Sequence record: PZ379177.1
Source of the DNA: a phage
DNA: 64,000 bases
Reading direction: 5' to 3' (one strand)
In this document: one piece after another, positions 1 to 64,000 of the stretch
How the letters are laid out: each line of letters starts with the position of its first letter
Position numbering within the stretch: the stretch's first letter is position 1
Translations under genes and position numbers: made by a program
The notes under the pieces: model-generated
The model's database searches: none
What the model was told of the DNA's origin: nothing
The model's input: the letters and a program-made list of their open reading frames with translations, nothing else

Positions 1-1578
1 CGGCGGCGGCGGTACGCCGTCCAATCGGCTAACGTTCCATGAGCGTCTGATGCCGTCAGTCTCTGCAATCAATGTTGCGTTTCCTGGGTACGGGTAGCCG
101 CCGATTGAACCAGAGTACGCAAGTGATGACCCAGGCTGCATGAATGACTCGCCCACCATGCCATTTCTTGTCGTCAACGGACCGTTTGCGCAAGAAATGT
201 TGTTGAGCGTTCCCGCCGTTACAGACAGTATTGCTGTTCCGTCAGAAGGAGGGTTTTGCGTTCCATAAAAATAAGGCTCAGGTCCATTTGGATTCTGAAC
301 AGGGTCGCAGACGCAAATCGAGTATCCAAAAAGAAGTGCATCAGACCCTTCAGGCAATTCACGAGTTTGAGTTGATCCAGCGGCAGTCGCCTTCAACTCT
401 ATTGAAAAGCTGGTACTTACTCCAGAAGCAGCGGTTGCCGTCTGCTCTACAATCCAGATTCGATACCAATCGCCGCCAATTGCTTTTATGCCACCACGGT
501 TTGATTCCCTTCTTACTCCATCGAATTTGCCTTTGATGAAATAGCTCAATGACGGGTCCAAGTTGAACTGGCCAGTGACGGGGTCAAACAGCTTTCCATT
601 ACTCGATGCATCACTATTCTCTGTAACAGAAACAGAAGCGACGTTTTCAGAAAGCACCTTTATGTAGAAGCTATAGCAAACGTTGACGCCAGCCTGCGAA
701 GGAAGCGAAATTGATTTGGCACTTGGATTATTGGCCAAAGAATACACAGGCTCACCGCTTGAAGCCGTCTTGATGACCCTTACTGCGTTGGCAAAATTCT
801 CTATGGCCTCGCCTGGGTAATCACCACACAACTGCCCATAGTAATCAGGCCCACCATACTGTCTGGTGTCGCCGCCGACAAGCCCTGTGCCGGAACCATT
901 TCCCCATGAGTACCAATCTGGGTGCGCCATCCGTGACACGGTGCCTGACACTCCGCTGATGGCCAGTCCGGCGTTGTTGCCATGGCTTAAAAGTATCTGC
1001 TTATAATCATGCTGAATCTCAGTTGACCCTTGCCAGTCGTACAGAAGGAATGAGCCATTGGTTGATTCAGACGAAGACACCGCGCCTTGAGTATTGTCGG
1101 TCACATATGCGTAGCGTGATGAAGAGTAATCCCAAGCCTCTCCACGGTTGAAAATCCACTTAAGCATGCGGTTGATACTTTCGATGCGGCCATCACTTGT
1201 AAGCGTCAGATAACGAAGCTTAAGAAGTATGCGCGCTTCTTCGATATTCTTTACAACCTTCCCGCCAGCACCAAAGAAGTTGCCGCCGATGTTGTCCGCA
1301 CCTTCAAAGTTGTCGCGCGTCGGTCCAAACGCCCAGTTGTGCTCATAATTGCTTAAGTCCACAAAGTCTCTTGGTATGCAAAGAATGTCGCACCAAATAT
1401 AAATGCCCATTGCATCACAAGTGTCAATGTTAAAAATGTTATTGTACCAGTCAGTCCAAAACTGATCTTGGTATCTTTCATACCAGTCACTTTTCTTTTG
1501 CACCAAAGATGCGATGTTTGGCGCATTGTTCTGCATCCACTTAAGGTTTTGCAACAGGTTTGTGTCAAACTTTTGCAT
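1..1578 (-). CDS. Tail fibre / host-specificity-like structural protein, partial (ATG at 1578-1576; 3' end runs off the window start)
   Basis: Hand translation of the minus frame from 1578 to 1 gives 526 codons with no stop (MQKFDTNLLQNLKWMQNNAPNIASLV...). GAGGAA RBS-like sequence just upstream, directly after the stop of the 423-aa gene. Gly/Ser/Thr-rich and last in the tail gene string. Not in the ORF track because it is truncated. Confidence 0.55.
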   Translation of the reverse strand, partial: MQKFDTNLLQNLKWMQNNAPNIASLVQKKSDWYERYQDQFWTDWYNNIFNIDTCDAMGIYIWCDILCIPRDFVDLSNYEHNWAFGPTRDNFEGADNIGGNFFGAGGKVVKNIEEARILLKLRYLTLTSDGRIESINRMLKWIFNRGEAWDYSSSRYAYVTDNTQGAVSSSESTNGSFLLYDWQGSTEIQHDYKQILLSHGNNAGLAISGVSGTVSRMAHPDWYSWGNGSGTGLVGGDTRQYGGPDYYGQLCGDYPGEAIENFANAVRVIKTASSGEPVYSLANNPSAKSISLPSQAGVNVCYSFYIKVLSENVASVSVTENSDASSNGKLFDPVTGQFNLDPSLSYFIKGKFDGVRRESNRGGIKAIGGDWYRIWIVEQTATAASGVSTSFSIELKATAAGSTQTRELPEGSDALLFGYSICVCDPVQNPNGPEPYFYGTQNPPSDGTAILSVTAGTLNNISCANGPLTTRNGMVGESFMQPGSSLAYSGSIGGYPYPGNATLIAETDGIRRSWNVSRLDGVPPPP

Positions 1579-1584
1579 AGTTCC

Positions 1585-2856
1585 TCACACAAATTTAACG
1601 TTGATGAAGCCGCGCATAGTATTAGCCTTATCCCAAGGATTGGCAATCCACTCGCTGCCGTAATCGGATGGATAATTTGGCGCTGCCTGTCCGCTTTTAA
1701 CTGCTGCAATTTTGCAATCTTTAATGTACAGACCTGGATACTCGCAAGATACTGCTGAAGCAATCTCAAAAGAAGATTGAGATTGGCCTACTGCATATCC
1801 TTGCTCGCCGTTAAAATTTCCATTACCGTAATTCAACACAGCGGCAATAATAGATTCGGCATCGGCGGTTGCGGTGCCTCTTACAACAGTAATATCGACA
1901 TACAAGTCATATATGACAGCAGTGTTGAACTTTACGAAATAAGACAGTTGTGATTCTTCGTCGACAACTTCTATTCCATCAGGAGAGTTGACTGGATTGC
2001 CCTGGTTGGCAGCACCAAAGTCCCACGGCTGGCCGCCCATTTTCGCTTTGAAAATAGTCTCAGCAAAAACTTGCTTATCGAAAGTTCCGCTTGCGCACAC
2101 CCAAACACCGTTAGGCGTTGAAAAGGTGATGCCGCGTACCGTTCCAGGCAATCCCGTGTCGTTCTCCACGACCATCACAGATTCCACGCCGTCGACCGAC
2201 ATGGCGCGAGCGCGAATGGCACCAAGCGATGCAATGCCCTGCTGGTAAAGACGCTTAACGCGAGCGGCCTTTAATGCTCCGTCGCCCATGTATTGCGCTC
2301 CTGGCACAGTCGTCGTTGCTGATGTTGAATACGTTCTTGACCATCCGATGACGTCATAACCTTGCACCACTGTAAACTCTTCATCAGGTGCAACAGTAAA
2401 TGAGCCATACTCTTTTGATGCAAGAGTCATATTGCTTGTCTTGCCAGTCGAAGTGATTTGAACGTCTTCCAAAACATACCAGTATGTGCCATTTGAATCC
2501 GTCAGCAAACTTCCAGCAGGAATCTCCAACAGCGGCGTTCCTTCTGCGGTAATTCCTTTTAGCATCGTGCTGATGTTTTTAGTTCGCTCAATCCCAAGCA
2601 ATGCCGCGATGGCATCAAGGTATACGCCATACGAATAATTTGGGTTGATGAGACTTCCCAGCTCGGCGTTGTTCTTCATCACTGAAGTTCTTGCCAAAGT
2701 CTCCGTTGCGATTAGGGTGCCTTGCGGTGTCGAGGCATCAACGTCAAGCCCGACCCCTAATGACTCAATCCATTCACTTTGAACGTCAGCCAGCAAATCG
2801 GCTGTGTCGATGGTTATTACACCAGTGCTTACTATGTAAGAATATTGTGCACTCAT
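1585..2856 (-). CDS. Tail/baseplate structural protein (possibly baseplate J-like)
   Basis: 423-aa ORF between the spike-like gene and the fibre-like gene; its start overlaps the upstream stop. Function inferred from position only. Confidence 0.5.
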   Translation of the reverse strand: MSAQYSYIVSTGVITIDTADLLADVQSEWIESLGVGLDVDASTPQGTLIATETLARTSVMKNNAELGSLINPNYSYGVYLDAIAALLGIERTKNISTMLKGITAEGTPLLEIPAGSLLTDSNGTYWYVLEDVQITSTGKTSNMTLASKEYGSFTVAPDEEFTVVQGYDVIGWSRTYSTSATTTVPGAQYMGDGALKAARVKRLYQQGIASLGAIRARAMSVDGVESVMVVENDTGLPGTVRGITFSTPNGVWVCASGTFDKQVFAETIFKAKMGGQPWDFGAANQGNPVNSPDGIEVVDEESQLSYFVKFNTAVIYDLYVDITVVRGTATADAESIIAAVLNYGNGNFNGEQGYAVGQSQSSFEIASAVSCEYPGLYIKDCKIAAVKSGQAAPNYPSDYGSEWIANPWDKANTMRGFINVKFV

Positions 2857-3605
2857 TCTATCATATCCCCAGTTCTGTTTCCAGGTCCGTTACCTATGTG
2901 ACCGTGAGTGGATACATTTGTGCCGCCGATTGTTGTGCCAGTCGGAAGCGTTGCCGTCGTTCCTTCTTTCCCTTCTATACCACCATTGAACGTTGCCTTT
3001 CCATTAACTATCAATTGTTGGTCGATAGTGGTTATTGGTGTTTTCACATTTACTCCAGCCGATGCAGTTATGTTTATCGAGTCATCACTTAATGCGATGC
3101 GGACAGCTCCGCTGAGTGACTGGATTACCATTGAGCCTGCATCCTCTCCGCTTATGGTGTATTTTCGAAATACATCCGGTATGAACAGTCCATCAGCGAA
3201 AGTTTTCGCGCGACCATTGGTAGGCGCGGTCGGCTTCAATTCTTCAAGGAATGTCGACAACTCGCGGTCGCCAGCGAATATCCAGCCCAAATCACCTTCT
3301 TTCAAAGGAAAGTTGATTACAAAGCCGCCGCCGCCGATTGCTAATACAGGAATTGACACCAGGGGTTGACGCTCCACTGGTTTATCATCAAGACTTACGA
3401 AATGAATAACAGGCTTTATGACTGCTAAATTCTGTTTGCGGTCATAAGATATTACTTGTGCAGGAATCATGCCGTCAGTGGTATACTTGCCACGGTCCAG
3501 CATTCCCTGCAGCGCGGCAAACATACTTGATTTGTCAGTTTGGTTGGGGCTTGTAAGTTGGGTTAACTTTTCTGCCATCATAGACTCCTTATATCTGATC
3601 AACAA
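2853..3605 (-). CDS. Baseplate central spike-like protein (gpV-like)
   Basis: 250 aa. Gly-rich beta region (AIGGGGFVINFPLKEGDLGW) and a C-terminal His-rich tip (GGTNVSTHGHIGNGPG), as in metal-binding spike apex domains. Position downstream of the tape measure gene. Confidence 0.55.
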   Translation of the reverse strand: MLIRYKESMMAEKLTQLTSPNQTDKSSMFAALQGMLDRGKYTTDGMIPAQVISYDRKQNLAVIKPVIHFVSLDDKPVERQPLVSIPVLAIGGGGFVINFPLKEGDLGWIFAGDRELSTFLEELKPTAPTNGRAKTFADGLFIPDVFRKYTISGEDAGSMVIQSLSGAVRIALSDDSINITASAGVNVKTPITTIDQQLIVNGKATFNGGIEGKEGTTATLPTGTTIGGTNVSTHGHIGNGPGNRTGDMIE

Positions 3606-3638
3606 ATTATAATCTATAAGGAGTCTATAAGCAATATT

Positions 3639-4160
3639 TTAGCGATTTGACTTTGATTCTTTAATGGCAGCTTCGTTTGAGTAGGCTTCATTAAGTGATT
3701 TTGCTATTAAACCATCAAACATGGCAAATGCATCACGCAATGAATAGTATTCTTCCAACTCCTTTAAAGAGGCAAGGCCGTTATTTATTAGACTTGCAAC
3801 CATTGGCTCAAGATAATTAGGCTCTACTGTCGGTGCATCCGCCAAGAATCTATTTGGAATCTTGGTGCCTTTCCAATCGCTAAGGAATCCAAAGTTGTGC
3901 TTTTTAACGGCTTCCATTAATACTTTCAACACAAGATTAGGCGGCAAGTGATTAGGTATGCTTTTCACTTCCTCACTAATTACTTTTTCAGAATTAAGCC
4001 TTACTTTGGACCCGTCATATTTGATGACATAACATTCACTCAATAATTCAAGTGGAGTTAATATGCTTATGTCGTCCACCATTTCGAATGCATCTATTGC
4101 GCTGAATTGATGAATTTCATAAGTAACGCCAAACAAGTCAATTACTTTATTCTTTCTCAT
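3639..4160 (-). CDS. Hypothetical tail-associated protein
   Basis: 173-aa ORF inside the co-oriented tail gene string. Confidence 0.5.
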   Translation of the reverse strand: MRKNKVIDLFGVTYEIHQFSAIDAFEMVDDISILTPLELLSECYVIKYDGSKVRLNSEKVISEEVKSIPNHLPPNLVLKVLMEAVKKHNFGFLSDWKGTKIPNRFLADAPTVEPNYLEPMVASLINNGLASLKELEEYYSLRDAFAMFDGLIAKSLNEAYSNEAAIKESKSNR

Positions 4161-4162
4161 AT

Positions 4163-5035
4163 TTATGCCGATGGTGCAACGCCGCCCGTCACCGTAAATA
4201 TATCATCACGACTTGCTAAATCATATTCAAGTTGCATGATGACAAATGTGGTGTCGTTCAAGCTTGGGTTTAAGACTGATTTGAATTTAACACCTTGTGC
4301 AAGCTTCAAATCTGCGTTATACATACAAGTAAAGTCTGCACCCCACTCGTTCCACATCGGTATTCCGACAAATTCCTCAATGACCGTAATCTGGTCTGGA
4401 TTTAGAATTTTGTCTTTATCCTTGGCAATTAACGTATCGTCATCAATGTATGCCGCGATGGAGTTGCGTTGATAGTTCTGGATCTCAAGCAGCAGCGCAG
4501 CAGCGACATATGTCGTTCTTCCTGGATTCACAAGTCGCTGATTGTTAATCGACGTATCACAAATAACAGTATCGATGTCCATTTGTTTTGCAGACCATTC
4601 CACAAACTCTTTGAAAGTCGGGTTGGATGGCGCAGCTTGAGTGATGAACTTAGTTCTGTTTATTTGGTTGGTGTAGCAAGTGATTCTGATGACAATATTC
4701 GGCGGCGGCGCTGTTATCTCAACTGTCGTCACCTGTCCCTTGTATACCAAGTTGCTGCTGATTACATTCCCTTCTCTGTATCCAGCTTCAATAGTCACGT
4801 TGACGTAGTTCGCCGCCAGCTGGCCTTGATCACGCAGACGTTTGTTGAATGCCGTGAAGTTGGAAAGCAGGTACTCTCTCAAGTACCCTGTTAATCCTGC
4901 GACTTCAATCGTGGCCTTATTCTGAACGGAAAGTGCTGCCTTTTTGATTCGGCATCTAAGCATCAATCCTTCGTCAAGCACTTGGCTTGTGCCATCCGGC
5001 ATGGATAAGGTGACTTTAAGGATTCTCTTTTTCAA
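4163..5035 (-). CDS. Tail/baseplate-associated protein (distal tail or hub-like)
   Basis: 290-aa ORF immediately downstream of the tape measure gene. Confidence 0.5.
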   Translation of the reverse strand: MKKRILKVTLSMPDGTSQVLDEGLMLRCRIKKAALSVQNKATIEVAGLTGYLREYLLSNFTAFNKRLRDQGQLAANYVNVTIEAGYREGNVISSNLVYKGQVTTVEITAPPPNIVIRITCYTNQINRTKFITQAAPSNPTFKEFVEWSAKQMDIDTVICDTSINNQRLVNPGRTTYVAAALLLEIQNYQRNSIAAYIDDDTLIAKDKDKILNPDQITVIEEFVGIPMWNEWGADFTCMYNADLKLAQGVKFKSVLNPSLNDTTFVIMQLEYDLASRDDIFTVTGGVAPSA

Positions 5036-5039
5036 ATGA

Positions 5040-7220
5040 TCACCACTTCAAAGGTGTAGCAGTAAGGTTGTTTATGTCGTTGATATCATCTTGTTCAAGC
5101 ACGCGCTTAGTCTCAATAGCCGTGCTTCGTGGGTCTTGAGCGCCGTTGACGTTGATGACAACGTTTTTCTGACCCATAGTGATATCACGCCCACCAGGTC
5201 GACTATTCGCGGAGAGGTCGCCGCCGTATTTCTGGAACGCCTCAAGCTGGAATGCCGCAAGACGAGCATTCTTCATCGCTTCGGCCTGAATGTTCGGTCT
5301 TACGCCTGGAGTTGAAGCCAGCTGCATGTTTTTAATATAATCCCTTTGCGTTCCAAGTTTAAGGTAAGTTTGAGCAAAGTCAATATCACCTTTGTTAACT
5401 TGCCCTTGCATCAGCTGCTCAACTGGCACGTTTAGGTATCCTGCAATGGCTTCTTGCAACTGTCTGTATTGCACCGTTTGGCGGGATTGGCCTTGTACTG
5501 GTGCATAGCTTCCTTTCGGCGCTTCTGCTCCGCTGCCGCTAAGAACTGGAGTAACTGGTGCACCTTGCGGCGCTCCTGTGGCGTATTCTCCATTCGCCTG
5601 TCGGTCGAGAGCAGCCATCACCTTGCCAGGATATGCACGGGTGTTCTTTCCCCATCCGCTGCGGTCATATCCACCGTGATACATAGTCAGGGCAAGATTC
5701 CAATCGCCATTGGCAGCGGTTAAATATTCCTTGAGAAGTTGAGCGCCGCCCATAATGTTTTGTCTTGGGTCGTTACCGTCTGTAATGCCAAGTCCCTTGA
5801 AGTTGGAAGGCATTATTTGCATCAATCCGGTCGCGCCTGCTCCGCTCACAGCGTTAGGGTTGAATCCAGATTCGACTTCTGTGACGGCCTTCATCATCGC
5901 AACAGGGATTCCATAACGCTTGGAGGCTTCCTCATAGATTGAGTCATATGCAGTCGGATTTCCTGACCCCAAGTTGTTGCCTACGGTCGCACCAGTGCTT
6001 AGTGCTGGCGTGCCAGGCATTGCGGATTGGCCTGCGCTTCGTCCTATCTCACCAGCCCATGCAGCCCACGCTTGTCGCTCATCAATAACACCAGCAAAGG
6101 TTGAAACGGCGCTTGAAAACAGGTTTATATCGCGAGTGAAAAGTGCTTGCGCAGAACGTTGTTCAGCCGCGTTTTGCTCCTGGTTCCTCTGGCGTTTCAC
6201 ATCGCCGTCAGCCATCTGAGTTATCCATCTATCAACGGCACGCTCGTGACGCTCGTTAACAGCCGCCTGTTTATCGAACGGGTGTTTCAAATCAGCGATG
6301 AAATTGTCGACAAATTCAGACCATCCATCAGACATCCTTTGGAACATCATCTGGAATCCTTCGACTGTATCGGCGGTCTTGCTGACAAGCATCGAGAATG
6401 CAGGCATCACGTTCTCACCGATTACCAGTTCAATGCGTCGCCAGTCTTCTTGAATTTGGCCCATGCTGTTTCGTATCGTTTCAAGCGCAGCCTGCTGTCT
6501 TTGCAGCTTCGCCGTTTCTTCGTCGCTTATACGGGTGCTTTCTTTGACTGATTGATTTCGCTCACGAAGCGCACGGACTTCATCGGCGGTAAAACCTGCC
6601 AGAGCACCAATAGCACGAGCGGTTTGCTCATTCACACTTCTCAGCTTTGTGCCAATTTCATCAAGCAGCTGGTTTGTGTCTTTGATGCCGCCGTTACTGT
6701 TGAAAGGACTGGTCCCCATCTTGTTCAGAAGCAAGTTATCCTTGTTCATCACATCGGGGTTGGTGTATGCGTTAAATGCGAGATTAGAAGCCTTGCTGAT
6801 TAAATCCCTTGACCCTTGCGCACCAAGAACTCCGCCTGAACTTTCATTCAATTGTCGCTGTAGTTGCTCCACTCCGATTGGTGAAAGCCCTGCTTCAAAT
6901 CCAAGCTTCCTTTGCGCTTCATATTCTTTTCGAACATCAACGATTGATTTAACGACAACAGCCAATCCTGCAACAACAGGAACGAGCGCGGCGAAGCGAT
7001 AAGTAAGCCGCGCAAGGATTCCGTCAATAGACCCCAGTTCAGCTGTGAGAGGCTTCAACTCACCAAACACATCTTTGAATGCTCCGGTGAAGTCTTTACC
7101 AGCGGACTTTGCCTTTTTGTTTGTCTGATCAACCTTATCTTGCAATTGCTCAAGACGATTGATGGACTCTTTCAAGTCCACCGTATATTGAAGCACAAAT
7201 TTTTCTAATGAGTCAGACAC
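5040..7220 (-). CDS. Tail tape measure protein with lytic transglycosylase (SLT) domain
   Basis: 726 aa. Long helical, Ala/Gln-rich N-terminal part. SLT-type motifs TEVESGFNPNAVSGAGATGLMQIMP and MYHGGYD. Sits between chaperone-sized ORFs and baseplate-like genes. Confidence 0.8.
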   Translation of the reverse strand: MSDSLEKFVLQYTVDLKESINRLEQLQDKVDQTNKKAKSAGKDFTGAFKDVFGELKPLTAELGSIDGILARLTYRFAALVPVVAGLAVVVKSIVDVRKEYEAQRKLGFEAGLSPIGVEQLQRQLNESSGGVLGAQGSRDLISKASNLAFNAYTNPDVMNKDNLLLNKMGTSPFNSNGGIKDTNQLLDEIGTKLRSVNEQTARAIGALAGFTADEVRALRERNQSVKESTRISDEETAKLQRQQAALETIRNSMGQIQEDWRRIELVIGENVMPAFSMLVSKTADTVEGFQMMFQRMSDGWSEFVDNFIADLKHPFDKQAAVNERHERAVDRWITQMADGDVKRQRNQEQNAAEQRSAQALFTRDINLFSSAVSTFAGVIDERQAWAAWAGEIGRSAGQSAMPGTPALSTGATVGNNLGSGNPTAYDSIYEEASKRYGIPVAMMKAVTEVESGFNPNAVSGAGATGLMQIMPSNFKGLGITDGNDPRQNIMGGAQLLKEYLTAANGDWNLALTMYHGGYDRSGWGKNTRAYPGKVMAALDRQANGEYATGAPQGAPVTPVLSGSGAEAPKGSYAPVQGQSRQTVQYRQLQEAIAGYLNVPVEQLMQGQVNKGDIDFAQTYLKLGTQRDYIKNMQLASTPGVRPNIQAEAMKNARLAAFQLEAFQKYGGDLSANSRPGGRDITMGQKNVVINVNGAQDPRSTAIETKRVLEQDDINDINNLTATPLKW

Positions 7221-7223
7221 AGT

Positions 7224-7640
7224 TTACCCCTTGTTTGGAGTCTCGCCGCTGAGGAATGGCGCGATTAATCGCATCGATTCGCCGATGAATGCTGCAGCCA
7301 TTTCGCCGCCAGCTTGTTCCCAGTAGCCTTCACGCTCGGCGTGAGTATCTGGGTTTATACCGTTCTCCATGAGGACTGCTTCGAAGACTTCTTTAAGGTT
7401 TTCCCAGTCACCAAGATGGTTGTCAATTAGTGCACCAGTGCTTAATGGGATTTCTTGGCCCACATCAAGCTCGACTTTTGCGAAGCTCAACACTTCCATC
7501 GTATACTCTGAACGAAACGCAGGGTCCTTCGACATTGCAAATTCGACAAAGCGACGCTGAATATTCCAGCCTTCCATCGCAGTCATTTTGCTGATTTTGA
7601 TTTCTACTGTACGACCAGTTTGTTTGTTGGTGATCTTCAT
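7224..7640 (-). CDS. Putative tail assembly chaperone
   Basis: 138-aa ORF immediately upstream of the tape measure gene. Confidence 0.45.
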   Translation of the reverse strand: MKITNKQTGRTVEIKISKMTAMEGWNIQRRFVEFAMSKDPAFRSEYTMEVLSFAKVELDVGQEIPLSTGALIDNHLGDWENLKEVFEAVLMENGINPDTHAEREGYWEQAGGEMAAAFIGESMRLIAPFLSGETPNKG

Positions 7641-7641
7641 T

Positions 7642-8202
7642 TTATATTCCTACTGTTGATTTTATTTTATTATATAACGAACTCACAGTTGTAGTCAAAC
7701 TGACTGGTTCTTTAATAGCAACACCATTTGATGATTCGTCTGCAGATTGTTTAGGGTCGAAGCTTCCTTGAATGCTAAATGACGTTTGCTCGAAAGTTAT
7801 TACTATTGAGACTCCATTCAAGTTTTCTTCTGACTGGGTTATTTCAACGTCGGACATCGACATTTTACTGGCAATGATGCTTCGAGAAGTTATTGAAAAT
7901 GTGACTTCGTCATCATCAAATGAATTTATGATATTTTCAATTGTAGACTGGTCATTGCAAATTACGTTTAACGCCATATGGGCTGGCATTACAACCTTTG
8001 CCGCCTGTAAATTGCTTACTGATGACGTGCTTGATACTTCGACAACCTGCATGGCTGTACCAGCAAGAGGGAATTGAGTTGTTTCTGCTGGGGATGTTAT
8101 TTCTGCAGAAACAGGTGAAAGCCTTGTCCAGACAGGAAGACCTGTTGACTCATTCGTTATGGTCAAAGATTGACCAGAAAGCAGAATCGAAACGAAGTCC
8201 AT
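7642..8202 (-). CDS. Putative tail assembly/structural protein
   Basis: 186-aa ORF adjacent to the chaperone-like ORF in the tail string. Confidence 0.4.
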   Translation of the reverse strand: MDFVSILLSGQSLTITNESTGLPVWTRLSPVSAEITSPAETTQFPLAGTAMQVVEVSSTSSVSNLQAAKVVMPAHMALNVICNDQSTIENIINSFDDDEVTFSITSRSIIASKMSMSDVEITQSEENLNGVSIVITFEQTSFSIQGSFDPKQSADESSNGVAIKEPVSLTTTVSSLYNKIKSTVGI

Positions 8203-8735
8203 CAGAACATCCCCTTGATACCATTCATCACCTTTGTAGCGACGCCAGTGACGCTGGCAGAAGTTTCTTTTATGTATGCAATGCCGCGCTCTATTACTGT
8301 TGAGTCGCCTGCCTGCGCTGTTTGAATAGACACATCCTGCTGTGTTAATATCTCATGGAAGACCAATTGTATGGGCTGAGATGTTATATTGTCAGCGTCC
8401 TGGCTGAAGTTGTTATTTTGCAGCACCATACGTTCGAATATTAGACCACGGGAATTAATTGTGTATATAGTCGACCTGTTTTGCAACATCTTAGCTATTG
8501 CATCTGATGCGCTTTTCGTCTGAGCTATCACGGTGACAGTGAGTATTCGCGGCATCTTTACTCTGCCATCGACAATATAGCTGCCGTCTTCCCTTTGGTT
8601 TTTGAATATCTTCGCTTGGAGTCTTATTTTAACGTTAACAATCGCCCAACCAAGCGTTGACACTTCCCCAAGGTTGAAGCTTCTTATTGTGAAGCTTCTG
8701 TTGGAAAGACTATATGACAATAAATCGATAGCCAT
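8202..8735 (-). CDS. Hypothetical tail protein
   Basis: 177-aa ORF; start and stop overlap with neighbours. Confidence 0.45.
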   Translation of the reverse strand: MAIDLLSYSLSNRSFTIRSFNLGEVSTLGWAIVNVKIRLQAKIFKNQREDGSYIVDGRVKMPRILTVTVIAQTKSASDAIAKMLQNRSTIYTINSRGLIFERMVLQNNNFSQDADNITSQPIQLVFHEILTQQDVSIQTAQAGDSTVIERGIAYIKETSASVTGVATKVMNGIKGMF

Positions 8736-9232
8736 TAAATTGACCCCAATATGCTCTGCACCACGCCTTTTGCAATTTGCGATGTGCTCTGTGCGCCGCC
8801 GTAGCTGGCAAACACGAATGTGTATCTGTTTGTCTTACGACGACCGGACTGCTCAATGGAGTCGCCAAGCGGACCGCTGATGATGGTCCCGTTCGAAAAC
8901 GCCACTCTGCCGCCATCAGGATATGTAATAAGCATTGATGTGACATCCTGGATAGGAAGCCACTTGAATCCGCCTTTACGAGCGGAAAGCAAAAGCTTTA
9001 GGTTTATGTCATCTTCAGTGTTTGGGATCACCGCAATGGATACGCGAACGACGGCGGCCTTGTCATAAATACAAATGCCGCCGTCATAAGTAAGTTGATA
9101 GCCTACTGATTCAACTTCCTCAATAATTAGCGAATCCTGGTCATCAGACAAAGAACTGATATTCAGCCCAACAGGAAAAGATTGGAGAGCGACAATTCTA
9201 ATGCTTGTGCCAAATCCACTAATATTGACCAT
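8735..9232 (-). CDS. Tail tube-like protein, paralog of 10183-10650
   Basis: 165 aa. N-terminus MVNISGFGTSIRIVALQSFPVGLNISSLSDDQD matches MINVSGFGASIRLVASNTFPNGVTLSDFADDAD of the 155-aa ORF. Confidence 0.5.
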   Translation of the reverse strand: MVNISGFGTSIRIVALQSFPVGLNISSLSDDQDSLIIEEVESVGYQLTYDGGICIYDKAAVVRVSIAVIPNTEDDINLKLLLSARKGGFKWLPIQDVTSMLITYPDGGRVAFSNGTIISGPLGDSIEQSGRRKTNRYTFVFASYGGAQSTSQIAKGVVQSILGSI

Positions 9233-9234
9233 GT

Positions 9235-9501
9235 TTACTCCGCAGATGCAGATTTAACTGCTGCAAGAATTTCATCCTTATAAGAAAGACCTTTGATGTC
9301 AATCTCATGTTCCTTTGCATAAGCCTTCAATTCAGAGACGCTCATTGAATCAAAATCAACTTTCGATTCCACTTCCTTCTCTTCAACCTGTTCTTTCTTC
9401 TCCGCAACAGGGTTTGAAGTCTTTTTGAATAATTCCGATGCGTCTTCAAATTTTTCGCCAAATTTCATGACGCCATTAGCAAAATGAATTACTTGTGCCA
9501 T
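9235..9501 (-). CDS. Hypothetical protein
   Basis: 88-aa acidic ORF in the tail string. Confidence 0.45.
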   Translation of the reverse strand: MAQVIHFANGVMKFGEKFEDASELFKKTSNPVAEKKEQVEEKEVESKVDFDSMSVSELKAYAKEHEIDIKGLSYKDEILAAVKSASAE

Positions 9502-9857
9502 TATTGATTACTCACCTTTATACGTTCGCCATAAATAGTCACCACTTCAGCGGTGAATCCAAGAATACCGTTTTGGATGGTGACAGTCAATGAGTCGATT
9601 CCGGCAACGTCTGCTTTCTTCAGAATAGCATCTGCAATCGACTTTCTCGCACCGTCTTCATCAACGGGCGATTTGAAAACAGTGCCTAAATAATCGACTC
9701 CGTTTTCAACATCGTACAAGTCTTCACCAAGTCGCAGTTGATGCGCTGCCTTGATAACTTGTACCATGGCCTTTTCTCCTGACAGAATATTCAAATTTCT
9801 TCCATCAGGCAGAAACAGGTCGTTGTTATCATTAACTTCAATCGTTAGAGTTGTCAA
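9501..9857 (-). CDS. Hypothetical protein
   Basis: 118-aa ORF; overlaps neighbours at both ends. Confidence 0.5.
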   Translation of the reverse strand: MTTLTIEVNDNNDLFLPDGRNLNILSGEKAMVQVIKAAHQLRLGEDLYDVENGVDYLGTVFKSPVDEDGARKSIADAILKKADVAGIDSLTVTIQNGILGFTAEVVTIYGERIKVSNQ

Positions 9858-10183
9858 ATTGCAAACTCCGCTTCAGCAGTTTTCTGGAATTCAGCCAACT
9901 CAGATTCTGACATGTAATATAAATTACAGCCGCCAGAGTTAAAATTCTCATAATCGGGTGTGCTGTCAAAAATAAAATTGCCGTACCCAATCATGAGATA
10001 TTTATAAGGCACCATTGGTATACCACCAAAACAACGTACCCCCTGAATCAACAATTCGCCATTGCGGTAAACATCTGCGCACATGTGCTCAATTGCGGCG
10101 AATATGTGCAGCTGCCAATAAGCACCGTCAACGTTAAAGCTGATATTCTGGTTAGGTACGCTGTCAAGTGGTATTTGATACAT
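9854..10183 (-). CDS. Hypothetical protein
   Basis: 109-aa ORF; overlaps neighbours at both ends. Confidence 0.5.
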   Translation of the reverse strand: MYQIPLDSVPNQNISFNVDGAYWQLHIFAAIEHMCADVYRNGELLIQGVRCFGGIPMVPYKYLMIGYGNFIFDSTPDYENFNSGGCNLYYMSESELAEFQKTAEAEFAI

Positions 10184-10650
10184 TATAAAATCTCTTGGTT
10201 GCTCACGCCAGTTTTGACTACGTTCTCAAACTTAAAGCGATATTGACGTGTTTTTACACGACCCTGAGACTGGATGCCAGGAATTACTGAGCCAGTCGTC
10301 AAAGTGCCCTTGTTCAGTGTAATGACCATGCCAGAAGGGTAGGTCAGAATAAGGGTGATCACGTCTTTCGCAGAGTTCTTTCGCTTGCCTACACGGTTAG
10401 CCGCTGCCAGAACATCTAAGTTCACATCGCTTTCAGAAGTAGGGATGATGTTGACGCCTACTTCAAGAGGGTTGGCACGGTTCCATACTACCAGGTCACC
10501 GTTCAATCCCATTGCTGCTTCAGAGATTTGAAGATCAGGCGCGTCAATCGGATCAGCATCATCTGCGAAATCAGAAAGAGTTACACCATTTGGAAAAGTG
10601 TTTGATGCCACTAAACGAATCGAAGCGCCAAAACCGGAAACGTTAATCAT
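10183..10650 (-). CDS. Putative tail tube protein
   Basis: 155 aa, directly downstream of the 512-aa sheath/major-tail candidate; paralog of 8735-9232. Confidence 0.5.
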   Translation of the reverse strand: MINVSGFGASIRLVASNTFPNGVTLSDFADDADPIDAPDLQISEAAMGLNGDLVVWNRANPLEVGVNIIPTSESDVNLDVLAAANRVGKRKNSAKDVITLILTYPSGMVITLNKGTLTTGSVIPGIQSQGRVKTRQYRFKFENVVKTGVSNQEIL

Positions 10651-10697
10651 TACAGATTCCTCTCAGAGAGATGGCCGCCAGTTACGGCGGCAATTAT

Positions 10698-12236
10698 TTA
10701 GATAAGAACGTCACGACCTTCAACGCGACGCACAGCATCATCTTTAGAGTAGATTAGCGTGTATGTTGCATAGTATTCGGTGCGCCCATCGGAAGTGGTT
10801 TCAGTATCAAAATCTACAGTCAGCCAGTAACCGATAGTTTCAACCTGCCGCCAAGCAGTGTTGTCACCGGAAGTTTGCGTGATGTATTGTTTCTGAATCT
10901 CAGTCAGCGCCTTGCCAACAGAGATGGTGCCGTTCACTTTTGCGTTATCCACAGCAACCTGAATCATGGCTTGCACAGTCGCCTTCCCTTCTTCGTTAGC
11001 AGGGACGCGACCAAGATTCAAGAACATGCTGAACAGCTGAGATGTAATAGCAGACTTGAGCCACATTTCGTTGGCATAAGTGTTCATATCAACTGCTGCT
11101 GTCGACCCGCCCATCAATACGCCGCGCTGGAAGAATGCCAAGGTTTGTCCGGCCTGCTGAGTAGCACCGATGTAGTTCGCACGGTTTTGATCAGCAGTAT
11201 CTGCGCGAGAGTCAGTTGAAACAGTCACGTTGCGAGTATCAAACTGATAATACATGTAGTTTTGAGTCGCATTCACAGTATTATAGTTTGTTGCCGCGAG
11301 GATTTCAGCAGGTGCTTGGTCGATGTAATCGTTGGCAAGGTTAGTTGCGCGAATCATCATGCCAACGCCTGAGTACCCTTTCAGAGCGGTGTAGTATGAC
11401 CCGATATTAGCGAACGAAGTCGAGAATAAATACATGTACATATTATTCTGCGAATGAGTCCACGCTGCCACAGCGGTAATTTCTTCCAGAGTTCGGTCAG
11501 CCCCAGCAAAAAGGAATGAGCCAAAGTTGTTGGAGATTTCCACAGATGCCGCGATGGCTTCTACCGGACTTGAAACGCCCTGGCCTGCAACGGTTACGGT
11601 GCCAGTGGTGGTCCAACCCAATGCTTGAGACGGGTCGGTCGGTTGGCCTGTGACGTTGATAGACAGGTTGCCTGCACCAGCGGTCGACGGCGCTGCTTCC
11701 AGTGTAAACTGCTGAGTATTAGCATTCCAATACACTTCTGCATCAGCAAGTGCAGGCACCGACGTGCCACCAGCTGATGCAAATTTAGTATTGATTGCCG
11801 TTTCCAGAAGTTCAGCCACATTTGCCAGACTTGTTGCCGCTGAAAGGTTAATTGCGTCAGTCAGGTAGTCTGTACCATCATAAGTAATGCTTAAGATAGC
11901 GCCAGTAAATGCTTGAAAAGTAGCAAGCACTTTAGGCTCAGTATCACCGATGACCATTGCTGGAATCGCAGTTGAAACAATGCGCGAGAAGCTGATTGAA
12001 TCAGGTGAGTTAATTTGCTTGCTGATGAATCCAAAATATAATGCTGCGCGCTTATATTCTTCGGAAGAATAACCGAAATATGATCCAACAGCATCAGCCG
12101 TTGAAAATTCTGCTACAATGCCAGGCGGCAGAACTGTATTAGAAGTCATGACGCGAAGAGACAGTTTGCGAACTGCAACAGCCGCGCCTGCTCCGACCCC
12201 TGATACAATTTTAATATAACGAGATTGACTGATCAC
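10698..12236 (-). CDS. Putative tail sheath or major tail protein
   Basis: 512-aa ORF between head-tail connector-sized genes and the tube-like gene. Assignment by size and order only. Confidence 0.5.
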   Translation of the reverse strand: MISQSRYIKIVSGVGAGAAVAVRKLSLRVMTSNTVLPPGIVAEFSTADAVGSYFGYSSEEYKRAALYFGFISKQINSPDSISFSRIVSTAIPAMVIGDTEPKVLATFQAFTGAILSITYDGTDYLTDAINLSAATSLANVAELLETAINTKFASAGGTSVPALADAEVYWNANTQQFTLEAAPSTAGAGNLSINVTGQPTDPSQALGWTTTGTVTVAGQGVSSPVEAIAASVEISNNFGSFLFAGADRTLEEITAVAAWTHSQNNMYMYLFSTSFANIGSYYTALKGYSGVGMMIRATNLANDYIDQAPAEILAATNYNTVNATQNYMYYQFDTRNVTVSTDSRADTADQNRANYIGATQQAGQTLAFFQRGVLMGGSTAAVDMNTYANEMWLKSAITSQLFSMFLNLGRVPANEEGKATVQAMIQVAVDNAKVNGTISVGKALTEIQKQYITQTSGDNTAWRQVETIGYWLTVDFDTETTSDGRTEYYATYTLIYSKDDAVRRVEGRDVLI

Positions 12237-12248
12237 GTCGGTGTCCTC

Positions 12249-12734
12249 TTATTTAATGACTTGGCTGCTGACAGATTGCCACATGAGGCTGGTGTGAATC
12301 AAAGGCTTGTCGAATCCCTTCACACGTACAGTATATCTGGCGTTTGGTTGCCACGGTCCGTTTTTAATTGATTCGACAATCTTTGCTTCCATCGCAAGCC
12401 CAATTTGACCCAATGCCTGTCTAGCGTCTATTTTACCGGAAAAAATCTTTTTAGCAATTTTATTCTCTATTTCACTGCGCTCACTAACGAATAATTCATA
12501 GGCATATCTCATGAATGGTCTGGGTGGCACTTCCACCCTGACTGGGCCTTGTCCAAAGTTCAAAACGGCTATGTGACCAAATTCGTTAAGTCGCGCGACT
12601 TCTGACACCAGTATGCCTTCTCCACCAGTTTCTGAAGGGTATCTGGTGGAATCAAACCATCCTGCTTCAACAGTAAGACCCTTCATAGATTGAAGCGCCT
12701 TAATTTGTTTTTCTATCATTTTTGATTTTGTCAT
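12249..12734 (-). CDS. Hypothetical head-tail joining/tail completion protein
   Basis: Track ORF 12249-12794 trimmed to the internal ATG (MTKSKMIEKQ...), which removes the overlap with the upstream gene ending at 12736. Confidence 0.45.
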   Translation of the reverse strand: MTKSKMIEKQIKALQSMKGLTVEAGWFDSTRYPSETGGEGILVSEVARLNEFGHIAVLNFGQGPVRVEVPPRPFMRYAYELFVSERSEIENKIAKKIFSGKIDARQALGQIGLAMEAKIVESIKNGPWQPNARYTVRVKGFDKPLIHTSLMWQSVSSQVIK

Positions 12735-12735
12735 A

Positions 12736-13317
12736 TTACACCGGAACGTCACCCAAATCATTATTAACAGCTCTTGCCACTGCAGGAGTATCAATTGAAA
12801 TTGCGTTTCTGTGAAGTATTACCAAATCAAAAGAAGGGAATGATTCGAATTGAGACATGTCATCATAAAACTTTTCATTATTATTCATGTCGATTCGATA
12901 TACTGAAGCTTGGTGCTTTTTAAACCAATCTCTCAGATTAGCTTTATGAGTTATGAATCTTGCCAAATAAGTCAACACGTCATTAGCAGTAGGCTTTTCT
13001 GGATTGCCAGGAACTTCTGGGAATAAGCCGCTGATTTGAAAACGTGTTGCGTATATCTGATCTTCAATATCTTTAAATTTTCCGTTTACAAATTGAGACT
13101 CATCATTGACAAATTCACTTTTCCTCATGGACCATCCAAACGGAACTGAGAATAAAAGGTTAAACCAAATTTGGTCACCAGTCGGAATACCCTGTTGAGT
13201 CGGTTGATACTTTTTCTGGACCGGAACAGCAGAAAGGTCTGCACGACTATACGCCGCCAGACCTTCTTCAATTCGCGTTGCCAGCATGTCAATCAGGTCG
13301 ACATCTGTCATATACAC
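12736..13317 (-). CDS. Hypothetical head-tail connector protein
   Basis: 193-aa ORF in the connector region. Confidence 0.5.
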   Translation of the reverse strand: MYMTDVDLIDMLATRIEEGLAAYSRADLSAVPVQKKYQPTQQGIPTGDQIWFNLLFSVPFGWSMRKSEFVNDESQFVNGKFKDIEDQIYATRFQISGLFPEVPGNPEKPTANDVLTYLARFITHKANLRDWFKKHQASVYRIDMNNNEKFYDDMSQFESFPSFDLVILHRNAISIDTPAVARAVNNDLGDVPV

Positions 13318-13318
13318 C

Positions 13319-13705
13319 TCAAGTAGACACTGGAAAGCTTTGTTTTATTTCCACGGCAAGGCAAGTCGTCCAACCATCTTGGTCAAACCATGTCGTTTCA
13401 TCTTCCATTTTATACGTTTTCCCACCAAACACAAAATAGTCGCCGGAAGCGTCGCGGTCAAGGTCAACAATGTCTTTGTCTACCCAGATTTTGACATAGT
13501 TCTTTTGAAGCTCCAATCCAAGCTCGACGTATTGATTTCGAAGAACAGCCTGCACCGAAGCAAGTAGCGTGATTGGTTCTTCATAAGTGGTAACGTAGTT
13601 GCGCATTTTATCAAGAGCGCGCCCCTTGTACATGTAATATTGAATCGGTTGGCGACCGATGACCTTTGTCGCAACTCGATATAAGTTTACGCCAGGAATC
13701 CTCAC
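13319..13705 (-). CDS. Hypothetical head-tail connector protein
   Basis: 128-aa ORF. Confidence 0.5.
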   Translation of the reverse strand: MRIPGVNLYRVATKVIGRQPIQYYMYKGRALDKMRNYVTTYEEPITLLASVQAVLRNQYVELGLELQKNYVKIWVDKDIVDLDRDASGDYFVFGGKTYKMEDETTWFDQDGWTTCLAVEIKQSFPVST

Positions 13706-14166
13706 CAGAATACCCCACCAATTTTACGAAATCCTTCGCGCTCTGGAAGACCGCCAAACGACAAGCCGCCGACAGCCAGTGCTTGCAGAAGCGCCCAAAG
13801 CGCCATGCCATAAGGAGTGCTTGAAAGCCAGTATTCCCAACCATCACTTGCAGGCGGCGCTACCTTATTCACGGTGATGTCACCGATTGTTGCACCAGTC
13901 ACGAAGCCGCCTTGTTCAACTCCGTCACCAGAAGACACAGACACCTGTTGGTCTGTGGCTATGCATAAAAGATGAGCCGTCATATATTCCAATGCCAGCT
14001 CCAATTTACTGCCATTTAAAACACGACAAGGACTGTCTTGTGATTCAATAAATTCACATGCCATGTCATAGAATACTTGAAGCGTTGCGTCAGGGAATTT
14101 GACCTGATCAGCAAACTGTGGAAATTTTATTCTGAACTTGTCGTAATCTAATGACATGGCATTCAC
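13702..14166 (-). CDS. Hypothetical head completion protein
   Basis: 154-aa ORF; overlaps the downstream gene. Confidence 0.5.
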   Translation of the reverse strand: MNAMSLDYDKFRIKFPQFADQVKFPDATLQVFYDMACEFIESQDSPCRVLNGSKLELALEYMTAHLLCIATDQQVSVSSGDGVEQGGFVTGATIGDITVNKVAPPASDGWEYWLSSTPYGMALWALLQALAVGGLSFGGLPEREGFRKIGGVFW

Positions 14167-14171
14167 CTTAT

Positions 14172-14636
14172 TTAAACGCGGAACAAATCATCTTCTTGGT
14201 CGCCGCTCAATTTAACCTTGATGCGCTTGTCAGCAGTTTCACGCGTCATAGGTGCGAACGGGTCATCTGACATGCCGCGCACTTCTTTAGCGACAGCCTT
14301 GTGATTGCCAACGATGTCGTGGTTAACCACTTTAACCAGACCTTTTTCAAGGTGCTGCTTGAATACGTGATGATCTTTTAAATGTTCAAAATCAGCATCG
14401 CTTACAACGGTGACGATTCCTTCAGGAGTCCACAAAGGTGCACCATCAGCGCCTTTTGCCATTTCACCAAAGCCGGAAGTTGCCGAAGTAAGACCAGCAC
14501 CGCCCTTGATCAGAATCTGTTTGCGAATATTTGGAAGAGCGCCTGAACCAGCTTTTGCGTTCGGATTTTCTTTCACTTCCGTATAGAAAGTGTAGTTGAC
14601 TGACATAGACATAGTTGAAACGATGTATTTTGGCAT
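14172..14636 (-). CDS. Hypothetical structural protein
   Basis: 154-aa ORF directly downstream of the capsid gene. Confidence 0.5.
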   Translation of the reverse strand: MPKYIVSTMSMSVNYTFYTEVKENPNAKAGSGALPNIRKQILIKGGAGLTSATSGFGEMAKGADGAPLWTPEGIVTVVSDADFEHLKDHHVFKQHLEKGLVKVVNHDIVGNHKAVAKEVRGMSDDPFAPMTRETADKRIKVKLSGDQEDDLFRV

Positions 14637-14751
14637 TTTGTAGTCCTATTTATATAAGCCTCAGATAAGCCCCTACAGCCCTTGAGGTCTATTGATATGG
14701 GGCGAAGCCTTTCGACCACGCCCCATGTGTTTTACTGTGTAATCACAGCAA

Positions 14752-15891
14752 TTAGATACCAGTCATACGGACGACTGCGAAAGGACGCTTGAGCAGAACG
14801 CCTGCTGTTGCGTTTGCGTAGTCTTCAACGTAGCTCTTAGCACGTTTCTCAACGCCCAGAGTCATGAACTTAGTCTGGACCAGCTGACTGAATACTGAAC
14901 CATCATCGCTTGAGCCATCAATTGAGGAATCGATGTGATCAGCGTACAGATATGCCACATTCAGGAAAGTCGGGTCACTGCCAAGTGCGCCGTTGAGTTC
15001 CGGTGCAGATTTGATCTTCATCTTCGGATAAGTCTGGGTGATCCAGTCACGTACAGAAATACCGAAGTCGGTGGTGTTTGACAGCCAATCAATAGAGTTG
15101 GTCGGCAGCGCCAGAGTCATGTCAACCTTCTCTGGATCAATCTGGTCCTGAGAGTTTACACGAATTTGACGAACCATCAAACGGATGTCTGCAGTCACCT
15201 GTTGGAAGGTCGCAGTAGCCCAGCCGGAAGTGGTGTTTGAAGTCATCGCCGCTGGCAGGTTTGGATCATTCAGGAAGCCGAACGTGCGGTTGTTCCCGTT
15301 GTACCAACCATAGAAGCCGATTGCGTTACGCATGATTTCCAGAGATACAGCAGCCTGCTGGCGCTTGGTTTCTGCGGAGTTCAGACGCATCGCAGACGCG
15401 CGACCTTCTTCCAGCATGCCGACTGCCATGCCCATTTCACCGCGAACGATGGAACGGCGTTCAAAGTTTACGTTCCAGCTTGCCAGAGGAATAGCGGTGA
15501 AATCACCATATTCAACTGCGGTGCCAGCTGGTTCAACAATGCCCTGAACGATTTCTGCATCTTCCCACTGGCCAACGGTGTCAATACCAACCAGCTCGTC
15601 AATTTTACGAGCAGCGGTCATGATTTTGACGAAGCCAGGCAGCCACTGTTGCAGGAACTGCAGCGGGGTCGGGATTGATGGCGTGGTCTGCGGCGCAGTA
15701 AATGCGGCGTCACCTACGCGGAAAGCGCCTGCACGGTTTAAGTGCTCAATCTGATCACGCACAATCGCGGAATCAAACACAATACCGATACGCGCAAGCT
15801 GGGAAACAGCCGCGTCGGTCACGGATTGCATATCAAAAGGGCGCACCTTGCTCGCTGGGAGGCGAGAGTGTGTTTGGCTAATGCGAGTCAT
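14752..15891 (-). CDS. Major capsid protein (putative)
   Basis: 379 aa, the usual size, placed after the protease/scaffold-like and decoration-like genes and before the connector genes. No search run. Confidence 0.6.
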
Positions 15892-15905
15892 TATTCACCT
15901 GCCTA

Positions 15906-16523
15906 TTAACGAGTCAATTGTACAATGGTATAAGTGGAAGACTGGACGCTTGGGCCGGAAAGGGCAATAGCAGTCGGGTCAATCACAATACCGCCTGGGA
16001 TGGCAACCATGCCAGTTGGCAGTGAGCCAGTATAGGCGATAATTGCACCGATAGGCAAGTTGTTCGGGTTGTTGCCGCTGGAAATGCCTTTAGGTACATA
16101 AGCGAGCAGGTCGCCGTAGTTCAGCGTCTGCGGGCTGGTGCTTGGGTTGAATACTTCAACTACGAGGCCCGTGCACATATCATAGAACTCGCCTTCGCTA
16201 TATTGAGGCAGAACCATGCTGGCACCCAAAGGACCAGTAGAGTTGCCATACAGCGCGTAACGCTTGCTATTGCCGAGGATGCCGTAGTAGTTGGTGCCGC
16301 CCAGCTCAACTTCAAAGTCCTGCGCGCCCAAAGTTTTGGTTTGACCAGTACCCATTAAGGATACGTCAGTCTTAAAACCGAACACACGGCTGATGGCGTT
16401 TACGTTTGCGCCTTCGTTGGCGTTGGCAATTCGGCCTGGCTTCCCACGCTGTGGGCCGTCGCGAACGATGTCGCCAGGAAAGCCAGTTGTATATTGACGG
16501 CCTACACTAGTTTGGAAAGTCAT
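15906..16523 (-). CDS. Putative capsid decoration/structural protein
   Basis: Track ORF 15906-16544 trimmed to the internal ATG (MTFQTSVG...) so that it abuts the upstream stop at 16526. Gly/Thr-rich. Confidence 0.45.
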   Translation of the reverse strand: MTFQTSVGRQYTTGFPGDIVRDGPQRGKPGRIANANEGANVNAISRVFGFKTDVSLMGTGQTKTLGAQDFEVELGGTNYYGILGNSKRYALYGNSTGPLGASMVLPQYSEGEFYDMCTGLVVEVFNPSTSPQTLNYGDLLAYVPKGISSGNNPNNLPIGAIIAYTGSLPTGMVAIPGGIVIDPTAIALSGPSVQSSTYTIVQLTR

Positions 16524-16525
16524 AT

Positions 16526-17944
16526 TTATTCCCCTTTCAACCAAGCTTCAAATGCTTCGTCAGTTGCTGCAGAATCCGCAGCGGCCTTTTGTTTTGCGAC
16601 TACACGCTGTTTTTGACCGTGTTCAACGCCGCGCAGATAGTTATCCACAACGTCAAACTCAGCACCATCAACGCACTTCAAGCCTAACTTTTTAGCGCCA
16701 TATTTCGCTACGGACTTGGAGTCCATAGTTGCATGATCAAAGGCACCAACAACTTTAGACAGGCGCTGGTAGAGGCTATTCTTACGAGCAGAATCAGCGT
16801 AGAAAGCAGCAACTGCTGAATCAGATGCCATTGAGTGTTCCCCTTTTGCTGGACCTGGCGACGCTTTCGCCGCTTTTGTCGGTTTGTCATCTTTTTCGAC
16901 CGAAGCCCCCTTTACGTTGCTGTTTTGCAGGCCGCTAACCACATCTTCAGCTTTGTCGCAAGGTGATACATCTTCAGCCTTGACTTCAACTTCTTCGTCT
17001 TTGACTTCGGCTTCAACTTCTTCTTCATCACCTACCGCGCCACCTTTCAGTTTTGCAATAAGTGCTTCGATTTGGCTGATCAGTTGCGGAAGCTCGCCAC
17101 CAGCGTGAGATTCAGTTTCAACTTCAAACTTCTCTTCACCTTCTGGAGTCTCTTCAGCTTCTGCTTTGACTTCTGGATCAACCATCACTTCTTCACGTTC
17201 TTCGGTTGAATCCTTCTCTTCTGCTTTCACTTCAACTTCGTCCTGATGAGCAGCTTCGGTGCTCTCTTCATTCAGAAATTGTTCGAGCGCAGGGATCAGT
17301 GATTTCAGCTGTTCAACAGCATTATCACGCGCTTTACCTTTTAACGGTTTTGGCATGTCTAAATCCTCGTTGGATGGTGTTACAGTCGTCAAACAAAGAT
17401 GGTCAAAGCAACGACCATCCAGCACCCGTGCACCTGGTACTCGACCAACGTCCACGAGAGCAATGTGGTTGCCGCGAAGAGTTGTCTGTACCACTTCATA
17501 CGGCTGCCCGTCAAACTCTCCAGACTGTATGATGAATTCACAGTCATAGCCCAAAGACAAGTCAACCTTTCCAGAATCGATGGCTTTCTTCAGACGACGG
17601 CTAAAAACTTTAAGATCGCCGCGCATCCATGGCTTGTCATAATAAACATTGCCAGTTAGAACGCCATCAACGCCATACTCTTCGGGTGCTGTGTTATCCT
17701 CATCACCTTCGAATCCAGAAAGCATTTCGTGATTGTCTATGAAAGGGATATTTTTGAATGAATCTATCGCTTCGGGGTCTTTCACCGCTGACTCTGGGCG
17801 ATAAACTTTTACGATGCGATTCGGATCACCATCAAGTCCAACCTGACCTGCAGAATAATCAAAAATGCCAAATGACGAAATGGGACAACCCACAATCGTC
17901 AAGAATCCATTTTTGTCAATTTCGCGTGCCGTTTGCATTCGCAT
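16526..17944 (-). CDS. Putative prohead protease/scaffolding protein with acidic linker
   Basis: 472 aa. Globular N-terminal region, then a long acidic low-complexity stretch (EEVEVKAEEKDSTEEREEVMVDPEVKAEAEE...) typical of scaffold proteins. First gene after the repeat-rich intergenic region. Start could be the ATG two codons in (17938). Confidence 0.5.
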   Translation of the reverse strand: MRMQTAREIDKNGFLTIVGCPISSFGIFDYSAGQVGLDGDPNRIVKVYRPESAVKDPEAIDSFKNIPFIDNHEMLSGFEGDEDNTAPEEYGVDGVLTGNVYYDKPWMRGDLKVFSRRLKKAIDSGKVDLSLGYDCEFIIQSGEFDGQPYEVVQTTLRGNHIALVDVGRVPGARVLDGRCFDHLCLTTVTPSNEDLDMPKPLKGKARDNAVEQLKSLIPALEQFLNEESTEAAHQDEVEVKAEEKDSTEEREEVMVDPEVKAEAEETPEGEEKFEVETESHAGGELPQLISQIEALIAKLKGGAVGDEEEVEAEVKDEEVEVKAEDVSPCDKAEDVVSGLQNSNVKGASVEKDDKPTKAAKASPGPAKGEHSMASDSAVAAFYADSARKNSLYQRLSKVVGAFDHATMDSKSVAKYGAKKLGLKCVDGAEFDVVDNYLRGVEHGQKQRVVAKQKAAADSAATDEAFEAWLKGE

Positions 17945-18039
17945 CCACCCTCAAATAAGTATTGTGTATTATATCTAATGAAAAAAACTTAGGCAAACAA
18001 TAATTATGGTTTGAATATGTATAACAACCGATATAGCCG

Positions 18040-18340
18040 CGCCTTAATTAGTGTGATACGGATGATACGGATAAAATGAGGCGTATTTTTATCCGTATCG
18101 GTGTATAAGCCGCGCTATCACTGGTGTGCTACGGATGATACGGATGATACGGATACTTTTCATATATAAGAGTTTATAAAAAAAATAAAATTAAATTAGA
18201 TATATAATTTTAAATTAATTTATTTGAATTCCTATAAAGTATCGCGGCAACGCGTATCATCCGTATCATCCGTAAGATTCTTTTGAAAACAACTACTTAC
18301 TTGATACGGATGATACGTCATTATACGCGTAAAATCCTGC
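18040..18340. repeat. TACGGAT-family repeat module, copy 1
   Basis: About 9 copies, e.g. GTGATACGGATGATACGGATAAAA, a 13-bp-arm palindrome GATACGGATAAAA...TTTTATCCGTATC, GCTACGGATGATACGGATGATACGGATAC and CGTATCATCCGTATCATCCGTAAGATTC, flanking an AT-rich core (AAAAAAAATAAAATTAAATTAGATATATAATTTTAAATTAATTTATTT). Confidence 0.75.
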
Positions 18341-18361
18341 GGCAATCCATTGCCAGGCGAT

Positions 18362-18498
18362 TCAGTGAATATTAAAAAGCACTCCAGCAACTAAAACGCC
18401 AATCAGCATCGAGTCGTAAACAGCCCATTTCCAAGAAAGCAAAGAGTTGCAATTAATATTTCGCACTTTAACGTAACGTGACTGAATAATCTTTTGCA
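18362..18498 (-). CDS. Small hydrophobic peptide (44 aa)
   Basis: ATG preceded by AAGAGGAAG RBS; product MQKIIQSRYVKVRNINCNSLLSWKWAVYDSMLIGVLVAGVLFNIH. Below the 60-aa track cutoff. Confidence 0.3.
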
Positions 18499-18509
18499 TA
18501 ACTTCCTCT

Positions 18510-19430
18510 TTAGTTCAACTTAATTGCGGTGATCTGTCCGTAAACGGTAGATGTCAATGCGTCTGTGCATTGATAGTTTAGATACACGTTGCCAGGCGCG
18601 GCAAGAGTAATTATCTTTGTTGGGATATTGCCGCCGAAACGACCTGCAGCCCGAATGCCAGCTGACATTGTAAATGCATCATCCGTAATATCTGAATTAC
18701 TTGTTGACAGCTTGACTGTAATTCCGGTATTCGCTTGAACTCCTGCTGTCGCGACAGTCAACTGACTTGCTGTCACAAGCCATTTCCCTGCAGGCAGGTT
18801 TAAGGTTGCCAGATTCACCAGAGTTGTCGGAGGATTGCTTACGCTGTTGCTTGCGTTCTGCACAGTGCTTGCAGCAGCATTAAGGACGCCAGAACCATCA
18901 ATTGATAGTGTCGTTCCTACCTTTATGCCACCCAAGGTTGATGCTGATGCAATCGGTAATGAGTATTGAGTCACACTAATTGTACCGTCACCTGCAACGC
19001 TTATGCCACTTCCTATTTTGACGCCGCCAAGAACAGAAGCCGTTGCCGCTGGTAGTGTGTATTGGTTGCTGCTGGATTTGACTACCTTAACGGCGACAGC
19101 ATTCTTGGACCCTCCAGACTCCATGCCTATAATCACTGCTTCTCCAAAAGCGATGGCGATCGTAGATGCAGTTAAACCAGTCTGCACGTCTGTTATGTTC
19201 ATTTTGGGAACTGAAAGTGTCAGATTCGGCTTGCTGGTAGAATCGCCATCATTACCGATCATAAAGAACTGGCCAACTGAATTGTATCCAGACGCCAATG
19301 GCGGACTCAATGGAACAATCAGGTTTTTATCGGATGTGAATTCCGAAACAATCGCCAAACCGTTAGCATATACAGCAGGCAATACTGGCGTTTGTCCAGA
19401 TAGAGGAAACGTGCTGATTGGTATCGTCAT
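18510..19430 (-). CDS. Structural protein with tandem beta-repeats (fibre-like)
   Basis: Track ORF 18510-19499 trimmed to the internal ATG (MTIPISTFPL...), which removes the overlap with the upstream gene ending at 19438. Internal repeat TLPAATASVLGGVKIGSGISVAGDGTISV / SLPIASASTLGGIKVGTTLSIDGSGVLN. Confidence 0.5.
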   Translation of the reverse strand: MTIPISTFPLSGQTPVLPAVYANGLAIVSEFTSDKNLIVPLSPPLASGYNSVGQFFMIGNDGDSTSKPNLTLSVPKMNITDVQTGLTASTIAIAFGEAVIIGMESGGSKNAVAVKVVKSSSNQYTLPAATASVLGGVKIGSGISVAGDGTISVTQYSLPIASASTLGGIKVGTTLSIDGSGVLNAAASTVQNASNSVSNPPTTLVNLATLNLPAGKWLVTASQLTVATAGVQANTGITVKLSTSNSDITDDAFTMSAGIRAAGRFGGNIPTKIITLAAPGNVYLNYQCTDALTSTVYGQITAIKLN

Positions 19431-19437
19431 AATGACC

Positions 19438-20289
19438 TCAAATGATTGGTATTTTTCTGCACTTGCAGTGTATCGCCCATCCAGGAGGACCGATGTCACC
19501 CTTTTTGAACTTCAACTCTCCGCCCACTTCCCATAGACGCTTGTCATCAAGTTTGAATCTCATTCCGTCGACATGTTCATGAGAGATTCGCGGCTCCTTT
19601 CCTGCTCCTGAGTGCGCCCATTCAAATTCTTCAACTCCATTCTGGCGCATCCTTTCATCGCTTAGAACGCAATACAATTTGCTTGTCTGGTCTTTAGCGA
19701 TTAAGTCGACTCTCTTTGCAGAGAAGTGTTTTACGTTTCGCAGCGCCGCCTGAATGCCTGACGTGCCTTGCTGGGCTGGGTCGGGCGAAGTCAGCGAAAG
19801 CATGACTGCTTCGTACACTCTGTTGTGAATATCCTCGCCGACCTTAGTCACTAGAGTCGTGTTAAACGTCTCGCTTGTTCTAAGAGTGTTCTCAACGAAT
19901 TTGTTATATGTGGCCTTTGGCGCTTCTATGCCTGCGGACTTAAGGCTGGCGAATGTAGCAGAAGTAGCACCCTTTTCAACCGACTTGATAAAATCAGCGG
20001 CAATCTTCGACCCAACACGAGCAAACGCCTTTGCCCATTTCAGCTGCAGACGTTTCATAAGAGTTTGGAATGTTGAATCAGCAGAGTCTTGCGCAAAGAA
20101 CTTCTGCACCTGCTTCTTTTCAAGCCACTCTGAAATTCCTGCCTGATAGTCATCAATCATCGCATAGCAAAGACCTTTCATCTCACGACGGTAGGCCATC
20201 GCAATAGCGTTTGATGGGATTATCGGACTGCCGCGCCCGATTCTATCGGGTGAGCGGCGTTCACGTTTTTTCGAAGCTTTAAAAGCCAT
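19438..20289 (-). CDS. Head morphogenesis protein (Mu gpF-like / SPP1 gp7-like)
   Basis: C-terminal signature ...EWAHSGAGKEPRISHEHVDGMRF...GPPGWAIHCKCRKI (PxxHxxCxC). Directly downstream of the portal gene. Start set at ATG 20289 (MAFKASKKRER...). Confidence 0.75.
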   Translation of the reverse strand: MAFKASKKRERRSPDRIGRGSPIIPSNAIAMAYRREMKGLCYAMIDDYQAGISEWLEKKQVQKFFAQDSADSTFQTLMKRLQLKWAKAFARVGSKIAADFIKSVEKGATSATFASLKSAGIEAPKATYNKFVENTLRTSETFNTTLVTKVGEDIHNRVYEAVMLSLTSPDPAQQGTSGIQAALRNVKHFSAKRVDLIAKDQTSKLYCVLSDERMRQNGVEEFEWAHSGAGKEPRISHEHVDGMRFKLDDKRLWEVGGELKFKKGDIGPPGWAIHCKCRKIPII

Positions 20290-20290
20290 A

Positions 20291-22666
20291 TCAACCTTGC
20301 TTCGGTGAATTAGTAGGATTATTGAGTGCTCCGTATGCTTGAGAGCAATCACCCTTCAACCACTCCTTGAATGAGTTCACATCTAATTCGTGGATTGAGT
20401 CGAATCCGTTCCAACCGTTACCAAATGATGCTTGATAAGCTTCTTTCGCTTCTTCTGCTGAATCGAATCCAAGCATACACTTGTGTTCATCAAACTCGCC
20501 AGAGTAGTTATCGTTTTGGTTCACGATAAAGACTTTCGGCGACTTCAGATTTGGACCCACAAAGCAGTCGACTTCATCACCGTCTGCGCCCTTGGTGCCC
20601 TTGATGAATCCGTAGTGGTGCGGCATCTTCACGGCCCATTCACCGTCAAGGCTGTTTCCTCTACGAATGCTGTTTCGCGGATTCTCAATGCCAAGAATCA
20701 TTCCGTGCAACTTCATCTTAGGTAATGATGCTGCGTCCATTTTACCCACGTTGTGGCGTAAGTTGACGACGTGTCCTTTAACGCTTGGAAGGGTAGACGG
20801 TTGCACCGACCGTGAATCTTTTTGAGGGTCAAAATCCACATCCTGACCTTCTTTCAGGTAGTAATCCGCAATACCCTCCAGCCCTTCTTTCAACTGCGTT
20901 AGGACATCAACCTGATGGCTTGATTCATCACCGGTATCGTCCATGTTGATTTCGACAGGCGCTTTGTCAGGGTTTTCCGCCAACTCACCACGCGCAGCAC
21001 CCTCTGGCATAATACCTGTTTCGCTATAGAACTGGCCGCCCATCTTAACGACATCAGCTTTCGCCTGTTCAATATCGGCCTTACCTTGCAGGACTTCACC
21101 AGCAGACTTGCCAAGCAATGCCATATTCTCTGGAGACATCCCTGGGGTTTCTTCTGCTGCGTCTTCCGGCAGACGGTTGTAGCCGCTGTTTTTGTCGTCT
21201 TTGATGCGGTCGCGCTCTTCATCAGGAGAAATGACGCCAGCATCAATAAGAGTTTTGCCAGTGTTGGCTCGCTTATCATTGATTTCTGCAAGTTGAGTAG
21301 CAGTAAGTGAGCCAACTGGTTCCCATGCAACCTTAACATCGACATCCACCCCTTCTGATTTGAGAAGGATTTTGTAATGGCGGTCGAGAATTTTTGTCAG
21401 GTCATGCTGCTGGCACGTTTCCAACTCTTCGTGATAGCTGACCATCTCGAATTCACCAGTGGCGTTAAAGCCTTTTGGCGAAGTCCCAAGCAGTTTGGTC
21501 GACGGAACTTTTGCGATTGCGGCCACAAGCTGGTACTGGTTCATGATGATGCTGTCGAAGTCTGACAAGTTGATGTCAAACTGGTCCATCTCTTCTTTTT
21601 GGCCAAGCACTTTGACTGCATAGTTGTCGCGGTACTTGATCCACATCATCAGACGTTCTGCAAAAGACCGCTCATTGGCAATAGCCTTGTCAACGTCGGT
21701 CCGCAGCGTCGTTGTACGCTTGGACATCGCCAGCAATGGCGCTTCGTTGGCGGTACGTTCAGCGGCATAGATGCGTTCATAAATCTGCTGAGTCAGAGGG
21801 ATGCCGCCGTAAATATAAGTCGGCTTGAGAATATCAGCTGGCTCATCGTTGCGCAAGATTATGAGGTGGCTGCGATGATAACGTTGTCCGCTGATTACCC
21901 AATATTCTGGGTCATAGAAGTGCTGTGATGCAGGGTCTGCCGTGTTTTCAGACGTCAGAAACGGCATCATCCAATAAGGGTCAACCTGAATGATTCCCTT
22001 ATAAGACCCCTTTGTCACACCATCAATGTTAAAAGGCTTGCTGTAATATTCTGGGTCATCGCTACGCACATCAAATATGATGACGCGGATACCAAAAATA
22101 TTTTTGAATCGTTCGGCTTCAACTAAGTGCTCTTTGATATTAAATTCTTTATCAATTTGCTTTAGGCGTTCGCTTGCCTGTACTGACAATTCTGACTCAG
22201 AACTGGATTTGACTTCCCAACCTTTACGGACCGCATCGCGGCCTACCATGGAACACGCCTTGTTCACCAGCCAATGCTGTGCGATGATGGCACAAGCTTG
22301 ATAGCCGATGAATGACTGTGACAGATACCAGTTTTGAAGTTGAATAGGTACTGTGTATGGGTTGACTTGCCCTTCTGAACTGATGTTCTTTAAGGCATTA
22401 TCCATAACCTTTTTGGATACTGTTGCGGAATCGACTGAACGACCTTTTATGATTGCAACACCATCGCCATTAATATCAGGCTCATATAAAGGGAAGTCAT
22501 CAACCGTTTTAAAGGTCGGTCGATTGCTTTCAGTCTTTTCCCAGCGTTGACCGCTGCCGCGCCTTTCAAGGCGTTCAAACGGTGCCAATGGGTCGCCTGG
22601 CGGCATCTCCGCTGGTTCGGCTTCTGGTTGCGTCTTCTCCCAGAGTTTTATGCCAAGAATTTTCAT
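20291..22666 (-). CDS. Portal protein with C-terminal inorganic-pyrophosphatase-like domain
   Basis: Large ORF between terminase and the Mu-F-like gene. Track start is TTG at 22699; ATG at 22666 (MKILGIKLW...) with AGGTGG RBS preferred. C-terminal ~150 aa carries MPHHYGFIKGTKGADGDEVDCFVG, which resembles the pyrophosphatase core [24 protein letters not shown]. Confidence 0.65.
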   Translation of the reverse strand: MKILGIKLWEKTQPEAEPAEMPPGDPLAPFERLERRGSGQRWEKTESNRPTFKTVDDFPLYEPDINGDGVAIIKGRSVDSATVSKKVMDNALKNISSEGQVNPYTVPIQLQNWYLSQSFIGYQACAIIAQHWLVNKACSMVGRDAVRKGWEVKSSSESELSVQASERLKQIDKEFNIKEHLVEAERFKNIFGIRVIIFDVRSDDPEYYSKPFNIDGVTKGSYKGIIQVDPYWMMPFLTSENTADPASQHFYDPEYWVISGQRYHRSHLIILRNDEPADILKPTYIYGGIPLTQQIYERIYAAERTANEAPLLAMSKRTTTLRTDVDKAIANERSFAERLMMWIKYRDNYAVKVLGQKEEMDQFDINLSDFDSIIMNQYQLVAAIAKVPSTKLLGTSPKGFNATGEFEMVSYHEELETCQQHDLTKILDRHYKILLKSEGVDVDVKVAWEPVGSLTATQLAEINDKRANTGKTLIDAGVISPDEERDRIKDDKNSGYNRLPEDAAEETPGMSPENMALLGKSAGEVLQGKADIEQAKADVVKMGGQFYSETGIMPEGAARGELAENPDKAPVEINMDDTGDESSHQVDVLTQLKEGLEGIADYYLKEGQDVDFDPQKDSRSVQPSTLPSVKGHVVNLRHNVGKMDAASLPKMKLHGMILGIENPRNSIRRGNSLDGEWAVKMPHHYGFIKGTKGADGDEVDCFVGPNLKSPKVFIVNQNDNYSGEFDEHKCMLGFDSAEEAKEAYQASFGNGWNGFDSIHELDVNSFKEWLKGDCSQAYGALNNPTNSPKQG

Positions 22667-22828
22667 TGTTAACGCCACCTGACAGTGAAAGGGAATCAAT
22701 CTATATTATAAATATTCATGTGTTTGTAAGCAAATGATATGTATGGTGATCATAAATAGTTCATAAAATATTTTGCTTTTGTATCATTTTGAGTTATATT
22801 TTAGTTAACTAAACGAAAGGAGATTGAA

Positions 22829-23245
22829 ATGAGCACAACAATTGTATTTGTCGTCCTACACAACGGCGAAGTCGTTAACGTATGCGAATATGAAGAAATG
22901 GCAAAGGCCACTGCTGCGAGATACGAAGGTGCTACTATTGACCCGTGGATTTTAGATGCGCGCAGCGTCTTGCAGGCGACTTTAGATGAGTGGTTGTTGG
23001 GTCGCAAGGTCTATCCAGTAGACAACATCGACTCAATTCAAGGCGAAACAGTATACTTTGAAGATGAATGCGTTCGCGGCATCGGCAAATTTATGGGATT
23101 ATGTCCATCTTCATCCAAAAATAAATTTTATCGTATTCAAGTTGAAGAAAACGATATGTTTGACAAAGTCACGCGCTCGATTGTTCCTGGCGGCGGCACT
23201 CCAATCTTTATGGCAGAATCAGACATCAAGGGGATTATCAAATGA
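22829..23245 (+). CDS. Hypothetical protein (opposite-strand insert)
   Basis: 138-aa ORF with strong RBS (AAAGGAGATTGAAATG), convergent with terminase. Confidence 0.55.
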   Translation: MSTTIVFVVLHNGEVVNVCEYEEMAKATAARYEGATIDPWILDARSVLQATLDEWLLGRKVYPVDNIDSIQGETVYFEDECVRGIGKFMGLCPSSSKNKFYRIQVEENDMFDKVTRSIVPGGGTPIFMAESDIKGIIK

Positions 23246-23481
23246 GAACTTTAACCGAACTCGATGTTTTGAAAGATGTTGCAGCCGCGCTGGGCGTTGA
23301 AGTCTCCGAAAAGTCGACACTGGGTGCGTTGCGTCGCGATTTACTCGAAGCCGTCGACCGCAACGATTTTGATCGTAAGTGTTTGCAAAAGAAGATTCGA
23401 CAGGCAGTAAGGGCGGGTAAGCGATTCCGTGCCAGGTCGTTTGCCGCAAGAAAACTCGACCTTCAGCACGGAATGCTTTAA
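23242..23481 (+). CDS. Hypothetical basic protein
   Basis: 79-aa ORF overlapping the upstream stop (ATGA); Arg/Lys-rich C-terminus. Confidence 0.5.
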   Translation: MRTLTELDVLKDVAAALGVEVSEKSTLGALRRDLLEAVDRNDFDRKCLQKKIRQAVRAGKRFRARSFAARKLDLQHGML

Positions 23482-23484
23482 TTG

Positions 23485-24945
23485 TCAAAGGTTAGAGAAG
23501 AAGCCGGATGCTGCAACAATTGGTTTCATCAACGCCATGATTGCTGCGTCCGCTTTGTTAGGCGATTTGACTCCACGCTTTGCCATATCCTTTTTCGATT
23601 CAACTTTAAACTTACCAAGCACAGACGTGTCTTTGCGCGGCGCTGACATCTCAAAAAGAAATGTCTCAATTTCTTCCGCAGACCAAGCAGGAATCCCAAG
23701 TTCTGGAATGCCGTCTGTGTCGATGGAAATCAGCTCATCAGTCGGGTATACGGCCTGCCCTGTTGCATACTCATATGTCTTCCTGAATCGTTCGGCAATC
23801 TCAGTCCATTTTTGCGCTTTTATGTTTGCGAAATGGTCTTTATTGAGTATTTCAACGTGTGGTAACTCAAGGAAGACGTCATCAGGATCATCAACAGCAC
23901 CTTGCGCGTTGAACGCATTAAATTCGATTCTTGGGAATGTTGGATTTTCATGGATTGCATACTCATTAAGCTCATCAAATTTTGAACCAGCAAATGCACC
24001 AACACCGATGGCGTCATAGGTAATTGATGCGCCGAATGTTAATGCATCTTTCCAAACTCCGCTTGCGGACTTAAGCAATTCATCTTCCAGACCTTCCCAT
24101 GTCTTGATGCCGCGCAATACGTTGCCCGTGACAAATGCTGTGGCGTTTAAGTCGTCGCCGTCGTCTGCCACGTCAAAGCCTATGCGGTTAGACCCTGACA
24201 AGCTCCATCCCAGCGTAGGGTGTTTGTGTAGGTTTAGCGCGGCCTTGACGAATGCACGGTTTATGACAGACTTGTCGCCGCCTGTCTTCGGTACTCCGCC
24301 ATAAACGTGTTCTGCCTTTTTCGGGTCGCGCTCATACATGCCAGCAATAACGTCCAGCATTGTTTGCGACAAGAATGGATTGTCCTGCCAGTTAATCTTC
24401 TTAACGATGGCGTTCTTCGGCGGTCGCATGACAAAGTTCTGGTAGACGAAATCAGCCTCTTCATCAGGGTTAAATATGATCCATATTTCGGACCCTTCCT
24501 TACGAATTGTCGGCTCAATAATGTCCCACTGCTCTTCAGTCAGCGCGTGCGCTTCCTCAAGCCAAAGAACATCAACGCCTTCTGTTGATTTGATTTCGTC
24601 AACGTTGCGTGCAATACCGTAAAATAAAAATTCAGATTTTGTTCTTTTGTGTTCAATAGAGTTCTTTAATAAGTTGAACTCGTCTTTAAAATCAGAAATC
24701 TCTATTTTGTCTTTTAATAGCGTATATACTGATTCAGAAATCTTGTTCTGGAATTGTCGGACGCAAAGGAATTTTAATTTAAAGTTTGCCGCCAAATAAA
24801 TAGCAAAACCAGCGGCATCATGCGATTTGGAAGATGCACGACCGCCGTATATTACTTTGTATCGCGCTTTCGTCTTCCAGACTTCTCTTAAAGCAGGATT
24901 CAACTGGTACATGACTTTCCAATTATGTGTTAATATTTTATTCAT
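23485..24945 (-). CDS. terL: Terminase large subunit
   Basis: 486 aa. N-terminal Walker A-like VIYGGRASSKSHD, Walker B-like VLWLEEAH, C-terminal acidic nuclease-type region GFDVADDGDD. Adjacent to portal. Confidence 0.9.
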   Translation of the reverse strand: MNKILTHNWKVMYQLNPALREVWKTKARYKVIYGGRASSKSHDAAGFAIYLAANFKLKFLCVRQFQNKISESVYTLLKDKIEISDFKDEFNLLKNSIEHKRTKSEFLFYGIARNVDEIKSTEGVDVLWLEEAHALTEEQWDIIEPTIRKEGSEIWIIFNPDEEADFVYQNFVMRPPKNAIVKKINWQDNPFLSQTMLDVIAGMYERDPKKAEHVYGGVPKTGGDKSVINRAFVKAALNLHKHPTLGWSLSGSNRIGFDVADDGDDLNATAFVTGNVLRGIKTWEGLEDELLKSASGVWKDALTFGASITYDAIGVGAFAGSKFDELNEYAIHENPTFPRIEFNAFNAQGAVDDPDDVFLELPHVEILNKDHFANIKAQKWTEIAERFRKTYEYATGQAVYPTDELISIDTDGIPELGIPAWSAEEIETFLFEMSAPRKDTSVLGKFKVESKKDMAKRGVKSPNKADAAIMALMKPIVAASGFFSNL

Positions 24946-25063
24946 ATTATAGTTTGCTTGCGACAGCTATATCAAGTAAAATTATGATTCCAGCTTAGTA
25001 TTGGATAAAGGGTGATCTTTTCGGCCAGATTCTTTCTGGCCATTTTTTTATCAGGAGTAAATC

Positions 25064-25294
25064 ATGGCCCTAGTAAATATTCAACTCACTCCATCTTACA
25101 CTTCCGTTCTTTCTGTTGCTGAAAACGTATCAGGCGCACTTATTCAAGTTCGCGGCGGTGCCGCAGAGATCTGTTTCGAAGAAAAAGCCGATGACAAGTT
25201 GATCGGAATAGCAGTTGTTGGCACGGTCACAATCCCGCCAGGCGTTGAGATTTTCGCGAAAGGAAGCGGCACATTAGTCGTGTCTTCTCACTAA
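25064..25294 (+). CDS. Hypothetical protein
   Basis: 76-aa ORF with RBS CAGGAGTAAATCATG. Confidence 0.5.
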   Translation: MALVNIQLTPSYTSVLSVAENVSGALIQVRGGAAEICFEEKADDKLIGIAVVGTVTIPPGVEIFAKGSGTLVVSSH

Positions 25295-25383
25295 TCATTT
25301 GCCATGGACGGCATAAATTCACAAAAAGTTTGCCTTTCTGAAACTCTGCATTATAATCATATTAACTCAAAACCGGAGGTAAT

Positions 25384-25599
25384 ATGAAACTAATCGACCG
25401 CGCCATCAAAGTCATTGATAATCACTCCACCGCGCTTGCTTTCGTGATGGGATTTTGTTTCACTGCTGCGTTTGGCGACGTTCACACATTCAAGTCTGTC
25501 ATCTTGTGCTGGTCCATTTGGTCACTTATTTCTCTGGTTTTGATTCTTCCGATGACATGGCTTGTTCTTACTTGTCTGGAATCTCAAGGTGAAGACTGA
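25384..25599 (+). CDS. Small membrane protein (holin-like candidate)
   Basis: 71 aa, two predicted hydrophobic helices; RBS CCGGAGGTAATATG. Confidence 0.5.
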   Translation: MKLIDRAIKVIDNHSTALAFVMGFCFTAAFGDVHTFKSVILCWSIWSLISLVLILPMTWLVLTCLESQGED

Positions 25600-25820
25600 T
25601 GAGGCTATCAATCAAAGAGCGGGCAAAGCGACCCAAAAGGAGTGAGCCAAAGTCCAAATACACATGCATCGGCGGACCATTCGACGGTCAAGTGATGTGG
25701 CTTTCAAAATCTAATCCATCGACGGTTGAGTTCAGCCTTCATGGAATGCGCGGCAGATACCTGCTAAATAGAGAAACAAGTGGCAGTACATTCGTGGAGT
25801 GGAAAGAAAATGGCAAATGA
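25599..25820 (+). CDS. Hypothetical basic protein
   Basis: 73-aa ORF whose start overlaps the upstream stop. Confidence 0.45.
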   Translation: MRLSIKERAKRPKRSEPKSKYTCIGGPFDGQVMWLSKSNPSTVEFSLHGMRGRYLLNRETSGSTFVEWKENGK

Positions 25821-26043
25821 ATTGACTTTAACAGTACCAAAAGAAGTGCTAGACAAGGCATATGCAGATTCTGTAAAAGAATTGGCTGGAGTGCTTGGAA
25901 TTGAAAATGAATTCAACGTTCAGCTGCAATTCCTTAAGGATACTCTTCAGATTAAAGAGAACAGAGAGGCGGGAAGTGGTGCGCCTTTAGCTTTAGCAAT
26001 CCTCTATGCGGGACTTGTTTTGCAATCTGGAGATGAACTGTGA
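25810..26043 (+). CDS. Hypothetical protein
   Basis: Track ORF 25780-26043 trimmed to ATG 25810 (MANELTLTVPKEV...). Confidence 0.45.
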   Translation: MANELTLTVPKEVLDKAYADSVKELAGVLGIENEFNVQLQFLKDTLQIKENREAGSGAPLALAILYAGLVLQSGDEL

Positions 26044-26239
26044 ATCGTTGGTGCAGTTGGAAGTTGAAACGTCTCGCCTGGGCCAATGCCGCCAATTCTG
26101 CTGGCCCAATCACCGCTGGTGTTGGGTCGATATGGGATGGTGAGGGCCGTTGGGACTCGCTGTGTGGCACGCGCTTATTCTTTCGCGTAAAATAATATTC
26201 GCCCTTCCCACATCGGGAAGGGAATTTAAAGAGGTTATC

Positions 26240-26581
26240 ATGAACAACACTTTATCACAACTTCTAATATGGACCATCGCCGCTATCATCGGCACCGTTA
26301 TTATGATGTCAAGTGCAAAGGCCGATACGGATATTTGCGGCAGACTTATGTCTGAGAATGGCGAGATTTATTATGGCAACTCAAAAGGTGATTATATATC
26401 GACTGAAGTTTGCGCTCAGAAGAAAGCAGAAATGCAAAAGCAGTATCATGAAGATCAATCCATATCTCAGGCCGCGCTGATTGAATTAAGTATATCAGCC
26501 ATCATCTTTCTAATCGTTTTTATGCTCATTATTAAACCAAATAATGACAGCAACCGTCATATTCCTCTCAAAAGAAATTAA
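26240..26581 (+). CDS. Secreted/membrane-anchored protein
   Basis: Start set at ATG 26240 with RBS AAGAGG. N-terminal signal-like helix MNNTLSQLLIWTIAAIIGTVIMMSSAKA and a C-terminal hydrophobic helix. Confidence 0.5.
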   Translation: MNNTLSQLLIWTIAAIIGTVIMMSSAKADTDICGRLMSENGEIYYGNSKGDYISTEVCAQKKAEMQKQYHEDQSISQAALIELSISAIIFLIVFMLIIKPNNDSNRHIPLKRN

Positions 26582-26619
26582 GGCTATAATACGGTTGTCG
26601 ACAAAACGAGGACCGTAAA

Positions 26620-28962
26620 ATGCCAAGGCTAATATTCAAAAACAACTTTGAGGTCGCGCTCGCTCAGCCAACGACGACTTCAAACACCACAATCACAATT
26701 CGCTCAGGGTCGGGCTTTCCGACCTTGGGCGCAAACGAGCGTGTAGTGGCGACAATCGTTGACGCTGCAACAGGCCTCCAATTCGAAATCGTCACAGTAA
26801 CAGCCGTTGTTGGAAACGTCCTGACCGTGCAGCGTGCACAAGAAGGAACTGCAGCGCGTGCATGGGCAGCTGGCGATTTACTTTCCATTCGAACAACTGC
26901 CGCGACTTTGACGGGTACTGTCCGAAACTTTGGAGAGATTCCCTCAGGCATCAACCTTAATGCGCTTACTGGCAGCTGGTTCGGTCAGTATTATCAACCT
27001 TCTAGTGGCGCAGCATCAACTGCGCTTAATTACCCACTCCAATCGTCTGGCGTGCTGGAAGTAATTCAAATTTCAGCAAATGCTTGCTCACAAAAATACA
27101 CTACCACAGTAGGTTTTGAATATAATAGAACATTTGATGGCGCATCATGGTCACCTTGGAAGAGGGTTTATAGCGAACTCGATGTAATCCCAGTCTCCAA
27201 CGGTGGTACAGGTCAAACTACCATCCAAGGAATGAAGTCTGCTTTTGGATTCGGGCAAGTCGCTGATCAGAATATTGTTCCTACTTCGATGGGCGGCACA
27301 GGCTCAGCAGACAACGCTCAAGCATGGCTAAATATTCGTCCACAAGGCTCAACACCGCTTGCTGGCGACCCAGTTAACGACTATGATGCGACAACTAAGC
27401 GTTGGGTTGAGAACTTAGTTAACACAGGCACCGTTGGCCCAAGTATGAACGGCGTCATGAACTATGGTGTTGGTGATTTCCATCTTCGCAATAGTAGATC
27501 ATATATTCAGCAATACGAAGTCGTTGCAGACGGGCAATTACTAAACCGTGCTGACTGGCCTGAACTTTGGGCATATGCACAGATGCTTTCACCCATTGCA
27601 GATGCCGATTGGCTTGCGGATAAGTTCAAACGTGCAAAATATTCTTTAGGCAACGGAACAACGACATTCCGTGTCCCAGACCTTAACGGTGTCCAGACAG
27701 GTTCTGTACGGGCGCTGTATGGGCGCGGCGATGGCGGAAACTCCACTGCGAACGGTCAAATATTCGAATCTGCCGCGCCAAACATCACAGGCTCAGCCGC
27801 AGGTGTATCGGCAGGCACTTATGCGCAAATTTTTGGCACAGCCGTCCGAGGTGCTTTTTACACAAACAATGATTTGTACCCTCAAGGCGCTGGCGACACC
27901 ATACCTGTTGGAAGCGGTGCAGTAGAGGGTCGTCTCAATACAATAAATATTGATGCATCCAGATCAAGCCCGATTTATGGAGCAGCAACTGACGAAATCA
28001 TGGGCCGCAACTTTGTAGGCATTTGGGTTATTCGTGCATCGGGCGGATTTGTTGCCGCGAATACGCAATGGCAAGTTATCAATGCTGATGCTGTTCGCCC
28101 AGGGTCTGGAGTGAAGGCATCTTCTGGACAGGTAAAGGCACAATACAAAATTGGGACGACAGTTGAAGCAGAAGCAGGATTGCGAAGCGATGCATACATG
28201 GATGGTATGTATTACGCAATAATGTCTGTCTACAACAAAACAAAAGGTGTTACAAAGGAATTTGCATTTGGCGATGATGGAATGCTGAATGGTGACAGAT
28301 ACACTGCAAGATATGGCACATTGATGGCTTGGAGTGAGACTGGTACTAGAAGGGGAACATTCTCGATTGAGAACCAGTCACTTGCGGCGAACTATGCATT
28401 CAATAGTCTGCTCAGTGGTGGGCAATCGGTATCAGCAGGATATTATACTTCTACACACTTTGGCATGATTCACAATGACGGTGGAAGCTTTGCTCAATCG
28501 TGCTGGCACGTGGTTGGTGACGAAAACAACGGGTATGGTTGCCGATTGGCGATTCAACCAAACAACGATAACATATTCTTTTATCGTTGGGTGCCTGGTG
28601 ATACCGCTACTTATACACTTGCAAAGAATGCTGTGTCTGATGAAAGGCTTAAATCTGATATCACTGATGTCTCTGTTGATAAGGCTTGGGCGAATATTGC
28701 TGCGCTTAACTTTGTTAATTTCGTCTATAAGTCCGATGAACAGCAAAGGTTGCGGCGCGGCATCATAGCACAGCCTACAGAGTTAATTGAGCCTCTTTAT
28801 GTTAAAACTCGTAAATTTTACGACGACAACAATGTGCAACAAGAGCAAAAGGAGCTTGACACAACTCCAATGCTTCTTGACACGATGCACGTGGTTCAGG
28901 AGTTGATGAAAAAGGTTGAGTCACTAGAGGCAGAGATAGCCGCGCTGAAATCAGCAAAATAA
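26620..28962 (+). CDS. Tail fibre/spike with C-terminal intramolecular chaperone (peptidase S74-like) domain
   Basis: 780 aa. C-terminal motif SDERLKSDITDVS...GIIAQPTELIEPLYV followed by a coiled-coil, as in auto-cleaving fibre chaperone domains. Gly/Thr/Ser-rich shaft. Confidence 0.8.
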   Translation: MPRLIFKNNFEVALAQPTTTSNTTITIRSGSGFPTLGANERVVATIVDAATGLQFEIVTVTAVVGNVLTVQRAQEGTAARAWAAGDLLSIRTTAATLTGTVRNFGEIPSGINLNALTGSWFGQYYQPSSGAASTALNYPLQSSGVLEVIQISANACSQKYTTTVGFEYNRTFDGASWSPWKRVYSELDVIPVSNGGTGQTTIQGMKSAFGFGQVADQNIVPTSMGGTGSADNAQAWLNIRPQGSTPLAGDPVNDYDATTKRWVENLVNTGTVGPSMNGVMNYGVGDFHLRNSRSYIQQYEVVADGQLLNRADWPELWAYAQMLSPIADADWLADKFKRAKYSLGNGTTTFRVPDLNGVQTGSVRALYGRGDGGNSTANGQIFESAAPNITGSAAGVSAGTYAQIFGTAVRGAFYTNNDLYPQGAGDTIPVGSGAVEGRLNTINIDASRSSPIYGAATDEIMGRNFVGIWVIRASGGFVAANTQWQVINADAVRPGSGVKASSGQVKAQYKIGTTVEAEAGLRSDAYMDGMYYAIMSVYNKTKGVTKEFAFGDDGMLNGDRYTARYGTLMAWSETGTRRGTFSIENQSLAANYAFNSLLSGGQSVSAGYYTSTHFGMIHNDGGSFAQSCWHVVGDENNGYGCRLAIQPNNDNIFFYRWVPGDTATYTLAKNAVSDERLKSDITDVSVDKAWANIAALNFVNFVYKSDEQQRLRRGIIAQPTELIEPLYVKTRKFYDDNNVQQEQKELDTTPMLLDTMHVVQELMKKVESLEAEIAALKSAK

Positions 28963-28971
28963 TTCACTCAA

Positions 28972-28996
28972 GGCGCTGAAAAGCGCCTTTACTTTA
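28972..28996 (+). terminator. Putative rho-independent terminator after the tail fibre gene
   Basis: Hairpin GGCGCT-GAAA-AGCGCC followed by a T-rich tract. Confidence 0.45.
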
Positions 28997-29043
28997 TGCT
29001 CGATTAAGTTATACTCATTATACGTTAACAAGTGAGGTGGTTC

Positions 29044-29250
29044 ATGGAAATTAAAGTATTGTCCGATTTTGTGAAAAGTATCGAAGCCAAAGGCATGACA
29101 ATCAAGGCCAAAGGCAGTCTCGTTTGCATTGATAAGCAACAAAGCGATCAAAGTATATCACTTGATGATATCAAAACGATGCAAAAGCTCAATAAGAAAG
29201 GTGCTTTGCACGAGTTCTTAACGGATATTGGAGCAGTGGACAATGGATAA
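29044..29250 (+). CDS. Hypothetical protein
   Basis: Track ORF starts at GTG 29032; ATG 29044 preferred (MEIKVLSDF...) with RBS GAGGTGG. Confidence 0.45.
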   Translation: MEIKVLSDFVKSIEAKGMTIKAKGSLVCIDKQQSDQSISLDDIKTMQKLNKKGALHEFLTDIGAVDNG

Positions 29251-29341
29251 AGAGGCACGGCGCTTTGCATTTTGGGGCACGGTTTGTGTTGTCTCCCTGT
29301 TTGGGATAGTTTACGCAATCATTCATGCTGCTGCGGCATAA
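29243..29341 (+). CDS. Small hydrophobic peptide (32 aa)
   Basis: ATG overlaps the upstream stop (ATGGATAA); product MDKEARRFAFWGTVCVVSLFGIVYAIIHAAAA. Below the track cutoff. Confidence 0.3.
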   Translation: MDKEARRFAFWGTVCVVSLFGIVYAIIHAAAA

Positions 29342-29344
29342 ATT

Positions 29345-29740
29345 ATGATCATCGATATTGAAAAGGCGCTTAAGCGTGAACTGACACCAGGCGCAACTCC
29401 TGGTGAAGAAGCCTACTACCGACCAAAGTCGCAACGCACCAATGATATTCCGGTCGCCAAGCGTACAGTGAATAAAAACGGTCAGCGGTCGCGACCGCGC
29501 TCTATCCGGTCCGGTGAGAAGCTGAAAACGATTCGTCAGTGTCTACAACGCCTCGAAATCATGGGTTGTCGCGCTTATATCGACCCTGATGGAAAGGTTC
29601 TGGTGAGAATTGGCAATAGTACACAACTACAAGACGGATTGCCCTGCGGCGAATCCAGACCCATAGCCAAGACCGACCGTGTAGCTACTGGCCGCGAGAT
29701 TGAGGAAAGTTGGTTGGGTGCTTTCTTATTAAAATATTGA
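29345..29740 (+). CDS. Hypothetical basic protein
   Basis: 131-aa ORF, Arg/Lys-rich. Confidence 0.5.
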   Translation: MIIDIEKALKRELTPGATPGEEAYYRPKSQRTNDIPVAKRTVNKNGQRSRPRSIRSGEKLKTIRQCLQRLEIMGCRAYIDPDGKVLVRIGNSTQLQDGLPCGESRPIAKTDRVATGREIEESWLGAFLLKY

Positions 29741-29747
29741 GGATTAT

Positions 29748-29945
29748 GTGAATCAAAATGAATCAGTAGCATTCTTACAATGGCTGGAAGGTGTGGTGGA
29801 GTATTACGCTCCAAAAGACCGCTTCATCTTTCAAGGAAAAAGTTACAAGCGCAAAGGGCAGGCCCAGAAAGCAGCGCGTAAGTACTGGAAGGAAGTTTAT
29901 TCAGAGTTCTTTCAGCAGATGGGCAGCACAGTTGGTATCGATTGA
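29748..29945 (+). CDS. Hypothetical protein
   Basis: 65-aa ORF. Confidence 0.45.
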   Translation: MNQNESVAFLQWLEGVVEYYAPKDRFIFQGKSYKRKGQAQKAARKYWKEVYSEFFQQMGSTVGID

Positions 29946-30043
29946 TGAATGTTGATTTCGTGATGTTTTTGATCATATTGGCGATAAGTTCAGTATTTGT
30001 TGTCGCTATGATCGCGCTTATTGATTGGTTGGATAAATAAATC
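29945..30043 (+). CDS. Small hydrophobic peptide (32 aa)
   Basis: ATG overlaps the upstream stop (TGATG); product MNVDFVMFLIILAISSVFVVAMIALIDWLDK. Below the track cutoff. Confidence 0.3.
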
Positions 30044-30749
30044 GTGGTTTTGGTGATTTTGGTGATTTAACCGTGAATCGTGGGTCGCTGTGGCGGCCCT
30101 TTCTTTTGCCTGCCGCGCAGGAGTGTACTGCAAATTTACTGTGGGCACAAAATAGTACGGTACTGTCCAGGACTTTTTCTTTGAAAAGTTAGTGGACCAA
30201 ATGTGTCGTATTTTGATTAGTGTACTGCAAATTCCATCAAGTAGCAAAACGCACCAAAAGACCCATGCCATAAAAACCACACGAACGCAATAATCAATCG
30301 CCGTTACAGTTTCCAGCGTTACAATTCGAAAGCGAATGATTCGATGCATAATAATATGAAGCATAATGATTCGAAAGCTAATGATTGCGTGTAGGATAAT
30401 ATCGGTGGGGATTATTCTAGATGCATGTAATTTCGCATGCGTACTATTTTCGGACGAAGGGTCGGCATATTCCTCGTTTTAGTTCGGAACGAAGGGAAAG
30501 TTTTGCGCCTTTATAAAACAATGACTTACGCGACCCGCCCTAACGGTCCGATATAGGTGTCTATATAAAACAAGGACTTACGCGATGTTCTCCATTTAAC
30601 GTAATACCCGTTATGCGAACTAAGGCGCATCTCGACGAAGATTATGCGACGACGAAGGGAAGGATAAAGGAGTTTTCGCGGAGAAGCGCATCGAGATAGG
30701 GACGAAGAAAAGCCGCGACTAAGCGCGGCCTATTAGTAACGGAAGGGTA
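30040..30749. repeat. Long non-coding repeat-rich region
   Basis: No credible ORF. Contains tandem TGGTGATTT x2, GTGTACTGCAAAT at about 30124 and 30221, AATGATTCGAAAGC-like x2, ACGAAGG x4, and TATAAAACAA(T/G)GACTTACGCGA twice (30510-30535, 30561-30587). Confidence 0.6.
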
Positions 30750-31040
30750 TTATAAGGAAACGATTTTAAAGAAAGAGTAACGGCCTTCGCCTTCGGATAC
30801 CGCGAGATATTCGCCGCCGAACTCCGTAGCAAAATAAACCTTGCCTTCGATAGTAACGCGGAAGGTAGAAATATCTTCCTCTTCGAGTTCCGTAAATTCG
30901 CTAAAATCGATAGGACTATGAAGCTCCTCGATAGTCGCATCTACGTTAAAGAGATAAACGTTTTTAAGTTTTTCGCCAAATACGTTAGAGTTTTCGGAAG
31001 TTTCGGCGCGAGCGTTACGGATAGCGGCTAAAGTAATCAT
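30750..31040 (-). CDS. Small acidic early protein B (96 aa)
   Basis: Preceded by the conserved leader ...CCCAACTAGGAGATTATTATG and promoter cassette B. Acidic product. Leu codons TTA/CTC/CTT; TG/CA dinucleotides depleted. Confidence 0.55.
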   Translation of the reverse strand: MITLAAIRNARAETSENSNVFGEKLKNVYLFNVDATIEELHSPIDFSEFTELEEEDISTFRVTIEGKVYFATEFGGEYLAVSEGEGRYSFFKIVSL

Positions 31041-31099
31041 AATAATCTCCTAGTTGGGTCGGGAGGGTAGCGACCTATTCGCTACCTCATCCCCTCTCG

Positions 31100-31137
31100 A
31101 TATAAAACATTATAGTCTTAGTGTACGAAGAAGTAAA
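31100..31137 (-). promoter_or_regulatory. Sigma70-like promoter, cassette B
   Basis: In gene sense: TTTACT - 17 nt - TATAAT, followed by TTTTATATCGAGAGGGG, a stem-loop (GTAGCGAATAGGTCGCTAC) and the conserved RBS. Confidence 0.55.
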
Positions 31138-31148
31138 GCACTTTTTCA

Positions 31149-31451
31149 TTATTCTGCGATAAAATATTTATAAGCTTTATCGCCTTCTACGTCGATATAC
31201 TCGACGATAATTAACGCTTCGCCGCGAGGCGTAACCGTCTCGATAAGGGTAACGGCTTCGTCGTCGGTCTTCGCGAAGCGGATGGCGCTACGTTCGGCAT
31301 ACTTCATATCGTCGAAGGAAAGGCCGATGAAGGCGACCGCGCGGACCTTAATGGCGCTAGATTCTAGTTCCGCGTTAACGGCGGCGATAAGAGAGCGAAC
31401 AGTTAAGCGGTCTTCGTCGTAAGTAAGGATGGAAGAGATTAAAGTAGTCAT
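31149..31451 (-). CDS. Small acidic early protein C (100 aa)
   Basis: Track ORF 31149-31508 trimmed to ATG 31451 (MTTLISSIL...), which follows the conserved GGGAGCTTTATTATG leader; preceded by promoter cassette C. Confidence 0.55.
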   Translation of the reverse strand: MTTLISSILTYDEDRLTVRSLIAAVNAELESSAIKVRAVAFIGLSFDDMKYAERSAIRFAKTDDEAVTLIETVTPRGEALIIVEYIDVEGDKAYKYFIAE

Positions 31452-31497
31452 AATAAAGCTCCCGATGCTAGTAGAAGAAAGGGCCATCGCCCGTCTC

Positions 31498-31535
31498 GAT
31501 ATAAACAAGTATACGCGAGTGTACGAAGAAGTAAA
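31498..31535 (-). promoter_or_regulatory. Sigma70-like promoter, cassette C
   Basis: In gene sense: TTTACT - 16 nt - TATACT, followed by TGTTTATATCGAGACGGG. Confidence 0.5.
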
Positions 31536-31579
31536 GAAAAAAGATAAAATAATTTATCGCATTTTTATCTAAAAAGTGC

Positions 31580-31615
31580 TTTACTTTTTTCTACACTATA
31601 TTATAATGTACTCAT
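31580..31615 (+). promoter_or_regulatory. Sigma70-like promoter, cassette A
   Basis: TTTACT (31580-31585) - 16 nt - TATAAT (31602-31607), followed by CTCATATCGGGACGGG, stem-loop GTTAACGAATAGGTCGTTAAC and CCCAACTAGGAGTTTATTATG. Confidence 0.55.
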
Positions 31616-31675
31616 ATCGGGACGGGATGAGTTAACGAATAGGTCGTTAACGCCTCTCCCAACTAGGAGTTTATT

Positions 31676-31990
31676 ATGGCTATCGTTACCCGCTTTACCC
31701 TCGAAAACGCAACCGCCGAAGTCCAGGGCGTTACGCTTACTTACGGCGAAATTCTCGCTAAATTCTCCGGCGTTCGCTTAGGCGAAGAAATTAACGACGC
31801 GACGGTAATCGAGCAACTCGCTGCTTCTCGCTTAGAGCGCGACGAAAACGGATTCTTCGAAGTCGATGCGGAATTAAATTTATGCGGTAAAACGGCGTTT
31901 ATTAACGAGTTCGAACTCGCCGTTTTAGTTAATTACGATAGCAAAGCTTACGCCTTCGCCCTCGAATTAATCGAAGACGACGAAGAGTAA
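31676..31990 (+). CDS. Small strongly acidic early protein A (104 aa), DNA-mimic-like candidate
   Basis: First gene after promoter cassette A. Product has many Glu/Asp and ends ELIEDDEE. No CTG or TTG Leu codons. Confidence 0.55.
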   Translation: MAIVTRFTLENATAEVQGVTLTYGEILAKFSGVRLGEEINDATVIEQLAASRLERDENGFFEVDAELNLCGKTAFINEFELAVLVNYDSKAYAFALELIEDDEE

Positions 31991-32070
31991 GAGAGGATTT
32001 TTAGAGCGTCGTGCGCGGCGCTTTAATAAAATTCTTTCGCGCCTAGCGCCCTAACAAATAGGAGTTTATT

Positions 32071-32697
32071 ATGGTTAGCTTAAATCGCTTTTCTACTAGC
32101 GGCGACGTTATCGCAACTAAGACCGCCGACCTCGTTGCATTCTATAATGCAAATTCCGGCTCAAAACCGATTAAGAAGTTTGCGGACCGCCGGACCGCCG
32201 AGACTCGCGTAATCGCGTTAATCGAGTCCTTAAACGCGCTCGATGCGCCGTCCAACGAGTCGCCCATCCCCGACGCGAAGGCGCGCGAGGAAGTGTCCAG
32301 CGATGTAAAAACTCATAAGGCGCGTGCGGTCGTTAAAAAGGCTGAGCCGACCCAGGAAGAACTCGACGCGATGACCGACGAAGAATATGAAGCCTTCGTT
32401 AAGAGCGGTTTAAATGATAGTGCAAATTGCGTAGTGCAAAATGGAACTCCTTCCCATCGCCGTTCGAATAGCGAAGGTATTGCAAAAAGCTGGGATAATA
32501 AGGAAGTGGCGCAAAAGCGTCTCACCCGTAACGGTGTCATGGTCGAGGGTGTAGGCGAGTTCAAATCGGTCCGCGTAGCGTTCGCTGCGCTGGGATTACC
32601 GGATAGCAAGCACATTCGCTTCCGCATGAAGCTTAAGGAAGCTGGGCGCTTGAACTTCGAGTTCGGCAACAAGTCCTACACCTTCCAGATTATCTAA
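32071..32697 (+). CDS. Hypothetical protein
   Basis: 208 aa; RBS context AATAGGAGTTTATTATG resembles cassette A. Contains two in-frame TAGTGCAAA repeat copies. Confidence 0.55.
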   Translation: MVSLNRFSTSGDVIATKTADLVAFYNANSGSKPIKKFADRRTAETRVIALIESLNALDAPSNESPIPDAKAREEVSSDVKTHKARAVVKKAEPTQEELDAMTDEEYEAFVKSGLNDSANCVVQNGTPSHRRSNSEGIAKSWDNKEVAQKRLTRNGVMVEGVGEFKSVRVAFAALGLPDSKHIRFRMKLKEAGRLNFEFGNKSYTFQII

Positions 32698-32747
32698 TAG
32701 AATGGCGGCCCTTCGGGGTCGCTTTTCATAGTGCAAATTGGTGGCTT

Positions 32748-33011
32748 ATGAATACGCTCATTCTCATCGCTACGTTATCCATCGGAAGTGGTCGCACCTT
32801 ATCCCTTTACGACCATAGTGCAAATTGCGCTTATCCTACGCGCGTTGCGGCGATAGTTAATAGTGCAAATAAGATGCTATTCGAGACTTGCTGGCGGGTC
32901 GATAACGAGAAAGGTCGGGTAGTCTTAGGTTATAGTGCAAATCTGCTGGTGGAGTCGTTCGATTGGACGGTTGAAGGTCGTAAATTGTTACGGAAAGTGA
33001 CTAAAAGATGA
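32748..33011 (+). CDS. Hypothetical protein (iteron-encoded SAN repeats)
   Basis: 87-aa ORF. Three in-frame TAGTGCAAA copies give HSANC, NSANK and YSANL. Could be a reading frame imposed by the repeats rather than a functional protein. Confidence 0.4.
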   Translation: MNTLILIATLSIGSGRTLSLYDHSANCAYPTRVAAIVNSANKMLFETCWRVDNEKGRVVLGYSANLLVESFDWTVEGRKLLRKVTKR

Positions 33012-33125
33012 CTTATAATAATACACTTTCTAACGCGTTTATGGTTGTAACCTTCCCCGTCGTATTACCGATGGCCCTAGAAGTGGAGAAAATGTGTTCT
33101 AGGGCCGTTTTATAGTGCAAATTGG

Positions 33126-33614
33126 CTAGTGGCGGGAGAATTGCTCACCTTCTTTGGCCGCCTCTCCAAAATCCTTGTAGAAATCGTCCATGGAACGGCC
33201 CATTTTACTATTGCCGTTTTCATCAATCATCGTGATGCCGTAGATGATATTCAGTTCACGAATAGCATTAAGTTTGGCTGACGCCGCGACTTCTGGATCA
33301 CGCACAAGCTTGACCAAATTGTGAATTGCACCTTTTACGCTCCACAAATCCTTGAGTGGCATCTCTTCCATACGCTTTTTGAAGCGCATCTTGTAGTATG
33401 GATTGCGTTGCGCGCAAAGGATTCGCTGGCCAGTGTAGTTATCCGTTGCAACTTCCATTCCAAATACTAGTGCAAAAGCTGCGCGCATGTCATGGCCCTG
33501 AATAACAAGGTCAATGAACTCATCGAATAAAGCCTGATTGTGCTCTGCAAATCGCGGGTCTTCAAAGTCTTCAGGCATCGCTACATAATCTTGACTCATA
33601 GTGCAAAATCCCAT
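33126..33614 (-). CDS. Hypothetical protein, possible helix-turn-helix DNA-binding protein
   Basis: 162-aa ORF whose start codon lies within an iteron copy (reverse complement TTTGCACTATG). A small-terminase-like role is speculative. Confidence 0.45.
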   Translation of the reverse strand: MGFCTMSQDYVAMPEDFEDPRFAEHNQALFDEFIDLVIQGHDMRAAFALVFGMEVATDNYTGQRILCAQRNPYYKMRFKKRMEEMPLKDLWSVKGAIHNLVKLVRDPEVAASAKLNAIRELNIIYGITMIDENGNSKMGRSMDDFYKDFGEAAKEGEQFSRH

Positions 33615-33699
33615 AGTGCAAATTAATAGTGTGAATTATACAATGGATGGACATTATATTCAAGTGCAGATTGATGTTCATTATGGCTATAAACGTACA

Positions 33700-34110
33700 C
33701 AAATCATAGTGCTGAATGGATAACGGACCGTGGTGCGTGGTGTACTGTTTGATACGGATAAAAGAAATCCATCCCTTTCGCCGCTTGTTATGCAAATCAA
33801 TGACTTAGCCGCTGCTGGCTGGTTTAAGCGTATCATGACGTATCATCCGTATTGCCGCAAGTCTTTGTTTTTACTTATATCTTACGGATAATACGTTAAA
33901 TATATAAATTAACATAAGTATGAGGATGTAGAAAAAAAATTAATTTAAATTAATTCAAAATGGAGTTAATTAATTTTTGAAATAATTCTGGTTACAATAA
34001 GGAAAAATGGCGTATCATCCGTATCATCCGTAAGATTCAGTGTACAAATCCAGGCGCGGCGCACCCTAGCGCCATGATACGGATAAAAACCTATCCGTAA
34101 GAGTGTACGC
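33700..34110. repeat. TACGGAT-family repeat module, copy 2
   Basis: About 8 direct and inverted copies of GATACGGAT/ATCCGTATC flanking an AT-rich core (GAAAAAAAATTAATTTAAATTAATTC...). Shares the exact 29-mer CGTATCATCCGTATCATCCGTAAGATTC with the module at 18.2 kb. Confidence 0.75.
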
Positions 34111-34415
34111 TTCAATTAAAGAATCCAGGCGCGGCGCGGCTTTCACCACCACACACCACGGTTCACTCTCCAAAATCCGCACACTAAATTCCAAAATCCA
34201 ATGCTCATACTCCAAAAATAAATCCAAATTTCCATTTTATTTATTATTTTCATCCACAATATACTAAATTCTATCCGTATTAACCACGACTCAACCCACC
34301 ACGATTCATGCCAATCACTTCAAAATTTCCATCGAAAACGACAAAAGGCCGCGTAAAGCGACCAATTGCACACATTCCATTATTCAAAACACGTAAACGA
34401 GTGTTCTTTTATCCA

Positions 34416-34955
34416 CTATAATTTAGGCATCAATCCCTTTTCCGTTCTCCTTTTTATCTCGTCTTCTATCATTTTATTGGTCACTCTATAGCCAATCCTT
34501 TCCAATTCCATTAATACTTCCTTTTGGTATTTTCTTATTTTCACAATGTCAACCGTATCCCTCCAATAAGATAATACCTTCTTAATGACTGACTTTTCCA
34601 TTTTATATCTGGCGGTAGTCATATACTTCATTTTAAAAATAGAGTTGATCGCATCAGTCTTTAACCATTCCTTTCTTAATTCAGGATGATCATTCCAAAG
34701 AGTAATGGCGAACTCCTGCGGACTTTTGCACCTGCTTTGAAGCTCCTTTATATAGTCAGCCGTTTTTACTTTTCTATCTAAACGCGCGCGGCAAACGGTG
34801 CACTCTTCCTTGAGCAACCAATCGGCCTTCTTATCAATTTGCAAAGTTGAATTGCCATCCCTTTTATACCTGCCGCAAAAGCTTATGCCTTCATCTTTTA
34901 AGAAGTAATGCAACTCTTTAGAGTATTTCGCTTTACGCCAAAAGCCTCCCATCAC
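34416..34955 (-). CDS. Hypothetical early protein
   Basis: 179-aa ORF; Cys-containing, basic. Confidence 0.5.
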   Translation of the reverse strand: MMGGFWRKAKYSKELHYFLKDEGISFCGRYKRDGNSTLQIDKKADWLLKEECTVCRARLDRKVKTADYIKELQSRCKSPQEFAITLWNDHPELRKEWLKTDAINSIFKMKYMTTARYKMEKSVIKKVLSYWRDTVDIVKIRKYQKEVLMELERIGYRVTNKMIEDEIKRRTEKGLMPKL

Positions 34956-35521
34956 CCCTCCTTAACTACCCGATAAGCAACAACGTCCCAAGCTTCTCCG
35001 TGGTGATCCCAATGCAAAACACTCGAGTGAATTTGATCATTGCCACGTTCGCCGTTACGCATTTTGAATTCAACCATTTCCCCAGGCACCGGATTATCGC
35101 CACCAAACCACACGGTCCACGCTTCCTCCTTCGGCGCATCAGAATCCACGCCTATAGTAGCAACGACGTCATGCAACTGCTTAACGAGCGCCGACGCATC
35201 ACGGACTTGTGAGCGTAATGCAACCAACTCGCGTTGCACTTCACTGTATTTCGCTTCCAGCGCGGCATAATCAGCAAACTTCACATATGAACCAGAGGTG
35301 TCATCACCCTCTGTATTGAGCCATGCATCATTGCAGTTTACTGCATACGTTTTAACTTCACCGCATTTCGGCTCAAGCGCGACGCGACTTTTTACTTCAC
35401 TGTATTTCGCTTCCAGCGCGGCATAGTCCTCATATTCAACATAGCCGCCTTCATCATCCTTTACAACTTCGCATGTGCAAGCGTGCTGCGTGCAATAATC
35501 AACATCATAACGTTGTATCAT
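34952..35521 (-). CDS. Hypothetical early protein with internal tandem duplication
   Basis: 189 aa; contains YEDYAALEAKYSEVK and FADYAALEAKYSEVQ, encoded by a 30-bp exact DNA repeat. Confidence 0.5.
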   Translation of the reverse strand: MIQRYDVDYCTQHACTCEVVKDDEGGYVEYEDYAALEAKYSEVKSRVALEPKCGEVKTYAVNCNDAWLNTEGDDTSGSYVKFADYAALEAKYSEVQRELVALRSQVRDASALVKQLHDVVATIGVDSDAPKEEAWTVWFGGDNPVPGEMVEFKMRNGERGNDQIHSSVLHWDHHGEAWDVVAYRVVKEG

Positions 35522-35738
35522 TTAACTTCTCCAAAATTTCGATGGCGATTTGTGTTTGCTTCTCAAGAGCAAGACGCAACATGTCAATTTGCAAGTCACG
35601 GTGGGCCAGTTCAGCGGCGATGTCTGACTTGCGGTAAAGTCCTTCATGAGTCATGGCATAGATGTGGCGCGTATAATAGCCGCCCTCGTCGAGTTGCTCG
35701 ATGTCACGTTGCCCGACTGCGTATTGTTTATCGGTCAT
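35505..35738 (-). CDS. Hypothetical early protein
   Basis: 77-aa ORF overlapping its neighbour. Confidence 0.4.
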   Translation of the reverse strand: MTDKQYAVGQRDIEQLDEGGYYTRHIYAMTHEGLYRKSDIAAELAHRDLQIDMLRLALEKQTQIAIEILEKLNDTTL

Positions 35739-35791
35739 GATGCATCCTTAGTTGGATAAAATTTAGGATTGGCCTTGTAGAATGCTTTGAG

Positions 35792-36067
35792 TCATGCCTT
35801 TGCTTCGGCAATGCTGCTGAACTCTTCCTTGGAGAGTCCGGTGCGGTCCTCGCCTGCGACCTTGAAATGGATGCGCACCTTGAGCCGAAGGTTGGTTGCT
35901 CTCGCGTAGTGGCCTTCATAGCCGTGATGGTCTAGGCTTACGATTGCGGCGAGAAGCTCGCAATCTTCTTTATCTGGATTGCCGCTGTAACAAGTCGGCC
36001 AGCCGCGACGTTGGAATGACCTGTATGAGCCTGTTGGCTCAGGGTCCACGTACCATTTCAATTTCAT
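35792..36067 (-). CDS. Hypothetical early protein
   Basis: 91-aa ORF. Confidence 0.4.
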   Translation of the reverse strand: MKLKWYVDPEPTGSYRSFQRRGWPTCYSGNPDKEDCELLAAIVSLDHHGYEGHYARATNLRLKVRIHFKVAGEDRTGLSKEEFSSIAEAKA

Positions 36068-36387
36068 TCAAATTTCTCCGTTTCTTTAATACACTGTAAT
36101 ACTTCTTCAAGGCCGACTTCAACTTGAACATTGCTTTGACGCATCTCATCAATGAAGTCATCTTCACAGCGTATCGGGTTGTGCATTGTTGATATTTCAA
36201 ATACCTCGACGTGACTTACCAAAGGCAGAAGGTGCTTCCTTACTAGTTTGATCAAAACATCGTGGGAGTCTTTGTCTTTTAATTCTGATTCAATATTGTT
36301 TTCTTCACAGAAAAGTGACACGATGTCACCATCCATGAATCCGAACTTAGATGCAAGCGAACGCGCCTGCAAGTTAAGAGTTTTCAT
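36064..36387 (-). CDS. Hypothetical early protein
   Basis: 107-aa ORF; stop/start overlap with neighbours. Confidence 0.5.
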   Translation of the reverse strand: MKTLNLQARSLASKFGFMDGDIVSLFCEENNIESELKDKDSHDVLIKLVRKHLLPLVSHVEVFEISTMHNPIRCEDDFIDEMRQSNVQVEVGLEEVLQCIKETEKFE

Positions 36388-36782
36388 TTGACCTTCTCCA
36401 ATTGGAATCTCGCTTCTGGAAAGCCTGCGACAAACATGTCACGGCCCTCGACATCACGCTTCACGAACCAACGCATCCCGTTGACGACCGTGAAGACAAT
36501 TTGCCTTCCATCAATAATAAGTCCTTTTGCCTCATAAAGCAAATAAGTCTGCCCGACTTTGAAGCTTAACATATCCTTGCTTGTGCTGGTGCACTTAAGC
36601 CGCCACTGGGTGAGATTGGATTCGCTTGCCTCGATGTCAACAACCTTACCGCGCAGCAGCGATGTGCGCTGAAGCTCTTGCATTTGCTCGTCGAACGTTA
36701 GCTCACGGCCTTCTTGCTCTTCCATTATTCCTCCACGACGCGATGATAGACATTCTTGCGCCGCTTTGCCTTGTACAGACAA
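36384..36782 (-). CDS. Hypothetical early protein
   Basis: 132-aa ORF. Confidence 0.5.
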   Translation of the reverse strand: MSVQGKAAQECLSSRRGGIMEEQEGRELTFDEQMQELQRTSLLRGKVVDIEASESNLTQWRLKCTSTSKDMLSFKVGQTYLLYEAKGLIIDGRQIVFTVVNGMRWFVKRDVEGRDMFVAGFPEARFQLEKVK

Positions 36783-36869
36783 CGGTCGCCGCTGCGGTTG
36801 TAGATGTTAAGCCAGGTGCGCTTACTAATCTTATATGGCACATGCGGCTTGATGAATAACAAACGGGCT

Positions 36870-37163
36870 TTAAGATTGGATGTCATAATATTTACCTCCA
36901 GCCATATTTTCTTTAATCTCTTTTAATGCCGCGCGACCTGCTTTTGTCATCACCACGGATGAATAGCGCGTCGGGTCTTTCTCCCCTGGCACCGCCCAAT
37001 CAACAAGGCCCAACCGGAATAAGACAGGGATTGATGGCGCATTGATGTCGTGAAACAGTGATGGCCGCTTTTCATAAGCCTTCTTGCGGTCGCCGCGCAG
37101 CATGTATGGCGTTCCGTCTTCCATCCGGTACAATGTTTGAATTTGCGCTAGACTTAGTCTCAT
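36870..37163 (-). CDS. Hypothetical early protein
   Basis: 97-aa ORF. Confidence 0.45.
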   Translation of the reverse strand: MRLSLAQIQTLYRMEDGTPYMLRGDRKKAYEKRPSLFHDINAPSIPVLFRLGLVDWAVPGEKDPTRYSSVVMTKAGRAALKEIKENMAGGKYYDIQS

Positions 37164-37465
37164 AGCTCCCCTCCAAACGTTGCAACACGGATGCCGCGCC
37201 GCTCGAACGTTAACATTGGGTTAAGGCCGTCAGCGCAAGTGATGAACAAATCATCAACGATAAGCTCATATCCGCCGACGTAAAGGATGAATGTGTCATC
37301 GCTGTTCTTCAACAGCATTATGGCAGCAATTCCGTTTTTGTTATTATTGAATCCGTGCACCGTCACCTCACCGACTTGCCTTTCAGTAAAGGTTTTAATG
37401 GCACCACAGTTCACGGCTTCTTGCAAAGCGTTCAAAATCTTTTTCTTCATCGCTTCGGTACTCAT
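37160..37465 (-). CDS. Hypothetical early protein
   Basis: 101-aa ORF. Confidence 0.5.
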   Translation of the reverse strand: MSTEAMKKKILNALQEAVNCGAIKTFTERQVGEVTVHGFNNNKNGIAAIMLLKNSDDTFILYVGGYELIVDDLFITCADGLNPMLTFERRGIRVATFGGEL

Positions 37466-37824
37466 AGCTCACCCTCTTTAAAAACAAAGCCGCTGATAAC
37501 AGATTGATAGTAGTTCACGCCGCGCACCTCTACAACCTTGCAGCGATGGGCCTGGCCCTTATGTTCTATCCACCAGACTTCCATATCAGGCAAGTTGTTG
37601 CGACGCGTCAACCAGCCGTGAAACAGCTTGTATGTTTCGCCGACCTTAAAAGGTTTCAGCGTACCGTAAGAATCAACCTTGAATGCGCAGACAACATCTT
37701 TGCTGTCTTTGTGCACCGCGTCATGAAATAATCCGCTTCTGCCAAACCTTTCGTCGTAACTCATAATCATTTCTCCTTTGCTTGATGAACTAAGTATAAT
37801 ACAGACAAATAAAAAGGCAAGCAT
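37462..37824 (-). CDS. Hypothetical early protein
   Basis: 120-aa ORF; true start may be internal (MIMSYDERF...). Confidence 0.45.
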   Translation of the reverse strand: MLAFLFVCIILSSSSKGEMIMSYDERFGRSGLFHDAVHKDSKDVVCAFKVDSYGTLKPFKVGETYKLFHGWLTRRNNLPDMEVWWIEHKGQAHRCKVVEVRGVNYYQSVISGFVFKEGEL

Positions 37825-37842
37825 TTAGCTCACCTTTTTGAA

Positions 37843-38103
37843 TTAAATATTCTTTGCCTCTTCGTGAAGGCCGACCGACCTTAGTTTACGCCGCAAGTAA
37901 GCTTTCTTTTCGCTCTCCCGTCCGGCTGGAGTGACGCGCCAGCGTAATGTGTTCTCCAGATTCTTGCGACGGTTGTGCTCGTCGAGTAGCTCTACCAGTG
38001 CCTTTGCGTCGTCGAGTGTTAACGCCACGGGCCGCGACCCATTAACGGCTTGTCGAAGCTTCCGCGCGGCAACGGCCAACTTAGTCATCGGACCCTTGTT
38101 CAC
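37843..38103 (-). CDS. Hypothetical basic early protein
   Basis: 86-aa ORF, Arg/Lys-rich. Confidence 0.45.
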   Translation of the reverse strand: MNKGPMTKLAVAARKLRQAVNGSRPVALTLDDAKALVELLDEHNRRKNLENTLRWRVTPAGRESEKKAYLRRKLRSVGLHEEAKNI

Positions 38104-38492
38104 GGCAACTCCTTATTCATCGGCGTTATGGACAGCACCTTCACTTCAGTGATGTCACGGTTGTATTCGCGCTTGATTTGTAGAATCTGGGATTGGATGC
38201 GCGCGATAAAGTGCGACGTGATTCCTTCCTTAACGTTAATCCAAGCCGCAAGTTGGATTGAGTCGATGTCACTTCTCAATGTCGTTGGGCAGTTAATAGC
38301 ACTTGGCGCACCGCTCGCACCGTAAGCCAGTTGCGCGTCATAAGCTGAATACTTGAATGACACCAGAAACATTCTTTCTTCAAGTTCGCTTTCGCTCTTA
38401 GGATTCTTATCACAGTTAATCATGTGCTGCACGAACTCTTCGTGTGGAAGGTGCATCACATCGTGGCAATAAGGGCAACGCTTCATTCTCAT
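38100..38492 (-). CDS. Hypothetical early protein with N-terminal zinc-finger-like motif
   Basis: 130 aa; CPYCHDVMHLPHEEFVQHMINC (C-x2-C...H...C). Confidence 0.5.
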   Translation of the reverse strand: MRMKRCPYCHDVMHLPHEEFVQHMINCDKNPKSESELEERMFLVSFKYSAYDAQLAYGASGAPSAINCPTTLRSDIDSIQLAAWINVKEGITSHFIARIQSQILQIKREYNRDITEVKVLSITPMNKELP

Positions 38493-38725
38493 TTTGCATA
38501 CTCCATAGCATATTGCTGCAGCTTAAATGCAGCCTTTTGTAATTGTTTACGACGCTCATTCAATTCTTTCCATTCTTCTTCAGGACAATTTAGAGAGTAG
38601 GCCTTGTTTGCAATCTTGATTAGTGATAAATGCGTTTGTTGAAAGCGCGACACCATACGCAACTCGTTGCGCTTGTTGAAAGACAGCTTACCCAGCGCGG
38701 CATTCATAATTGCACCTCGACACAC
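38489..38725 (-). CDS. Hypothetical early protein
   Basis: 78-aa ORF. Confidence 0.45.
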   Translation of the reverse strand: MCRGAIMNAALGKLSFNKRNELRMVSRFQQTHLSLIKIANKAYSLNCPEEEWKELNERRKQLQKAAFKLQQYAMEYAK

Positions 38726-39021
38726 GATTCACTAGCCTCGAAGCCCCACCCCTCCAGGCCGACTTCGCCGCAACAGCGCACACTTGCCCAGCCAGTCATG
38801 AGCCATTGGTGATACTTTTCGAAGTATGTCGGCTTTTCTGAGTAACAATGAACAAGGCCGTTATCGTCAATGGCCACGTAACGCGTCCAAGGTGCAACGG
38901 GTACAACTACGTCGCCGTGGTCTTCTGGCCAAGGCTTGATGTGTACAGCTGTGTTCAAGTCTACGTTTAACACGCTTCCTAACCGCTCGTCTTGTTCCTT
39001 GTCGATTCCTAAGTAAATCAT
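38704..39021 (-). CDS. Hypothetical early protein
   Basis: 105-aa ORF. Confidence 0.45.
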   Translation of the reverse strand: MIYLGIDKEQDERLGSVLNVDLNTAVHIKPWPEDHGDVVVPVAPWTRYVAIDDNGLVHCYSEKPTYFEKYHQWLMTGWASVRCCGEVGLEGWGFEASESCVEVQL

Positions 39022-39106
39022 AATTCACCTCGCTTGTTTGTCTTGATGAAAAGAGTATAAGTATTGATAAAAGAAAAGGCAAGCATTTAGCTCACCTTTT
39101 TGATAT

Positions 39107-39439
39107 TCATTTTACATAGTGGAGTAGGTCAATCTCTATCTCGTGCCGCGTCCTTGTTATCTTTGTATCACCCGTCCGATGGGAGAATTGATAGAAGAAA
39201 GAGTCTTTGTGAGCACCTCGTTCAAACGTCATGCTGGCAATTCTGCACCCGCATATTGCATCAAGCTTTGCTCCGTTGGACAAAAGGTTGAATGTCAATA
39301 CAGTGTTATCCATCCTTGCGTTTTGTTTGATGCACTTCTTTAAGAAGTAATAAGAATCAGCAAAAGAATTGGCCTTCTTCCATACTTCTTTTATCAATCC
39401 ACGCTCATGCGCGGCGAGTATCTGATCACGGGTCATCAC
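39107..39439 (-). CDS. Hypothetical early protein
   Basis: 110-aa ORF. Confidence 0.45.
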   Translation of the reverse strand: MMTRDQILAAHERGLIKEVWKKANSFADSYYFLKKCIKQNARMDNTVLTFNLLSNGAKLDAICGCRIASMTFERGAHKDSFFYQFSHRTGDTKITRTRHEIEIDLLHYVK

Positions 39440-39738
39440 TGCACCTCTGTTATTCCGGTAATTCGAACGATGACTGTGTCATCCAAATTGAACTGCTGCC
39501 GCGCGACGCGTTTGATGTCGTCCTTAAGGTCCGCAATCAACTCCCTTGTTAACACTGTACGCTCTGAAACGTCATATTGAACGTCAAAGGTATACTCGCC
39601 ATAAAATACCGCGCCATTGGGAAGTTGCACGACATAGAATGCCATATACATCGCATTGATATAATCTTCCATTATACATTCTCCGAATCTTGATGATATT
39701 TCGTAAGCCATTTTTGATATCGAAATAAGCAATCGCAA
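39436..39738 (-). CDS. Hypothetical early protein
   Basis: 100-aa ORF. Confidence 0.45.
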   Translation of the reverse strand: MRLLISISKMAYEISSRFGECIMEDYINAMYMAFYVVQLPNGAVFYGEYTFDVQYDVSERTVLTRELIADLKDDIKRVARQQFNLDDTVIVRITGITEVQ

Positions 39739-40001
39739 GCCTTTTTATTGCTTTTAAATCTTTCTAAGAAAAGAGTGTCAACTCCCATTGTTAAGGATTC
39801 GTCACAGCTCGAACGACCTACCAGCCACAAGCTATAAGTCTGAATGTCCAACCCATAATTTCTATCAAGATTCAAACGCACTTTTAACGGCCTTTCACCT
39901 TGCTCTTTTTCGAATTTCGTTAATCTTTCTTTAAAAGTATCTTTATTCATTATACATTCTCCACGGGTCGACGGATGAGTTTGCGTAATCCTTCGGGCCA
40001 T
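39672..40001 (-). CDS. Hypothetical early protein
   Basis: 109-aa ORF; the overlap with its neighbour leaves the start uncertain. Confidence 0.4.
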   Translation of the reverse strand: MARRITQTHPSTRGECIMNKDTFKERLTKFEKEQGERPLKVRLNLDRNYGLDIQTYSLWLVGRSSCDESLTMGVDTLFLERFKSNKKACDCLFRYQKWLTKYHQDSENV

Positions 40002-40297
40002 ACCTTCTTGATGACGGCCTTCGCTGGGCTGGATGAAAGCTTCTTCAGCTTCAATAGAACACAGCCTTCATCATCGTTCGGTTGCACCTGGATAACGACG
40101 CGCGCTTGTCGGTCGATGACCATGACATCGCCAACGCGAATGTCTTTTACCAACACGCCCATCTCCTTCGTGCCGGATACGCCAATCACATGGTCGCATC
40201 GAACGCGCGGCGGTAGCAGCGTGCCACCTTCAGCCATCTCACGCACGCGCTTCTTGATCTCTGCGCCATACAGCACTTCGTCTTTAACATGAGCCAT
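39950..40297 (-). CDS. Hypothetical early protein
   Basis: 115-aa ORF. Confidence 0.45.
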   Translation of the reverse strand: MAHVKDEVLYGAEIKKRVREMAEGGTLLPPRVRCDHVIGVSGTKEMGVLVKDIRVGDVMVIDRQARVVIQVQPNDDEGCVLLKLKKLSSSPAKAVIKKVWPEGLRKLIRRPVENV

Positions 40298-40766
40298 GGT
40301 CGAGTACCTTATAAAGAGTGCAAGAAGGACTGCTGAATTCCCTTAATGCATAAGCCACGTTCAAGCTGCCAGGTTCTTTCTTTGCGTTTGTCACTTCCAT
40401 GTATTGGCAGCCGTTTATGCTGTATCGTCTTACTACAACAGCATTGAAAATCTGACTGCCGTAATAGACGCAGACGATAACATCACCGACTTCTATTTTA
40501 TCAGCCGGAACAGGTTTAAGGCGCGGCTTTTTATCAACATAAGTTTTAATAGGAACTTTTACGCAACGTGATTGATGATGGACAAGTCTTTCAACATGCC
40601 TTTTTGTTGGCGGTAAGATATTGAATGACTCAACACCTGCAAACTCGTTGTCGATAAATGTATTTATTTTCATCCTTAATGGCATTGGGACGTCGCATTG
40701 ACTTGCTGCCGCTAAAATAATTGCGGCTTCTGATTTACTTAACATTAAAGGGCGATGGATGATCAT
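40284..40766 (-). CDS. Hypothetical early protein
   Basis: 160-aa ORF. Confidence 0.5.
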   Translation of the reverse strand: MIIHRPLMLSKSEAAIILAAASQCDVPMPLRMKINTFIDNEFAGVESFNILPPTKRHVERLVHHQSRCVKVPIKTYVDKKPRLKPVPADKIEVGDVIVCVYYGSQIFNAVVVRRYSINGCQYMEVTNAKKEPGSLNVAYALREFSSPSCTLYKVLDHGSC

Positions 40767-40920
40767 AATTAACCTCTGATTTGTGACACAAAACGTTTAT
40801 AATGTTCTTTGGCTAAGACGCGTGCGCGCTCTTTTGTATGGCCGCTGGCTTCAAGTACGCGGCGAAGCTGCTTGATTGCGTCCGCTTTACTAATCTTGTT
40901 ATCGTTAAACTGAAATTTAT

Positions 40921-41141
40921 TCATGCTTCACAAGCCGCCTTAATTTGACGTGGAGTAACGATGACTACTTCACCAACCAGTGACTTGTCATCTTCTTTTA
41001 CCGTATCGATTCGAACGCGATAGTGATTGCGACCGCGCGAATCAGTAAGGTATTGATCCAGCTCAAGGATGGTGCCTGCGCGCATATTCTGTCCTGACAT
41101 CCAACTGATGCGGTCCCCAGCCTTAAGAGTTTTCTTGCTCA
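40921..41141 (-). CDS. Hypothetical small protein
   Basis: Track ORF 40921-41307 trimmed to the internal ATG (MSKKTLKAGDRISW...) to avoid overlap with the 41150-41428 gene. Confidence 0.4.
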
Positions 41142-41149
41142 TCTTCAAC

Positions 41150-41428
41150 TCACTTATAATATTTAAACATAGCCGCGCAAAAGTCTTGCATGGCATTCTT
41201 AATTTGCTTCTTGAACAACGGGTCGTGCATCGTTTCAACATTCGTCTTAATCCGAACGTGACCGATAACATCAAACGCAGTTGCCGGCATCGGCTCATAG
41301 ATTTCATGATCGTTCAATATTATATCTAGTCTTGACTCAGAAATCACGGGATAATTCTTTCCAGCAGTAAACTGGTCATCAATCGATGACGTGCACTTGA
41401 CAAAGAACACTTTGTATGTAGAAATCAT
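41150..41428 (-). CDS. Hypothetical early protein
   Basis: 92-aa ORF. Confidence 0.45.
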   Translation of the reverse strand: MISTYKVFFVKCTSSIDDQFTAGKNYPVISESRLDIILNDHEIYEPMPATAFDVIGHVRIKTNVETMHDPLFKKQIKNAMQDFCAAMFKYYK

Positions 41429-41634
41429 AGTGAGTCCTTCGGGCCGCAGTAGCGCCCGTCCAGGTATCGGTCGTATTGGATTAAAGCGAATGTTTTCAAC
41501 GAAAGGTTACGGCGCTTAAACAGGTGACCCGTTGATGGATTCTGCTCGTGCGCCGTAGGATAAAGGCGTGTCAGGTAGTGGATGAGGACTTGTAAAGCCC
41601 TACGTTGCTTTGTTATTCTCCCTTGTGTATTCAT
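41425..41634 (-). CDS. Hypothetical early protein
   Basis: 69-aa ORF. Confidence 0.35.
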   Translation of the reverse strand: MNTQGRITKQRRALQVLIHYLTRLYPTAHEQNPSTGHLFKRRNLSLKTFALIQYDRYLDGRYCGPKDSL

Positions 41635-41824
41635 GGCTGAATCTACCCTCTGTCAATATCCGGTCGTGGATGACTATACCAGTGCACCGCAGGCGGTTGG
41701 CATTGCTTCGCGCCTTTGCTGCTTGATGAGGATTGAACAAGCCAAATAAACTAGCCTTAAAAGCAAACTGGTAATATTTGATTAAGGTACTAAGTGCTAA
41801 CTCAATCCTGTCTAAATTAATCAT
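41600..41824 (-). CDS. Hypothetical early protein
   Basis: 74-aa ORF. Confidence 0.35.
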   Translation of the reverse strand: MINLDRIELALSTLIKYYQFAFKASLFGLFNPHQAAKARSNANRLRCTGIVIHDRILTEGRFSHEYTRENNKAT

Positions 41825-41863
41825 AATATCACCTCGTCAGAAAAGCAAATATTTTGATGATAA

Positions 41864-42511
41864 TTATCCTGTGGCCTGCATATTGCGTACATACTTCTGC
41901 TCTAATGAATAGATGAAGTCGGCGACCGTCAATCCTTTGGTGTGCCACTCATACATTGTGTAGCCTGTATTCAGGAAATAGCCGCGCACTTTATCCATCG
42001 CTTCAGCTTCCTCCATGGAAGCCATCAGCGCGGCGACGTTATCATAAGAAGGCACAAATCCCTTCTTGCGTAGCGCATTGCGCAAATCTTTAGTTCTGAA
42101 TCCAATCTTGCACGGGTCATCACGGCCCGTTGATGATGCAACCTTCGGCAAAGCAAGGAACTCTTTGAGGAACATCGAGATGTTCAGGTCGCCTGCATCA
42201 TCAAGCTTCTGGAGTCGGTTGCGACCGCGCCCCTTGAATTCACTCGCACGGGGGTGAGCGCCAAAACAGTGCGCACCTTCCAATTTAGGGTCGATGATCA
42301 TCAAATCTTTTCCTACGCGCAATTCAACGTAGTAAAGGTATGTCTCATCGACAAGCTTCGTGCGTTTACAGGTGATGGAGTCCTTATCGTAACCAAAACC
42401 ACGCAACACGGTTGAAATCATCCGGTTCATTTCTTCTCCGTGAACGTCACTCTCTTTGTTCAGTTCACCGAGATGTTGAAAGAATTTAGCGATGTTGATT
42501 GCTTTATTCAT
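41864..42511 (-). CDS. Hypothetical early protein
   Basis: 215-aa ORF abutting the helicase gene. Confidence 0.5.
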   Translation of the reverse strand: MNKAINIAKFFQHLGELNKESDVHGEEMNRMISTVLRGFGYDKDSITCKRTKLVDETYLYYVELRVGKDLMIIDPKLEGAHCFGAHPRASEFKGRGRNRLQKLDDAGDLNISMFLKEFLALPKVASSTGRDDPCKIGFRTKDLRNALRKKGFVPSYDNVAALMASMEEAEAMDKVRGYFLNTGYTMYEWHTKGLTVADFIYSLEQKYVRNMQATG

Positions 42512-44181
42512 CAGAATTCATCCTTATCTCTTCCTAAAGAACGTTTGCGCTCAATAACCTTCTTCAAGAATTCAATATCTTCAGGGTCAGACTCGTCGCG
42601 AATAAGATACGCTAAGATAGTCATCAAGTCAGAAATGTATTCCCCTGCTTCATTCTTAATCAGCGGCGTAAAGTATCCACGCTGGTTGCGATAGGTCGCA
42701 GGCTCAAATCCAAGCTTCGACATGTGCGGCGCAAGGGTACGTGAGAAAGGCGACTTGCCGCACTTAGCTCTGAATCCCATAGCGATTGCACCACTGGTGA
42801 TGTGCCAGCGTCCGCTGTGATGTCGGTCATAAGGCGCGGTAATGACGACTTCAACAAGGTCGTTGTCGACCATCTCATCACGGATAACGCCGCGAGCACG
42901 TTCCATTTCATTCTTGCTAAACTCAGTAAGCATGCGAGATGTTTCACCAACAAACGCGTTGTAACCTGCTTCGCCGTGCTTCTCCATCCATGCAGCGCAC
43001 TCAGCCATCAATTGCCAAACGTCTTCTTTCAAAGTGGAAAGATCAGCTTGGAAGTCTTTCGACCAGTTCGGCTGCCCGTCCTTGTCAGCAAGTTGGCCAA
43101 CAAAGATAGGATATACACGACGGTTGCCCGTGTCATCACGCTGCATACCTGCGTATTCGTTGCCGTCCATGATAGCAATCCACTGGCGTGGTTTAACCTG
43201 CGTATCTTCAAATTTGAAGTCCAGGTCATCTTCCGTCTTAGTCAGGAATGCTTTCATGTTTTCGATGTCAGCCTTTTTAAAGCCTGTCATCTCGCCAACG
43301 TTCGCGATAATTGAGCGACCCGTAATAGCTCGCAAGAACGGGTTGAAGTTCTGCGCGGCCAAGTTCAACGGAATCGGTGTTGCGTGGCGGTCGTTCATAA
43401 TAGCTTCGCAAAGTAGCTTACTAAAATAACTCTTCCCTGCGTTCTGGCCGCCGATGAGCGCGATGGAGATTGGCGCTTGACATCCAGGGTTTGTCAGGCG
43501 GTTGTAGAGCGATAGCCAAAAATACACACCGATTTGTCGGTTTAACTCTGTATCGAACGGTCGGAATAGCTCGATAAGGTATTTTTCAATGCGCGCAGTA
43601 CCGTCCCATTCAGGAAGCTTCTTGTAGAAGAAGTCCATCAGGTCGTCGCGCTGATAACGCATGGCCCATTCCTTATAGGATTGAGCGACCTGACGTGAGT
43701 TTGGGTTGGACAGTCCTGCTGCGTCGACAGCGGCAACTATCTCTGTGACTTCCAAAGTACGGTCGGTGAATGTTTCGCCGCGATGGTCGACTAAGCGCCC
43801 ACGAAAAGTATCTTTGTGAGGGAATGGAACAACGCCACTTCCCTTATCAAACAACGCGTCGAAAACCGCATAACGGTTCATGTCACTCGTCCGGTCTGCC
43901 TGTAGAACGAAGTCATCTTTGGTAGGCTTGTAGTGAGGGAACTTGATTACCTGAAGTGAGGCGAGCAAGCGTGCTCTTTCAACCAAGTCTTCTTCACCGT
44001 AGCATTCCATGCGCTCTGCATCTTTCTCAACAGCCTTATGCTGGAGGCTGATTTTAGCTCTGGTGCCTTGCTGCTCTGCCGCTTGCATCTCTTCTGAAAC
44101 ACCAGCGTCTTGAATTTCGTCAAAGATTGCACCAAATTCATCACCTGTATCCTCTGGAAGATTGTCATGTTCAATTGACAT
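42511..44181 (-). CDS. VirE/D5-like P-loop DNA helicase (primase-associated)
   Basis: 556 aa; Walker A IALIGGQNAGKSYF; WDGTARIEKYLIELF region typical of phage VirE-family helicases. Confidence 0.7.
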   Translation of the reverse strand: MSIEHDNLPEDTGDEFGAIFDEIQDAGVSEEMQAAEQQGTRAKISLQHKAVEKDAERMECYGEEDLVERARLLASLQVIKFPHYKPTKDDFVLQADRTSDMNRYAVFDALFDKGSGVVPFPHKDTFRGRLVDHRGETFTDRTLEVTEIVAAVDAAGLSNPNSRQVAQSYKEWAMRYQRDDLMDFFYKKLPEWDGTARIEKYLIELFRPFDTELNRQIGVYFWLSLYNRLTNPGCQAPISIALIGGQNAGKSYFSKLLCEAIMNDRHATPIPLNLAAQNFNPFLRAITGRSIIANVGEMTGFKKADIENMKAFLTKTEDDLDFKFEDTQVKPRQWIAIMDGNEYAGMQRDDTGNRRVYPIFVGQLADKDGQPNWSKDFQADLSTLKEDVWQLMAECAAWMEKHGEAGYNAFVGETSRMLTEFSKNEMERARGVIRDEMVDNDLVEVVITAPYDRHHSGRWHITSGAIAMGFRAKCGKSPFSRTLAPHMSKLGFEPATYRNQRGYFTPLIKNEAGEYISDLMTILAYLIRDESDPEDIEFLKKVIERKRSLGRDKDEF

Positions 44182-44317
44182 TTAATCCTCCTGATACGGC
44201 TTTGTTATATTGTTGCATGGATATATCCTTTCAGGGTGCGGTAAATAAACGCCAGATTTCTGGCGTTGTATATTAATATAGTAAAACTCAATTTAAAGCA
44301 ATATAACTGGTGAACTA

Positions 44318-44608
44318 TCAGCAAGGAAATTGGTTGGCGTATGCCTTTCTCAATTTGTTTACTGATTGAACAGCATGAAGGTATTGGCAATCGGTGAAGA
44401 TGCGGCGCAAATGATCCATAGAAGACAGGTCATCGTTAGTAACCACCAGAATCTCTTCCGAAGGACAGCCAGCTTCTTTGACAATCTCATTGAGATTTGC
44501 GCCACTAATTTCTTCAACACGTTTCACCTCATCGATACCGTAAACATCAACGGCAACTTCGATGTCGTCATCGCTGATATTTTCACCATAAAGAATTACA
44601 ATATTCAT
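44318..44608 (-). CDS. Hypothetical early protein
   Basis: 96-aa acidic ORF. Confidence 0.45.
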   Translation of the reverse strand: MNIVILYGENISDDDIEVAVDVYGIDEVKRVEEISGANLNEIVKEAGCPSEEILVVTNDDLSSMDHLRRIFTDCQYLHAVQSVNKLRKAYANQFPC

Positions 44609-44727
44609 CCACTCACCCCTGCCAAATAATATGCCATATCCAATACATATAATAGCCCCAGGATGATGACAAGGGAAATGATTAATGTGTATTTCTTTAC
44701 GGCTTTCATAAGTATCTATACCTAAAT

Positions 44728-45072
44728 TTACTGTTGAGGATCACCAATGGAGTCTGTTGCATCCCATTCAACGCGTGCTGTGCGCTCTGCTGGTGGGCAA
44801 CCTTCGCCAGCGTAAAGCTCCACAACGCCTTCATGAGAGCAGCACTGGCACTCTACAAGGTCGCCATCTTCCCAGGCACCTTCCTCCGCGTTGCGATGCT
44901 GCCGCACCTTGATAACATCGCTTGCACAGTTAGGACAAGTCGAGAGATTGCTGGTAACGTTCCAGGTGAACTCGTTACGGAAAGCACCCATGCTACACCT
45001 CTTGATCTCTTTGCTGTTGAATCGCGGCTGAAGCTTCGTCAAAATTGACTGGCTCAACGGTGAACGTTGCAC
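44728..45072 (-). CDS. Hypothetical zinc-ribbon-like protein
   Basis: Contains CPNC...CQCCSH Cys clusters; start uncertain. Confidence 0.45.
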   Translation of the reverse strand: MQRSPLSQSILTKLQPRFNSKEIKRCSMGAFRNEFTWNVTSNLSTCPNCASDVIKVRQHRNAEEGAWEDGDLVECQCCSHEGVVELYAGEGCPPAERTARVEWDATDSIGDPQQ

Positions 45073-45283
45073 TGACCGTAAGGTTTTTAATAGTCAGCAG
45101 CGTATTGAATCGTTCGGCCTGAAGATTCATAGCGACATGCGTGGATACGTTAAGGATTGCCCCAACAACTTCCTCCACTGCGTAGCCTGCAAACAAAGGA
45201 AGAATCTGGTTGACAAGCTTAAGCTCGTTTTCAACACGAAGATTTTGTGCTTCTTCAACGGTCATCATTTTTGGTTCGTTCAT
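44993..45283 (-). CDS. Hypothetical early protein
   Basis: 96-aa ORF. Confidence 0.45.
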   Translation of the reverse strand: MNEPKMMTVEEAQNLRVENELKLVNQILPLFAGYAVEEVVGAILNVSTHVAMNLQAERFNTLLTIKNLTVSATFTVEPVNFDEASAAIQQQRDQEV

Positions 45284-45287
45284 TTTT

Positions 45288-45432
45288 ATTCCTTAACAAA
45301 TTCAGAGTAGTGTTGGGCCGCAGCCGCTTGATGGTGAGCCATGACTCCTTGAAGGGTCGGAAGCTCTGCTGGTTTAGGTTCTAACGACTTTAACAGACAT
45401 TCAACCTCGATGTTCAATTCTTCGCTTTGCAT
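45288..45432 (-). CDS. Small ORF (47 aa)
   Basis: ATG with AGAGGTGA RBS; product MQSEELNIEVECLLKSLEPKPAELPTLQGVMAHHQAAAAQHYSEFVKE. Below the track cutoff. Confidence 0.3.
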
Positions 45433-45490
45433 GAATCACCTCTGCTTCAGTTCATAAAATGATTATAGTTGCTATGAAAATAAAAGCAAA

Positions 45491-46573
45491 CTATTTTATG
45501 CCACCTGCACGACGATTTATCATGTCAAGTTGATTCTCAATATAAGGCATGACGATTGCTTCAACAAAAGCAGTCCAACCTTTCTTGCCTTCCCCTTTCC
45601 GGTGACAGTCGTGAGCGCAACCGAAAACGAATTCATGTTCAGCGCCAGGGATTGGGCCGCGAAAATAAGCGCCGTATGGGTCGCCGTTGGTGTGTTCTTC
45701 ACCCCAAGGACAGATGATGCGGCATTTGCCTGACATGTTTTCAACAACATCGCCATCGGACCCTTCACCCATCTTATTGCGAGCAAGGATTTGCTGGGCT
45801 ATTTTATACCAAACAGCATCATATTTGTATTCGTCAACGTCAATTTGAATTTCACGCTTTTGCGGCATAACGACGTGGAAACCGAAGGCTTGGCAAATCT
45901 CTTCGATTGTGTAGCGCAAAGAATAGTCTGCATGAACAAGTCGGCAGCGGAACGGGTCGCCGTTCTCATCGACATATTTATAGGGGCCGTCGTGAGTCAC
46001 ACGCTTGTTGTTGATGCACCCAGGAACACGGCCCACGCGCGTTACGTCTTTAATCGTGTTGTCGCCGCCCTTCTTGAGTACCATGTTAACGAAAGACCCA
46101 AGGAACGCTTTGAACTGAATAAGATGGTCAATCGGTTCTTTAAAGAAGTACCAAAGCTGGTGGTTGTTCGGTGAAGTCTCGACGATGACAGTCGGCTTCA
46201 GTCGCTCGAAAAAGAATTCCAAATCTAAATCGCCTTTGGACCCTTTACCGTGACCGATGTCGTCGACCATCATCGCCATACCGTGACCAAAGGCCGACTC
46301 TGTACGCCAGTATCGCATCTCACCCGTCTTTGGGTTGGGAGACTTACGCATCGAACTGATGCAAGCATAGCCGTTTTGGTGCTGCATGAGCGGCTTGCCC
46401 AACTTCCAAGGCTTAGGCCAGAAGCTGCTGTTGATCTTCTTGCCGCGTTCGTCGGTCTGTACCGTTGCTTCAGGAGCAAACACCGTCATGACGCGCTCAT
46501 CTTCTGGAATGCCTCTTTGGAGTTCTGTTAAAAACTCTTCGATTATTTTTGCTTCTTCTCTTAAACTAGCCAT
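45491..46573 (-). CDS. PrimPol-like (archaeo-eukaryotic-type) primase with C-terminal Cys/His cluster
   Basis: 360 aa; acidic MVDDIGHG, then ETSPNNHQLWYFF (SxxxxH motif), and C-terminal CPWGEEH...CAHDCH. Confidence 0.65.
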   Translation of the reverse strand: MASLREEAKIIEEFLTELQRGIPEDERVMTVFAPEATVQTDERGKKINSSFWPKPWKLGKPLMQHQNGYACISSMRKSPNPKTGEMRYWRTESAFGHGMAMMVDDIGHGKGSKGDLDLEFFFERLKPTVIVETSPNNHQLWYFFKEPIDHLIQFKAFLGSFVNMVLKKGGDNTIKDVTRVGRVPGCINNKRVTHDGPYKYVDENGDPFRCRLVHADYSLRYTIEEICQAFGFHVVMPQKREIQIDVDEYKYDAVWYKIAQQILARNKMGEGSDGDVVENMSGKCRIICPWGEEHTNGDPYGAYFRGPIPGAEHEFVFGCAHDCHRKGEGKKGWTAFVEAIVMPYIENQLDMINRRAGGIK

Positions 46574-46733
46574 CTTTCTTTCCTTCGGTGATCAATACCT
46601 GCAGTATAATATTGAGTGATACAAAGTCAACAATATTTACCATTTAGTTCACAATTTCGATTTACTTTGCTTTATACTATATCTGCAATTATACTATCAG
46701 AAAATATTTCCGCACTAACAAAGGTCGCCTGAA
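46574..46733. promoter_or_regulatory. Divergent AT-rich intergenic region
   Basis: Separates the leftward early operon from the rightward replication operon; contains TATAAT-like hexamers. No promoter mapped. Confidence 0.4.
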
Positions 46734-47060
46734 ATGAACGAAAAAGAGACGAAGCAACGCGAACGTGCAACACACGTCGGCATCGTTGAGTCCTTCCTTA
46801 ATACAAGATTGAATTCAAGCCTAACAATCATGCGATTCCTGGGTCAACCAGACAGAATCAAATTTATTTTTGCCGCAAATCCGGTATCGCTGTACATCCC
46901 TGTTGAATCCATGGCGTACTTAGTGCGCGACGAGAAAGGATGGAAGATACCAAACACAACTGTTTTCTTCAGCCATGTTGATGGTGAGATGTTTGAACGA
47001 AAAGAAGATTGCCATTTTATTCCAGTATATCTGGACCTTGACAGCGTAGTGGAGTTATAA
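46734..47060 (+). CDS. Hypothetical protein
   Basis: 108-aa ORF; its stop overlaps the helicase start. Confidence 0.5.
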   Translation: MNEKETKQRERATHVGIVESFLNTRLNSSLTIMRFLGQPDRIKFIFAANPVSLYIPVESMAYLVRDEKGWKIPNTTVFFSHVDGEMFERKEDCHFIPVYLDLDSVVEL

Positions 47061-48244
47061 TGAGCATTCCAGAATTTAATGATGAGCCAGTGATTCAGTT
47101 TAACGCGCAACAAATCGATGCCATCGAGAAGGCCGTTGCATGGTACAAGCGATTGCAGGACGGTAAAACTACGAAGCGCGTGTTTTTCATTGCTGGCTAT
47201 GCAGGGACTGGTAAAACCTCTATTGCTCGCGAGATTGTGCGCCGATGTGTCGGTGAGTACGGCGCTATCTATATTGCTCCGACCGGAAAGGCTGCAAGCC
47301 GATTAAAGCAAAAAGGCTGTCGTGGCGCTAAGACCCTTCACCAGTTCATCTATAACGTGCGCGGCGTTAACGATGACAATGAACCAATCTTCGCAAGAAA
47401 GTCAACGCTTGATGAAAGGCCGCACCTTGTCGTCCTTGATGAAGCTTCAATGGTCGGTGAGTGGGACACAGAGCGCCTTCTTGATCACCGCATCCCTGTC
47501 CTGGCATTAGGCGACATTGGACAAGTCCCTCCGGTAAAAGCCGCAGCCTACTTTACCGAAGAAGCCGTTGACGTACTGTTAACCGAAATCATGCGGCAGG
47601 GGAAAGAGTCAAACATAATCCGCGCCTCCTTCTTCGTGCGCCAAGGCAACCGACTTCCTCCGCGTGAATACGATGACGTCAAAGTATTGGCAGAATCGCC
47701 GCGCGTTACTGCGTTGAAGAAATTCATGGGCAAAGATGATCAAATTATTTGCTCCTATAACAGCACCAAAGATAAATGGAATTCATTATTACGGCAAGTG
47801 AGCGGACGTATAACGCCAATGCCAGGAATCGGTGAGAAGGTTATTTGCACCTTCAACCAACACGGGCCAGGATTCTGTAATGGCGAGCAAGGGATTGTTA
47901 TTAGCTATGAGCCAGTGCCGGACTTTGAAAGGGATGAAGATGAGTCGAATGAAATCATGTATGTTAATTTACGCTCATTGACTGATGGGAAAGATATAAA
48001 GGTAAAGATCAATCCTCTTTCCTTCTCTACTGATCAGGAAGTGCGCAAAGAGGCCCAACGCGCTGTTGGAGGCATGGACTATGGCTATGTCATCACGGTG
48101 CACAAATCGCAAGGCAGCGAGTGGGACAATGTGTGCGTGCTGGAAGAAATCTTGCACGGCGTTCCGTACTCCAAGATGATGTACACCGCTATCACCCGTG
48201 CTAAGAAGAATCTGACCGTGTACCGTGATTTGAAAGCGCGTTAA
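47060..48244 (+). CDS. Dda/RecD-like superfamily 1 DNA helicase
   Basis: 394 aa; Walker A GYAGTGKTS, Walker B VVLDEASMV, C-terminal VITVHKSQGSEWDNV. Confidence 0.85.
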   Translation: MSIPEFNDEPVIQFNAQQIDAIEKAVAWYKRLQDGKTTKRVFFIAGYAGTGKTSIAREIVRRCVGEYGAIYIAPTGKAASRLKQKGCRGAKTLHQFIYNVRGVNDDNEPIFARKSTLDERPHLVVLDEASMVGEWDTERLLDHRIPVLALGDIGQVPPVKAAAYFTEEAVDVLLTEIMRQGKESNIIRASFFVRQGNRLPPREYDDVKVLAESPRVTALKKFMGKDDQIICSYNSTKDKWNSLLRQVSGRITPMPGIGEKVICTFNQHGPGFCNGEQGIVISYEPVPDFERDEDESNEIMYVNLRSLTDGKDIKVKINPLSFSTDQEVRKEAQRAVGGMDYGYVITVHKSQGSEWDNVCVLEEILHGVPYSKMMYTAITRAKKNLTVYRDLKAR

Positions 48245-48397
48245 TGTTGACGTAAATTTACGAAAAATAAAACTGAAAATCAGTTTAATTAAAGTGGCAT
48301 TGCCGCCATAGTTTTTAGTTGCTACTGGCGGCGACTGAAGGCATAATTAAGTTATCCCAAACGGGGAATATAAAATAAACTAATTTATTTAAGGACT

Positions 48398-49243
48398 GTG
48401 AATATGGCCGAAGCAATCAAAGTATTATCTAAAGAAGAAAAACAAGCAGCCGCAGCAGAACGTCGTCGCGTGGCTGAAGAAAAACGCCTGGCTAAAAAGA
48501 AAGAAGCCGAAGAAAAACGCCAGAAGCGTGAGCAGGAAAAACAAGCCAAGCGTGAAGAAGCTGCGCTGAAACGCAAGCAAGCTGCTGATGAGAAGGCTCA
48601 GAAGCGTGCTGAAGAAGCAGCTAAGAAAGCTAAAGAGCGTGCAGAAAAGGCTGCCGCTAAGAAGGCAGAGCGTGAAGCCGCTAAAGCCGCTAAAGAAATT
48701 GAAAAGGCAAAGGCGAAAGAAGAAGCCAAGCGCCTGAAAGCTGAGCAGGCTGCGGCCAAGAAAGCTGAGCGTGATCAAGCCCGTGCTGCAGCGAAGGCCG
48801 AAAAAGAGAAGGCAAAAGAAGAAGCTAAAGCGAAACGCAAGGCAGAGCGTGAAGCTGCTAAGATTGCGGCGAAAGAAGCTGCAGAACAGCAGAAAGAACA
48901 GCGTAAGAAAGAAGCTGAAGAACGTCGCAAAGCCATCGCAGAACGTAAGGCTGCTAAAAAGGCAAACGGTCAGCGTCGTGCAAAAGCCACTCACTTCATC
49001 TACACTGGCAATGGCCTGAGCCAGCCGCAAGAGCATTCCACCCGTGGACGCGTTCTGGCGGCGATCAAAGAAGGCGAAGTTGGCGTGGCGCAGTCTATCG
49101 ATGAGCTGGGCGAAAAAGTTAAAGATCAACTGTTTGGCGCTTCCGTTCGCTCCTACCTGAGCAAGCTGGAAGAGATGGGCCACATCGAGTTTGTCGATGT
49201 TGAATCCAATGACGATGCCGAAGACGGTGATCAAGCGGAATAA
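48398..49243 (+). CDS. Lys/Ala/Glu-rich charged helical protein with globular C-terminal domain
   Basis: 281 aa; about 190 aa of KAE low-complexity (AEEKRQKREQEKQAKREEAALKRKQAADEKAQKRAEEAAKKAKERAEKAAAKK...) followed by a roughly 80-aa non-repetitive tail. Confidence 0.6.
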   Translation: MNMAEAIKVLSKEEKQAAAAERRRVAEEKRLAKKKEAEEKRQKREQEKQAKREEAALKRKQAADEKAQKRAEEAAKKAKERAEKAAAKKAEREAAKAAKEIEKAKAKEEAKRLKAEQAAAKKAERDQARAAAKAEKEKAKEEAKAKRKAEREAAKIAAKEAAEQQKEQRKKEAEERRKAIAERKAAKKANGQRRAKATHFIYTGNGLSQPQEHSTRGRVLAAIKEGEVGVAQSIDELGEKVKDQLFGASVRSYLSKLEEMGHIEFVDVESNDDAEDGDQAE

Positions 49244-49271
49244 CCTGTAGGACGGTTATGTAGCGGTAATT

Positions 49272-49298
49272 GACCCACACTTGTTGTGGGTCTTTTTT
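49272..49298 (+). terminator. Rho-independent terminator
   Basis: Hairpin GACCCACA-CTTGT-TGTGGGTC followed by TTTTTT, directly after the KAE-rich gene. Confidence 0.7.
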
Positions 49299-49377
49299 CG
49301 TCTGTACTAAATAGAAATGACTTGTTGCTGTAAAATAATTTAGCTATTATACTTCTCATATCACCCACAAAGGACAA

Positions 49378-50373
49378 ATGAACATGAAACAACCTGTAAT
49401 GATTATCGGCGGCGGCTTGGCAGGACTTATTACCGCGTGTCACTTCCCGAACTCTATTGTGTACGAAGCAGGGGAGCGAGCGCCACAGCACAAGGCGCTG
49501 CTACGCTTTCGCGGCGAAGAAGTAAGCCGTATTACCGGAATACCTTTTAAGGCCGTGACAGTTGACAAGGCTGTGTATTTTCGCGGTAACTACTACCACG
49601 ACCATTGCCCAATTAACCTTGCAAATATGTATTCCATGAAGGTCACCAATCAGTTTGGCAGCCGTTCAATCATGAAGCTTAAGACTGCAACGCGTTATAT
49701 TGCGCCTGATGACTTTTATGATCAGCTTGTCGACAAACTGGGTGACCGCATATTCTTTAATACTCCGGTTGATACTCTTTGCGGCTATAGCGAGACGCCA
49801 ATCATCAACACGTCGCCGCTGCCAGTAATGATGAAGCTTGCTGGGATTGATCAAAAGCTTGATTTCTCATTTGATAAAGCAAACATTCGCGTTTACCGCT
49901 TTAAGATTAAACGTAAGTGTGATTTGTATCAGACAATTTACTTCCCTGACTACTCCGTCAGAACTTACCGCGCATCAATTACTGGTGACACACTTATCAT
50001 TGAAACCATTCCTTTGGTCAGCGTGAGTGAAGCTGCAGTTGAAGCCGCTGGCGGCATCACTCGTTACCGTGACATGAAGCTGCGCGCAGAAGTCGACGAA
50101 GTGTTGACAGCCTTTGGCCTCTCATGGAGTGACATCGCTCTTGAAGAAGTTGAAAAGGTCGACCAGAAATATGGCAAGATTGTCGACATTCCGAAAGACT
50201 TGCGACACGCCCTACTCCTGCAGCTGACCATGGATTTAAACGTGTTTAGTGTCGGTCGATTTGCTACCTGGCGCAACATTTTGCTTGATGACGTCGCTCA
50301 TGACCTTGTTGAAGTTGAAAAACTCATCAAAGCAAATAACTATCAAAAATTTGCTTATATTGCTAATAAATAA
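49378..50373 (+). CDS. FAD/NAD(P)-binding Rossmann-fold oxidoreductase-like protein
   Basis: 331 aa; N-terminal dinucleotide-binding motif VMIIGGGLAGLITA (GxGxxG). Confidence 0.55.
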   Translation: MNMKQPVMIIGGGLAGLITACHFPNSIVYEAGERAPQHKALLRFRGEEVSRITGIPFKAVTVDKAVYFRGNYYHDHCPINLANMYSMKVTNQFGSRSIMKLKTATRYIAPDDFYDQLVDKLGDRIFFNTPVDTLCGYSETPIINTSPLPVMMKLAGIDQKLDFSFDKANIRVYRFKIKRKCDLYQTIYFPDYSVRTYRASITGDTLIIETIPLVSVSEAAVEAAGGITRYRDMKLRAEVDEVLTAFGLSWSDIALEEVEKVDQKYGKIVDIPKDLRHALLLQLTMDLNVFSVGRFATWRNILLDDVAHDLVEVEKLIKANNYQKFAYIANK

Positions 50374-50438
50374 TTTGCTTTCTGCTTCAATGGGCGTATA
50401 CTTTAATCATTGAAGCAGAACTCATAGAGGAAACGAAA

Positions 50439-50885
50439 ATGAAACGAATCACTGGAATCGCGCTTGCCGCGACTGCTATTCTCGGCACCATGTATATGGA
50501 AGCGACTGAAGCCGCTGTCCGTACTTCCGATTCAATCGCTGTTTACGATTGTGAAGCGATGGACGGTAAGACCGCAGCAACGACTGGTGCAAAGATTACC
50601 ACTTACATCGGTGTGAATGAGCAAGAAGGTCTGAATATTCAGATTCAGGGATTCACGGGAAAAGGTGTCAACCGGACTCCGTGGATGCAACGTTTCACTT
50701 TCGTCCAGCCTCGTTCAACTGGCGGCTTTATCAACCTGATTGGTGAAAACCGTTCTGGTGCAGAAATCTTTACATCAATGAGTTCTAATAATGAACCAAA
50801 GAAAAGTTTTCAGTTGCTTTATAACGCACAATTCGTTTATCATTGCGTTTTCTCTGGTGATCAGCAACTGGTAAATTACCGTTAA
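50439..50885 (+). CDS. Secreted protein
   Basis: 148 aa; signal-peptide-like N-terminus MKRITGIALAATAILGTMYMEATEA. Confidence 0.5.
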   Translation: MKRITGIALAATAILGTMYMEATEAAVRTSDSIAVYDCEAMDGKTAATTGAKITTYIGVNEQEGLNIQIQGFTGKGVNRTPWMQRFTFVQPRSTGGFINLIGENRSGAEIFTSMSSNNEPKKSFQLLYNAQFVYHCVFSGDQQLVNYR

Positions 50886-50898
50886 TAGGATAATTAAA

Positions 50899-51672
50899 AT
50901 GAAAGTTGAATTAGTAAGATACACCCAAGATGCACTTGAACTTCTGCTGGAAACAAAGAACACGCGCATGACTGGCAAGCCTGTCTCTGAGATGACAGAG
51001 TCAGAGAAACAAGAGCACTGGCGATATATGCTTGACACCATCAAGTCACCTTTTGACTTTGTGGACTATATCTTTGACATCACCGACGTGTCTAAGAACA
51101 TGACCCATCAAATGGTGCGCACCCGCACAGGCGCATATCAAGAGCGCACCAGTCGCGCTCAGGAGTCGTCAGCGTTTGATGCGATTCGTCCGAAGGCTTT
51201 TGAACATCCTGAAGGGTCCACAAGCGTGCTTGGCGAAAAGTGGGATGATGCCATGGCGACTATTGACGCAATCTATCAAGAGTTGCGCGCGGCGGGTGCA
51301 GAAATCCAAGATGCGCGTGGCGTCCTGCCTTCGAATATGCAAACGCACATCATGGCCAAGTTCAACTTGCGCACGCTGCAACAAATGGCATCCAACCGCC
51401 TCTGCACGCGCACTCAAGGCGAGTACCAAAACGTATTTCGCGCAATGGTTGCTGAAGTTCTTAATGTGCACCCGTGGGCAAACCCTCTCTTACAGCCGCT
51501 GTGCATCGGTATGGGTAAGTGCGCATTCCCTCGTCACGGTAAGGCCCATTGCCCTTGGTATCGTGATTGGATGGATACCACTGCACAGCAAGAAGAATTA
51601 CGCATCCAGTTTTGGGATGCCGCGCCAATCACCAATAATCCAGTTGCCAAAGATGGAGTATCAAAAGGATGA
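50899..51672 (+). CDS. ThyX-like flavin-dependent thymidylate synthase homolog with variant motif
   Basis: 257 aa; THQMVRTRTGAYQERTS aligns with the ThyX signature RHR-x7/8-S, but His is replaced by Thr (RTR). Confidence 0.55.
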   Translation: MKVELVRYTQDALELLLETKNTRMTGKPVSEMTESEKQEHWRYMLDTIKSPFDFVDYIFDITDVSKNMTHQMVRTRTGAYQERTSRAQESSAFDAIRPKAFEHPEGSTSVLGEKWDDAMATIDAIYQELRAAGAEIQDARGVLPSNMQTHIMAKFNLRTLQQMASNRLCTRTQGEYQNVFRAMVAEVLNVHPWANPLLQPLCIGMGKCAFPRHGKAHCPWYRDWMDTTAQQEELRIQFWDAAPITNNPVAKDGVSKG

Positions 51673-52517
51673 AAACCTTAAACATTTTTGATTTAGACGG
51701 CACCATATTTAATGACGCTTGGCGTTTACAATACATCGATAAAGAAAACAAGAACTATGATGGCTATCACGAGCGATTGACTCATGATGATCACTTTCCT
51801 AATATAGCTTCGCAAGTAGGCTGGTCACTAAGTGAAGGCGCTGTTGAGTTCTGGACAGCGCGACCTAACAAGTGGCGTGCGACTACAACTAAGAAGTTGG
51901 AAGATACTTTCGGATGTATGCCTGGCGTAATCATACGCATGCGCGGCGATGATGATTTGCGTAGCGCGGCAGCATTGAAAGCAGATTACATGCGTCGACT
52001 CCCTTCAGGCTATGATCAGGTGTATGTGTACGACGACCGCGCAGACGTTTTGGATGCCATGATCATTGAAGCGCGTCCAAAGACTGGCGTCACGTTCCGA
52101 TTCTACCTTTGCACCAATGGTAGCTTCACGGAATACCACACACTTTTTAACCGCTCTAATAAAGCGAAAGTGCCTACTACGCAGGACACGCTGGGAGATT
52201 CGTTAGAAGCAACCAAGCCTGCCACCGCCGCCGATATTCTTGATGCGATGGCCGCGACCTTCCGTGAGCGCAACGCCGTTTATGGCGATAACGCTGTGAT
52301 GGTAGGTCAGGTTATGCAGGTGCTTTTCCCTAATGGCGTAACGTTGAAAACGCCGGAAGACTACCACATGTGGCATCTGTTCGAGCTTAAGATTGTCAAG
52401 CTTACACGCTTTGCAATCAGCGGCCTGAAGCACGAAGACTCTATACACGATGATGGTGTTTACAGCGCCATGTGTGAACGTCTTGTCAACACCCATAATA
52501 TTAATTTCAATAAATAG
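51669..52517 (+). CDS. HAD-superfamily phosphatase-like protein with C-terminal extension
   Basis: 282 aa; N-terminal motif I IFDLDGTIF (DxDGT); start overlaps the upstream stop. Confidence 0.55.
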   Translation: MKTLNIFDLDGTIFNDAWRLQYIDKENKNYDGYHERLTHDDHFPNIASQVGWSLSEGAVEFWTARPNKWRATTTKKLEDTFGCMPGVIIRMRGDDDLRSAAALKADYMRRLPSGYDQVYVYDDRADVLDAMIIEARPKTGVTFRFYLCTNGSFTEYHTLFNRSNKAKVPTTQDTLGDSLEATKPATAADILDAMAATFRERNAVYGDNAVMVGQVMQVLFPNGVTLKTPEDYHMWHLFELKIVKLTRFAISGLKHEDSIHDDGVYSAMCERLVNTHNINFNK

Positions 52518-52581
52518 TTTACTTGTGCGTTTCGATGAGTTATATTTATCTCATCGAAACGAAGTCCAAAAGGATAAATAA

Positions 52582-53265
52582 ATGAAAAAAGTAATTGTTG
52601 TAACTGGCTGCAATTCCGGTCTTGGTAAATCCATTTTTGACACCCTTGGTGCTTACGGTCATGAAGTTGTCGGTATTGATTTGGAGAACGGCTATGACAT
52701 CCGTAACGCGAAACAGATGAAAGAGCTTCTCTCTCAATACGACGTAGAAGGCTTGATCAACTGCGCTGGCGTCAACTCCAACAACTGGTTCGAAGATGTT
52801 AACTACGAAGAGTTCAATCGCGTTATGCACACCAACGCCTTCTCTTTCGTCAACACGACTCAGGCCGCGCTGAAAAGTCTTATTGACAACAAAGGTTTTG
52901 TGATCAACATCGTTTCCAACGCTGCGCATATTCCTATGACGTCCAGCTTGTGTTATAATGCATCCAAGGCTGCTGCGCTTATGATTAGCAAGCAGATGGC
53001 TCACGAGCTTACGCCTAAGTACGGAATCACGGTATTCTCTATTAGTCCTAACAAGCTACGTGGTACTGGCATGTCCAAACAGATTGAAGATGCTGTTTGC
53101 GCGACTCGCGGCTGGACTCCTGAGTATGCTGCTGAATACCAGAAAAAGGCGTTGATGAACGGATTGGAGACTGAGCCGCAAGTAATTGCTGACTTCATTC
53201 GCCATATCTTAATTACGGGCGCATGGCGCTTTATGTCTGGTACTGATATTCCATTTGGGAAATAA
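52582..53265 (+). CDS. Short-chain dehydrogenase/reductase (SDR)
   Basis: 227 aa; cofactor motif VIVVTGCNSGLGKSI (TGxxxGxG) and catalytic YNASKAA (YxxxK). Confidence 0.75.
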   Translation: MKKVIVVTGCNSGLGKSIFDTLGAYGHEVVGIDLENGYDIRNAKQMKELLSQYDVEGLINCAGVNSNNWFEDVNYEEFNRVMHTNAFSFVNTTQAALKSLIDNKGFVINIVSNAAHIPMTSSLCYNASKAAALMISKQMAHELTPKYGITVFSISPNKLRGTGMSKQIEDAVCATRGWTPEYAAEYQKKALMNGLETEPQVIADFIRHILITGAWRFMSGTDIPFGK

Positions 53266-53268
53266 ATC

Positions 53269-53439
53269 ATGACTATCAAAGTTGTTGTAGAAGTGATTGG
53301 CGACGTAGCAGAAGTGAAGATTGATCAAGAAGGTGTTGGATTTGAAGTAATAAGAATCGAAAACGCAAAGATTAACCACGAGCGCGTCGGTGCCATTGAG
53401 ACTTATTCCATCGAAGGCAACACAGTAATTAATCAATAA
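53269..53439 (+). CDS. Small ORF (56 aa)
   Basis: ATG immediately after the SDR stop; product MTIKVVVEVIGDVAEVKIDQEGVGFEVIRIENAKINHERVGAIETYSIEGNTVINQ. Confidence 0.3.
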   Translation: MTIKVVVEVIGDVAEVKIDQEGVGFEVIRIENAKINHERVGAIETYSIEGNTVINQ

Positions 53440-53459
53440 TATTTAATTAAGGAAACAAA

Positions 53460-54011
53460 ATGCCACATTTTAAAATTGAACAAATCGCCCTGTCAATTCC
53501 AGGTGCTCAGCGCGCACAGAATTTCCTGGCTAAAATCGGCCTGACAGAATGGTTCCATGATCACGTTGTTGCTACTGGTCGCGTATTTGAAGCTGATGTC
53601 TTTAAGGGTCAGCGCGGCGATTGCACCAACGAAGCTGACTTGCGCTTCAACTATCAGGCTGGCAACGGCACCGATGGCGGCGCTGGTAAGCCTCTTGAGC
53701 TTGAAATTCTTGACTATACAAAAGGTTGCAACTGGATTCACGAAAACATCGAATACATCGATGCGCACGACAATCAGGTTAGCCATCTTGGTATGCACGT
53801 GACTGCCGCTGAACTTGCTGAATGGCGCAAGTTCTTTAAAGAAGAAGGCATTCAGGTTGCGCAGGAAGTCGTAACCGACTCTCACACCAACCCAAATATT
53901 GCTGGTCAGCGTCGTTACAACTATGTGATCTTTGATACGCGTGAGATCATCGGCGTTGATTTGAAGTTTATCGTGCGCTTGAATCAAGACGGTACTCCGT
54001 ACACTGTATAA
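53460..54011 (+). CDS. Hypothetical enzyme, possibly glyoxalase/VOC-like fold
   Basis: 183 aa; His/Glu-containing beta-alpha segments (LELEILDY, SHLGMHV). Assignment weak. Confidence 0.4.
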   Translation: MPHFKIEQIALSIPGAQRAQNFLAKIGLTEWFHDHVVATGRVFEADVFKGQRGDCTNEADLRFNYQAGNGTDGGAGKPLELEILDYTKGCNWIHENIEYIDAHDNQVSHLGMHVTAAELAEWRKFFKEEGIQVAQEVVTDSHTNPNIAGQRRYNYVIFDTREIIGVDLKFIVRLNQDGTPYTV

Positions 54012-54027
54012 CGAATCGTGAATCTGT

Positions 54028-54052
54028 GGCCGTCCTAATGGGCGGCCTTTTT
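54028..54052 (+). terminator. Putative rho-independent terminator
   Basis: Hairpin GGCCGTCC-TAAT-GGGCGGCC followed by TTTTT. Confidence 0.55.
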
Positions 54053-54065
54053 GTAGGAGGCCAAT

Positions 54066-54608
54066 GTGTTATTTCTCCCTTATGACTTCGAAACAACCGG
54101 ATTGACCGTGCACCCGAAAGCGCCGCTTGGGATGCAGCCGCGCCCTATTGAATTTGCAGGTCTGTTGACAGACGGCAAAGAGATTATTGAAACGTTTGAA
54201 TTCATAATTAATCCTGAAATCGTGATTGAAGAAATTATCACAAAGATTACCGGATTAACAAATGAAGACCTTGAGTGCAATCCACCATTCATCAATTTTG
54301 TCCCGCAGCTAAAAGAAATCTTCAAGAAGACGGCTGCCACTATCGCGCACAACCATGCGTTCGATAAAAACATTCTTGATTATGCACTACAGCGCGAAGG
54401 ACTTACGCTTGATGATGTTAATTTTCCAGAAATAAACATTTGTACAGTTGAGCAAACCTTGCCTATTTTTGGCCGAAGAGTTAAGCTTCAAGAGCTGTAT
54501 GAATTATATTTCGGAAAATATGAACAGAAACACCGTGCATTAGACGACGTAATATTACTGCACAAAGTCTGCCAACAAATTGGCGTATATGACATCTGGA
54601 GTAAATAA
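54066..54608 (+). CDS. DnaQ-like 3'-5' exonuclease (DEDDh family)
   Basis: 180 aa; Exo I motif FLPYDFETTGL, Exo II-like HNHAFDKNIL, Exo III HRALDDVILL. GTG start with AGGAGG RBS; stop overlaps the DnaE start. Confidence 0.75.
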   Translation: MLFLPYDFETTGLTVHPKAPLGMQPRPIEFAGLLTDGKEIIETFEFIINPEIVIEEIITKITGLTNEDLECNPPFINFVPQLKEIFKKTAATIAHNHAFDKNILDYALQREGLTLDDVNFPEINICTVEQTLPIFGRRVKLQELYELYFGKYEQKHRALDDVILLHKVCQQIGVYDIWSK

Positions 54609-57505
54609 TGTTTCCACAATTGAGAGTTCGCAGCGGTTACACGTTCAAAGAAGTTTATGGACGGCATCCTGAAATTATAGCACGGCTCAAAGAGTTGGGC
54701 TGCGAAGTCGCGGCATTAGTTGATAACAACACATGGGGTCACGTTCGCTGGGAAAAGGAATGCCAGAAAAATGATATTAAGCCTATGTTTGGAATGGAGA
54801 TTCCAATCATCGACCCTGATGCGGACCCGAAAAAGGGATTCAAACCGAAGGCTTGGATATTGGCCCTTGACTTAAAATCTTTTTACAACGCTACAACACT
54901 TGCAACGCAGCGTGGTGGTCTTACCCGTGCAGAGTTCGGGGCGCTTGATGGCGTCGTTAAATTCTGTGGCGGTGCCGTGGAACTGCTGCGGCCAGAGGAC
55001 TACGACTATATAGACGTCAACCCATCGTCGTTCCTTTTGGCAAAGCGCCAGGCGTTGGCTCATCGTAGCAGTGGAAGGCCGCTGGTTTTAACCGGATACA
55101 ATCACATGCCTTCTCCTGAGCACGTTGACTTCGCTTATGCGTGGGAAGTGCGCGACACGGTTAAGCCGCATTGCATCGTTGACGTTGAAGACTTGCGCAA
55201 ACAGCTTAAAGGCATCTTGACTGAAGATGAGCTTGATCAGGCAACGGCCAATGCCGTGGACATCGCGAACGGCATAGTCGGACTTGACTTGAAATTGCGT
55301 AAGGCACCGATTATTCACCTTGCTGGTGACATGGTAAAGCTTGCTCGCGAGGGGATGGAGTACCGTCTAAAAGCAGGTCACATCAAAGAATGGACTCAGG
55401 AATATGAGGACCGCTTCAACGAAGAAATTCACCAGATTCAGCTGAAAGATTTCGACTCATACTTTCTGGTGGTAGCGGACCTTGTACGATTCGCAAAAAC
55501 AAAAATGCTAGTCGGTCCTGCGCGCGGCTCATCGGCTGGTTCACTTGTTTGCTATTGCCTCGGCATCACGGAAGTGGACCCAATACCGTATAAACTGCTT
55601 TTTGCCCGATTCATCGACGTAAGCCGCGCCGACCTTCCTGACATCGACATCGACTTTGAAGATACCAAACGCTATATGGTGTTTGATTATCTTAAAGAGA
55701 AATACGGCGAAATGAACGTTGCAAAGCTTGGCAACATTAACACGCTTAAGGCCAACTCAGTAATGGCGCAGGTTGGTAAGAAGTTCAACATTGGATACCA
55801 CGAAACGGCCAACATTAAAAACGCACTGCTTGAATACTCATCCGGTGACGCCCGTTATGGCCACGGCCTGGAGGATACCTTTGCCACAACAACCACGGGT
55901 CAAGAGTTTGTGGCCAAATATCCTGATGCCGCGCGTTGCATGGGCGACCTTGAGATTCACCCGTCTCACACAGGTGTTCACGCAGCGGGAATCATTGTGT
56001 GTAATGACCCAATCTCTGATTATTGTACTGTAACTGCAGAAGGGATTGCACAAATTGATAAGCCTGACAGCGAATACCTTAACCTTTTGAAGCTTGATGC
56101 GCTGGGCCTTCGTACTCTCGGCATTATTTCTGATACAGGCGTTATTGATGCTGAAACGCTCTACGGCATCAAGCTTGATGATCAAAGCGTCCTTGACATT
56201 CTTAACGAAAACAAGATGTCAGGCATCTTCCAGTTTGAAGGCGACGCTGTACGCTCAGTAACAAACTTTGTGCACGTCGATAACTTTAACAAAATCGACA
56301 ACCTGACGGCTTTGGGTCGACCTGGCCCGTTGTCATCCGGTATGGCCCAGAAATACATTGAACGCGCAGCAGGGCGTGCGCCGATTGAATACGACGTGCC
56401 GCAGCTTGAGCCGTACTTAAAAGAGACTTACGGCGTGTTCCTTTACCAAGAGCAAATCATGGCCGTGGTTAAAGAGATTGGTTCATTTGACTGGGCGAAA
56501 ACATCCGCTGTGCGTAAGGCAATGTCAGGCCGTAAGGGTGAGGAATACTTTAACAAGCTTGGCGAAGACTTTGTTGCAGGCGCAATAAATAACGGCGTAC
56601 CGGAAGCGGATGCAAGAAAGCTTTGGCAGGCGATGGCTACGTTCGGGTCATGGGGCTTTAACAAGTCGCACTCCGTGTCATACGCGGTCGTGACCTACTG
56701 GACCTTGTGGCTTAAACGACACTACCCGTTGGAATTTGCCGCTGCTTGCTTACGCGCTGCTAAGGACGAAGACCAGACGATTGCGATATTACGTGAACTT
56801 GCGAAGGAAGGCGTGGATTATGTGCCAATCGACCCTGATCACTCTTCAATGAACTGGACCATCGCTAACGGAAAGCTAATCGGCGGCATCATGAACGCGA
56901 AAGGGTACGGAATGGTGAAGGCGATGAAGTATATCGAAGCACGTGAAGCCGGAACCTTAACGCAAAAGCAAAAGGACGCATTGGCCAATGCTGAAGTAAA
57001 ATACGGCGACCTTACAGAGATGCACACAAAGTTCGGCTGGGCGTATAATGACCCGTATCTGATTGGTGTGACGTCCGGCGCTTCAATACGCCAGATGAAG
57101 GAAGTCGGTGATGACGAGCGCGCAATAGTAATCGGCAAGTTGACAAAGAAAGTGCTTGCGGACGAGAACGAAGCAACACGCATCCGTAAACGACTTGAGC
57201 GCGGCATCTATACAAAGCACGGCAAGCTTAAAAAGGGTCTTCAAGTTGATGGCCGCTACGCAGAGTTTGACCAGTACGGGAACAAGCTTGAGACTCAGTT
57301 CATCGACCTTATGTGCAAAGACGACTCGACCGACTCGCCAATGCGCTTCAGGATTCGCCCAGAGAAGTTCCAGAAGTACGGGAAGTACATTGCTGAAAAC
57401 GTCGGGAACGGCGCATTCTTCCTGATGAAAGGTCGCAAGCTTGAAGGCATTGACATGTTCATCGTTGACGTGATCAAACAGGTGTATCCAGATGGCAACA
57501 AATAA
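54608..57505 (+). CDS. DNA polymerase III alpha-type (DnaE-like) replicative polymerase
   Basis: 965 aa; DnaE-like segments GPARGSSAGSLVCYCLGITEVDP and FNKSHSVSYAVVTYWTLWLKRHYPLEFAAACL. Confidence 0.85.
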   Translation: MFPQLRVRSGYTFKEVYGRHPEIIARLKELGCEVAALVDNNTWGHVRWEKECQKNDIKPMFGMEIPIIDPDADPKKGFKPKAWILALDLKSFYNATTLATQRGGLTRAEFGALDGVVKFCGGAVELLRPEDYDYIDVNPSSFLLAKRQALAHRSSGRPLVLTGYNHMPSPEHVDFAYAWEVRDTVKPHCIVDVEDLRKQLKGILTEDELDQATANAVDIANGIVGLDLKLRKAPIIHLAGDMVKLAREGMEYRLKAGHIKEWTQEYEDRFNEEIHQIQLKDFDSYFLVVADLVRFAKTKMLVGPARGSSAGSLVCYCLGITEVDPIPYKLLFARFIDVSRADLPDIDIDFEDTKRYMVFDYLKEKYGEMNVAKLGNINTLKANSVMAQVGKKFNIGYHETANIKNALLEYSSGDARYGHGLEDTFATTTTGQEFVAKYPDAARCMGDLEIHPSHTGVHAAGIIVCNDPISDYCTVTAEGIAQIDKPDSEYLNLLKLDALGLRTLGIISDTGVIDAETLYGIKLDDQSVLDILNENKMSGIFQFEGDAVRSVTNFVHVDNFNKIDNLTALGRPGPLSSGMAQKYIERAAGRAPIEYDVPQLEPYLKETYGVFLYQEQIMAVVKEIGSFDWAKTSAVRKAMSGRKGEEYFNKLGEDFVAGAINNGVPEADARKLWQAMATFGSWGFNKSHSVSYAVVTYWTLWLKRHYPLEFAAACLRAAKDEDQTIAILRELAKEGVDYVPIDPDHSSMNWTIANGKLIGGIMNAKGYGMVKAMKYIEAREAGTLTQKQKDALANAEVKYGDLTEMHTKFGWAYNDPYLIGVTSGASIRQMKEVGDDERAIVIGKLTKKVLADENEATRIRKRLERGIYTKHGKLKKGLQVDGRYAEFDQYGNKLETQFIDLMCKDDSTDSPMRFRIRPEKFQKYGKYIAENVGNGAFFLMKGRKLEGIDMFIVDVIKQVYPDGNK

Positions 57506-57914
57506 CCGTGAGCAGAAATACATATTCGTGCCTTTGAAGAAGCATTCAGAATCGGTATTGAAGCTTCAACGAATCGAGTCGATGACTGGTGATGGCGTGC
57601 CGGACGTAATCGGCACCAACCGGAAAGGGCGCGGCTTTTGGCTTGAAATGAAGTTCTTTGAATCGTGGCCTGCAAGGGCCACCACTGCACCTTTCAGAAA
57701 TGCATTTGAGAAAGGCCAATGCAGCTTTCTTTCTTCGTGGAATGATTGGAAATACCCATCATTTGTTCTGCTTAAGGTTGATTCTGAGAAGATGTTTTAT
57801 TTAGTCCACCCTTCTATTGAATTAAAGCGTTATAATATTGCAGACGTTCAACGTGAGATAATCGTGAAGGGAACTATTCATCACATCATCAAGTATTTAG
57901 AGGAATTGTCATGA
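57492..57914 (+). CDS. VRR-NUC domain nuclease
   Basis: 140 aa; PD-(D/E)xK-type motif GDGVPDVIGTNRKGRGFWLEMKF. Immediately upstream of and overlapping the SNF2 helicase gene. Confidence 0.65.
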   Translation: MATNNREQKYIFVPLKKHSESVLKLQRIESMTGDGVPDVIGTNRKGRGFWLEMKFFESWPARATTAPFRNAFEKGQCSFLSSWNDWKYPSFVLLKVDSEKMFYLVHPSIELKRYNIADVQREIIVKGTIHHIIKYLEELS

Positions 57915-59434
57915 AAACACAAGGAATGCGCCACCAATTATTGGCGCTTGATAAAGCAGGCCGCAGAAAATACTTTGCTTATTTTATGGAGCAGGGTCTT
58001 GGCAAAACCTGGACTGCTTTGGCAGAGTTTGAAAAGCACTTCACTGCTGGCGCGTTCGATGCCATGGTCGTCATCGCTCCAAACGGTGTCCACTCCAACT
58101 GGATTCGTCGTGAAGCACCAGAACACCTTTCCATCAAGTGGATTGGGCACTACTGGCGCGGCAACGACAAGATGAAGACTAAAAAGGGCAAGGCGCTTTG
58201 GGAGAAGATGTTTGCTGATCACTACCCTGAAGGCGAAGTGCCTGCGCGCATCTTCTCATTCAACATCGATACCGTCAACACACCAGTAGGTTATCAACAC
58301 ATCGAGTCGGTCTTGAAGAAATACCGCTGCCTGATGATCATTGATGAATCGACTCGCATCAAAAATAACACAGCAAAACGCTCCATCAAGGTCGTGGAGT
58401 TGGGTCGGCTGGCAAAGGCCCGTCGAATCCTTTCTGGCACGCCGTTGCCGCGCTCGCCTGCGGATATTTACATGCAATATCACTTCCTTGAAGCAGGCTT
58501 GCTCGGCACCAAATCTTTCCGCGCCTTCAACTCTGAATTCACTGTGCTACTTGAAGCGCACGACCCAGAAATGCAAGCCATCCTCAAGAAAATCGGCGGC
58601 AATGGCTATGGGATTCCGCAAGTGCCGCGCAAAGACCAGTTTGGCCGACCGATGTACAAAAACCTTGACAAGCTTATCCGGCTGATGGAACCGCACTATT
58701 TTCGTGCGACAAAAGCGGAATACTTGCCTGACCTTCCAGAGAAGGTGTATAAGTTTATCGACTTCGAGCTGTCGCCTAAACAACGCGATGTCTACGATGA
58801 ACTCAAGAATGAGTACAACTATTTGATGGAATACAAGGGCGAAGAAGAAAACGTCAAGTTTGAGATGATCGCATCTCGCACTAAGATGAAGCAGGTGACA
58901 TCAGGCTTTGTTAAGGTGTATGATGAGATGGTCTACATGGAAGACAACCCACGATTCACAGCCTTTAAGGATTATGTGGAAGGGGTGCTGGAAGACGACC
59001 CAGAGCGCAAATTCATTGTTTGGGCCATCTTTAAGGAAGAGATGAACCAGATTAAGGACTGGCTTGAGTCTGAAGGCGTGGTCACTGGTGTGTACAACGG
59101 TGAAACATCAAAAGAGCAGCGCGAGTTCTTGATTGATGACTTCCAGAAAAACACAGTCGAGAACGGTGGAACGCAAGTGTTGGTGTGTCACGCAGCTGCG
59201 GCAGGCATCGGAATCACGCTTACCGCCGCCGACTTGGCAATCTATTATTCTTGCAACTATGACAACGAGTTGCGAAAGCAATCCGAAGACCGAAATCACC
59301 GCATCGGCACCAAATCAAGCGTGTTGTATGTTGATTTTATTGGCGTTGATACCATCGACGAAGAAATTCAGCGTTCACTGAGCATGAAATCTATGCTTGC
59401 TGATCACATCCTCGACGGCAAAAAGATGAATTAA
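57911..59434 (+). CDS. SNF2-family helicase
   Basis: 507 aa; motifs MEQGLGKTWT, LMIIDESTRIKN, LSGTPLPRSPADIY and C-terminal helicase motif QVLVCHAAAAGIGITLT. Confidence 0.85.
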   Translation: MKTQGMRHQLLALDKAGRRKYFAYFMEQGLGKTWTALAEFEKHFTAGAFDAMVVIAPNGVHSNWIRREAPEHLSIKWIGHYWRGNDKMKTKKGKALWEKMFADHYPEGEVPARIFSFNIDTVNTPVGYQHIESVLKKYRCLMIIDESTRIKNNTAKRSIKVVELGRLAKARRILSGTPLPRSPADIYMQYHFLEAGLLGTKSFRAFNSEFTVLLEAHDPEMQAILKKIGGNGYGIPQVPRKDQFGRPMYKNLDKLIRLMEPHYFRATKAEYLPDLPEKVYKFIDFELSPKQRDVYDELKNEYNYLMEYKGEEENVKFEMIASRTKMKQVTSGFVKVYDEMVYMEDNPRFTAFKDYVEGVLEDDPERKFIVWAIFKEEMNQIKDWLESEGVVTGVYNGETSKEQREFLIDDFQKNTVENGGTQVLVCHAAAAGIGITLTAADLAIYYSCNYDNELRKQSEDRNHRIGTKSSVLYVDFIGVDTIDEEIQRSLSMKSMLADHILDGKKMN

Positions 59435-59508
59435 TATCAAAAATAATTTGACTTGTCATGGAAGATGAGTCATAATTACTTCATCGAAACGAAACAGAGG
59501 AATACAAA

Positions 59509-59772
59509 ATGGTACGCATCCTTGAACGTTACAAAAATGAAGCTACTGGCGCAATCGCTTTCAAACGTCTTTTGGTCAAAGAAATTGACGGGATGTTCCG
59601 CGTTGTTAAAGAGTTTGATTATGGCAACGGTGCTGGGGTGAATACCGTTATTATGCCTGGCATCAAGGCGTATAAAACCTTGAAAGGCGCTGAGAAGGCT
59701 TTGGCGGCTTGGAAGCCTGAACGTTATCAAATGACCCGTGTTGAAGGGCTAATGCAAGAAGGTAAAATATGA
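59509..59772 (+). CDS. Hypothetical protein
   Basis: 87-aa ORF. Confidence 0.5.
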   Translation: MVRILERYKNEATGAIAFKRLLVKEIDGMFRVVKEFDYGNGAGVNTVIMPGIKAYKTLKGAEKALAAWKPERYQMTRVEGLMQEGKI

Positions 59773-60326
59773 GCAATATTAATTGGGAAGATGATTTGCC
59801 GCAGGTCGCTCCTGAGAGCATTCAAGAGCGCCTTGCGCGCTTAGTATCTGAACTGGCAGAACGCCAAGAAGCTTTGACAGAGCTTGAAGATGAAGCTGAT
59901 ATGCAAAAGCAGCGAATCAGTGAAATCAAAACTGTTCTGCTTCCTGGCGTTATGGATGAGCTTGGCGTGTCCGAAATCAAGCTTGAGGACAAGACCAAAA
60001 TCAAGGTCGAGTCCAAGGTGAATGCTTCAATCAAGAAAGAAAACGAATTAAAAGTTTTCGATTGGCTTGTCAACAACGGTTACGGCGGCTTGATCAAGTC
60101 CAGCGTCACGGCTGAGTTCGGTCGCGAAGAAATCGAACAGGCGCAAGAGATTGTTGCCGCGCTGCGTGAAGATGGTGTTGAAGTCACATTGAAACAAGGC
60201 GTTCATTCTGCTACACTGAAGTCATTTGTAAAAGAACAGCTGGAAGCAGGCAATCCAGTTAGTGAAGATATTAGCGTTTTTGAATACAAAGAAGCTAAAA
60301 TAACCTTGCCTAAAAGCAAAAAGTAA
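59769..60326 (+). CDS. Hypothetical coiled-coil protein
   Basis: 185-aa ORF; acidic coiled-coil N-terminus. Confidence 0.5.
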   Translation: MSNINWEDDLPQVAPESIQERLARLVSELAERQEALTELEDEADMQKQRISEIKTVLLPGVMDELGVSEIKLEDKTKIKVESKVNASIKKENELKVFDWLVNNGYGGLIKSSVTAEFGREEIEQAQEIVAALREDGVEVTLKQGVHSATLKSFVKEQLEAGNPVSEDISVFEYKEAKITLPKSKK

Positions 60327-60385
60327 TTTAACCTTTATCTTGAAATCAGGTTGCCACGAAACTTGATACTATAGGAAAATATCAA

Positions 60386-61246
60386 ATGTCTAAGAAAGAA
60401 ACTACCGAAGTTGCAGTGAAAAACACCCAGATGTCCGCTATGGCTGATTTTGTCGACATGACCGATTTTGGCGCTGGTTTTGAAGGTGCCGATGCCGATG
60501 CATATGCCATTCCTTTTATCGTCGTGCTGCAGAAGATGTCTCCTATGGTCGACGAAGATGATCCAAAACACGTTCCTGGCGCAAAAGCTGGCATGCTTTA
60601 CAACACCGTTACTGGTGAGTTGTATGACGGCAAGAAAGGCGTGCAGATCATTCCTTGCGCATTCAAACGTACCTTCATTCTTTGGGGCGGTCGCGAGTCC
60701 GACGATAAAGGCTTTAAAGGTGAATTTACCAAAGAGCACGTTGATGCAGAAGTAGCGGCAGGCCGCGCTGTTGAGATCAACGGTAAAGTATTTGTGCCGG
60801 ACGAAAACGGCAAGGTGCACGAGAAGAAGTCTCCTTACTACGCAGATACACGTAACCACTTCGTAATTCTGTTGAACGAAGAAACGGGTGAATTTGGTAG
60901 CGCAATGCTGTCTTTGACTTCTTCCATGATCAAGCCGTCTCGCATGCTGATGACCGCTCTGCAGCAGAAGAAAGTTCAGACTCCGCAAGGTCTGAAAACG
61001 CCGCCGACCTTTATGAACATCGTTCGCATGGGTACTGCATCCCAGTCCAAAGACGGCAACACCTGGTCCGTTCTTAAGTTTGAGCTGGAAGGTCTGGTGC
61101 AGGACAAAGGTCTGTACGAAGTCGCCAAGGCATTCCACAACGACGTAGTTGGCGGCAACGTTAACATCGACCGCAGCAAGCAAGAAGAAGCAAGTGGCGC
61201 TGCTGGCCCTGTCAATGAAACTCCGACCGACGCAGAAGAGTTTTAA
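60386..61246 (+). CDS. Putative ssDNA-binding/annealing protein with acidic C-terminal tail
   Basis: 286 aa; ends ...NETPTDAEEF, an acidic tail with terminal Phe as in SSB-type proteins; sits in the replication module. Confidence 0.45.
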   Translation: MSKKETTEVAVKNTQMSAMADFVDMTDFGAGFEGADADAYAIPFIVVLQKMSPMVDEDDPKHVPGAKAGMLYNTVTGELYDGKKGVQIIPCAFKRTFILWGGRESDDKGFKGEFTKEHVDAEVAAGRAVEINGKVFVPDENGKVHEKKSPYYADTRNHFVILLNEETGEFGSAMLSLTSSMIKPSRMLMTALQQKKVQTPQGLKTPPTFMNIVRMGTASQSKDGNTWSVLKFELEGLVQDKGLYEVAKAFHNDVVGGNVNIDRSKQEEASGAAGPVNETPTDAEEF

Positions 61247-61303
61247 TCGACAATCAAATCAACAAGGCTGCCGATTGGCGGCCTTTTATTTATCTGGTGC
61301 ATC

Positions 61304-61822
61304 ATGATAGAAAGAATTGTACCGCTCCTGAAGATTCTGGCCCTTGTTGGCGCATTTGCCGCTGGATCATACGTTGAAGACCTGCAGCAAACCAACGCAT
61401 CACTGGCCAAGGATAATCAATATCTGACATCGCTTAATGAGCGTAAGGACAAGATAAATGCACTCGAAGAGCAAATTGCATCTTTACAGGTTGAATCGGC
61501 ATCGGCATATGAGAAGGGTCGCCAGGAAGCGCAACTGGTTGCTGATGACACTATTGCTAGTTACAAGTCTGGGAATATCAAGCTGCGCGAGCAACTCAGC
61601 TGCTCCCGTGAGTTACTCAGGAGTATGCCCGACTCTGCGACCACTGGACGCCTCTCTATCCCAGAAGGAAACTGTGGACTATCAGAAGAAGATGTCAGAT
61701 TTCTTGTTCAGTTCGCCGCAGAAACAAACCGATTAAAAGAGAAGGTTAATAGCTTGATTGATACTTATAATCAGGCTAAAATAAAAATCGATCAATTCAA
61801 TGCATCAAAGGAAAATAAATGA
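61304..61822 (+). CDS. Putative i-spanin (Rz-like)
   Basis: 172 aa; N-terminal transmembrane helix (IVPLLKILALVGAFAAGSYV) followed by coiled-coil; a lipoprotein ORF is embedded in the +1 frame. Confidence 0.5.
   Translation: MIERIVPLLKILALVGAFAAGSYVEDLQQTNASLAKDNQYLTSLNERKDKINALEEQIASLQVESASAYEKGRQEAQLVADDTIASYKSGNIKLREQLSCSRELLRSMPDSATTGRLSIPEGNCGLSEEDVRFLVQFAAETNRLKEKVNSLIDTYNQAKIKIDQFNASKENK
61509..61736 (+). CDS. Putative o-spanin (Rz1-like lipoprotein) embedded in the i-spanin gene
   Basis: ATG at 61509; product MRRVARKRNWLLMTLLLVTSLGISSCASNSAAPVSYSGVCPTLRPLD... with a lipobox-like ISSC and a Pro-containing mature region. Lies wholly inside 61304-61822 in another frame. Confidence 0.45.
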   Translation: MRRVARKRNWLLMTLLLVTSLGISSCASNSAAPVSYSGVCPTLRPLDASLSQKETVDYQKKMSDFLFSSPQKQTD

Positions 61823-62412
61823 AACAGATTTATGCAAACATTCGCCAGTGGGCTTCTGACCGTAACATCATCCAAGGTTGCGACCTTAAGGACCAATACC
61901 CGAAGCTTATCAGCGAGTTTGGGGAGTTAACCGACCACGTTGATCAACTCCATGACCTTGTGTTCTTTGACCCTGAAATCGGATATACAGAGCAGGCCAT
62001 TTGTGATTTGCAAGCCGCAATCAAGGACGACATCGGTGATTGCCTTGTTGTGTTAACTATTCTTGCCGCGCAAAATGGTGCAAAAATCGAAGACATCAAC
62101 GGCGGCGGTTGCGCTGACAAAGGCGCTCACCCTCATTCCTTTATCCTTCGCTTGGCGAAGACTCTCGGACGGCTTGGTGACGCCATTGCTAAAAATCAAA
62201 GCATGGATATTGATGTCACTATCATGGCCGCAGTCGATTATCTTTCCGGCGTAGCGCATGATTATGGACTTCGACTGTCTGATTGCGCTCAAGCCGCCTA
62301 TGAAGACATCAAGGACCGTAAAGGTGTGATGTACAACGGAACGTTTATCAAATCGACTGATCAGGCTTATGCCTATGCGCTGGAACAAGTGATGAATAAG
62401 GAGTTTGAGTGA
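61819..62412 (+). CDS. MazG-like nucleotide pyrophosphohydrolase
   Basis: 197 aa; EExGE-like LISEFGELTDHV and DDIGDCLVVLTILAAQNGAKIEDI. Confidence 0.6.
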   Translation: MKQIYANIRQWASDRNIIQGCDLKDQYPKLISEFGELTDHVDQLHDLVFFDPEIGYTEQAICDLQAAIKDDIGDCLVVLTILAAQNGAKIEDINGGGCADKGAHPHSFILRLAKTLGRLGDAIAKNQSMDIDVTIMAAVDYLSGVAHDYGLRLSDCAQAAYEDIKDRKGVMYNGTFIKSTDQAYAYALEQVMNKEFE

Positions 62413-63386
62413 TGGCAGGAGAAATCAAAGCATTAAAACCAATGAAAGGTTGCCAGCGTAAACAAATCATCGAGCGCGGCGAAGATGTGCCGCTGCCTTG
62501 CGGATTATCCTTCAAGGTCGATGGAATACGCGCGATGGCGTATGACAACTTGCCAATGGGCACATCCGGCATGGCACTGCGCAACATTCAAATCAAAAAA
62601 GAGTTCCTATTCTTGGGTGAATTGATTCACGGACTTGATGGAGAGCTAATTGACGGTAATCCGAATGACAAGAACGTCATGCAACAGGCCTATACTGCAT
62701 GCATGAACACTGATGCAATCACTAACTTTACATGGTGGGTGTTTGATGACTTCAGCGACCCTGATTTGCCTTTTGAAAAGCGTTATGCAAACTATCGCGC
62801 TAGAGTTGCTGAAGTCAATCAGCACCTCATCAACCATGGTCGACGCCCATTCCTTCGCGCTCTCGAATATCGAAACATCGAAAATATGGAACAGTACGCG
62901 GCGATGCAAATCGAAGCAGACCAACTTGGCTATGAAGGCTTGTATGGCAAGTCTTGGACGGGCAAATACAAGCATGGCCGCGCGACGCCAAAGTCACGTG
63001 ATGTGTGGAAGGACAAGCCGTGGACCGATGAGGAAGGACTGATCATAGACTTCGTTGAGATGATGGAGAACAACAACGAAGCATTCATTGATGAGTTGGG
63101 TCGCACTAAGCGTTCGAAAGAGGCTGAAGGCTTAGTTGCAAAAGGATACCTTGGATCATTTGTGGTTGTCAATCCAAAATATGTTGATGAGAAAGGTGAA
63201 ATGATTCCTTTCCGCGTCTCCGCTGGTTCAATGCCTATGGCAGAGAGAAAAATGCTTTGGGAGAATCGCGAGAATTATCGCAACAAGTATCTGACATATA
63301 AATTCTTCAACTTTGGCATCGTTGACGTGCCGCGCTCTGCCTTGTATAAATGCTTCCGTGATATTACCGATATGGAGTATTTTTAA
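62409..63386 (+). CDS. ATP-dependent DNA (or RNA) ligase
   Basis: 325 aa; nucleotidyltransferase motif I LSFKVDGIRAM (KxDGxR) and motif EGLVAKG. Confidence 0.7.
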   Translation: MMAGEIKALKPMKGCQRKQIIERGEDVPLPCGLSFKVDGIRAMAYDNLPMGTSGMALRNIQIKKEFLFLGELIHGLDGELIDGNPNDKNVMQQAYTACMNTDAITNFTWWVFDDFSDPDLPFEKRYANYRARVAEVNQHLINHGRRPFLRALEYRNIENMEQYAAMQIEADQLGYEGLYGKSWTGKYKHGRATPKSRDVWKDKPWTDEEGLIIDFVEMMENNNEAFIDELGRTKRSKEAEGLVAKGYLGSFVVVNPKYVDEKGEMIPFRVSAGSMPMAERKMLWENRENYRNKYLTYKFFNFGIVDVPRSALYKCFRDITDMEYF

Positions 63387-63471
63387 CACACTGGATAAAT
63401 AATTGGTGCGTATAATCTATCGCGCCGTTTTCTAGAATTTAATATACAGTGTATACATAAAGCCGGAAATT

Positions 63472-63497
63472 TCCGGCTTTTCTTTTATTTACTTTCG
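63472..63497 (+). terminator. Rho-independent terminator
   Basis: Hairpin AGCCGGAAATTTCCGGCT followed by TTTTCTTTT, downstream of the ligase gene. Confidence 0.65.
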
Positions 63498-63561
63498 GCG
63501 TATTTACTTTCAAAACCTTGAGCCTATACTATTAATATTCATAATCAAAAGGTGAATTATA

Positions 63562-64000
63562 ATGAAAGCGAACAAATTAAAGATTGTTTTGATCATCATC
63601 ATGGCTATGCTGACAGTTATATTCTTCACCAAGACTGCATCGGCTGAAAATATGTTTACGCCGCCGAATGGAAGTGCAAAAGTTTTGACAAGATATTTCA
63701 ACAATGGGCAGTCATTTGAGTTTTGCTGGAATAAATACGACGTAATAAAAGAAAGATTTGACAAAGAAAAGATGTGCGTAATGAATGATCGCGGTCGGCA
63801 GGTCGTGTCGTTTGTGTTCGGAATGTCAATGGCAAAAGTTGATGCCCCTGAAATCGTTGTCAGGTATAATACATTGGACAGCGGCCTTGTCGACAAGACA
63901 TACCCTGTTGCAGTAGACAGCAGGACAGGCGGCGCACTAATACTCACTCCAGAAGATAAATCAGATGTCGTTAACATGCTCATCAACAGCAAAGACGTAA
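63562..64000 (+). CDS. Secreted protein, partial (3' end beyond the window)
   Basis: ATG with AAAGGTGA RBS; signal-peptide-like N-terminus MKANKLKIVLIIIMAMLTVIFFTKTASA; no stop before the window end. Preferred over the antisense track ORF 63510-63992. Confidence 0.5.
   Translation, partial: MKANKLKIVLIIIMAMLTVIFFTKTASAENMFTPPNGSAKVLTRYFNNGQSFEFCWNKYDVIKERFDKEKMCVMNDRGRQVVSFVFGMSMAKVDAPEIVVRYNTLDSGLVDKTYPVAVDSRTGGALILTPEDKSDVVNMLINSKDV

What the first reader, a model, noticed from the sequence alone, without database searches (positions are those of the whole stretch)
29243..30043. Small hydrophobic peptides missed by the 60-aa ORF cutoff
Translationally coupled ORFs of 32 aa (29243-29341, overlapping ATGGATAA) and 32 aa (29945-30043, overlapping TGATG), and a 44-aa ORF at 18362-18498 on the minus strand, each encode a single hydrophobic helix. 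Peptides like these can be holins, antiholins, exclusion factors or membrane-targeted host inhibitors.
Basis: seen in the sequence. Interest (0 to 1): 0.35.

Follow-up and report, generated by a model that had tools for sequence, protein, structure and literature searches.

The report
Three real small phage membrane-peptide genes
Three tiny genes (31-45 codons) in this E. coli Wifcevirus phage are real, conserved genes for single-helix membrane peptides; some related genomes already list them as 'hypothetical', none looks like a holin, and their function is still unknown.

Summary
The window is a Wifcevirus, a PB1-like E. coli myovirus. All three ORFs exist, with small coordinate slips, and each encodes one strongly hydrophobic helix.

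All three are protein-coding by comparative tests:
- sORF1 (29243-29341, 32 aa) is intact in 18/18 genomes. Variable sites fall 7/4/20 by codon position and pN/pS is 0.19. It matches in all 29 Wifcevirus records.
- sORF2 (29945-30040, 31 aa) has pN/pS 0.045, but it is an accessory ~90-nt indel module found in only 3 deposited phages and one metagenomic contig.
- ORF3 (18362-18499 minus, 45 aa) shows 12/12 synonymous changes and is in 29/29 records. Synteny, leave-one-out HMMs and a bridging contig tie it to a small tail-anchored peptide family shared with Serratia MTx gp030 and Pbunavirus PHROG 5611 (297 records).

A hydrophobic 38-aa control ORF fails the same tests.

sORF1 and sORF2 lie in a tightly coupled five-gene operon with its own near-invariant terminator and promoter. 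The SD-less 131-aa gene depends on sORF1.

None fits a holin class, matches a holin family, or lies near the endolysin or spanins.

Most likely they are single-pass inner-membrane micro-proteins acting on larger membrane partners. Many depositors already annotate them as hypothetical proteins. The finding is ordinary but sound.

The parts
29243..29341 (+). sORF1: 32-aa single-pass membrane peptide (MDKEARR, then a 25-residue TM segment ending AAAA). Core gene of the genus Wifcevirus.
   Evidence: Intact in 18/18 genomes. The stop changes between TAA (13), TGA (4) and TAG (1) but keeps its position. Variable sites 7/4/20; pN/pS 0.19 against 1.1-1.6 in the other frames. SD energy -5.6 kcal/mol. 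tblastn matches all 29 Wifcevirus records and nothing else.
29945..30040 (+). sORF2: 31-aa very hydrophobic peptide (MNVD, 22-residue TM, DWLDK). Accessory gain/loss module.
   Evidence: TGATG coupling. Five copies known: window, Bas99, WFC, Bas98 and the metagenome contig L023. Variable sites 2/1/13; pN/pS 0.045 against >3 in the other frames. Only 4 phage records carry it. ECML-117 and Bas101 keep the ATGAA start but lack the ~90-nt body.
18362..18499 (-). ORF3: 45-aa tail-anchored peptide with a basic N-terminal half, an SWKW-x-YD motif and a C-terminal TM helix. Last gene of the portal / MuF-like / head-fibre operon.
   Evidence: SD AGAGGAAG, -6.0 kcal/mol. 12/12 substitutions synonymous. 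Present in 29/29 Wifcevirus records, 27 of them identical. Syntenic counterparts occur in Myosmarvirus, Pbunavirus and Tabernariusvirus, and are the top hit in 4/4 leave-one-out HMM searches. The bridging relative P0009 on L027 links them.
28970..28989 (+). Intrinsic terminator ending the tail-fibre gene transcript.
   Evidence: 8-bp stem with a T-run. Invariant in 17 genomes.
28988..29015 (+). Sigma-70-like promoter TTTACT-16-TATACT of the sORF1 operon.
   Evidence: 12/12 match to a motif found 5 times in the window against 0.18 expected. The intergenic region is nearly invariant across 17 genomes.
29044..29250 (+). First operon gene (68 aa, phrog_5649, unknown function). Its stop overlaps the sORF1 start.
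   Evidence: Strong SD, -8.9 kcal/mol. The genes at this position in ECML-117 (gp23) and vB_Eco4M-7 (_26) were detected by mass spectrometry (PMC7048862). At least three different genes occupy this slot in relatives while sORF1 is kept.
29345..29740 (+). 131-aa basic protein, the invariant downstream partner of sORF1. It starts 3-4 nt after the sORF1 stop and has no SD of its own.
   Evidence: SD energy -1.7 kcal/mol. It follows sORF1 in 18/18 genomes. Only 6 clusters in 5.8 billion proteins, all on Wifcevirus-like contigs. pN/pS 0.235. No Pfam or PHROG hit.
29748..29945 (+). 65-aa gene (GTG start) whose TGA stop overlaps the sORF2 ATG. Its 3' end is indel-rich in relatives (64-86 aa).
   Evidence: SD -6.0 kcal/mol.
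30082..30099 (+). Intrinsic terminator closing the five-gene operon.
   Evidence: 7-bp stem with 6 GC pairs, then TTTCTTTT. Annotated as a terminator at the equivalent place in WFH.
44605..44709 (-).
   Evidence: 19-residue hydropathy 2.43. Present in 28 Wifcevirus records at >=95% identity. Annotated as CPT_Mansfield_080. No dN/dS test was run on it.

Best explanation
All three ORFs are translated genes for single-pass inner-membrane micro-proteins of a Wifcevirus phage. None is a holin.

**sORF1 and sORF2**
- They sit in a five-gene operon: 68 aa, sORF1, 131 aa, 65 aa, sORF2.
- The operon lies between two terminators and is driven by its own conserved sigma-70-like promoter just downstream of the variable tail-fibre gene.
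- Ribosomes pass from gene to gene through overlapping or abutting stop and start codons.
- sORF1 is inferred to insert N-in (MDKEARR in the cytoplasm), with a 25-residue helix and almost no periplasmic tail.
- sORF1 is inferred to act through one conserved helix face that packs against a larger membrane protein of the host or the phage.
- sORF1 also delivers ribosomes to the SD-less 131-aa gene. This would explain why the pair is never separated.
- sORF2 is an accessory peptide of the same general kind that is gained and lost as a ~90-nt module.

**ORF3**
- It belongs to a family of ~41-49-aa tail-anchored peptides: a variable N-terminus, a K-x4-D juxtamembrane motif, and a C-terminal helix.
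- The family closes the portal/MuF-like operon in PB1-like phages (Wifcevirus, Myosmarvirus, Pbunavirus, Tabernariusvirus).
- It is inferred to act at the inner membrane during the structural-gene phase.

**Shown versus inferred**
- Shown: existence, protein-level constraint, distribution, operon anatomy, coupling geometry, hydrophobicity, synteny.
- Inferred: membrane insertion, topology, partner binding, timing.
For: **Coding**
- Variable sites by codon position are 7/4/20 (sORF1), 2/1/13 (sORF2) and 2/0/10 (ORF3), with p <= 9e-4 each.
- ORF3 has 12/12 synonymous changes (P=1e-8).
- pN/pS is 0.19 (sORF1) and 0.045 (sORF2) in frame, against >1 out of frame.
- Antisense frames of sORF1 carry stops in most genomes.
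- A negative-control hydrophobic ORF fails these tests.

**Persistence**
- sORF1 is kept behind three different upstream genes, and where the 131-aa partner has dropped to 65% identity.

**Distribution**

**Translation signals**
- SD energies are -5.6 (sORF1) and -6.0 (ORF3), against a long-gene median of -5.8 and a small-ORF background of -0.9 kcal/mol.
- The 131-aa gene has -1.7.

**Expression**
- The gene just upstream of sORF1 was detected by MS in two phages.
- The terminator, promoter and SD block is near-invariant.

**Membrane character**
- See, plus the Phobius note on the ORF3 orthologue.
- 21/32 sORF1 positions are invariant and all substitutions are conservative.
- Variable and invariant TM positions lie on roughly opposite helix faces.

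**ORF3 family**
- Syntenic small ORFs occur in three other genera.
- The syntenic ORF is the top hit in 4/4 leave-one-out HMM searches.
- P0009 on L027 has 67% core identity. It is preceded by a homologue of Ab27 ORF39 / MTx gp029 and followed by the same repeat-bearing intergenic region and protease start.
- The Ab27 peptide is phrog_5611 (E=1e-34). MTx gp030 hits it at E=0.03.
Against: - There is no direct evidence of translation or membrane insertion for any of the three.
- The ORF3 orthologue (vB_Eco4M-7_39) was annotated but not detected by MS. This is uninformative, because the peptide is small and hydrophobic and has few usable tryptic peptides.
- sORF2 has only a weak SD (-3.5 kcal/mol) and just five known copies.
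- The helix-face asymmetry of sORF1 is modest (resultants 0.22-0.34).
- ORF3 itself does not reach phrog_5611 at E<=1. Its leave-one-out E-value is only 0.015, and shared hydrophobic composition may inflate it.
- No partner has been identified. The AF2 model of the 131-aa neighbour was unusable (pLDDT 43.7).
- The temporal class cannot be read from the promoter, because sigma-70-like promoters occur genome-wide.
Confidence: 0.6

Rival explanations
1. One or more of the peptides is the phage's missing holin, pinholin-like depolariser, or an antiholin/lysis-timing factor.
For: - No holin is annotated in the curated Mansfield genome.
- No candidate in the genome matches a holin family.
- The multi-TMD protein that some Pbunavirus records call a holin has no homologue in this window.
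- Wifcevirus lysis genes are scattered rather than in a cassette: the endolysin and spanins sit at separate loci.
- The genus is reported to lyse extremely fast (PMC11990801).
Against: - Each peptide has a single TMD with 0-5 flanking C-terminal residues. It therefore fits neither class I (3 TMD), class II (2 TMD) nor class III (1 TMD plus a large periplasmic domain) (PMC9636201).
- The genes lie 21-32 kb from the endolysin and spanins.
- sORF2 is absent from most members of the genus, so it cannot be the essential holin.
- Better-shaped candidates exist: a 71-aa two-TMD protein with an acidic C-terminus at 25384-25599, and the 70-aa Mansfield_053 convergent on the endolysin.
Confidence: 0.1
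2. sORF1 matters mainly as a translated leader. Its role is to bring ribosomes to the SD-less 131-aa gene, and the peptide itself has no function.
For: - The 131-aa gene has no SD (-1.7 kcal/mol) and starts 3-4 nt after the sORF1 stop in 18/18 genomes.
- The pair is never separated.
Against: - A pure coupling ORF would not show amino-acid-level constraint.
- pN/pS is 0.19, equal to or lower than the 131-aa gene's 0.235.
- 21/32 residues are invariant and all changes are conservative.
- The length is exactly 32 codons in all genomes.
Confidence: 0.1
3. ORF3 and its PB1-like relatives are a membrane anchor or nucleation factor for procapsid (portal) assembly. This would be functionally analogous to the membrane-associated initiation of T4 prohead assembly. 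The T4 comparison is from my own knowledge and was not tested here.
For: - ORF3 is always the last gene of the portal / MuF-like head-morphogenesis operon and lies immediately upstream of the protease-scaffold-capsid operon, in four genera.
- It is very strongly conserved, with 27/29 records identical.
- It has a tail-anchored architecture with a basic cytoplasmic half.
Against: - The argument rests on position only.
- The N-terminal half, which would be the part contacting head proteins, is not conserved between genera or in P0009. That argues against a conserved protein-protein contact there.
- The peptide was not detected in virion or lysate MS.
Confidence: 0.15
4. The ORFs are chance reading frames in conserved non-coding or regulatory DNA.
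For: - They are short.
- sORF2 is T-rich with a weak SD.
- A neighbouring 38-aa hydrophobic ORF at 30366-30482 really is such an artefact.
Against: - Third-position-biased variation and low in-frame pN/pS are seen for all three ORFs.
- Stop positions are maintained despite stop-codon turnover.
- Out-of-frame and antisense controls fail, and so does the negative-control ORF.
- No Rfam family or tRNA overlaps them.
Confidence: 0.03

Closest known systems
PHROG 5611: the Pbunavirus 46-aa 'hypothetical / putative membrane protein' (e.g. Epa13_00022; unannotated in the Ab27 RefSeq record), and Serratia phage MTx gp030
   Same: The genomic slot matches: after the portal / MuF-like genes (and a 60-69-aa gene), and before the capsid maturation protease. 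Sizes are alike at 41-49 aa. Both have a K-x4-D juxtamembrane motif followed by a C-terminal hydrophobic helix that runs to the end of the protein. The syntenic ORF is the top hit in every leave-one-out HMM search.
   Different: The N-terminal halves are unrelated in sequence. ORF3 does not itself reach the PHROG 5611 HMM at E<=1. In Wifcevirus a head-fibre gene replaces the gp029-like gene upstream. No family member has a known function.
Canonical phage holins: class I lambda S105, class II S21-68 (pinholin), class III T4 T
   Same: They are small phage-encoded inner-membrane proteins. The holin of this phage is unassigned.
   Different: The peptides have one TMD with no soluble domain and are 31-45 aa. 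They have no highly charged C-terminal tail (sORF1 ends AAAA). They are not linked to the endolysin or spanins, and they match no holin family.
Bacterial single-TM regulatory micro-proteins such as KdpF (29 aa), MgtS (31 aa), CydX (37 aa) and AcrZ (49 aa). Sizes and functions are from my own knowledge.
   Same: Size and a single TM helix with a few flanking charged residues. One helix face appears conserved in sORF1. This is the best functional analogy: a helix that binds and modulates a larger membrane protein.
   Different: There is no sequence relationship. They are phage-encoded and genus-restricted. No partner is known.
Small genes in phage and microbiome genomes found by large-scale surveys (e.g. 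the GMSC catalogue, PMC11364881; Pro-SMP finder, PMC10903887)
   Same: They are sub-50-aa ORFs that annotation size thresholds often skip. They frequently encode a single membrane-anchoring helix and are recognised by conservation rather than homology.
   Different: These particular families are confined to Wifcevirus (sORF1, sORF2) or to PB1-like phages (ORF3). Many depositors already annotate them.

Membership tests
Holin (class I / II / III) | At least one transmembrane helix in a small phage protein | tested here: met
   19-residue hydropathy is 2.25, 3.04 and 1.87. Phobius found a TM domain in the ORF3 orthologue.
Holin (class I / II / III) | Topology of a recognised class: 3 TMDs, 2 TMDs, or 1 TMD plus a large periplasmic domain (PMC9636201) | tested here: not met
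   Each has one TMD. C-terminal flanks are 0 (sORF1), 5 (sORF2) and 1 (ORF3) residues.
Holin (class I / II / III) | Genetic linkage to the endolysin and/or spanin genes | tested here: not met
   On the Mansfield map the sORF1 slot is near 5.06-5.12 kb and ORF3 is at 15.9 kb. The endolysin is at 37.4 kb and the spanins at 40.5 kb.
Holin (class I / II / III) | Sequence membership of a described holin family | tested here: not met
   No Pfam or PHROG holin hit. All hits are E>0.01 or fall in 'unknown function' PHROGs.
Holin (class I / II / III) | Timed, energy-poison-triggerable lethal hole formation that releases or activates the endolysin | not testable with these tools
   This needs expression and lysis assays.
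PB1-like small tail-anchored peptide family (PHROG 5611 and relatives), for ORF3 | Conserved position at the end of the portal/MuF-like operon, upstream of the capsid maturation protease | tested here: met
   Seen in Wifcevirus, MTx, Ab27/Epa13, tabernarius and contig L027.
PB1-like small tail-anchored peptide family (PHROG 5611 and relatives), for ORF3 | Shared architecture: 41-49 aa, a K-x4-D motif, and a C-terminal TM helix to the end of the protein | tested here: met
   See the alignment and sequences.
PB1-like small tail-anchored peptide family (PHROG 5611 and relatives), for ORF3 | Statistically significant sequence match to the family profile | tested here: inconclusive
   An HMM built from the other three genera ranks ORF3 first of 1,454 six-frame segments, but only at E=0.015. 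ORF3 does not hit phrog_5611 at E<=1. MTx gp030 hits it at E=0.03. The bridging relative P0009 matches ORF3 at E=3.5e-4.
Single-TM regulatory micro-proteins (KdpF / MgtS / AcrZ type) | Under 50 aa with one TM helix and short charged flanks | tested here: met
Single-TM regulatory micro-proteins (KdpF / MgtS / AcrZ type) | Physical binding to, and modulation of, a larger membrane protein | not testable with these tools
   There is only an indirect hint: conserved and variable helix faces lie on opposite sides in sORF1.
Type I toxin-like membrane peptides (Hok / TisB / Ibs type) | Membership of a described toxin peptide family, or presence in bacterial chromosomes or plasmids | tested here: not met
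   No Pfam hit. No match in 5,426 E. coli genomes. sORF2 found no match in 72,556 plasmids.
Superinfection-exclusion membrane proteins (e.g. T4 Imm / Sp) | Blocks DNA entry of a superinfecting phage | not testable with these tools
   No sequence similarity to any annotated family. The function would need infection assays.

The most novel reading that the evidence does not exclude
The ORF3 family is a ~45-aa tail-anchored peptide conserved at the end of the portal operon in PB1-like myoviruses, including the therapeutically used Pbunavirus. It could be an essential and so far unrecognised membrane factor. One option is that it tethers or nucleates procapsid assembly at the inner membrane. Another is that it acts as a minimal lysis-timing or depolarising peptide in phages whose holin is unassigned. 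In parallel, sORF1 could be a genus-specific modulator of a host membrane protein, working together with its inseparable 131-aa partner.
Probability: 0.12. Interest if true: 0.6.

Novelty: new member of a known kind. Interest (0 to 1): 0.3.

Why it matters
In practice, size cutoffs and uneven annotation hide real genes. sORF1 is a core gene of the genus but is missing from 7 of 15 annotated relatives, including RefSeq FEC19 and ECML-117. The Pbunavirus counterpart of ORF3 is missing from at least one RefSeq record.

Biologically, Wifcevirus is an understudied genus with reportedly very fast lysis and no assigned holin, and Pbunavirus phages are widely used in therapy. A short list of conserved membrane micro-proteins (sORF1, ORF3/PHROG 5611, the 34-aa peptide, and the accessory sORF2) gives concrete, easily deletable targets. 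They can be used to study lysis timing, superinfection exclusion, or membrane-associated assembly.

As it stands the result is solid gene validation, not a new mechanism.

Tried and rejected
1. **Metagenome-scale search for sORF1 and sORF2.** The tool refuses queries under 40 aa. I used tblastn on 50,697 phage records and a search via the 131-aa partner instead.
2. **Pfam and PHROG scans.** I scanned the peptides, their operon neighbours and every holin-shaped candidate. Nothing informative came back.
3. **AlphaFold2 of the 131-aa partner, to infer the operon's function.** Mean pLDDT was 43.7, so I ran no fold search.
4. **Timing the operon from its promoter.** TTTACT-16-TATACT recurs 5 times against 0.18 expected. 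However, sigma-70-like promoters precede early-looking and structural operons alike, as in Pbunavirus 14-1. No temporal class can be assigned.
5. **Homologues in E. coli chromosomes, prophages and plasmids.** None were found.
6. **Antisense ORFs overlapping sORF1** (29189-29434, 81 aa; 29148-29318, 56 aa). Rejected, because stops appear in most relatives and there is no coding signature.
7. **The 38-aa hydrophobic ORF at 30366-30482 as a further peptide.** Rejected as non-coding: variable sites 7/7/5 and stops in RCIP0363 and kaset.
8. **The Pbunavirus 'holin' as a way to assign the Wifcevirus holin.** It has no homologue in the window.
9. **Rfam and tRNA scans.** Nothing overlaps the loci.
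10. **The Mansfield genome announcement.** It says nothing about lysis genes.
Full report
**What the window is.** Megablast of both loci finds only the 29 deposited records of the genus Wifcevirus. These are the E. coli/Shigella myoviruses FEC19, ECML-117, WFH, WFC, Mansfield and Bas98-101, distant relatives of Pseudomonas PB1-like phages. Aligning the window to the curated Mansfield record shows that the window covers the genome except for about 4 kb. The missing stretch contains the second tail fibre and the GH19 endolysin.

**Checking the observation.**
- sORF1 is exactly as described: 29243-29341, 32 aa, with an ATGGATAA overlap on the upstream stop.
- sORF2 has the TGATG junction as stated but ends at 30040, not 30043. 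It is 31 aa from the ATG.
- ORF3 is 18362-18499 on the minus strand and 45 aa.
- Each has one strongly hydrophobic stretch. The 19-residue Kyte-Doolittle maxima are 2.25, 3.04 and 1.87.
- Among 278 ATG-ORFs of 25-59 aa in six frames, only four reach 2.2. sORF2 is the most hydrophobic of all.
- One of the remaining two, at 44605-44709(-), is a fourth peptide of the same kind.

**Are they genes?** I collected the orthologous regions from 15 deposited relatives and two metagenomic contigs. The contigs were reached through the 131-aa neighbour.

*sORF1*
- It is intact and exactly 32 codons in 18/18 genomes.
- The stop codon changes between TAA, TGA and TAG without moving.
- Variable sites fall 7/4/20 by codon position (p=9e-4).
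- Pooled pN/pS is 0.19 in frame, against 1.1-1.6 in the other frames. This matches the neighbouring 131-aa gene (0.235).
- Antisense frames carry stops in most genomes.
- It persists behind at least three different upstream genes, and in a contig where its partner has fallen to 65% identity.

*sORF2*
- Five copies are known. Variable sites are 2/1/13 (p=2.5e-4).
- pN/pS is 0.045 in frame, against >3 out of frame.

*ORF3*
- It shows 12 variable sites in six genomes. All are synonymous (P=1e-8), and the protein is identical in 27 of 29 records.

*Negative control*
- A 38-aa hydrophobic ORF at 30366-30482 gives 7/7/5 and has in-frame stops in two relatives, so the test discriminates.

*Translation signals*
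- Anti-Shine-Dalgarno energies are -5.6 (sORF1) and -6.0 (ORF3) kcal/mol. The median is -5.8 for long genes and -0.9 for background small ORFs.
- sORF2 is weak at -3.5 and would rely on TGATG coupling.

*Other checks*
- No Rfam family or tRNA overlaps the loci.

**Distribution and prior annotation.**
- tblastn against 50,697 phage records finds sORF1 and ORF3 in all 29 Wifcevirus records and nowhere else.
- sORF2 is in only four records: Bas99, Bas98 and WFC (twice).
- Nothing from the operon occurs in 5,426 complete E. coli genomes, and sORF2 has no match in 72,556 plasmids.
- sORF1 is already annotated as a 99-nt hypothetical protein in 8 of 15 annotated relatives. It is missing from 7, including FEC19, ECML-117 and Mansfield.
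- sORF2 is annotated in Bas99 and Bas98.
- ORF3's orthologue is annotated in most of the records examined. One depositor notes 'transmembrane domain found with Phobius'.
- The genes are therefore not new as database entries. No function is recorded for any of them.

**Anatomy of the sORF1/sORF2 operon.**
- The tail-fibre gene (26620-28962) ends in a terminator hairpin at 28970-28989.
- A TTTACT-16-TATACT promoter-like element and a GTGAGGTG Shine-Dalgarno follow directly.
- This ~75-bp block is almost invariant in 17 genomes and is more conserved than the flanking coding DNA.
- Five genes follow and end at a second terminator (30082-30099): 68 aa, sORF1, 131 aa, 65 aa and sORF2.
- The junctions are ATGGATAA, TAA-att-ATG, a 7-nt gap with an SD, and TGATG.
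- The 131-aa gene has no SD (-1.7 kcal/mol) and always starts 3-4 nt after the sORF1 stop. Its translation very likely depends on ribosomes finishing sORF1.
- The operon is expressed. The gene at the first position was detected by mass spectrometry in both vB_Eco4M-7 (gp26, 5 peptides, 62% coverage) and ECML-117 (gp23) (PMC7048862).
- sORF1 is unannotated in ECML-117, and in the original vB_Eco4M-7 record the match overlaps only one annotated CDS. It probably could not have been searched for.
- The promoter motif recurs 5 times against 0.18 expected. However, similar sigma-70-like promoters precede many operons, including structural ones, as reported for Pbunavirus 14-1. Timing therefore cannot be inferred.
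- sORF2 lies at an indel-rich junction. ECML-117 and Bas101 retain the ATGAA start but lack the ~90 nt that encode the helix, so it behaves as a gain/loss module.

**sORF1 peptide features.**
- Across 11 distinct variants, 21 of 32 positions are invariant.
- All substitutions are conservative: V/I/A, F/L, A/S, H/Y.
- The N-flank MDKEARR is net positive and there is no C-flank. This suggests N-in topology with a buried C-terminus.
- Invariant and variable TM positions point to roughly opposite helix faces (about 80 and 257 degrees), with modest vector strength.
- This pattern is expected for a helix that packs against a specific membrane partner, but it is only a hint.

**ORF3 belongs to a wider family.** Sequence searches find almost nothing beyond the genus. 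There are two near-identical clusters in 5.8 billion proteins. An exhaustive phmmer search of 1.84 billion representatives adds one 41-aa relative, P0009, at E=3.5e-4. Synteny reaches further.

The slot just before the capsid maturation protease holds a small ORF in each related genus:

| Phage | ORF | Length |
|---|---|---|
| Serratia MTx | gp030 | 49 aa |
| Pbunavirus Ab27 | unannotated (annotated in Epa13) | 46 aa |
| Pseudomonas phage tabernarius | CNR33_00035 | 44 aa |

- All share a K-x4-D motif followed by a hydrophobic helix that runs to the C-terminus.
- An HMM built from any three genera ranks the syntenic ORF of the fourth first among all six-frame segments. E-values are 0.015 (of 1,454 segments), 5e-7, 9e-5 and 0.04.
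- The P0009 contig supplies a bridge. Its peptide keeps the core NSLLSWKWA-YDS--IG-L, at 67% identity to ORF3.
- On that contig the peptide is preceded by a 60-aa gene that is 76% identical to Ab27 ORF39 and 65% identical to MTx gp029. It is followed by the same repeat-bearing intergenic region and the protease start.
- The Pbunavirus peptide defines PHROG 5611 (unknown function) and is present in 297 phage records.
- ORF3 itself does not reach that HMM, so I treat family membership as likely but not proven.
- The N-terminal half is not conserved between genera. The constrained part is the juxtamembrane motif plus the helix.

**The holin question.**
- Mansfield's curated annotation has an endolysin (37.4 kb) and an i-/o-spanin pair (40.5 kb) at separate loci, and no holin.
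- The multi-TMD protein that some Pbunavirus records call a holin has no homologue here.
- The three peptides nevertheless fail the tests I could run:
  - They have one TMD and 0-5 residues beyond it, so they fit none of the three topology classes.
  - They show no family match.
  - They are not linked to lysis genes.
  - sORF2 is absent from most of the genus.
- Better-shaped candidates exist. One is a 71-aa protein with two TMDs and an acidic tail that opens the tail-fibre operon (25384-25599). Another is the 70-aa Mansfield_053, convergent on the endolysin.
- I put a lysis role for any of the three at about 0.1.

**Most likely mechanism.**
- Shown: these are constrained, expressed-operon genes that encode single hydrophobic helices. 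sORF1 is structurally coupled to the 131-aa gene. ORF3 is a positionally fixed member of a PB1-like family.
- Inferred: the peptides insert into the inner membrane and act as bacterial single-TM micro-proteins do, by packing against a larger membrane protein of the host or phage. sORF1 also serves as the ribosome delivery ORF for its partner. ORF3 acts at the membrane during the structural-gene phase, possibly in head assembly.
- The target and the phenotype are unknown.
- An AlphaFold2 model of the 131-aa partner was too poor (pLDDT 43.7) to help.

**Verdict.** The holin reading is not supported, and the broader 'membrane-targeted factor' reading remains plausible but untested. The finding is an ordinary, well-supported case of small phage membrane genes that are unevenly annotated. 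The modest new point is that ORF3 links to a family conserved across PB1-like phages.

Noticed in passing
window 18054-18318 (four clusters) and 34010-34035; AT-rich tract about 18165-18240: A tandem 9-mer, CCGTATCAT(CCGTATCA), occurs in both orientations: 8 matches at <=2 mismatches against 0.01 expected. It flanks a ~75-nt almost pure A/T tract in the 420-nt gap between ORF3 and the capsid-protease gene, which has a TTGCCT-17-TATAAT promoter at 17996-17968. The same repeats and AT tract recur in the divergent metagenomic relative L027. This looks like an operator or iteron array.
   Followed up: partly
It is present in 28 Wifcevirus records at >=95% identity and annotated as CPT_Mansfield_080 in the primase-side operon.
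   Followed up: partly
window 30366-30482 (+) and 30437-30556 (+): A 38-aa hydrophobic ORF here is not coding: variable sites are 7/7/5 and two relatives have in-frame stops. The overlapping 39-aa ORF, annotated as CPT_Mansfield_008, also lacks a coding signature (1/5/2). The DNA itself is conserved, so this stretch near the terminal-repeat boundary is probably regulatory or non-coding.
   Followed up: partly
window 25384-25599 (+) and 26240-26581 (+): The first is a 71-aa protein with two TM segments and an acidic C-terminus. It is the first gene after a TTGCCT-16-TATAAT promoter. The second is a 113-aa protein with a signal-peptide-like N-terminus and a C-terminal TM anchor. Both lie in the tail-fibre operon. 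They are better-shaped holin or membrane-effector candidates than the three peptides, but neither matches any holin family.
   Followed up: partly
window 30040-30110, compared with L001-L006, L010, L015, L022 and L023: This phage lacks the 126-131-aa gene (Mansfield_010-like, MKGNDMSNKND...) that follows the 65-86-aa gene in the other relatives whose loci extend far enough. Here sORF2 runs straight into the operon terminator.
   Followed up: no
window 28988, 31508(-), 31580, 46603(-) and 63503: The promoter-like motif TTTACT/TTGACT-N16-TATACT/TATAAT occurs 5 times at <=1 mismatch, against 0.18 expected. The other four copies precede the divergent terminal-repeat genes, the primase operon, and the operon that converges on the endolysin.
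   Followed up: partly
L025 1541-1681 (Pseudomonas phage vB_PaeM_PAO1_Ab27, NC_026586.1): The PHROG 5611 peptide gene (46 aa) is present with an ATGA overlap on ORF39, but it is not annotated in this RefSeq record. The same gene is annotated in Epa13 and many other Pbunavirus records.
   Followed up: yes
window 29345-29740 (+): The 131-aa basic protein that always follows sORF1 is an orphan: 6 clusters in 5.8 billion proteins and no Pfam or PHROG hit. It has no Shine-Dalgarno of its own, and its AlphaFold2 model has pLDDT 43.7.
   Followed up: yes

What the first reader, a model, noticed from the sequence alone, without database searches (positions are those of the whole stretch)
30040..30750. 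700-bp ORF-free region with several repeat families
No credible ORF lies between the last plus-strand small gene and the leftward early gene B. The region holds tandem TGGTGATTT, two GTGTACTGCAAAT copies, two AATGATTCGAAAGC-like copies, four ACGAAGG copies and two copies of TATAAAACAA(T/G)GACTTACGCGA about 52 bp apart. The composition matches the CG/TA-rich early island. It could encode small RNAs, hold binding sites, or be a genome-end-proximal region.
Basis: seen in the sequence. Interest (0 to 1): 0.45.

Follow-up and report, generated by a model that had tools for sequence, protein, structure and literature searches.

The report
Phage terminal-repeat boundary with binding-site repeats
This gene-free, repeat-filled stretch is where the unique part of a Wifcevirus (E. 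coli phage) genome meets its 3.7-kb direct terminal repeat, so it holds one physical end of the packaged DNA and most likely the protein-binding sites used to cut it; it is an ordinary kind of feature, but nobody has mapped it in detail in this group.

Summary
Window 30041-30749 has no credible ORF, and its repeats exceed chance (0 of 500 shuffles).

The window is a Wifcevirus, about 94% identical to WFH, WFC, ECML-117 and Mansfield. Four independent relatives, two of them mapped with PhageTerm, end their ~3.7-kb direct terminal repeat (DTR) at the same sequence. That sequence lies at window 30256|30257. The DTR therefore spans 30257-33961, and the finding straddles its inner end.

Convergent intrinsic terminators (30082-30108 on +, 30731-30702 on -) bracket about 600 bp. 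This block is present in 18 of 18 relatives at 93-99% identity, while the flanking genes are mosaic.

There is no Rfam hit, no unusual folding and no codon-position signal, so the small-RNA and coding readings get no support.

The TATAAAACAANGACTT box has four copies in 64 kb. All four lie in the two ORF-free regions at the DTR ends. A homolog of the phage E217 small terminase is encoded inside the DTR.

Best reading: a transcription-insulated end-processing (terminase cutting) region. Its architecture resembles T5 Repeat Region 3, but it lacks DnaA boxes and any sequence homology to it.

Side finding: the region runs into a 2-kb block of early genes almost free of CA/TG, GATC and 6-bp palindromes.

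The parts
30051..30068 (+). Tandem TGGTGATTT x2. It is a genome-specific deletion scar and not a conserved element.
   Evidence: relatives carry a 23-nt insert between the two halves and a 381-nt gene upstream that this genome lacks.
30073..30086 (+). Heptamer pair GTGAATC-GTGGGTC, a variable-number tandem repeat next to the terminator.
   Evidence: Mansfield carries a 35-nt insert here, i.e. five extra GTGGGTC units; SP13, F13 and Bas99 carry one extra unit.
30082..30108 (+). Intrinsic terminator that ends the rightward (tail-fibre and small-gene) transcripts.
   Evidence: 7-bp stem, 6 GC pairs, T run. It is annotated as a terminator in WFH and WFC. The stem is conserved and the loop varies among relatives.
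30122..30136 (+). 15-mer AGTGTACTGCAAATT, copy 1, on the unique side 121-135 bp outside the DTR end.
   Evidence: unique to this region. Identical in 15 of 18 genomes.
30154..30164 (.). Palindrome AGTAC-G-GTACT.
   Evidence: Invariant in 18 of 18 genomes.
30172..30189 (.). Inverted repeat ACTTTT-N6-AAAAGT. The DTR end deposited for phage WFC falls at its centre (30175|30176).
   Evidence: Invariant in 18 of 18 genomes.
30219..30233 (+). 15-mer AGTGTACTGCAAATT, copy 2, 24-38 bp outside the DTR end.
   Evidence: Identical in 15 of 18 genomes.
30256..30257 (.). Inner end of the direct terminal repeat, which is the right physical terminus of virion DNA (...CGCACCA | AAAGACCC...). The DTR runs from 30257 to 33961.
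   Evidence: The same boundary sequence is found in WFH, Mansfield (PhageTerm), Ro157lw (PhageTerm) and SP13. The 24 nt around it are identical in 15 of 18 genomes. The 50-nt bin 30250-30299 is 98.3% identical across relatives.
30315..30404 (+). Two tandem 45-bp AT-rich units carrying AATGATT x3 and TTCGAA x2. This is the most variable part of the region.
   Evidence: family D1. Bas100 lacks exactly one unit. Each unit is identical in only 3 of 18 genomes.
30421..30442 (+). Hairpin ATGCATG-N6-CATGCGT. It is not conserved and is probably not functional as a structure.
   Evidence: It is altered in 14 of 18 relatives.
30440..30496 (+). Direct repeat pair CG.(A/T).TA(T)TT(C)GGA-ACGAAGGG, 35 bp apart. 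These are two of the five (G/A)ACGAAG boxes.
   Evidence: (families D2 and D4). The second copy is invariant in 18 of 18 genomes.
30509..30585 (+). Two D3 boxes, TATAAAACAANGACTTACGCGA, 52 bp apart, reading inward from the DTR end.
   Evidence: The 50-nt bin 30550-30599 is 99.2% identical. Related boxes occur only at 33793-33805 (+) and 33860-33872 (-) near the other DTR end.
30611..30707 (+). Further direct repeats: TTATGCGA x2 (30611, 30642), GCGCATC x2 (30625, 30686) and GACGAAG x3 (30634, 30651, 30701).
30702..30731 (-). Intrinsic terminator of the leftward early 96-aa gene.
   Evidence: 8-bp stem, 6 GC pairs. Annotated in WFH, WFC and Mansfield. Identical in 16 of 18 genomes.
33126..33614 (-). 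Small terminase (TerS) homolog encoded inside the DTR. It is the candidate binding protein for the terminal repeats.
   Evidence: Pseudomonas phage E217 TerS (PDB 7UXE), E = 6e-34. Mansfield annotates its ortholog as TerS.
33615..34415 (.). The ORF-free, repeat-rich region at the other DTR end. The cut lies at 33961|33962, inside an AT-rich palindrome.

Best explanation
The region is the junction between unique phage DNA and the inner end of a ~3.7-kb direct terminal repeat. During replication the genome exists as concatemers that hold one repeat copy between successive unique parts.

The packaging enzyme must cut exactly at 30256|30257 to make the right end of one virion genome, and at 33961|33962 to make the left end of the next. 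The repeat is copied in between.

Two convergent intrinsic terminators stop transcription from both sides, so the ~600 bp between them is a quiet zone. The conserved short repeats on both sides of the cut are binding sites for the end-processing machinery. The most likely binder is the small terminase encoded in the same repeat. These repeats are the 15-mers and two small palindromes on the unique side, and the D3 boxes, the ACGAAG boxes and others on the repeat side.

Shown: the position of the repeat end in relatives, the terminators, the lack of coding or RNA signal, the conservation, and the confinement of the D3 box to the two ends.

Inferred: that terminase binds these repeats and that they direct the cut.
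For: - The window is a Wifcevirus.
- The DTR end falls at an identical sequence in four records. Two of those ends were determined from read starts with PhageTerm.
- The region is present in 18 of 18 relatives at 93-99% identity. Coverage upstream drops to 0.2-0.7, and identity of the adjacent gene drops to 71-76%.
- The longest invariant stretches include the cut +/-12 nt, the two palindromes and the D3/D4 boxes.
- The convergent terminators are seen.
- The repeats are far above chance and local to this region.
- The D3 family (TAAAWCAANGACT, up to 1 mismatch) gives 4 hits in 64 kb against 0.83 expected. All four lie in the two terminal ORF-free regions.
- The copy at the left end is kept in every relative that reaches that end.
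- A TerS homolog lies inside the DTR.
- Of the 18 CA/TG dinucleotides left in the purged stretch 30400-30749, 12 lie inside the repeats or palindromes. This suggests those sequences are constrained.
Against: - No reads or virion DNA exist for this genome, so the terminus is placed only by homology.
- WFC's deposited DTR ends 81 bp further out, at 30175|30176.
- The two cut sites share no obvious motif at the cut itself.
- E217 TerS showed no appreciable DNA binding in vitro (review PMC9611059).
- The 45-bp units are variable and one is dispensable in Bas100.
- No relative more distant than about 89% was found, so conservation cannot be separated from recent common ancestry as cleanly as one would like.
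Confidence: 0.6

Rival explanations
1. Leading-end entry-control region, working like T5. The right DTR end enters the cell first. The repeats act as an injection pause or stop, or as a docking signal, so that only the restriction-site-free early module is exposed and expressed before the rest of the genome follows.
For: - The architecture matches T5 Repeat Region 3. That region is untranslated, lies mostly inside the terminal repeat, overruns into unique DNA, is more conserved than the repeat's ORFs, and is packed with direct repeats and palindromes.
- Here about 450 bp lie inside the DTR and about 150-200 bp outside it.
- The adjacent 2-kb early block is purged of CA/TG, GATC and 6-bp palindromes.
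- The DTR has no EcoKI, EcoAI, EcoRI or EcoRV sites but has 5 EcoP1I sites in both orientations.
- Published phenotypes say Wifceviruses resist all tested RM systems except EcoP1_I.
- The purged block abuts the right DTR end, whereas the 900 bp at the left end (TerS) has ordinary composition.
Against: - There are no DnaA boxes in the region.
- There is no sequence similarity to T5.
- No A1/A2-like proteins were recognised.
- No experiment shows staged entry in Wifcevirus or which end leads.
- This reading is compatible with, and not exclusive of, the terminase reading.
Confidence: 0.15
2. The region encodes one or more small non-coding RNAs, for example regulators of early or late genes, transcribed from internal promoters.
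For: - The region is highly conserved without coding potential.
- Three weak sigma-70-like matches (9 of 12) lie on the + strand at 30265-30400, and a terminator-like hairpin lies at 30421-30442.
Against: - No Rfam family matched at E <= 1, apart from a chance histone stem-loop hit outside the region.
- Folding energy is no better than shuffles on either strand.
- The best of 170 local windows has z = -2.8.
- The hairpin is changed in 14 of 18 relatives without compensation.
- The promoter count in the scanned span is not above expectation (6 against 4.2 +/- 2.0).
Confidence: 0.07
3. Replication origin. The iteron-like direct repeats together with the AT-rich 45-bp units would serve as initiator binding sites and an unwinding element.
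For: - Several families of same-strand direct repeats are present.
- An AT-rich tandem duplication lies at 30315-30404.
- The zone is free of transcription.
Against: - No DnaA boxes are present.
- The AT-rich units are the least conserved part, and one is deleted in Bas100.
- The repeat spacings (15, 30, 35, 45, 52, 60 bp) are not those of a regular iteron array.
- The replication genes lie far away.
- The D3 box recurs at the other genome end, which fits end biology better than an origin.
Confidence: 0.06
4. Functionless spacer: debris from recombination between gene modules that looks conserved only because the sequenced phages are close relatives.
For: - All known homologs are at least 89% identical.
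- The left edge carries a deletion scar and a variable heptamer array.
- The region sits between mosaic modules.
Against: - The region is kept in 18 of 18 genomes while both flanks are swapped or diverged to 71-76%.
- Invariant blocks of 22-34 nt alternate with variable ones.
- The repeats are far above chance.
- The D3 box is shared with the other end.
- The DTR end maps inside it.
Confidence: 0.07

Closest known systems
Bacteriophage T5 Repeat Region 3 / injection stop signal (iss) region at the inner end of the left terminal repeat
   Same: - Both involve a long (multi-kb) direct terminal repeat carrying the earliest genes.
- Both have an untranslated block bounded by terminators and a convergent gene, lying mostly inside the repeat and overrunning into unique DNA (T5: 9194-10409 with the repeat end at 10139).
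- Both are packed with direct repeats, inverted repeats and palindromes.
- Both are better conserved than the repeat's ORFs.
- T5's terminal repeat also differs in CpG content from the rest of the first 30 kb.
   Different: - There is no sequence similarity.
- There are no DnaA boxes.
- The block is about 0.6-0.7 kb here against 1.2 kb in T5.
- No A1/A2 homologs were found.
- Two-step transfer has not been shown for Wifcevirus.
- T5 lacks the CA/TG purge.
T7/T3 concatemer junction (terminal repeat flanked by the short-repeat arrays SRL/SRR, pacB, hairpin-primed duplication). This description comes from my own knowledge of Dunn & Studier 1983 and Chung & Hinkle 1990 and was not checked here.
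   Same: - Both have defined, non-permuted ends with a direct terminal repeat.
- Both have arrays of short direct repeats next to the repeat boundary.
- Both have small palindromes just outside the repeat that could prime its duplication.
   Different: - The T7 repeat is 160 bp and carries no genes.
- T7 RNA polymerase transcribes across and pauses in the junction, whereas here terminators keep transcription out.
- The terminase families differ.
pac and cos sites with repeated small-terminase boxes flanking the cut (P1 pac hexamers, SPP1 pacL/pacR, lambda cosB R sites). This description comes from my own knowledge.
   Same: Several copies of short motifs lie on both sides of a defined cleavage position. 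The gene for the small terminase lies nearby.
   Different: - Those phages package by headful or cohesive-end mechanisms without a multi-kb exact repeat.
- No binding data exist here.
- The TerS gene lies near the other DTR end, about 3 kb away.
DTR annotation of Escherichia phage Mansfield (MK903282) and relatives
   Same: It is the same locus, at 95.6% identity. The record annotates the 3,673-bp DTR whose end aligns to window 30256|30257.
   Different: Neither the record nor its announcement describes the repeats, the terminator bracket, the shared terminal box or the compositional island.

Membership tests
Direct-terminal-repeat boundary (non-permuted DTR genome, T5-like long DTR class) | The sequence on one side of the boundary is present at both ends of virion DNA (read-start peaks, doubled coverage or duplicated record ends). 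| tested here: met
   This is met by homology only. WFH (3701 bp), Ro157lw and SP13 carry the repeat at both record ends, and Mansfield and Ro157lw were called by PhageTerm. All four end at the sequence found at window 30256|30257. No reads exist for this genome itself.
Direct-terminal-repeat boundary (non-permuted DTR genome, T5-like long DTR class) | The other boundary of the repeat is present at the expected distance, with unique DNA beyond it. | tested here: met
   The DTR start of WFH maps to window 33961, 3705 bp from 30257. The window continues into the right-end unique sequence, as expected for a collapsed or concatemer-type assembly.
Direct-terminal-repeat boundary (non-permuted DTR genome, T5-like long DTR class) | Terminase cleaves at the boundary and the local repeats are required for this. 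| not testable with these tools
   This needs packaging or transduction assays and TerS binding assays.
T5 iss / Repeat Region 3 | An untranslated, repeat- and palindrome-rich block at the inner end of a long terminal repeat that straddles the repeat end. | tested here: met
   for this window; for T5.
T5 iss / Repeat Region 3 | The block is conserved more strongly than the ORFs of the terminal repeat. | tested here: met
   93-99% identity against 71-76% for the adjacent gene, and partial presence of other neighbours.
T5 iss / Repeat Region 3 | Paired DnaA boxes (TTWTNCACA) inside inverted repeats. | tested here: not met
   4 boxes in 64 kb, none between 27865 and 52822.
T5 iss / Repeat Region 3 | Sequence homology to the T5 region, and A1/A2-type pre-early genes in the repeat. 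| tested here: not met
   There is no significant blastn match to T5 1-30000. Pfam gives no hit and PHROGs gives only families of unknown function for the DTR proteins.
T5 iss / Repeat Region 3 | Two-step DNA transfer that stops at this site. | not testable with these tools
   This needs entry-kinetics experiments.
Bacterial or phage small RNA gene | Its own promoter and terminator, a conserved secondary structure, or membership of a described RNA family. | tested here: not met
Iteron-type replication origin | A regular iteron array with an adjacent conserved AT-rich unwinding element and host-factor boxes. | tested here: inconclusive
   Direct repeats and an AT-rich duplication exist. However, the spacing is irregular, the AT-rich part is the least conserved, and there are no DnaA boxes.

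The most novel reading that the evidence does not exclude
The region is the control end of a 'leading' module. Packaging would start near the TerS-proximal left end, so the right DTR end (30257) would be packaged last and injected first. The conserved repeats would then pause or anchor the entering DNA, so that only the adjacent ~2-kb early block is exposed. That block has been purged of CA/TG, GATC and palindromes and encodes three small acidic proteins. This would be a T5/T7-like staged entry combined with an unusually radical motif-avoidance strategy. It could explain why Wifceviruses resist every tested RM system except EcoP1_I, whose sites (AGACC) are the ones the DTR retains.
Probability: 0.18. 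Interest if true: 0.7.

Novelty: new member of a known kind. Interest (0 to 1): 0.38.

Why it matters
How long direct terminal repeats are cut and duplicated is still unsolved; the Ro157lw paper says so, citing Casjens and Gilcrease.

Wifceviruses are small, fast-growing coliphages that can now be grown on E. coli K-12 derivatives. A base-level map of the conserved elements at both repeat ends gives concrete targets for packaging and entry experiments. Those elements are the terminator bracket, the 15-mers, the palindromes and the shared terminal box.

The practical value is immediate. Anyone who re-opens, engineers or reboots these genomes needs the true ends. Many deposited records are arbitrarily permuted, and some annotate spurious small ORFs here.

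The adjoining motif-purged early block is the more surprising thing and may bear on how these phages escape restriction.

Tried and rejected
- Rfam scan of 28500-32500 at E <= 1: nothing relevant.
- tRNA/tmRNA scan: none.
- Whole-region and sliding-window RNA folding on both strands: no excess stability.
- Codon-position test and ORF integrity across 18 genomes: no coding signal.
- Search for more distant homologs:
  - IMG/VR with the 96-aa neighbour protein returned only WFC and FEC19.
  - A metagenome scan with the D3 pattern returned six close relatives and one chance hit, L031.
  - Covariation analysis was therefore not worthwhile.
- Shared motif at the two cut sites: k-mer and blastn-short comparison of the two ORF-free regions gave only near-chance 8-10-mers apart from the D3 core.
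- DnaA boxes: none.
- Pfam and PHROGs on ten neighbouring proteins: no informative function.
- PDB sequence searches: only TerS hit.
- A single-sequence AlphaFold model of the 104-aa acidic protein was poor (pLDDT 64.7; the other four models about 37), and Foldseek against the PDB gave nothing at E <= 0.001. The DNA-mimic idea is therefore untested.
- D3 as a promoter: rejected. It has no -35 partner, only four copies exist genome-wide, and none lies in front of the structural operons.
- D3 as a mini-CRISPR or solitary repeat: considered and dropped. From my own recollection it bears no resemblance to the E. coli repeats.
- Literature searches for CA/TG depletion in phage early regions found nothing relevant.
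- Lokareddy 2022 (E217 terminase) is not held in the library.
Full report
**Identity of the window.** A 3-kb query around the finding matches 29 phage records at about 90-95% identity. All are Wifcevirus myophages of E. coli or Shigella, including WFH, WFC, ECML-117, FEC19, Mansfield and Bas98-101. The window runs in reverse orientation relative to most of these records. The 711-bp finding alone matches the same 29 records at 89-98% identity over at least 95% of its length.

**The observation.** Between the stop of a 32-aa + strand ORF (30040) and the stop of a leftward 96-aa gene (30750) there is no credible ORF. Across 18 aligned genomes there are 110 variable columns between 30100 and 30745. 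None of the seven small ORFs shows an excess of third-position changes. The only long ORF (124 aa, minus strand) runs through a terminator. It counted as intact in none of the 18, but the test also failed the window's own row, so the count is uninformative. It crosses frame-breaking indels at about 30080, 30113, 30211 and 30255.

- Three exact ACGAAGG copies exist, not four. The wider box (G/A)ACGAAG occurs five times on the + strand.
- The 'AATGATTCGAAAGC-like' pair is a 45-bp tandem duplication.

Repeats are far above chance. There are 15 surplus 10-mers against 0.40 +/- 0.83 in dinucleotide-preserving shuffles, and 0 of 500 shuffles reach that number. The 15-mer and the 22-mer are unique to this region within the 64 kb.

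The tandem TGGTGATTT is not a conserved element. Relatives have 23 nt between the two halves and a 381-nt gene upstream that this genome lacks, so it marks a deletion.

**What the region is.** The Mansfield record annotates a 3,673-bp direct terminal repeat predicted by PhageTerm. WFH, WFC, Ro157lw and SP13 are deposited with the repeat at both ends. I compared record ends:
- WFH has an exact 3,701-bp repeat and WFC an exact 3,784-bp repeat.
- The last 40 nt of the Ro157lw and SP13 records map into the homologous intergenic region.
- Ro157lw's ends were also called by PhageTerm as a T5-like long DTR.

WFH, Mansfield, Ro157lw and SP13 all end at the same sequence, which in window orientation reads ...CGCACCA | AAAGACCCATGCC.... 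This places the boundary between 30256 and 30257. The start of the repeat maps to 33961, so the DTR is 30257-33961. The window then continues into the right-end unique DNA, as expected for an assembly that collapsed the two copies. WFC's deposited repeat ends 81 bp further out, at 30175|30176, in the centre of the inverted repeat ACTTTT-N6-AAAAGT. I cannot tell whether this is real.

The finding is therefore the junction of unique DNA (30041-30256) with the inner end of the DTR (30257-30749), and it contains one physical genome end.

**Anatomy.**
- A + strand intrinsic terminator (stem 30082-30099, T run to 30108) ends the tail-fibre and small-gene transcripts.
- A - strand terminator (30731-30710, T run to about 30702) ends the early 96-aa gene. 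Both are annotated in relatives.
- Between them lie about 600 bp with no convincing promoter. The scan found 6 sigma-70-like matches in 2.2 kb against 4.2 +/- 2.0 expected, and the three inside the region score only 9 of 12.
- On the unique side: two exact 15-mers AGTGTACTGCAAATT (24-38 bp and 121-135 bp from the cut), the palindrome AGTAC-G-GTACT, and the inverted repeat ACTTTT-N6-AAAAGT. The last two are invariant in 18 of 18 genomes.
- On the DTR side:
  - CGTTACA(G/A)TT x2.
  - Two AT-rich 45-bp units.
  - A cluster of six 6-bp palindromes at 30325-30440.
  - Two 22-nt repeats ending in ACGAAGGG.
  - The two D3 boxes, 52 bp apart.
  - TTATGCGA x2, GCGCATC x2 and further GACGAAG boxes.

**Conservation.** I projected 18 relatives onto the window in 50-nt bins.
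- The block 30100-30749 is present in all of them at 92.6-99.2% identity. The peaks are at the cut (30250-30299, 98.3%) and at the second D3 box (30550-30599, 99.2%).
- The flanks are mosaic. Coverage falls to 0.19-0.77 just upstream, and the adjacent early gene is only 71-76% identical over 200 bp.
- The most variable part inside the region is the pair of 45-bp units. Bas100 lacks exactly one of them.
- No relative below about 89% identity could be found in IMG/VR or in the metagenome scan. Covariation tests therefore have no power.

**RNA and coding readings.** Rfam gives nothing. Folding the 611 nt gives z = -0.12 on the + strand and +0.58 on the - strand. The best of 170 local windows has z = -2.8. 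The one terminator-like internal hairpin is altered in 14 of 18 relatives. I therefore reject the small-RNA reading as unsupported, though only RNA-seq can exclude it.

**A motif shared by the two genome ends.**
- The D3 core AAACAANGACTTRC has a third exact match at 33857-33870 on the minus strand. That is about 92-105 bp from the left DTR end. Only 0.32 hits with up to one mismatch are expected in the whole window.
- This copy is present in every relative whose fetched locus reaches that end.
- With the slightly wider pattern TAAAWCAANGACT and up to one mismatch there are four hits in 64 kb: 30514+, 30566+, 33793+ and 33860-. The expectation is 0.83, and 1 of 100 shuffles reaches four. All four lie in the two ORF-free regions at the DTR ends.
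- Both right-end copies and the best left-end copy read inward from their nearest end.
- A weaker match (19 nt, 2 mismatches, E = 0.07) lies about 370 bp upstream of the TerS gene of the distant Salmonella relative PCSE1, in a non-coding stretch full of ATATCG and TATAACG repeats. This is suggestive only.

The other DTR end is also embedded in an ORF-free, repeat-rich region (33615-34415). It carries a TATCCGTA/TACGGATA family and two AATCCAGGCGCGGCGC copies. The cut lies between the arms of an AT-rich inverted repeat, AAAAATTAATT (33935-33945) and AATTAATTTTT (33968-33978).

**The likely binding protein.** The 162-aa product of 33126-33614 (-), inside the DTR, matches the small terminase of Pseudomonas phage E217 (PDB 7UXE) at E = 6e-34. 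Mansfield annotates its ortholog as TerS. E217 TerS did not bind DNA appreciably in vitro, which is a caveat.

**Best explanation.** This is a transcription-insulated end-processing region. Terminase cuts the concatemer at 30256|30257, guided by the conserved repeats on both sides, and the repeat is duplicated during packaging.
- Shown: the boundary in relatives, the terminators, the non-coding and non-structured nature, the conservation, and the terminal confinement of the D3 box.
- Inferred: binding by terminase and a causal role for the repeats.

**Comparison with known systems.** The closest architectural match is T5 Repeat Region 3. It is an untranslated 1.2-kb block, mostly in the left terminal repeat, that overruns 270 bp into unique DNA. 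It is packed with direct and inverted repeats and palindromes and is better conserved than the repeat's ORFs. It is thought to contain the injection stop signal (Davison preprint; T5 record).

Membership fails on two tested features. There are no DnaA boxes, and there is no sequence homology or recognisable A1/A2 genes. The region may therefore work like T5's, but it is not a member of that family. T7's junction with its SRL/SRR arrays, and pac or cos sites with repeated TerS boxes, are looser analogues. Those comparisons come from my own knowledge.

**A compositional island that begins inside the finding.**
- Strand-symmetric observed/expected values for 30257-33050, against the rest of the window: CA/TG 0.48 against 1.18, CG 1.90 against 1.09, TA 1.15 against 0.66.
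- In the core (about 30400-32400) there are only 0-7 CA+TG per 100 bp, against 9-19 in the neighbouring DNA.
- The purge sets in about 50-150 bp inside the DTR end. The unique side of the finding is ordinary.
- Sense-strand CA and TG are equally depleted (0.12-0.27) in genes of both orientations, and in intergenic DNA. The cause therefore acts on DNA, not on codons or on one RNA strand.
- The three core proteins almost lack His, Gln, Cys and Trp.
- Every trinucleotide containing CA or TG is depleted. CAG/CTG falls to 0.10; ATG/CAT is the least depleted at 0.60.
- The early promoters there use TTTACT as the -35 element.
- The purge holds in 13 of 13 relatives, in gene-B alleles only 73% identical, and in most accessory genes absent from this genome: four of five tested have CA/TG o/e of 0.21-0.53 and one has 0.86. 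It is therefore tied to position and is actively maintained.
- It is absent next to TerS in Salmonella PCSE1 and Pseudomonas Pa193.
- T5's terminal repeat shows raised CpG but no CA/TG loss.

Beyond CA/TG, the core has:
- 0 GATC against 8.7 expected from its own dinucleotide composition;
- 25 six-bp palindromes against 52.1 +/- 7.2 expected.

The window has no GATC from 30011 to 33295.

The DTR has no EcoKI, EcoAI, EcoRI or EcoRV sites but five EcoP1I sites in both orientations. [quoted passage not shown]

Three small acidic proteins (pI 4.1-4.8) are encoded in the core. Their function could not be determined. I found no paper describing this island.

These facts suggest, but do not show, that the early block is a restriction-evasive leading module and that the finding lies at its outer edge. 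That is the basis of the novel reading.

**Verdict.** The finding is real and is explained. It is the DTR/unique junction of a Wifcevirus, with candidate end-processing sites. The DTR itself is already annotated in a relative. The element map, the shared terminal box and the link to the purged island are new but incremental. Interest is moderate to low for the finding itself and higher for the neighbouring island.

Noticed in passing
window about 30400-32400 (wider: 30257-33050): An early-gene block inside the DTR is almost free of CA/TG dinucleotides. Strand-symmetric o/e is 0.48 against 1.18 elsewhere, and the core has 0-7 CA+TG per 100 bp, with compensating CG and TA excess. The effect is strand-symmetric and present in coding and non-coding DNA. 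The proteins almost lack His, Gln, Cys and Trp. It is maintained in 13 of 13 relatives, in 73%-identical gene-B alleles, and in four of five accessory segments tested. I found no description of it in the searchable literature.
   Followed up: partly
window 30011-33295; DTR 30257-33961: The same block has no GATC (0 against 8.7 expected) and half the expected 6-bp palindromes (25 against 52). The DTR lacks EcoKI, EcoAI, EcoRI and EcoRV sites but keeps five EcoP1I (AGACC) sites in both orientations. This matches the published phenotype: resistance to all tested RM systems except EcoP1_I.
   Followed up: partly
window 33615-34415: The other DTR end (cut at 33961|33962) also lies in an ORF-free, repeat-rich region. 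It has many TATCCGTA/TACGGATA copies in both orientations, AATCCAGGCGCGGCGC x2 and CCAAAATCC-type repeats. An inverted repeat AAAAATTAATT / AATTAATTTTT brackets the cut. GC skew is strongly negative (-0.35) at 34001-35000.
   Followed up: partly
window 33126-33614 (-): The small terminase homolog (E217 TerS, PDB 7UXE, E = 6e-34) is encoded inside the terminal repeat, far from the large terminase. It has an ordinary composition, unlike the rest of the DTR.
   Followed up: partly
window 30750-31040 (-), 31149-31508 (-), 31676-31990 (+): Three small acidic proteins (pI 4.4, 4.8 and 4.1) in the purged core have no Pfam, PHROG-function or PDB match. They are candidates for DNA-mimic or anti-defence proteins. 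The single-sequence AlphaFold model was too poor to test this.
   Followed up: partly
window 31023-31169 and 31547-31694: The divergent early promoter and leader regions are inverted copies of each other, at about 77-79% identity over about 150 nt. Their promoters have the form TTTACT-N16/17-TATAAT, and these stretches are 97-99% conserved among relatives.
   Followed up: no
window 30175|30176 against 30256|30257: WFC's deposited terminal repeat is 81 bp longer than that of WFH, Mansfield, Ro157lw and SP13. It ends in the centre of an invariant inverted repeat. WFC and Bas99 carry a SNP 12 nt inside the common cut site.
   Followed up: no
window 30073-30086; L001 (Mansfield) about 4600-4640: A GTGGGTC heptamer next to the + strand terminator varies in copy number. 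Mansfield has five extra units, and SP13, F13 and Bas99 have one extra.
   Followed up: no
window tiles starting 48349, 17776 and 34840: Other 711-bp tiles hold even more repeated 10-mers than the finding (33, 29 and 26 against 15 for the finding itself). The one at about 48-49 kb coincides with an AT-skew spike of 0.37.
   Followed up: no
L032 (phage T5, AY587007) 1-10139 against 10140-30000: T5's left terminal repeat has CpG o/e of about 1.0-1.6 against about 0.4-1.0 in the following 20 kb. A compositional step at a long-DTR boundary is therefore not unique to Wifcevirus.
   Followed up: no
L034 (Salmonella phage PCSE1) 350-720: The non-coding region upstream of the TerS gene of this distant relative is packed with ATATCG, TATAACG and GATATAAC repeats. 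It also contains one D3-like box (TAAATCAACGACT, minus strand, 446-458).
   Followed up: partly

What the first reader, a model, noticed from the sequence alone, without database searches (positions are those of the whole stretch)
30400..32100. Three near-identical strong promoter/leader cassettes driving three small acidic proteins with anomalous codon usage
Seen in sequence: three copies of a roughly 95-bp module, one rightward (31566-31675) and two leftward (31041-31150 and 31452-31560). Each has TTTACT, a 16-17 nt spacer, TATAAT or TATACT, then ATATCG(A/G)GA(C/G)GGG, a stem-loop, and CCCAACTAGGAG(A/T)TTATTATG ending at the start codon. Each drives a roughly 100-aa acidic ORF; protein A ends ELIEDDEE. 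The genes never use CTG for Leu, and TG/CA dinucleotides are several-fold depleted while CG/TA are enriched, unlike the rest of the window. Established knowledge: phage T7 expresses the acidic DNA mimic Ocr first, from tandem strong host promoters. Inference: an immediate-early host-takeover or anti-restriction module, possibly of different evolutionary origin.
Basis: partly seen in the sequence, partly recalled or inferred. Interest (0 to 1): 0.85.

Follow-up and report, generated by a model that had tools for sequence, protein, structure and literature searches.

The report
CA/TG-free early-gene island at phage end
About 200 bp from one physical end of this E. coli phage genome lies a 1.7-kb block of strongly promoted early genes whose DNA has lost nearly all CA/TG dinucleotides and GATC sites; two other phage genera share this, and it points to an unidentified pressure on the first DNA to enter the cell.

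Summary
The window is a Wifcevirus, an E. coli myovirus of about 68 kb. Three sigma-70-type promoters (TTTACT-N16/17-TATAAT or TATACT), each with a 5' leader, drive three unrelated ~100-aa acidic proteins.

The surrounding 1.7 kb (30440-32100) has a CA/TG odds ratio of 0.27, against 1.18±0.08 elsewhere (z = -10.9). CG and TA, the products of single transitions from CA/TG, are raised.

New findings:
- The island starts 180 bp inside the 3.7-kb direct terminal repeat, so it lies next to a physical DNA end.
- Myosmarvirus (Serratia) and Kylevirus (Pantoea) have an equivalent island in the same place, with mostly unrelated genes.
- Homologues or paralogues of the island genes that sit elsewhere have normal composition. 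The bias therefore belongs to the locus, not to gene ancestry.
- GATC is also purged in all three islands.
- One leader hairpin (loop CGAAUAGGUCG) covaries across genera.

Best reading: this is an immediate-early module on the leading DNA, under DNA-level selection to avoid some target. The agent is unknown, and generic restriction-site avoidance does not explain it. An anti-restriction role for the proteins is plausible, because published work shows unexplained restriction resistance. There is no homology or fold evidence for it. A foreign origin is not supported.

The parts
30257..33963 (.). Direct terminal repeat (DTR) of the virion DNA. Position 30257 corresponds to a physical genome end. 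The outer boundary (~33963) is approximate.
   Evidence: The two ends of WFH (MK373776) share 3701 identical bp, and the boundaries map to window 30256|30257 and ~33961-33966. PhageTerm predicts a 3673-bp DTR at the same place in phage Mansfield.
30440..32100 (.). Island depleted of CA/TG and free of GATC. It continues more weakly to ~33000.
   Evidence: rho(CA/TG) 0.27, CG 2.09, TA 1.25. GATC: 0 sites against 7.0 expected. Conserved in 11 Wifcevirus genomes, where CA+TG makes up 2.9-4.3% of positions.
30257..30709 (.). Terminal stretch with no confirmed gene. From ~30440 it is purged of CA/TG and carries at least 5 ACGAAG(G/A) repeats on the + strand. A 39-aa ORF lies at 30437-30556 (+).
   Evidence: The 30457-30750 part is 96-99% conserved among 11 genomes, more than gene C. 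No RNA-folding signal. ORF list; the ORF is annotated as a CDS in Mansfield.
30710..30731 (-). Intrinsic-terminator-like hairpin downstream of gene C.
   Evidence: Annotated as a terminator in WFH and WFC.
30750..31040 (-). Gene C, 96 aa, acidic (pI 4.40). It diverges fastest among isolates, down to 61% identity.
31041..31103 (-). 5' leader of gene C. Begins AUAUCGAGAGGGG, has its hairpin apex at 31066-31086 (GGUAGCGAAUAGGUCGCUACC), and ends CCCAACUAGGAGAUUAUUAUG.
31109..31137 (-). Promoter PC: TTTACT-N17-TATAAT.
31149..31451 (-). Gene B, 100 aa, acidic (pI 4.55). At least 80% identical in all Wifcevirus genomes. Remote homologues occur in other phages.
31452..31502 (-). 5' leader of gene B. 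It has the same first 13 nt as the other leaders but a different short GC hairpin.
31508..31535 (-). Promoter PB: TTTACT-N16-TATACT.
31580..31607 (+). Promoter PA: TTTACT-N16-TATAAT. It is divergent from PB.
31614..31675 (+). 5' leader of gene A. The conserved hairpin is at 31631-31651 (GUUAACGAAUAGGUCGUUAAC), followed by the Shine-Dalgarno sequence UAGGAG.
31676..31990 (+). Gene A, 104 aa, pI 4.07, ends ELIEDDEE. This slot is swappable: other isolates carry a different 94-aa gene here, or none.
32071..32697 (+). 208-aa basic protein (phrog_4730), on the decaying edge of the island (8.3% CA+TG). It is the conserved first early gene across related genera.
33126..33614 (-). Terminase small subunit gene, inside the DTR. 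Listed for context only; it is not part of the island.
   Evidence: Annotated in Mansfield, whose annotators report an HHpred match. phrog_4783.

Best explanation
This is the immediate-early expression module of a Wifcevirus. It sits on the DNA nearest a physical genome end, inside the direct terminal repeat.

Proposed mechanism:
- Host sigma-70 RNA polymerase starts at three strong promoters.
- The transcripts carry a shared 5' start (AUAUCGRGA) followed by a GC-rich hairpin. In two of the three, the hairpin has the conserved apex CGAAUAGGUCG.
- The transcripts express small acidic proteins from interchangeable promoter-leader-gene slots.

The whole ~1.7-kb block, coding and non-coding, has been purged of CA/TG, mostly by single transitions to CG or TA. 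It has also been purged of GATC. I read this as DNA-level selection for target avoidance. On this view, the piece of the genome that must work before any phage countermeasure exists has lost the sequences that some DNA-targeting activity needs. The island's own products (A, B, C and the phrog_4730 protein) then protect the rest of the genome or take over the host.

What is shown: the position, the promoters, leader covariation, the composition, its conservation, and its independence from gene ancestry.
What is inferred: early timing, selection rather than mutation, the DNA level of selection, the anti-defence role of the proteins, and the identity of the avoided agent, which is unknown.
For: Position.
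- The island begins 180 bp from the inner DTR boundary, which is a virion DNA end.
- MyoSmar has the same layout: DTR 1-3559, island 200-1900, promoters at 255 and 855 pointing inward.
- Kyle has it too: DTR 3603 bp, island at record positions 1606-3406.

Composition.
- z = -10.9.
- Depletion is similar on both strands and in all codon phases, and His, Gln, Cys and Trp are nearly absent.
- The stretch at 30440-30709, downstream of the gene C terminator, is equally depleted.
- From the odds ratios, I estimate that gains in CG and TA account for about 80% of the lost CA/TG.

The bias belongs to the locus, not the genes.
- B has 3.0% CA+TG, against 12.0% in its homologue P0038.
- The SMP island copy has 2.8%, against 13.2% in the paralogue elsewhere in the same genome.
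- The orthologue in the island-less Salmonella phage PCSE1 has 15.1%.

Maintenance.
- All 11 Wifcevirus genomes keep 2.9-4.3% CA+TG, although protein C has diverged to 61% identity and cargo has been swapped.
- Transversions that create CA/TG are 6-fold rarer than neutral transversions.
- 65% of CA/TG-creating alleles are singletons, against 41% of neutral ones.

A second purged motif. GATC sites observed/expected are 0/7.0, 1/6.3 and 0/8.1 in the three islands.

Phenotype link.
- Wifcevirus phages resist EcoKI, EcoCFT_I, EcoRI, EcoRV and EcoCFT_II, but are very sensitive to EcoP1_I.
- I inferred the EcoCFT_II site as CACAG from published site counts.
- This window's DTR has 0 CACAG where ~5 are expected, and no sites for the other four resisted systems, though for those four fewer than one site is expected by chance. 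It has 5 AGACC in both orientations.

Leader.
- The 8-bp stem is 98.8% paired, against 21-56% in the slid controls.
- 4 pairs show changes on both sides.
- G-U pairs occur only in the sense orientation.
Against: - No transcript, timing or DNA-entry data exist for these phages. Which end enters first is unknown.
- Generic restriction avoidance does not predict CA/TG. GA/TC (46%) and AG/CT (43%) occur in more recognition sequences than CA/TG (37%).
- Recognition sites that lack CA/TG are not avoided in the island: 171 of 390 are absent, against 194±9.6 in controls. Other 4-mer palindromes lacking CA/TG are at expected levels.
- Bas99, Bas101 and two other isolates carry one EcoKI site in the island, yet Bas99 and Bas101 resist EcoKI.
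- Transitions that create CA/TG segregate at nearly the neutral rate, 0.069 against 0.078. Selection per site is therefore weak.
- The related Salmonella phage PCSE1 uses the same promoter family with no island anywhere in its genome.
- T5's first-step-transfer DNA, T7 and lambda show no such bias.
- The proteins have no detectable homology or confident fold.
Confidence: 0.45

Rival explanations
1. Self-immunity. An early phage function, such as a nuclease or DNA-damaging or DNA-binding shut-off factor, acts on DNA containing CA/TG (and perhaps methylated GATC) and so destroys or silences the host chromosome. The island is the one part of the incoming genome that must survive while this factor is active. 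The rest of the genome would be protected by delayed entry, as in T5 two-step transfer, or by later inactivation of the factor.
For: - The island is sharply bounded and lies at the genome end in three genera.
- The rest of the genome has normal or high CA/TG (1.18), as expected if only the island is exposed.
- The BASEL paper cites an earlier report of extremely fast replication in Wifcevirus.
- The T5 record annotates its terminal repeat as first-step-transfer DNA that enters the cell first, and its A1 protein as involved in host DNA degradation.
Against: - No nuclease or DNA-modification gene is annotated in the first 50 kb of the Bas101 genome, apart from the polymerase exonuclease subunit.
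- No two-step transfer is known for these myoviruses.
- T5's first-step-transfer DNA shows no CA/TG bias.
- It needs an extra assumption to spare the other 64 kb.
Confidence: 0.15
2. RNA-level selection. The early mRNAs avoid UG and CA (and GAUC) to escape a host or phage endoribonuclease or RNA-binding factor, or to prevent internal starts, since all bacterial start codons end in UG. The DNA symmetry would arise because genes lie on both strands.
For: - The island coincides with the units driven by the three promoters.
- In SMP and MyoSmar it covers exactly the early operon.
- The leaders are RNA-structured.
- Almost no NUG codons remain besides the true starts.
Against: - Within each gene, both CA and UG are depleted to a similar degree on the sense strand.
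- The purge continues ~270-300 nt past the terminators, into sequence that is probably untranscribed, in both Wifcevirus and SMP.
- The palindromic DNA site GATC is co-purged.
- To my knowledge, no E. coli RNase is known to have UG or CA dinucleotide specificity.
Confidence: 0.1
3. A mutational footprint rather than selection. A context-specific transition process acts on this terminal, repeated, heavily transcribed DNA. Examples would be a deaminase, or a process like fungal repeat-induced point mutation (RIP).
For: - All the losses are what single transitions would produce: CA/TG to CG or TA.
- The region is duplicated (DTR) and contains internal repeats.
- Fungal RIP depletes CpA/TpG in repeats (abstract of PMC2621366, listed).
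- Transitions that create CA/TG are not strongly counter-selected.
Against: - It needs four different context-dependent transitions at once, including A-to-G and T-to-C. RIP gives only C-to-T, with no CG gain and with AT enrichment. Here GC content is unchanged at 44.8% against ~46%.
- Only half of the DTR is affected.
- Proteins stay intact and conserved while avoiding His, Gln, Cys and Trp.
- GATC loss is not explained.
- The same state is held in three genera and in all isolates.
Confidence: 0.08
4. Positive selection for CG- and TA-rich words rather than against CA/TG. Candidates are the ACGAAG(G/A) or TCGATA motifs, which might bind a phage or host protein across the island.
For: - CGAAG/CTTCG exceeds its dinucleotide-based expectation in all three islands: 24/8.1, 16/7.7 and 24/7.6. 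CGATA is also enriched.
- At least five ACGAAG(G/A) lie in the conserved terminal stretch at 30440-30709.
Against: - Much of the CGAAG excess follows from Asp/Glu-rich coding under the CA/TG ban (my inference).
- All eight CA/TG trinucleotides are lost evenly. That is the signature of removing a dinucleotide, not of gaining a word.
Confidence: 0.07
5. Foreign origin. The module was acquired from a donor with this composition.
For: - The composition differs sharply from the rest of the genome.
- Cargo genes are swappable.
Against: - Homologues and paralogues of island genes outside islands have normal composition.
- The island occupies the same terminal position in three genera with mostly different cargo.
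- None of the comparison sequences examined here reaches rho(CA/TG) ~0.25.
Confidence: 0.03

Closest known systems
Phage T5 first-step-transfer (pre-early) region
   Same: - It lies in a long direct terminal repeat and, per the T5 record, is the first DNA to enter.
- It encodes small pre-early proteins from host-type promoters.
[quoted passage not shown] By my recollection of the older T5 literature, its early-entering DNA also lacks EcoRI sites.
   Different: - T5's first-step-transfer DNA has normal CA/TG (0.94).
- Two-step transfer and an injection stop signal are not known here.
- A, B and C match no PHROG family.
- Here the DTR is 3.7 kb and the host phage is a myovirus.
Phage T7 early region (A1-A3 promoters, gene 0.3 Ocr)
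   Same: - A cluster of strong host promoters lies within ~0.5-1.3 kb of the genome end, in front of small acidic early proteins.
- By my recollection of the literature (McClelland 1985), T7 also strongly avoids GATC.
   Different: - T7 has no CA/TG island (minimum rho 0.89).
- Two of the three promoters here point toward the DNA end.
- There is no sequence similarity to any solved structure. By my knowledge, the PDB includes Ocr.
- The models are of low confidence and are not all-helical.
Restriction-site avoidance in phage genomes
   Same: - Specific short DNA words are removed by selection. GATC is avoided genome-wide here (0.44 of expected) and almost completely in the island.
- CACAG is absent from the DTR.
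   Different: - The unit removed is a dinucleotide, so amino-acid usage is bent as well.
- The purge is confined to 1.7 kb.
- Recognition sites that lack CA/TG are not avoided.
- CA/TG is not the dinucleotide most common in recognition sites.
Dinucleotide-level immune evasion in eukaryotic RNA viruses (CpG and UpA suppression)
   Same: In concept, the composition of a whole sequence is shaped by a sensor or nuclease with dinucleotide specificity. This comparison rests on my own knowledge.
   Different: - The pattern is the opposite: here CG and TA are enriched and CA/TG is lost.
- It is local rather than genome-wide.
- It occurs in a DNA phage.
- No bacterial sensor with such specificity is known.
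Fungal repeat-induced point mutation (RIP)
   Same: CpA/TpG depletion with TpA gain, in duplicated DNA (abstract of PMC2621366).
   Different: - RIP inactivates genes, lowers GC content and does not raise CpG.
- Here the genes are intact, GC content is unchanged and CpG is doubled.

Membership tests
Sigma-70-dependent early promoters | -35 and -10 hexamers close to consensus, spaced 16-18 bp apart | tested here: met
   TTTACT-N16/17-TATAAT or TATACT, scoring 9-10 of 12. 5 matches in the window against 0.02 expected.
Sigma-70-dependent early promoters | Transcription start mapped downstream of the -10 element, active in the first minutes of infection | not testable with these tools
   No transcript data for Wifcevirus were found in the paper searches I ran. 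In the related Pbunavirus 14-1, host sigma-70-like promoters were validated experimentally.
Ocr/ArdA-type DNA-mimic anti-restriction proteins | Sequence similarity to Ocr, ArdA or other known mimics | tested here: not met
   No Pfam, PHROG, PADLOC or PDB-sequence match for A, B or C.
Ocr/ArdA-type DNA-mimic anti-restriction proteins | A fold that displays a DNA-like array of negative charge | tested here: inconclusive
   AlphaFold pLDDT is 64 for C (mostly beta) and 51 for B. A was not modelled. Foldseek on the C model found nothing at E < 1.
Ocr/ArdA-type DNA-mimic anti-restriction proteins | Strong net negative charge | tested here: met
   pI 4.07, 4.55 and 4.40. Acidic minus basic residues: 15, 7 and 10. 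This is moderate, and many early phage proteins are equally acidic.
Ocr/ArdA-type DNA-mimic anti-restriction proteins | Inhibits type I RM enzymes | not testable with these tools
   Only whole-phage resistance is published.
T5-like first-step-transfer region | Located in the terminal repeat at the leading DNA end | tested here: met
   DTR of 3701 bp. The island lies 180-1850 bp from one end. Which end leads was not tested.
T5-like first-step-transfer region | No sites for the restriction enzymes the phage resists | tested here: inconclusive
   This window's DTR has 0 sites for EcoRI, EcoRV, EcoKI, the EcoAI-type site and CACAG, but 5 AGACC. Only CACAG is statistically informative (~5 expected). 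Bas99 and Bas101 have one EcoKI site in the island.
T5-like first-step-transfer region | Two-step DNA transfer with an injection stop signal and A1/A2-type proteins | not testable with these tools
   No entry data exist. A, B and C match no PHROG family.
Restriction-site avoidance | Recognition sequences in general are under-represented relative to composition | tested here: not met
   Sites lacking CA/TG are not avoided: 171 of 390 absent, against 194±9.6 in controls. Apart from GATC, 4-mer palindromes lacking CA/TG are near their expected counts, except CCGG in the Wifcevirus island and CTAG in Kyle.
Repeat-induced point mutation-like process | C-to-T at CpA only, giving AT enrichment and gene inactivation | tested here: not met
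   CG is doubled, GC content is unchanged and the ORFs are intact and conserved.
Described RNA families (Rfam) | Match of the leader hairpin to a curated covariance model | tested here: not met
   No Rfam hit at E <= 1 in 29800-33200.

The most novel reading that the evidence does not exclude
The island is the negative imprint of a DNA-targeting activity that has not been described and that has dinucleotide-scale specificity for CA/TG, with a separate or linked sensitivity to GATC. It could be a widespread enterobacterial immune function that strikes the first phage DNA to enter. Or it could be a phage-borne destroyer of host DNA from which the phage shields only its immediate-early genes. In either case, a few phage genera have answered it by rewriting 1.7 kb of DNA, including protein composition, to contain almost none of the target.
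Probability: 0.35. Interest if true: 0.95.

Novelty: new variant of a known kind. Interest (0 to 1): 0.85.

Why it matters
- A published puzzle becomes directly testable. Wifcevirus phages resist five RM systems with no known protection mechanism, yet are killed by EcoP1I. The sequence data predict which sites matter: AGACC inside the terminal repeat, against CACAG, which is absent from it.
- The finding shows that selection on the leading end of a phage genome can be strong enough to override codon usage and amino-acid choice. No such local dinucleotide purge turned up in the T5, T7, lambda or PCSE1 sequences I checked, nor in my literature search.
- If the avoided agent is a new nuclease or sensor, it is a new piece of phage-host conflict.
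- The island also offers practical parts: compact strong promoters, a structured leader, and a 'stealth' recoding rule.
- Wifcevirus relatives (Pbunavirus) are among the Pseudomonas phages most used for personalised therapy.

Tried and rejected
- Rfam search of 29800-33200: no hit.
- Pfam, PHROGs, PADLOC and PDB-sequence searches of A, B and C: nothing.
- Word-indexed homologue searches: A, B and C were found only on Wifcevirus-sized contigs.
- Exhaustive profile search with B: two remote homologues. One was informative for composition but not for function.
- AlphaFold on C and B: low confidence. The Foldseek search of PDB with the C model was meaningless.
- A, B and C as paralogues: only A against C is faintly suggestive (E = 0.12). 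B is unrelated.
- SMP island proteins as homologues of A, B or C: none.
- Generic restriction-site avoidance as the driver: rejected.
- T5 first-step-transfer DNA, T7 and lambda as carriers of the same bias: none.
- Foreign origin: rejected.
- Structured RNA in the conserved terminal stretch: no folding signal on either strand.
- IMG/VR scan for the leader hairpin: true hits only in Wifcevirus and Myosmarvirus; the rest were chance matches.
- Literature search for CA/TG depletion in phage early regions: nothing relevant.
- The TTTACT -35 element as a consequence of the purge: not tenable. The same hexamer is used at 28988 and 63503 outside the island, and in the island-less phage PCSE1.

Full report
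**What the window is.** The 5 kb around the finding is 92-95% identical to E. coli and Shigella myoviruses of the genus Wifcevirus (WFH, WFC, ECML-117, BASEL phages Bas98-101). In all deposited records the genes of the finding are 'hypothetical protein'.

- A consensus scan finds TTTACT-N16-TATAAT at 31580-31607 (+), TTTACT-N17-TATAAT at 31137-31109 (-) and TTTACT-N16-TATACT at 31535-31508 (-).
- The pattern occurs five times in the 64-kb window against 0.02 expected. The other two copies (28988, 63503) lie outside the finding.
- The leader start ATATCGRGASGGG occurs exactly three times, against none expected.
- The rightward cassette (PA) and the 31041-31150 cassette (PC) align along their whole length. 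The third (PB) shares the promoter, the first 13 leader bases and the TTTATTATG start context, but has a shorter, different hairpin. 'Three near-identical' is therefore slightly generous.
- The ORFs are A (31676-31990, 104 aa, pI 4.07, ends ELIEDDEE), B (31149-31451, minus strand, 100 aa, pI 4.55) and C (30750-31040, minus strand, 96 aa, pI 4.40).
- They are not detectably related to each other, apart from a weak A-C hint at E = 0.12.
- Alignments of their homologues show protein-like conservation without frameshifts.

**The compositional anomaly is extreme.**
- The symmetrised odds ratio for CA/TG is 0.21-0.36 between 30500 and 32000, against 1.14 for the window. CG is about 2.0-2.3 and TA 1.1-1.4, against 0.68.
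- In 1-kb windows, the rest of the window gives 1.18±0.08 with a minimum of 0.94. The island is at 0.27, z = -10.9. T7 and lambda never fall below 0.89 and 0.98.
- All eight trinucleotides containing CA or TG are depleted, from CAG/CTG at 0.09 to ATG/CAT at 0.55. The dinucleotide is therefore the unit.
- The depletion is similar for CA and TG on the sense strand of each gene and appears in all three codon phases. It removes CTG, TTG, GTG, TCA and ACA codons and leaves almost no His, Gln, Cys or Trp.
- It continues through ~270 bp beyond the gene C terminator.
- From the odds ratios, I estimate that the gain in CG and TA accounts for about four-fifths of the lost CA/TG. This is the pattern expected if each CA/TG was removed by one transition.

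**Where it sits.**
- The two ends of the WFH record share 3701 identical bases. The inner boundary of this direct terminal repeat maps to window 30256|30257 and the outer one to about 33963.
- PhageTerm independently predicted a 3673-bp repeat at the same place in phage Mansfield. Its annotators also identified the 33126-33614 gene as the small terminase subunit.
- The island therefore begins 180 bp from a physical end of the virion DNA. Because the repeat is at both ends, the island lies within the first 3.5 kb whichever end enters first.

**Conservation and modularity within the genus.**
- All ten other Wifcevirus loci examined have the three cassettes and the island.
- CA+TG makes up 2.9-4.3% of positions in every genome, against about 14% expected.
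- PA drives different cargo in different isolates: protein A, an unrelated 94-aa protein, or the 208-aa gene directly. Some isolates have extra small ORFs.
- Protein C has diverged to 61% identity while B stays at or above 80%.
- Among polymorphisms, transversions that create CA/TG are six-fold rarer than neutral transversions. 65% of CA/TG-creating alleles are singletons, against 41% of neutral ones.
- However, transitions that create CA/TG occur at nearly the neutral rate. This fits many weakly selected sites rather than a few strongly selected ones.

**The same thing occurs in other genera.** The 208-aa protein (phrog_4730) has homologues in Pbunavirus and in phages of Serratia, Erwinia, Pantoea, Salmonella, Aeromonas and others.
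- Serratia phage SMP has a 1.7-kb island with rho 0.1-0.4.
  - It has a TTTACT-N17-TATAAT promoter.
  - A second promoter has a leader hairpin, CGGGCGAAUAGGUCGCCCG, that shares its apex with the Wifcevirus PA and PC hairpins.
  - It carries three genes: a phrog_4730 paralogue and two acidic proteins with no detectable similarity to A, B or C.
- In the related phage MyoSmar, the PhageTerm repeat is 1-3559 and the island occupies 200-1900, with promoters at 255 and 855 pointing inward.
- Pantoea phage Kyle has a 3603-bp repeat. Its island lies at record positions 1606-3406, again ending 200 bp from the repeat boundary. It has four TTTACT-N17-TATAAT promoters in divergent pairs.
- Other phages lack an island:
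  - Salmonella phage PCSE1 uses the same promoter family but has none anywhere in its 69.9 kb (minimum 0.69).
  - The Pbunavirus JG024 locus shows only dips to 0.6-0.7.
  - The Aeromonas locus shows none.
  - T5's first-step-transfer DNA shows none.

**The bias belongs to the locus, not to the genes.**
- An exhaustive profile search found a B homologue (E = 2.7e-12) on a 141-kb phage contig. It sits behind a TTGACA-type promoter in DNA of normal composition, with 12.0% CA+TG against 3.0% in B.
- Within SMP, the island copy of the phrog_4730 family has 2.8% and the paralogue 4 kb away has 13.2%.
- Orthologues run from 15.1% (PCSE1) through 10.9% (JG024) to 8.3% (this window, at the island's edge).
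- This excludes a foreign origin as the explanation.

**A second purged word.** Given dinucleotide content, GATC should occur 7.0, 6.3 and 8.1 times in the three islands. It occurs 0, 1 and 0 times. Most other CA/TG-free 4-mer palindromes, including TCGA, TTAA, TATA, CGCG, GCGC and GGCC, are near their expected counts; the exceptions are CCGG in the Wifcevirus island and CTAG in Kyle. GATC is also moderately avoided in the rest of the Wifcevirus genome, at 0.44 of expected.

**The leader.**
- Eleven distinct leader sequences from PA, PC and the Myosmarvirus second promoter were aligned.
- The 8-bp stem is paired in 98.8% of cells, against 21-56% when the partner is slid.
- Four pairs show changes on both sides.
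- The three G-U pairs all occur in the transcribed orientation. This favours an RNA structure.
- Only three independent lineages contribute, so this is good evidence rather than overwhelming.
- An IMG/VR scan found the element only in these two genera.
- Its role is not known. It could stabilise the mRNA, control translation, or bind a protein.

**What drives the purge?** I tested the obvious idea, restriction avoidance.
- Of 617 distinct recognition sequences, 227 contain an obligatory CA/TG. The island lacks 186 of these, against 100±9 in control windows. For the 390 without CA/TG it lacks 171, against 194±10, so there is no general avoidance.
- CA/TG is only the fourth most common dinucleotide class in recognition sites.
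- Generic avoidance therefore does not predict this pattern.

There is still a suggestive link to phenotype.
[quoted passage not shown] They are very sensitive to EcoP1_I, although the two type III enzymes have similar numbers of sites.
- The EcoCFT_II site is not given in the text. I inferred it as CACAG, the only 5-mer with 81 sites in T7 and 83 in lambda, as tabulated.
- CACAG is absent from this window's repeat, where about 5 are expected, and from the islands of all 11 genomes. Three relatives have one copy elsewhere in the repeat.
- AGACC occurs five times in this window's repeat, in both orientations.
- The other four resisted enzymes also have no site in this window's repeat, but fewer than one site is expected by chance.
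- Bas99 and Bas101 carry one EcoKI site in the island.
- This is what a T5-like scheme would predict: a site-free leading segment whose products then protect the rest. In effect it rests on a single informative contrast.

**Most likely mechanism and rivals.** I favour DNA-level target avoidance by the immediate-early, leading-end module, with the agent unidentified (confidence 0.45). The rivals are:

| Rival | Confidence |
|---|---|
| Self-immunity against a phage function that attacks DNA containing CA/TG | 0.15 |
| RNA-level avoidance | 0.10 |
| A context-specific mutational process | 0.08 |
| Positive selection for CG/TA-rich words such as CGAAG | 0.07 |
| Foreign origin | 0.03 |

- RNA-level avoidance is weakened by the similar depletion of CA and UG on the sense strand, the purge beyond the terminators, and the loss of the palindrome GATC.
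- The mutational rival would need four different context-dependent transitions, leaves the proteins intact and does not explain GATC.
- CGAAG is enriched in all three islands.

**The proteins.** No database, profile or fold comparison places them. They are moderately acidic, but they are not demonstrably Ocr-like. The fast divergence of C and the swappable A slot fit proteins engaged with variable host targets. That is an inference.

**Verdict.** The finding is real, statistically overwhelming, conserved across three phage genera, and unexplained by anything I could find described. 'Anti-restriction' is plausible and now testable. 'Different evolutionary origin' is wrong.

Noticed in passing
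window 30126-33623 (+ strand): The 10-mer TAGTGCAAAT, allowing one mismatch, occurs 14 times in the window against 6.3 expected. Thirteen copies lie here, all on the + strand. They flank the island and overlap the 208-aa, 87-aa and small-terminase genes inside the terminal repeat. They may be terminase or regulator binding sites.
   Followed up: no
window 30457-30750: This terminal stretch, beyond the gene C terminator, is 96-99% conserved among 11 Wifcevirus genomes, more than gene C itself (84-89%). It holds at least five ACGAAG(G/A) repeats on the + strand and a 39-aa ORF (30437-30556) that is annotated as a CDS in phage Mansfield. Neither strand shows an RNA-folding signal.
   Followed up: partly
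window 28988-29015 (+) and 63503-63530 (+): Two further TTTACT-N16-TATACT promoter-like sites of the same type lie outside the island, in DNA of normal composition. The TTTACT -35 hexamer is therefore a lineage habit and not a by-product of the CA/TG purge.
   Followed up: partly
window 32071-32697; L014 10167-10670; L075 346-849; L078 5989-6525; L076 5992-6402: The phrog_4730 protein (208 aa here, basic, no known domain) is the conserved first gene behind a strong early promoter in Myosmarvirus, Kylevirus, Salmonella phage PCSE1, an Aeromonas phage and two Wifcevirus isolates. Homologues occur in ~300 Pbunavirus genomes. It may be the core immediate-early function of the whole group.
   Followed up: partly
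whole window: Several over-represented words were seen: GATACGGATGATAC-type (9-11 copies), the palindrome TTGTCGACAA (11 copies) and GCCGCGCTG (13 copies). Positions and roles were not examined.
   Followed up: no
window 30440-32100 compared with the rest: CTAG is strongly avoided in the genome (19 sites against 121 expected) but not in the Wifcevirus island (7 against 7.6). It is partly avoided in the MyoSmar island (3 against 6.3) and strongly in the Kyle island (1 against 6.7).
   Followed up: no
window 30140-35500: The stretch without CACAG/CTGTG extends beyond the terminal repeat, to past 35500. That is more than 5 kb, where the mean spacing is about 750 bp.
   Followed up: no
L076 2777-3274 (Salmonella phage PCSE1): The island-less relative carries an annotated methyltransferase in its early region. 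This could be an alternative protection strategy.
   Followed up: no
L017 1-10219 (phage T5 terminal repeat): T5's first-step-transfer DNA has a higher CpG odds ratio (1.31) than the following 10 kb (0.74), although CA/TG is normal.
   Followed up: no
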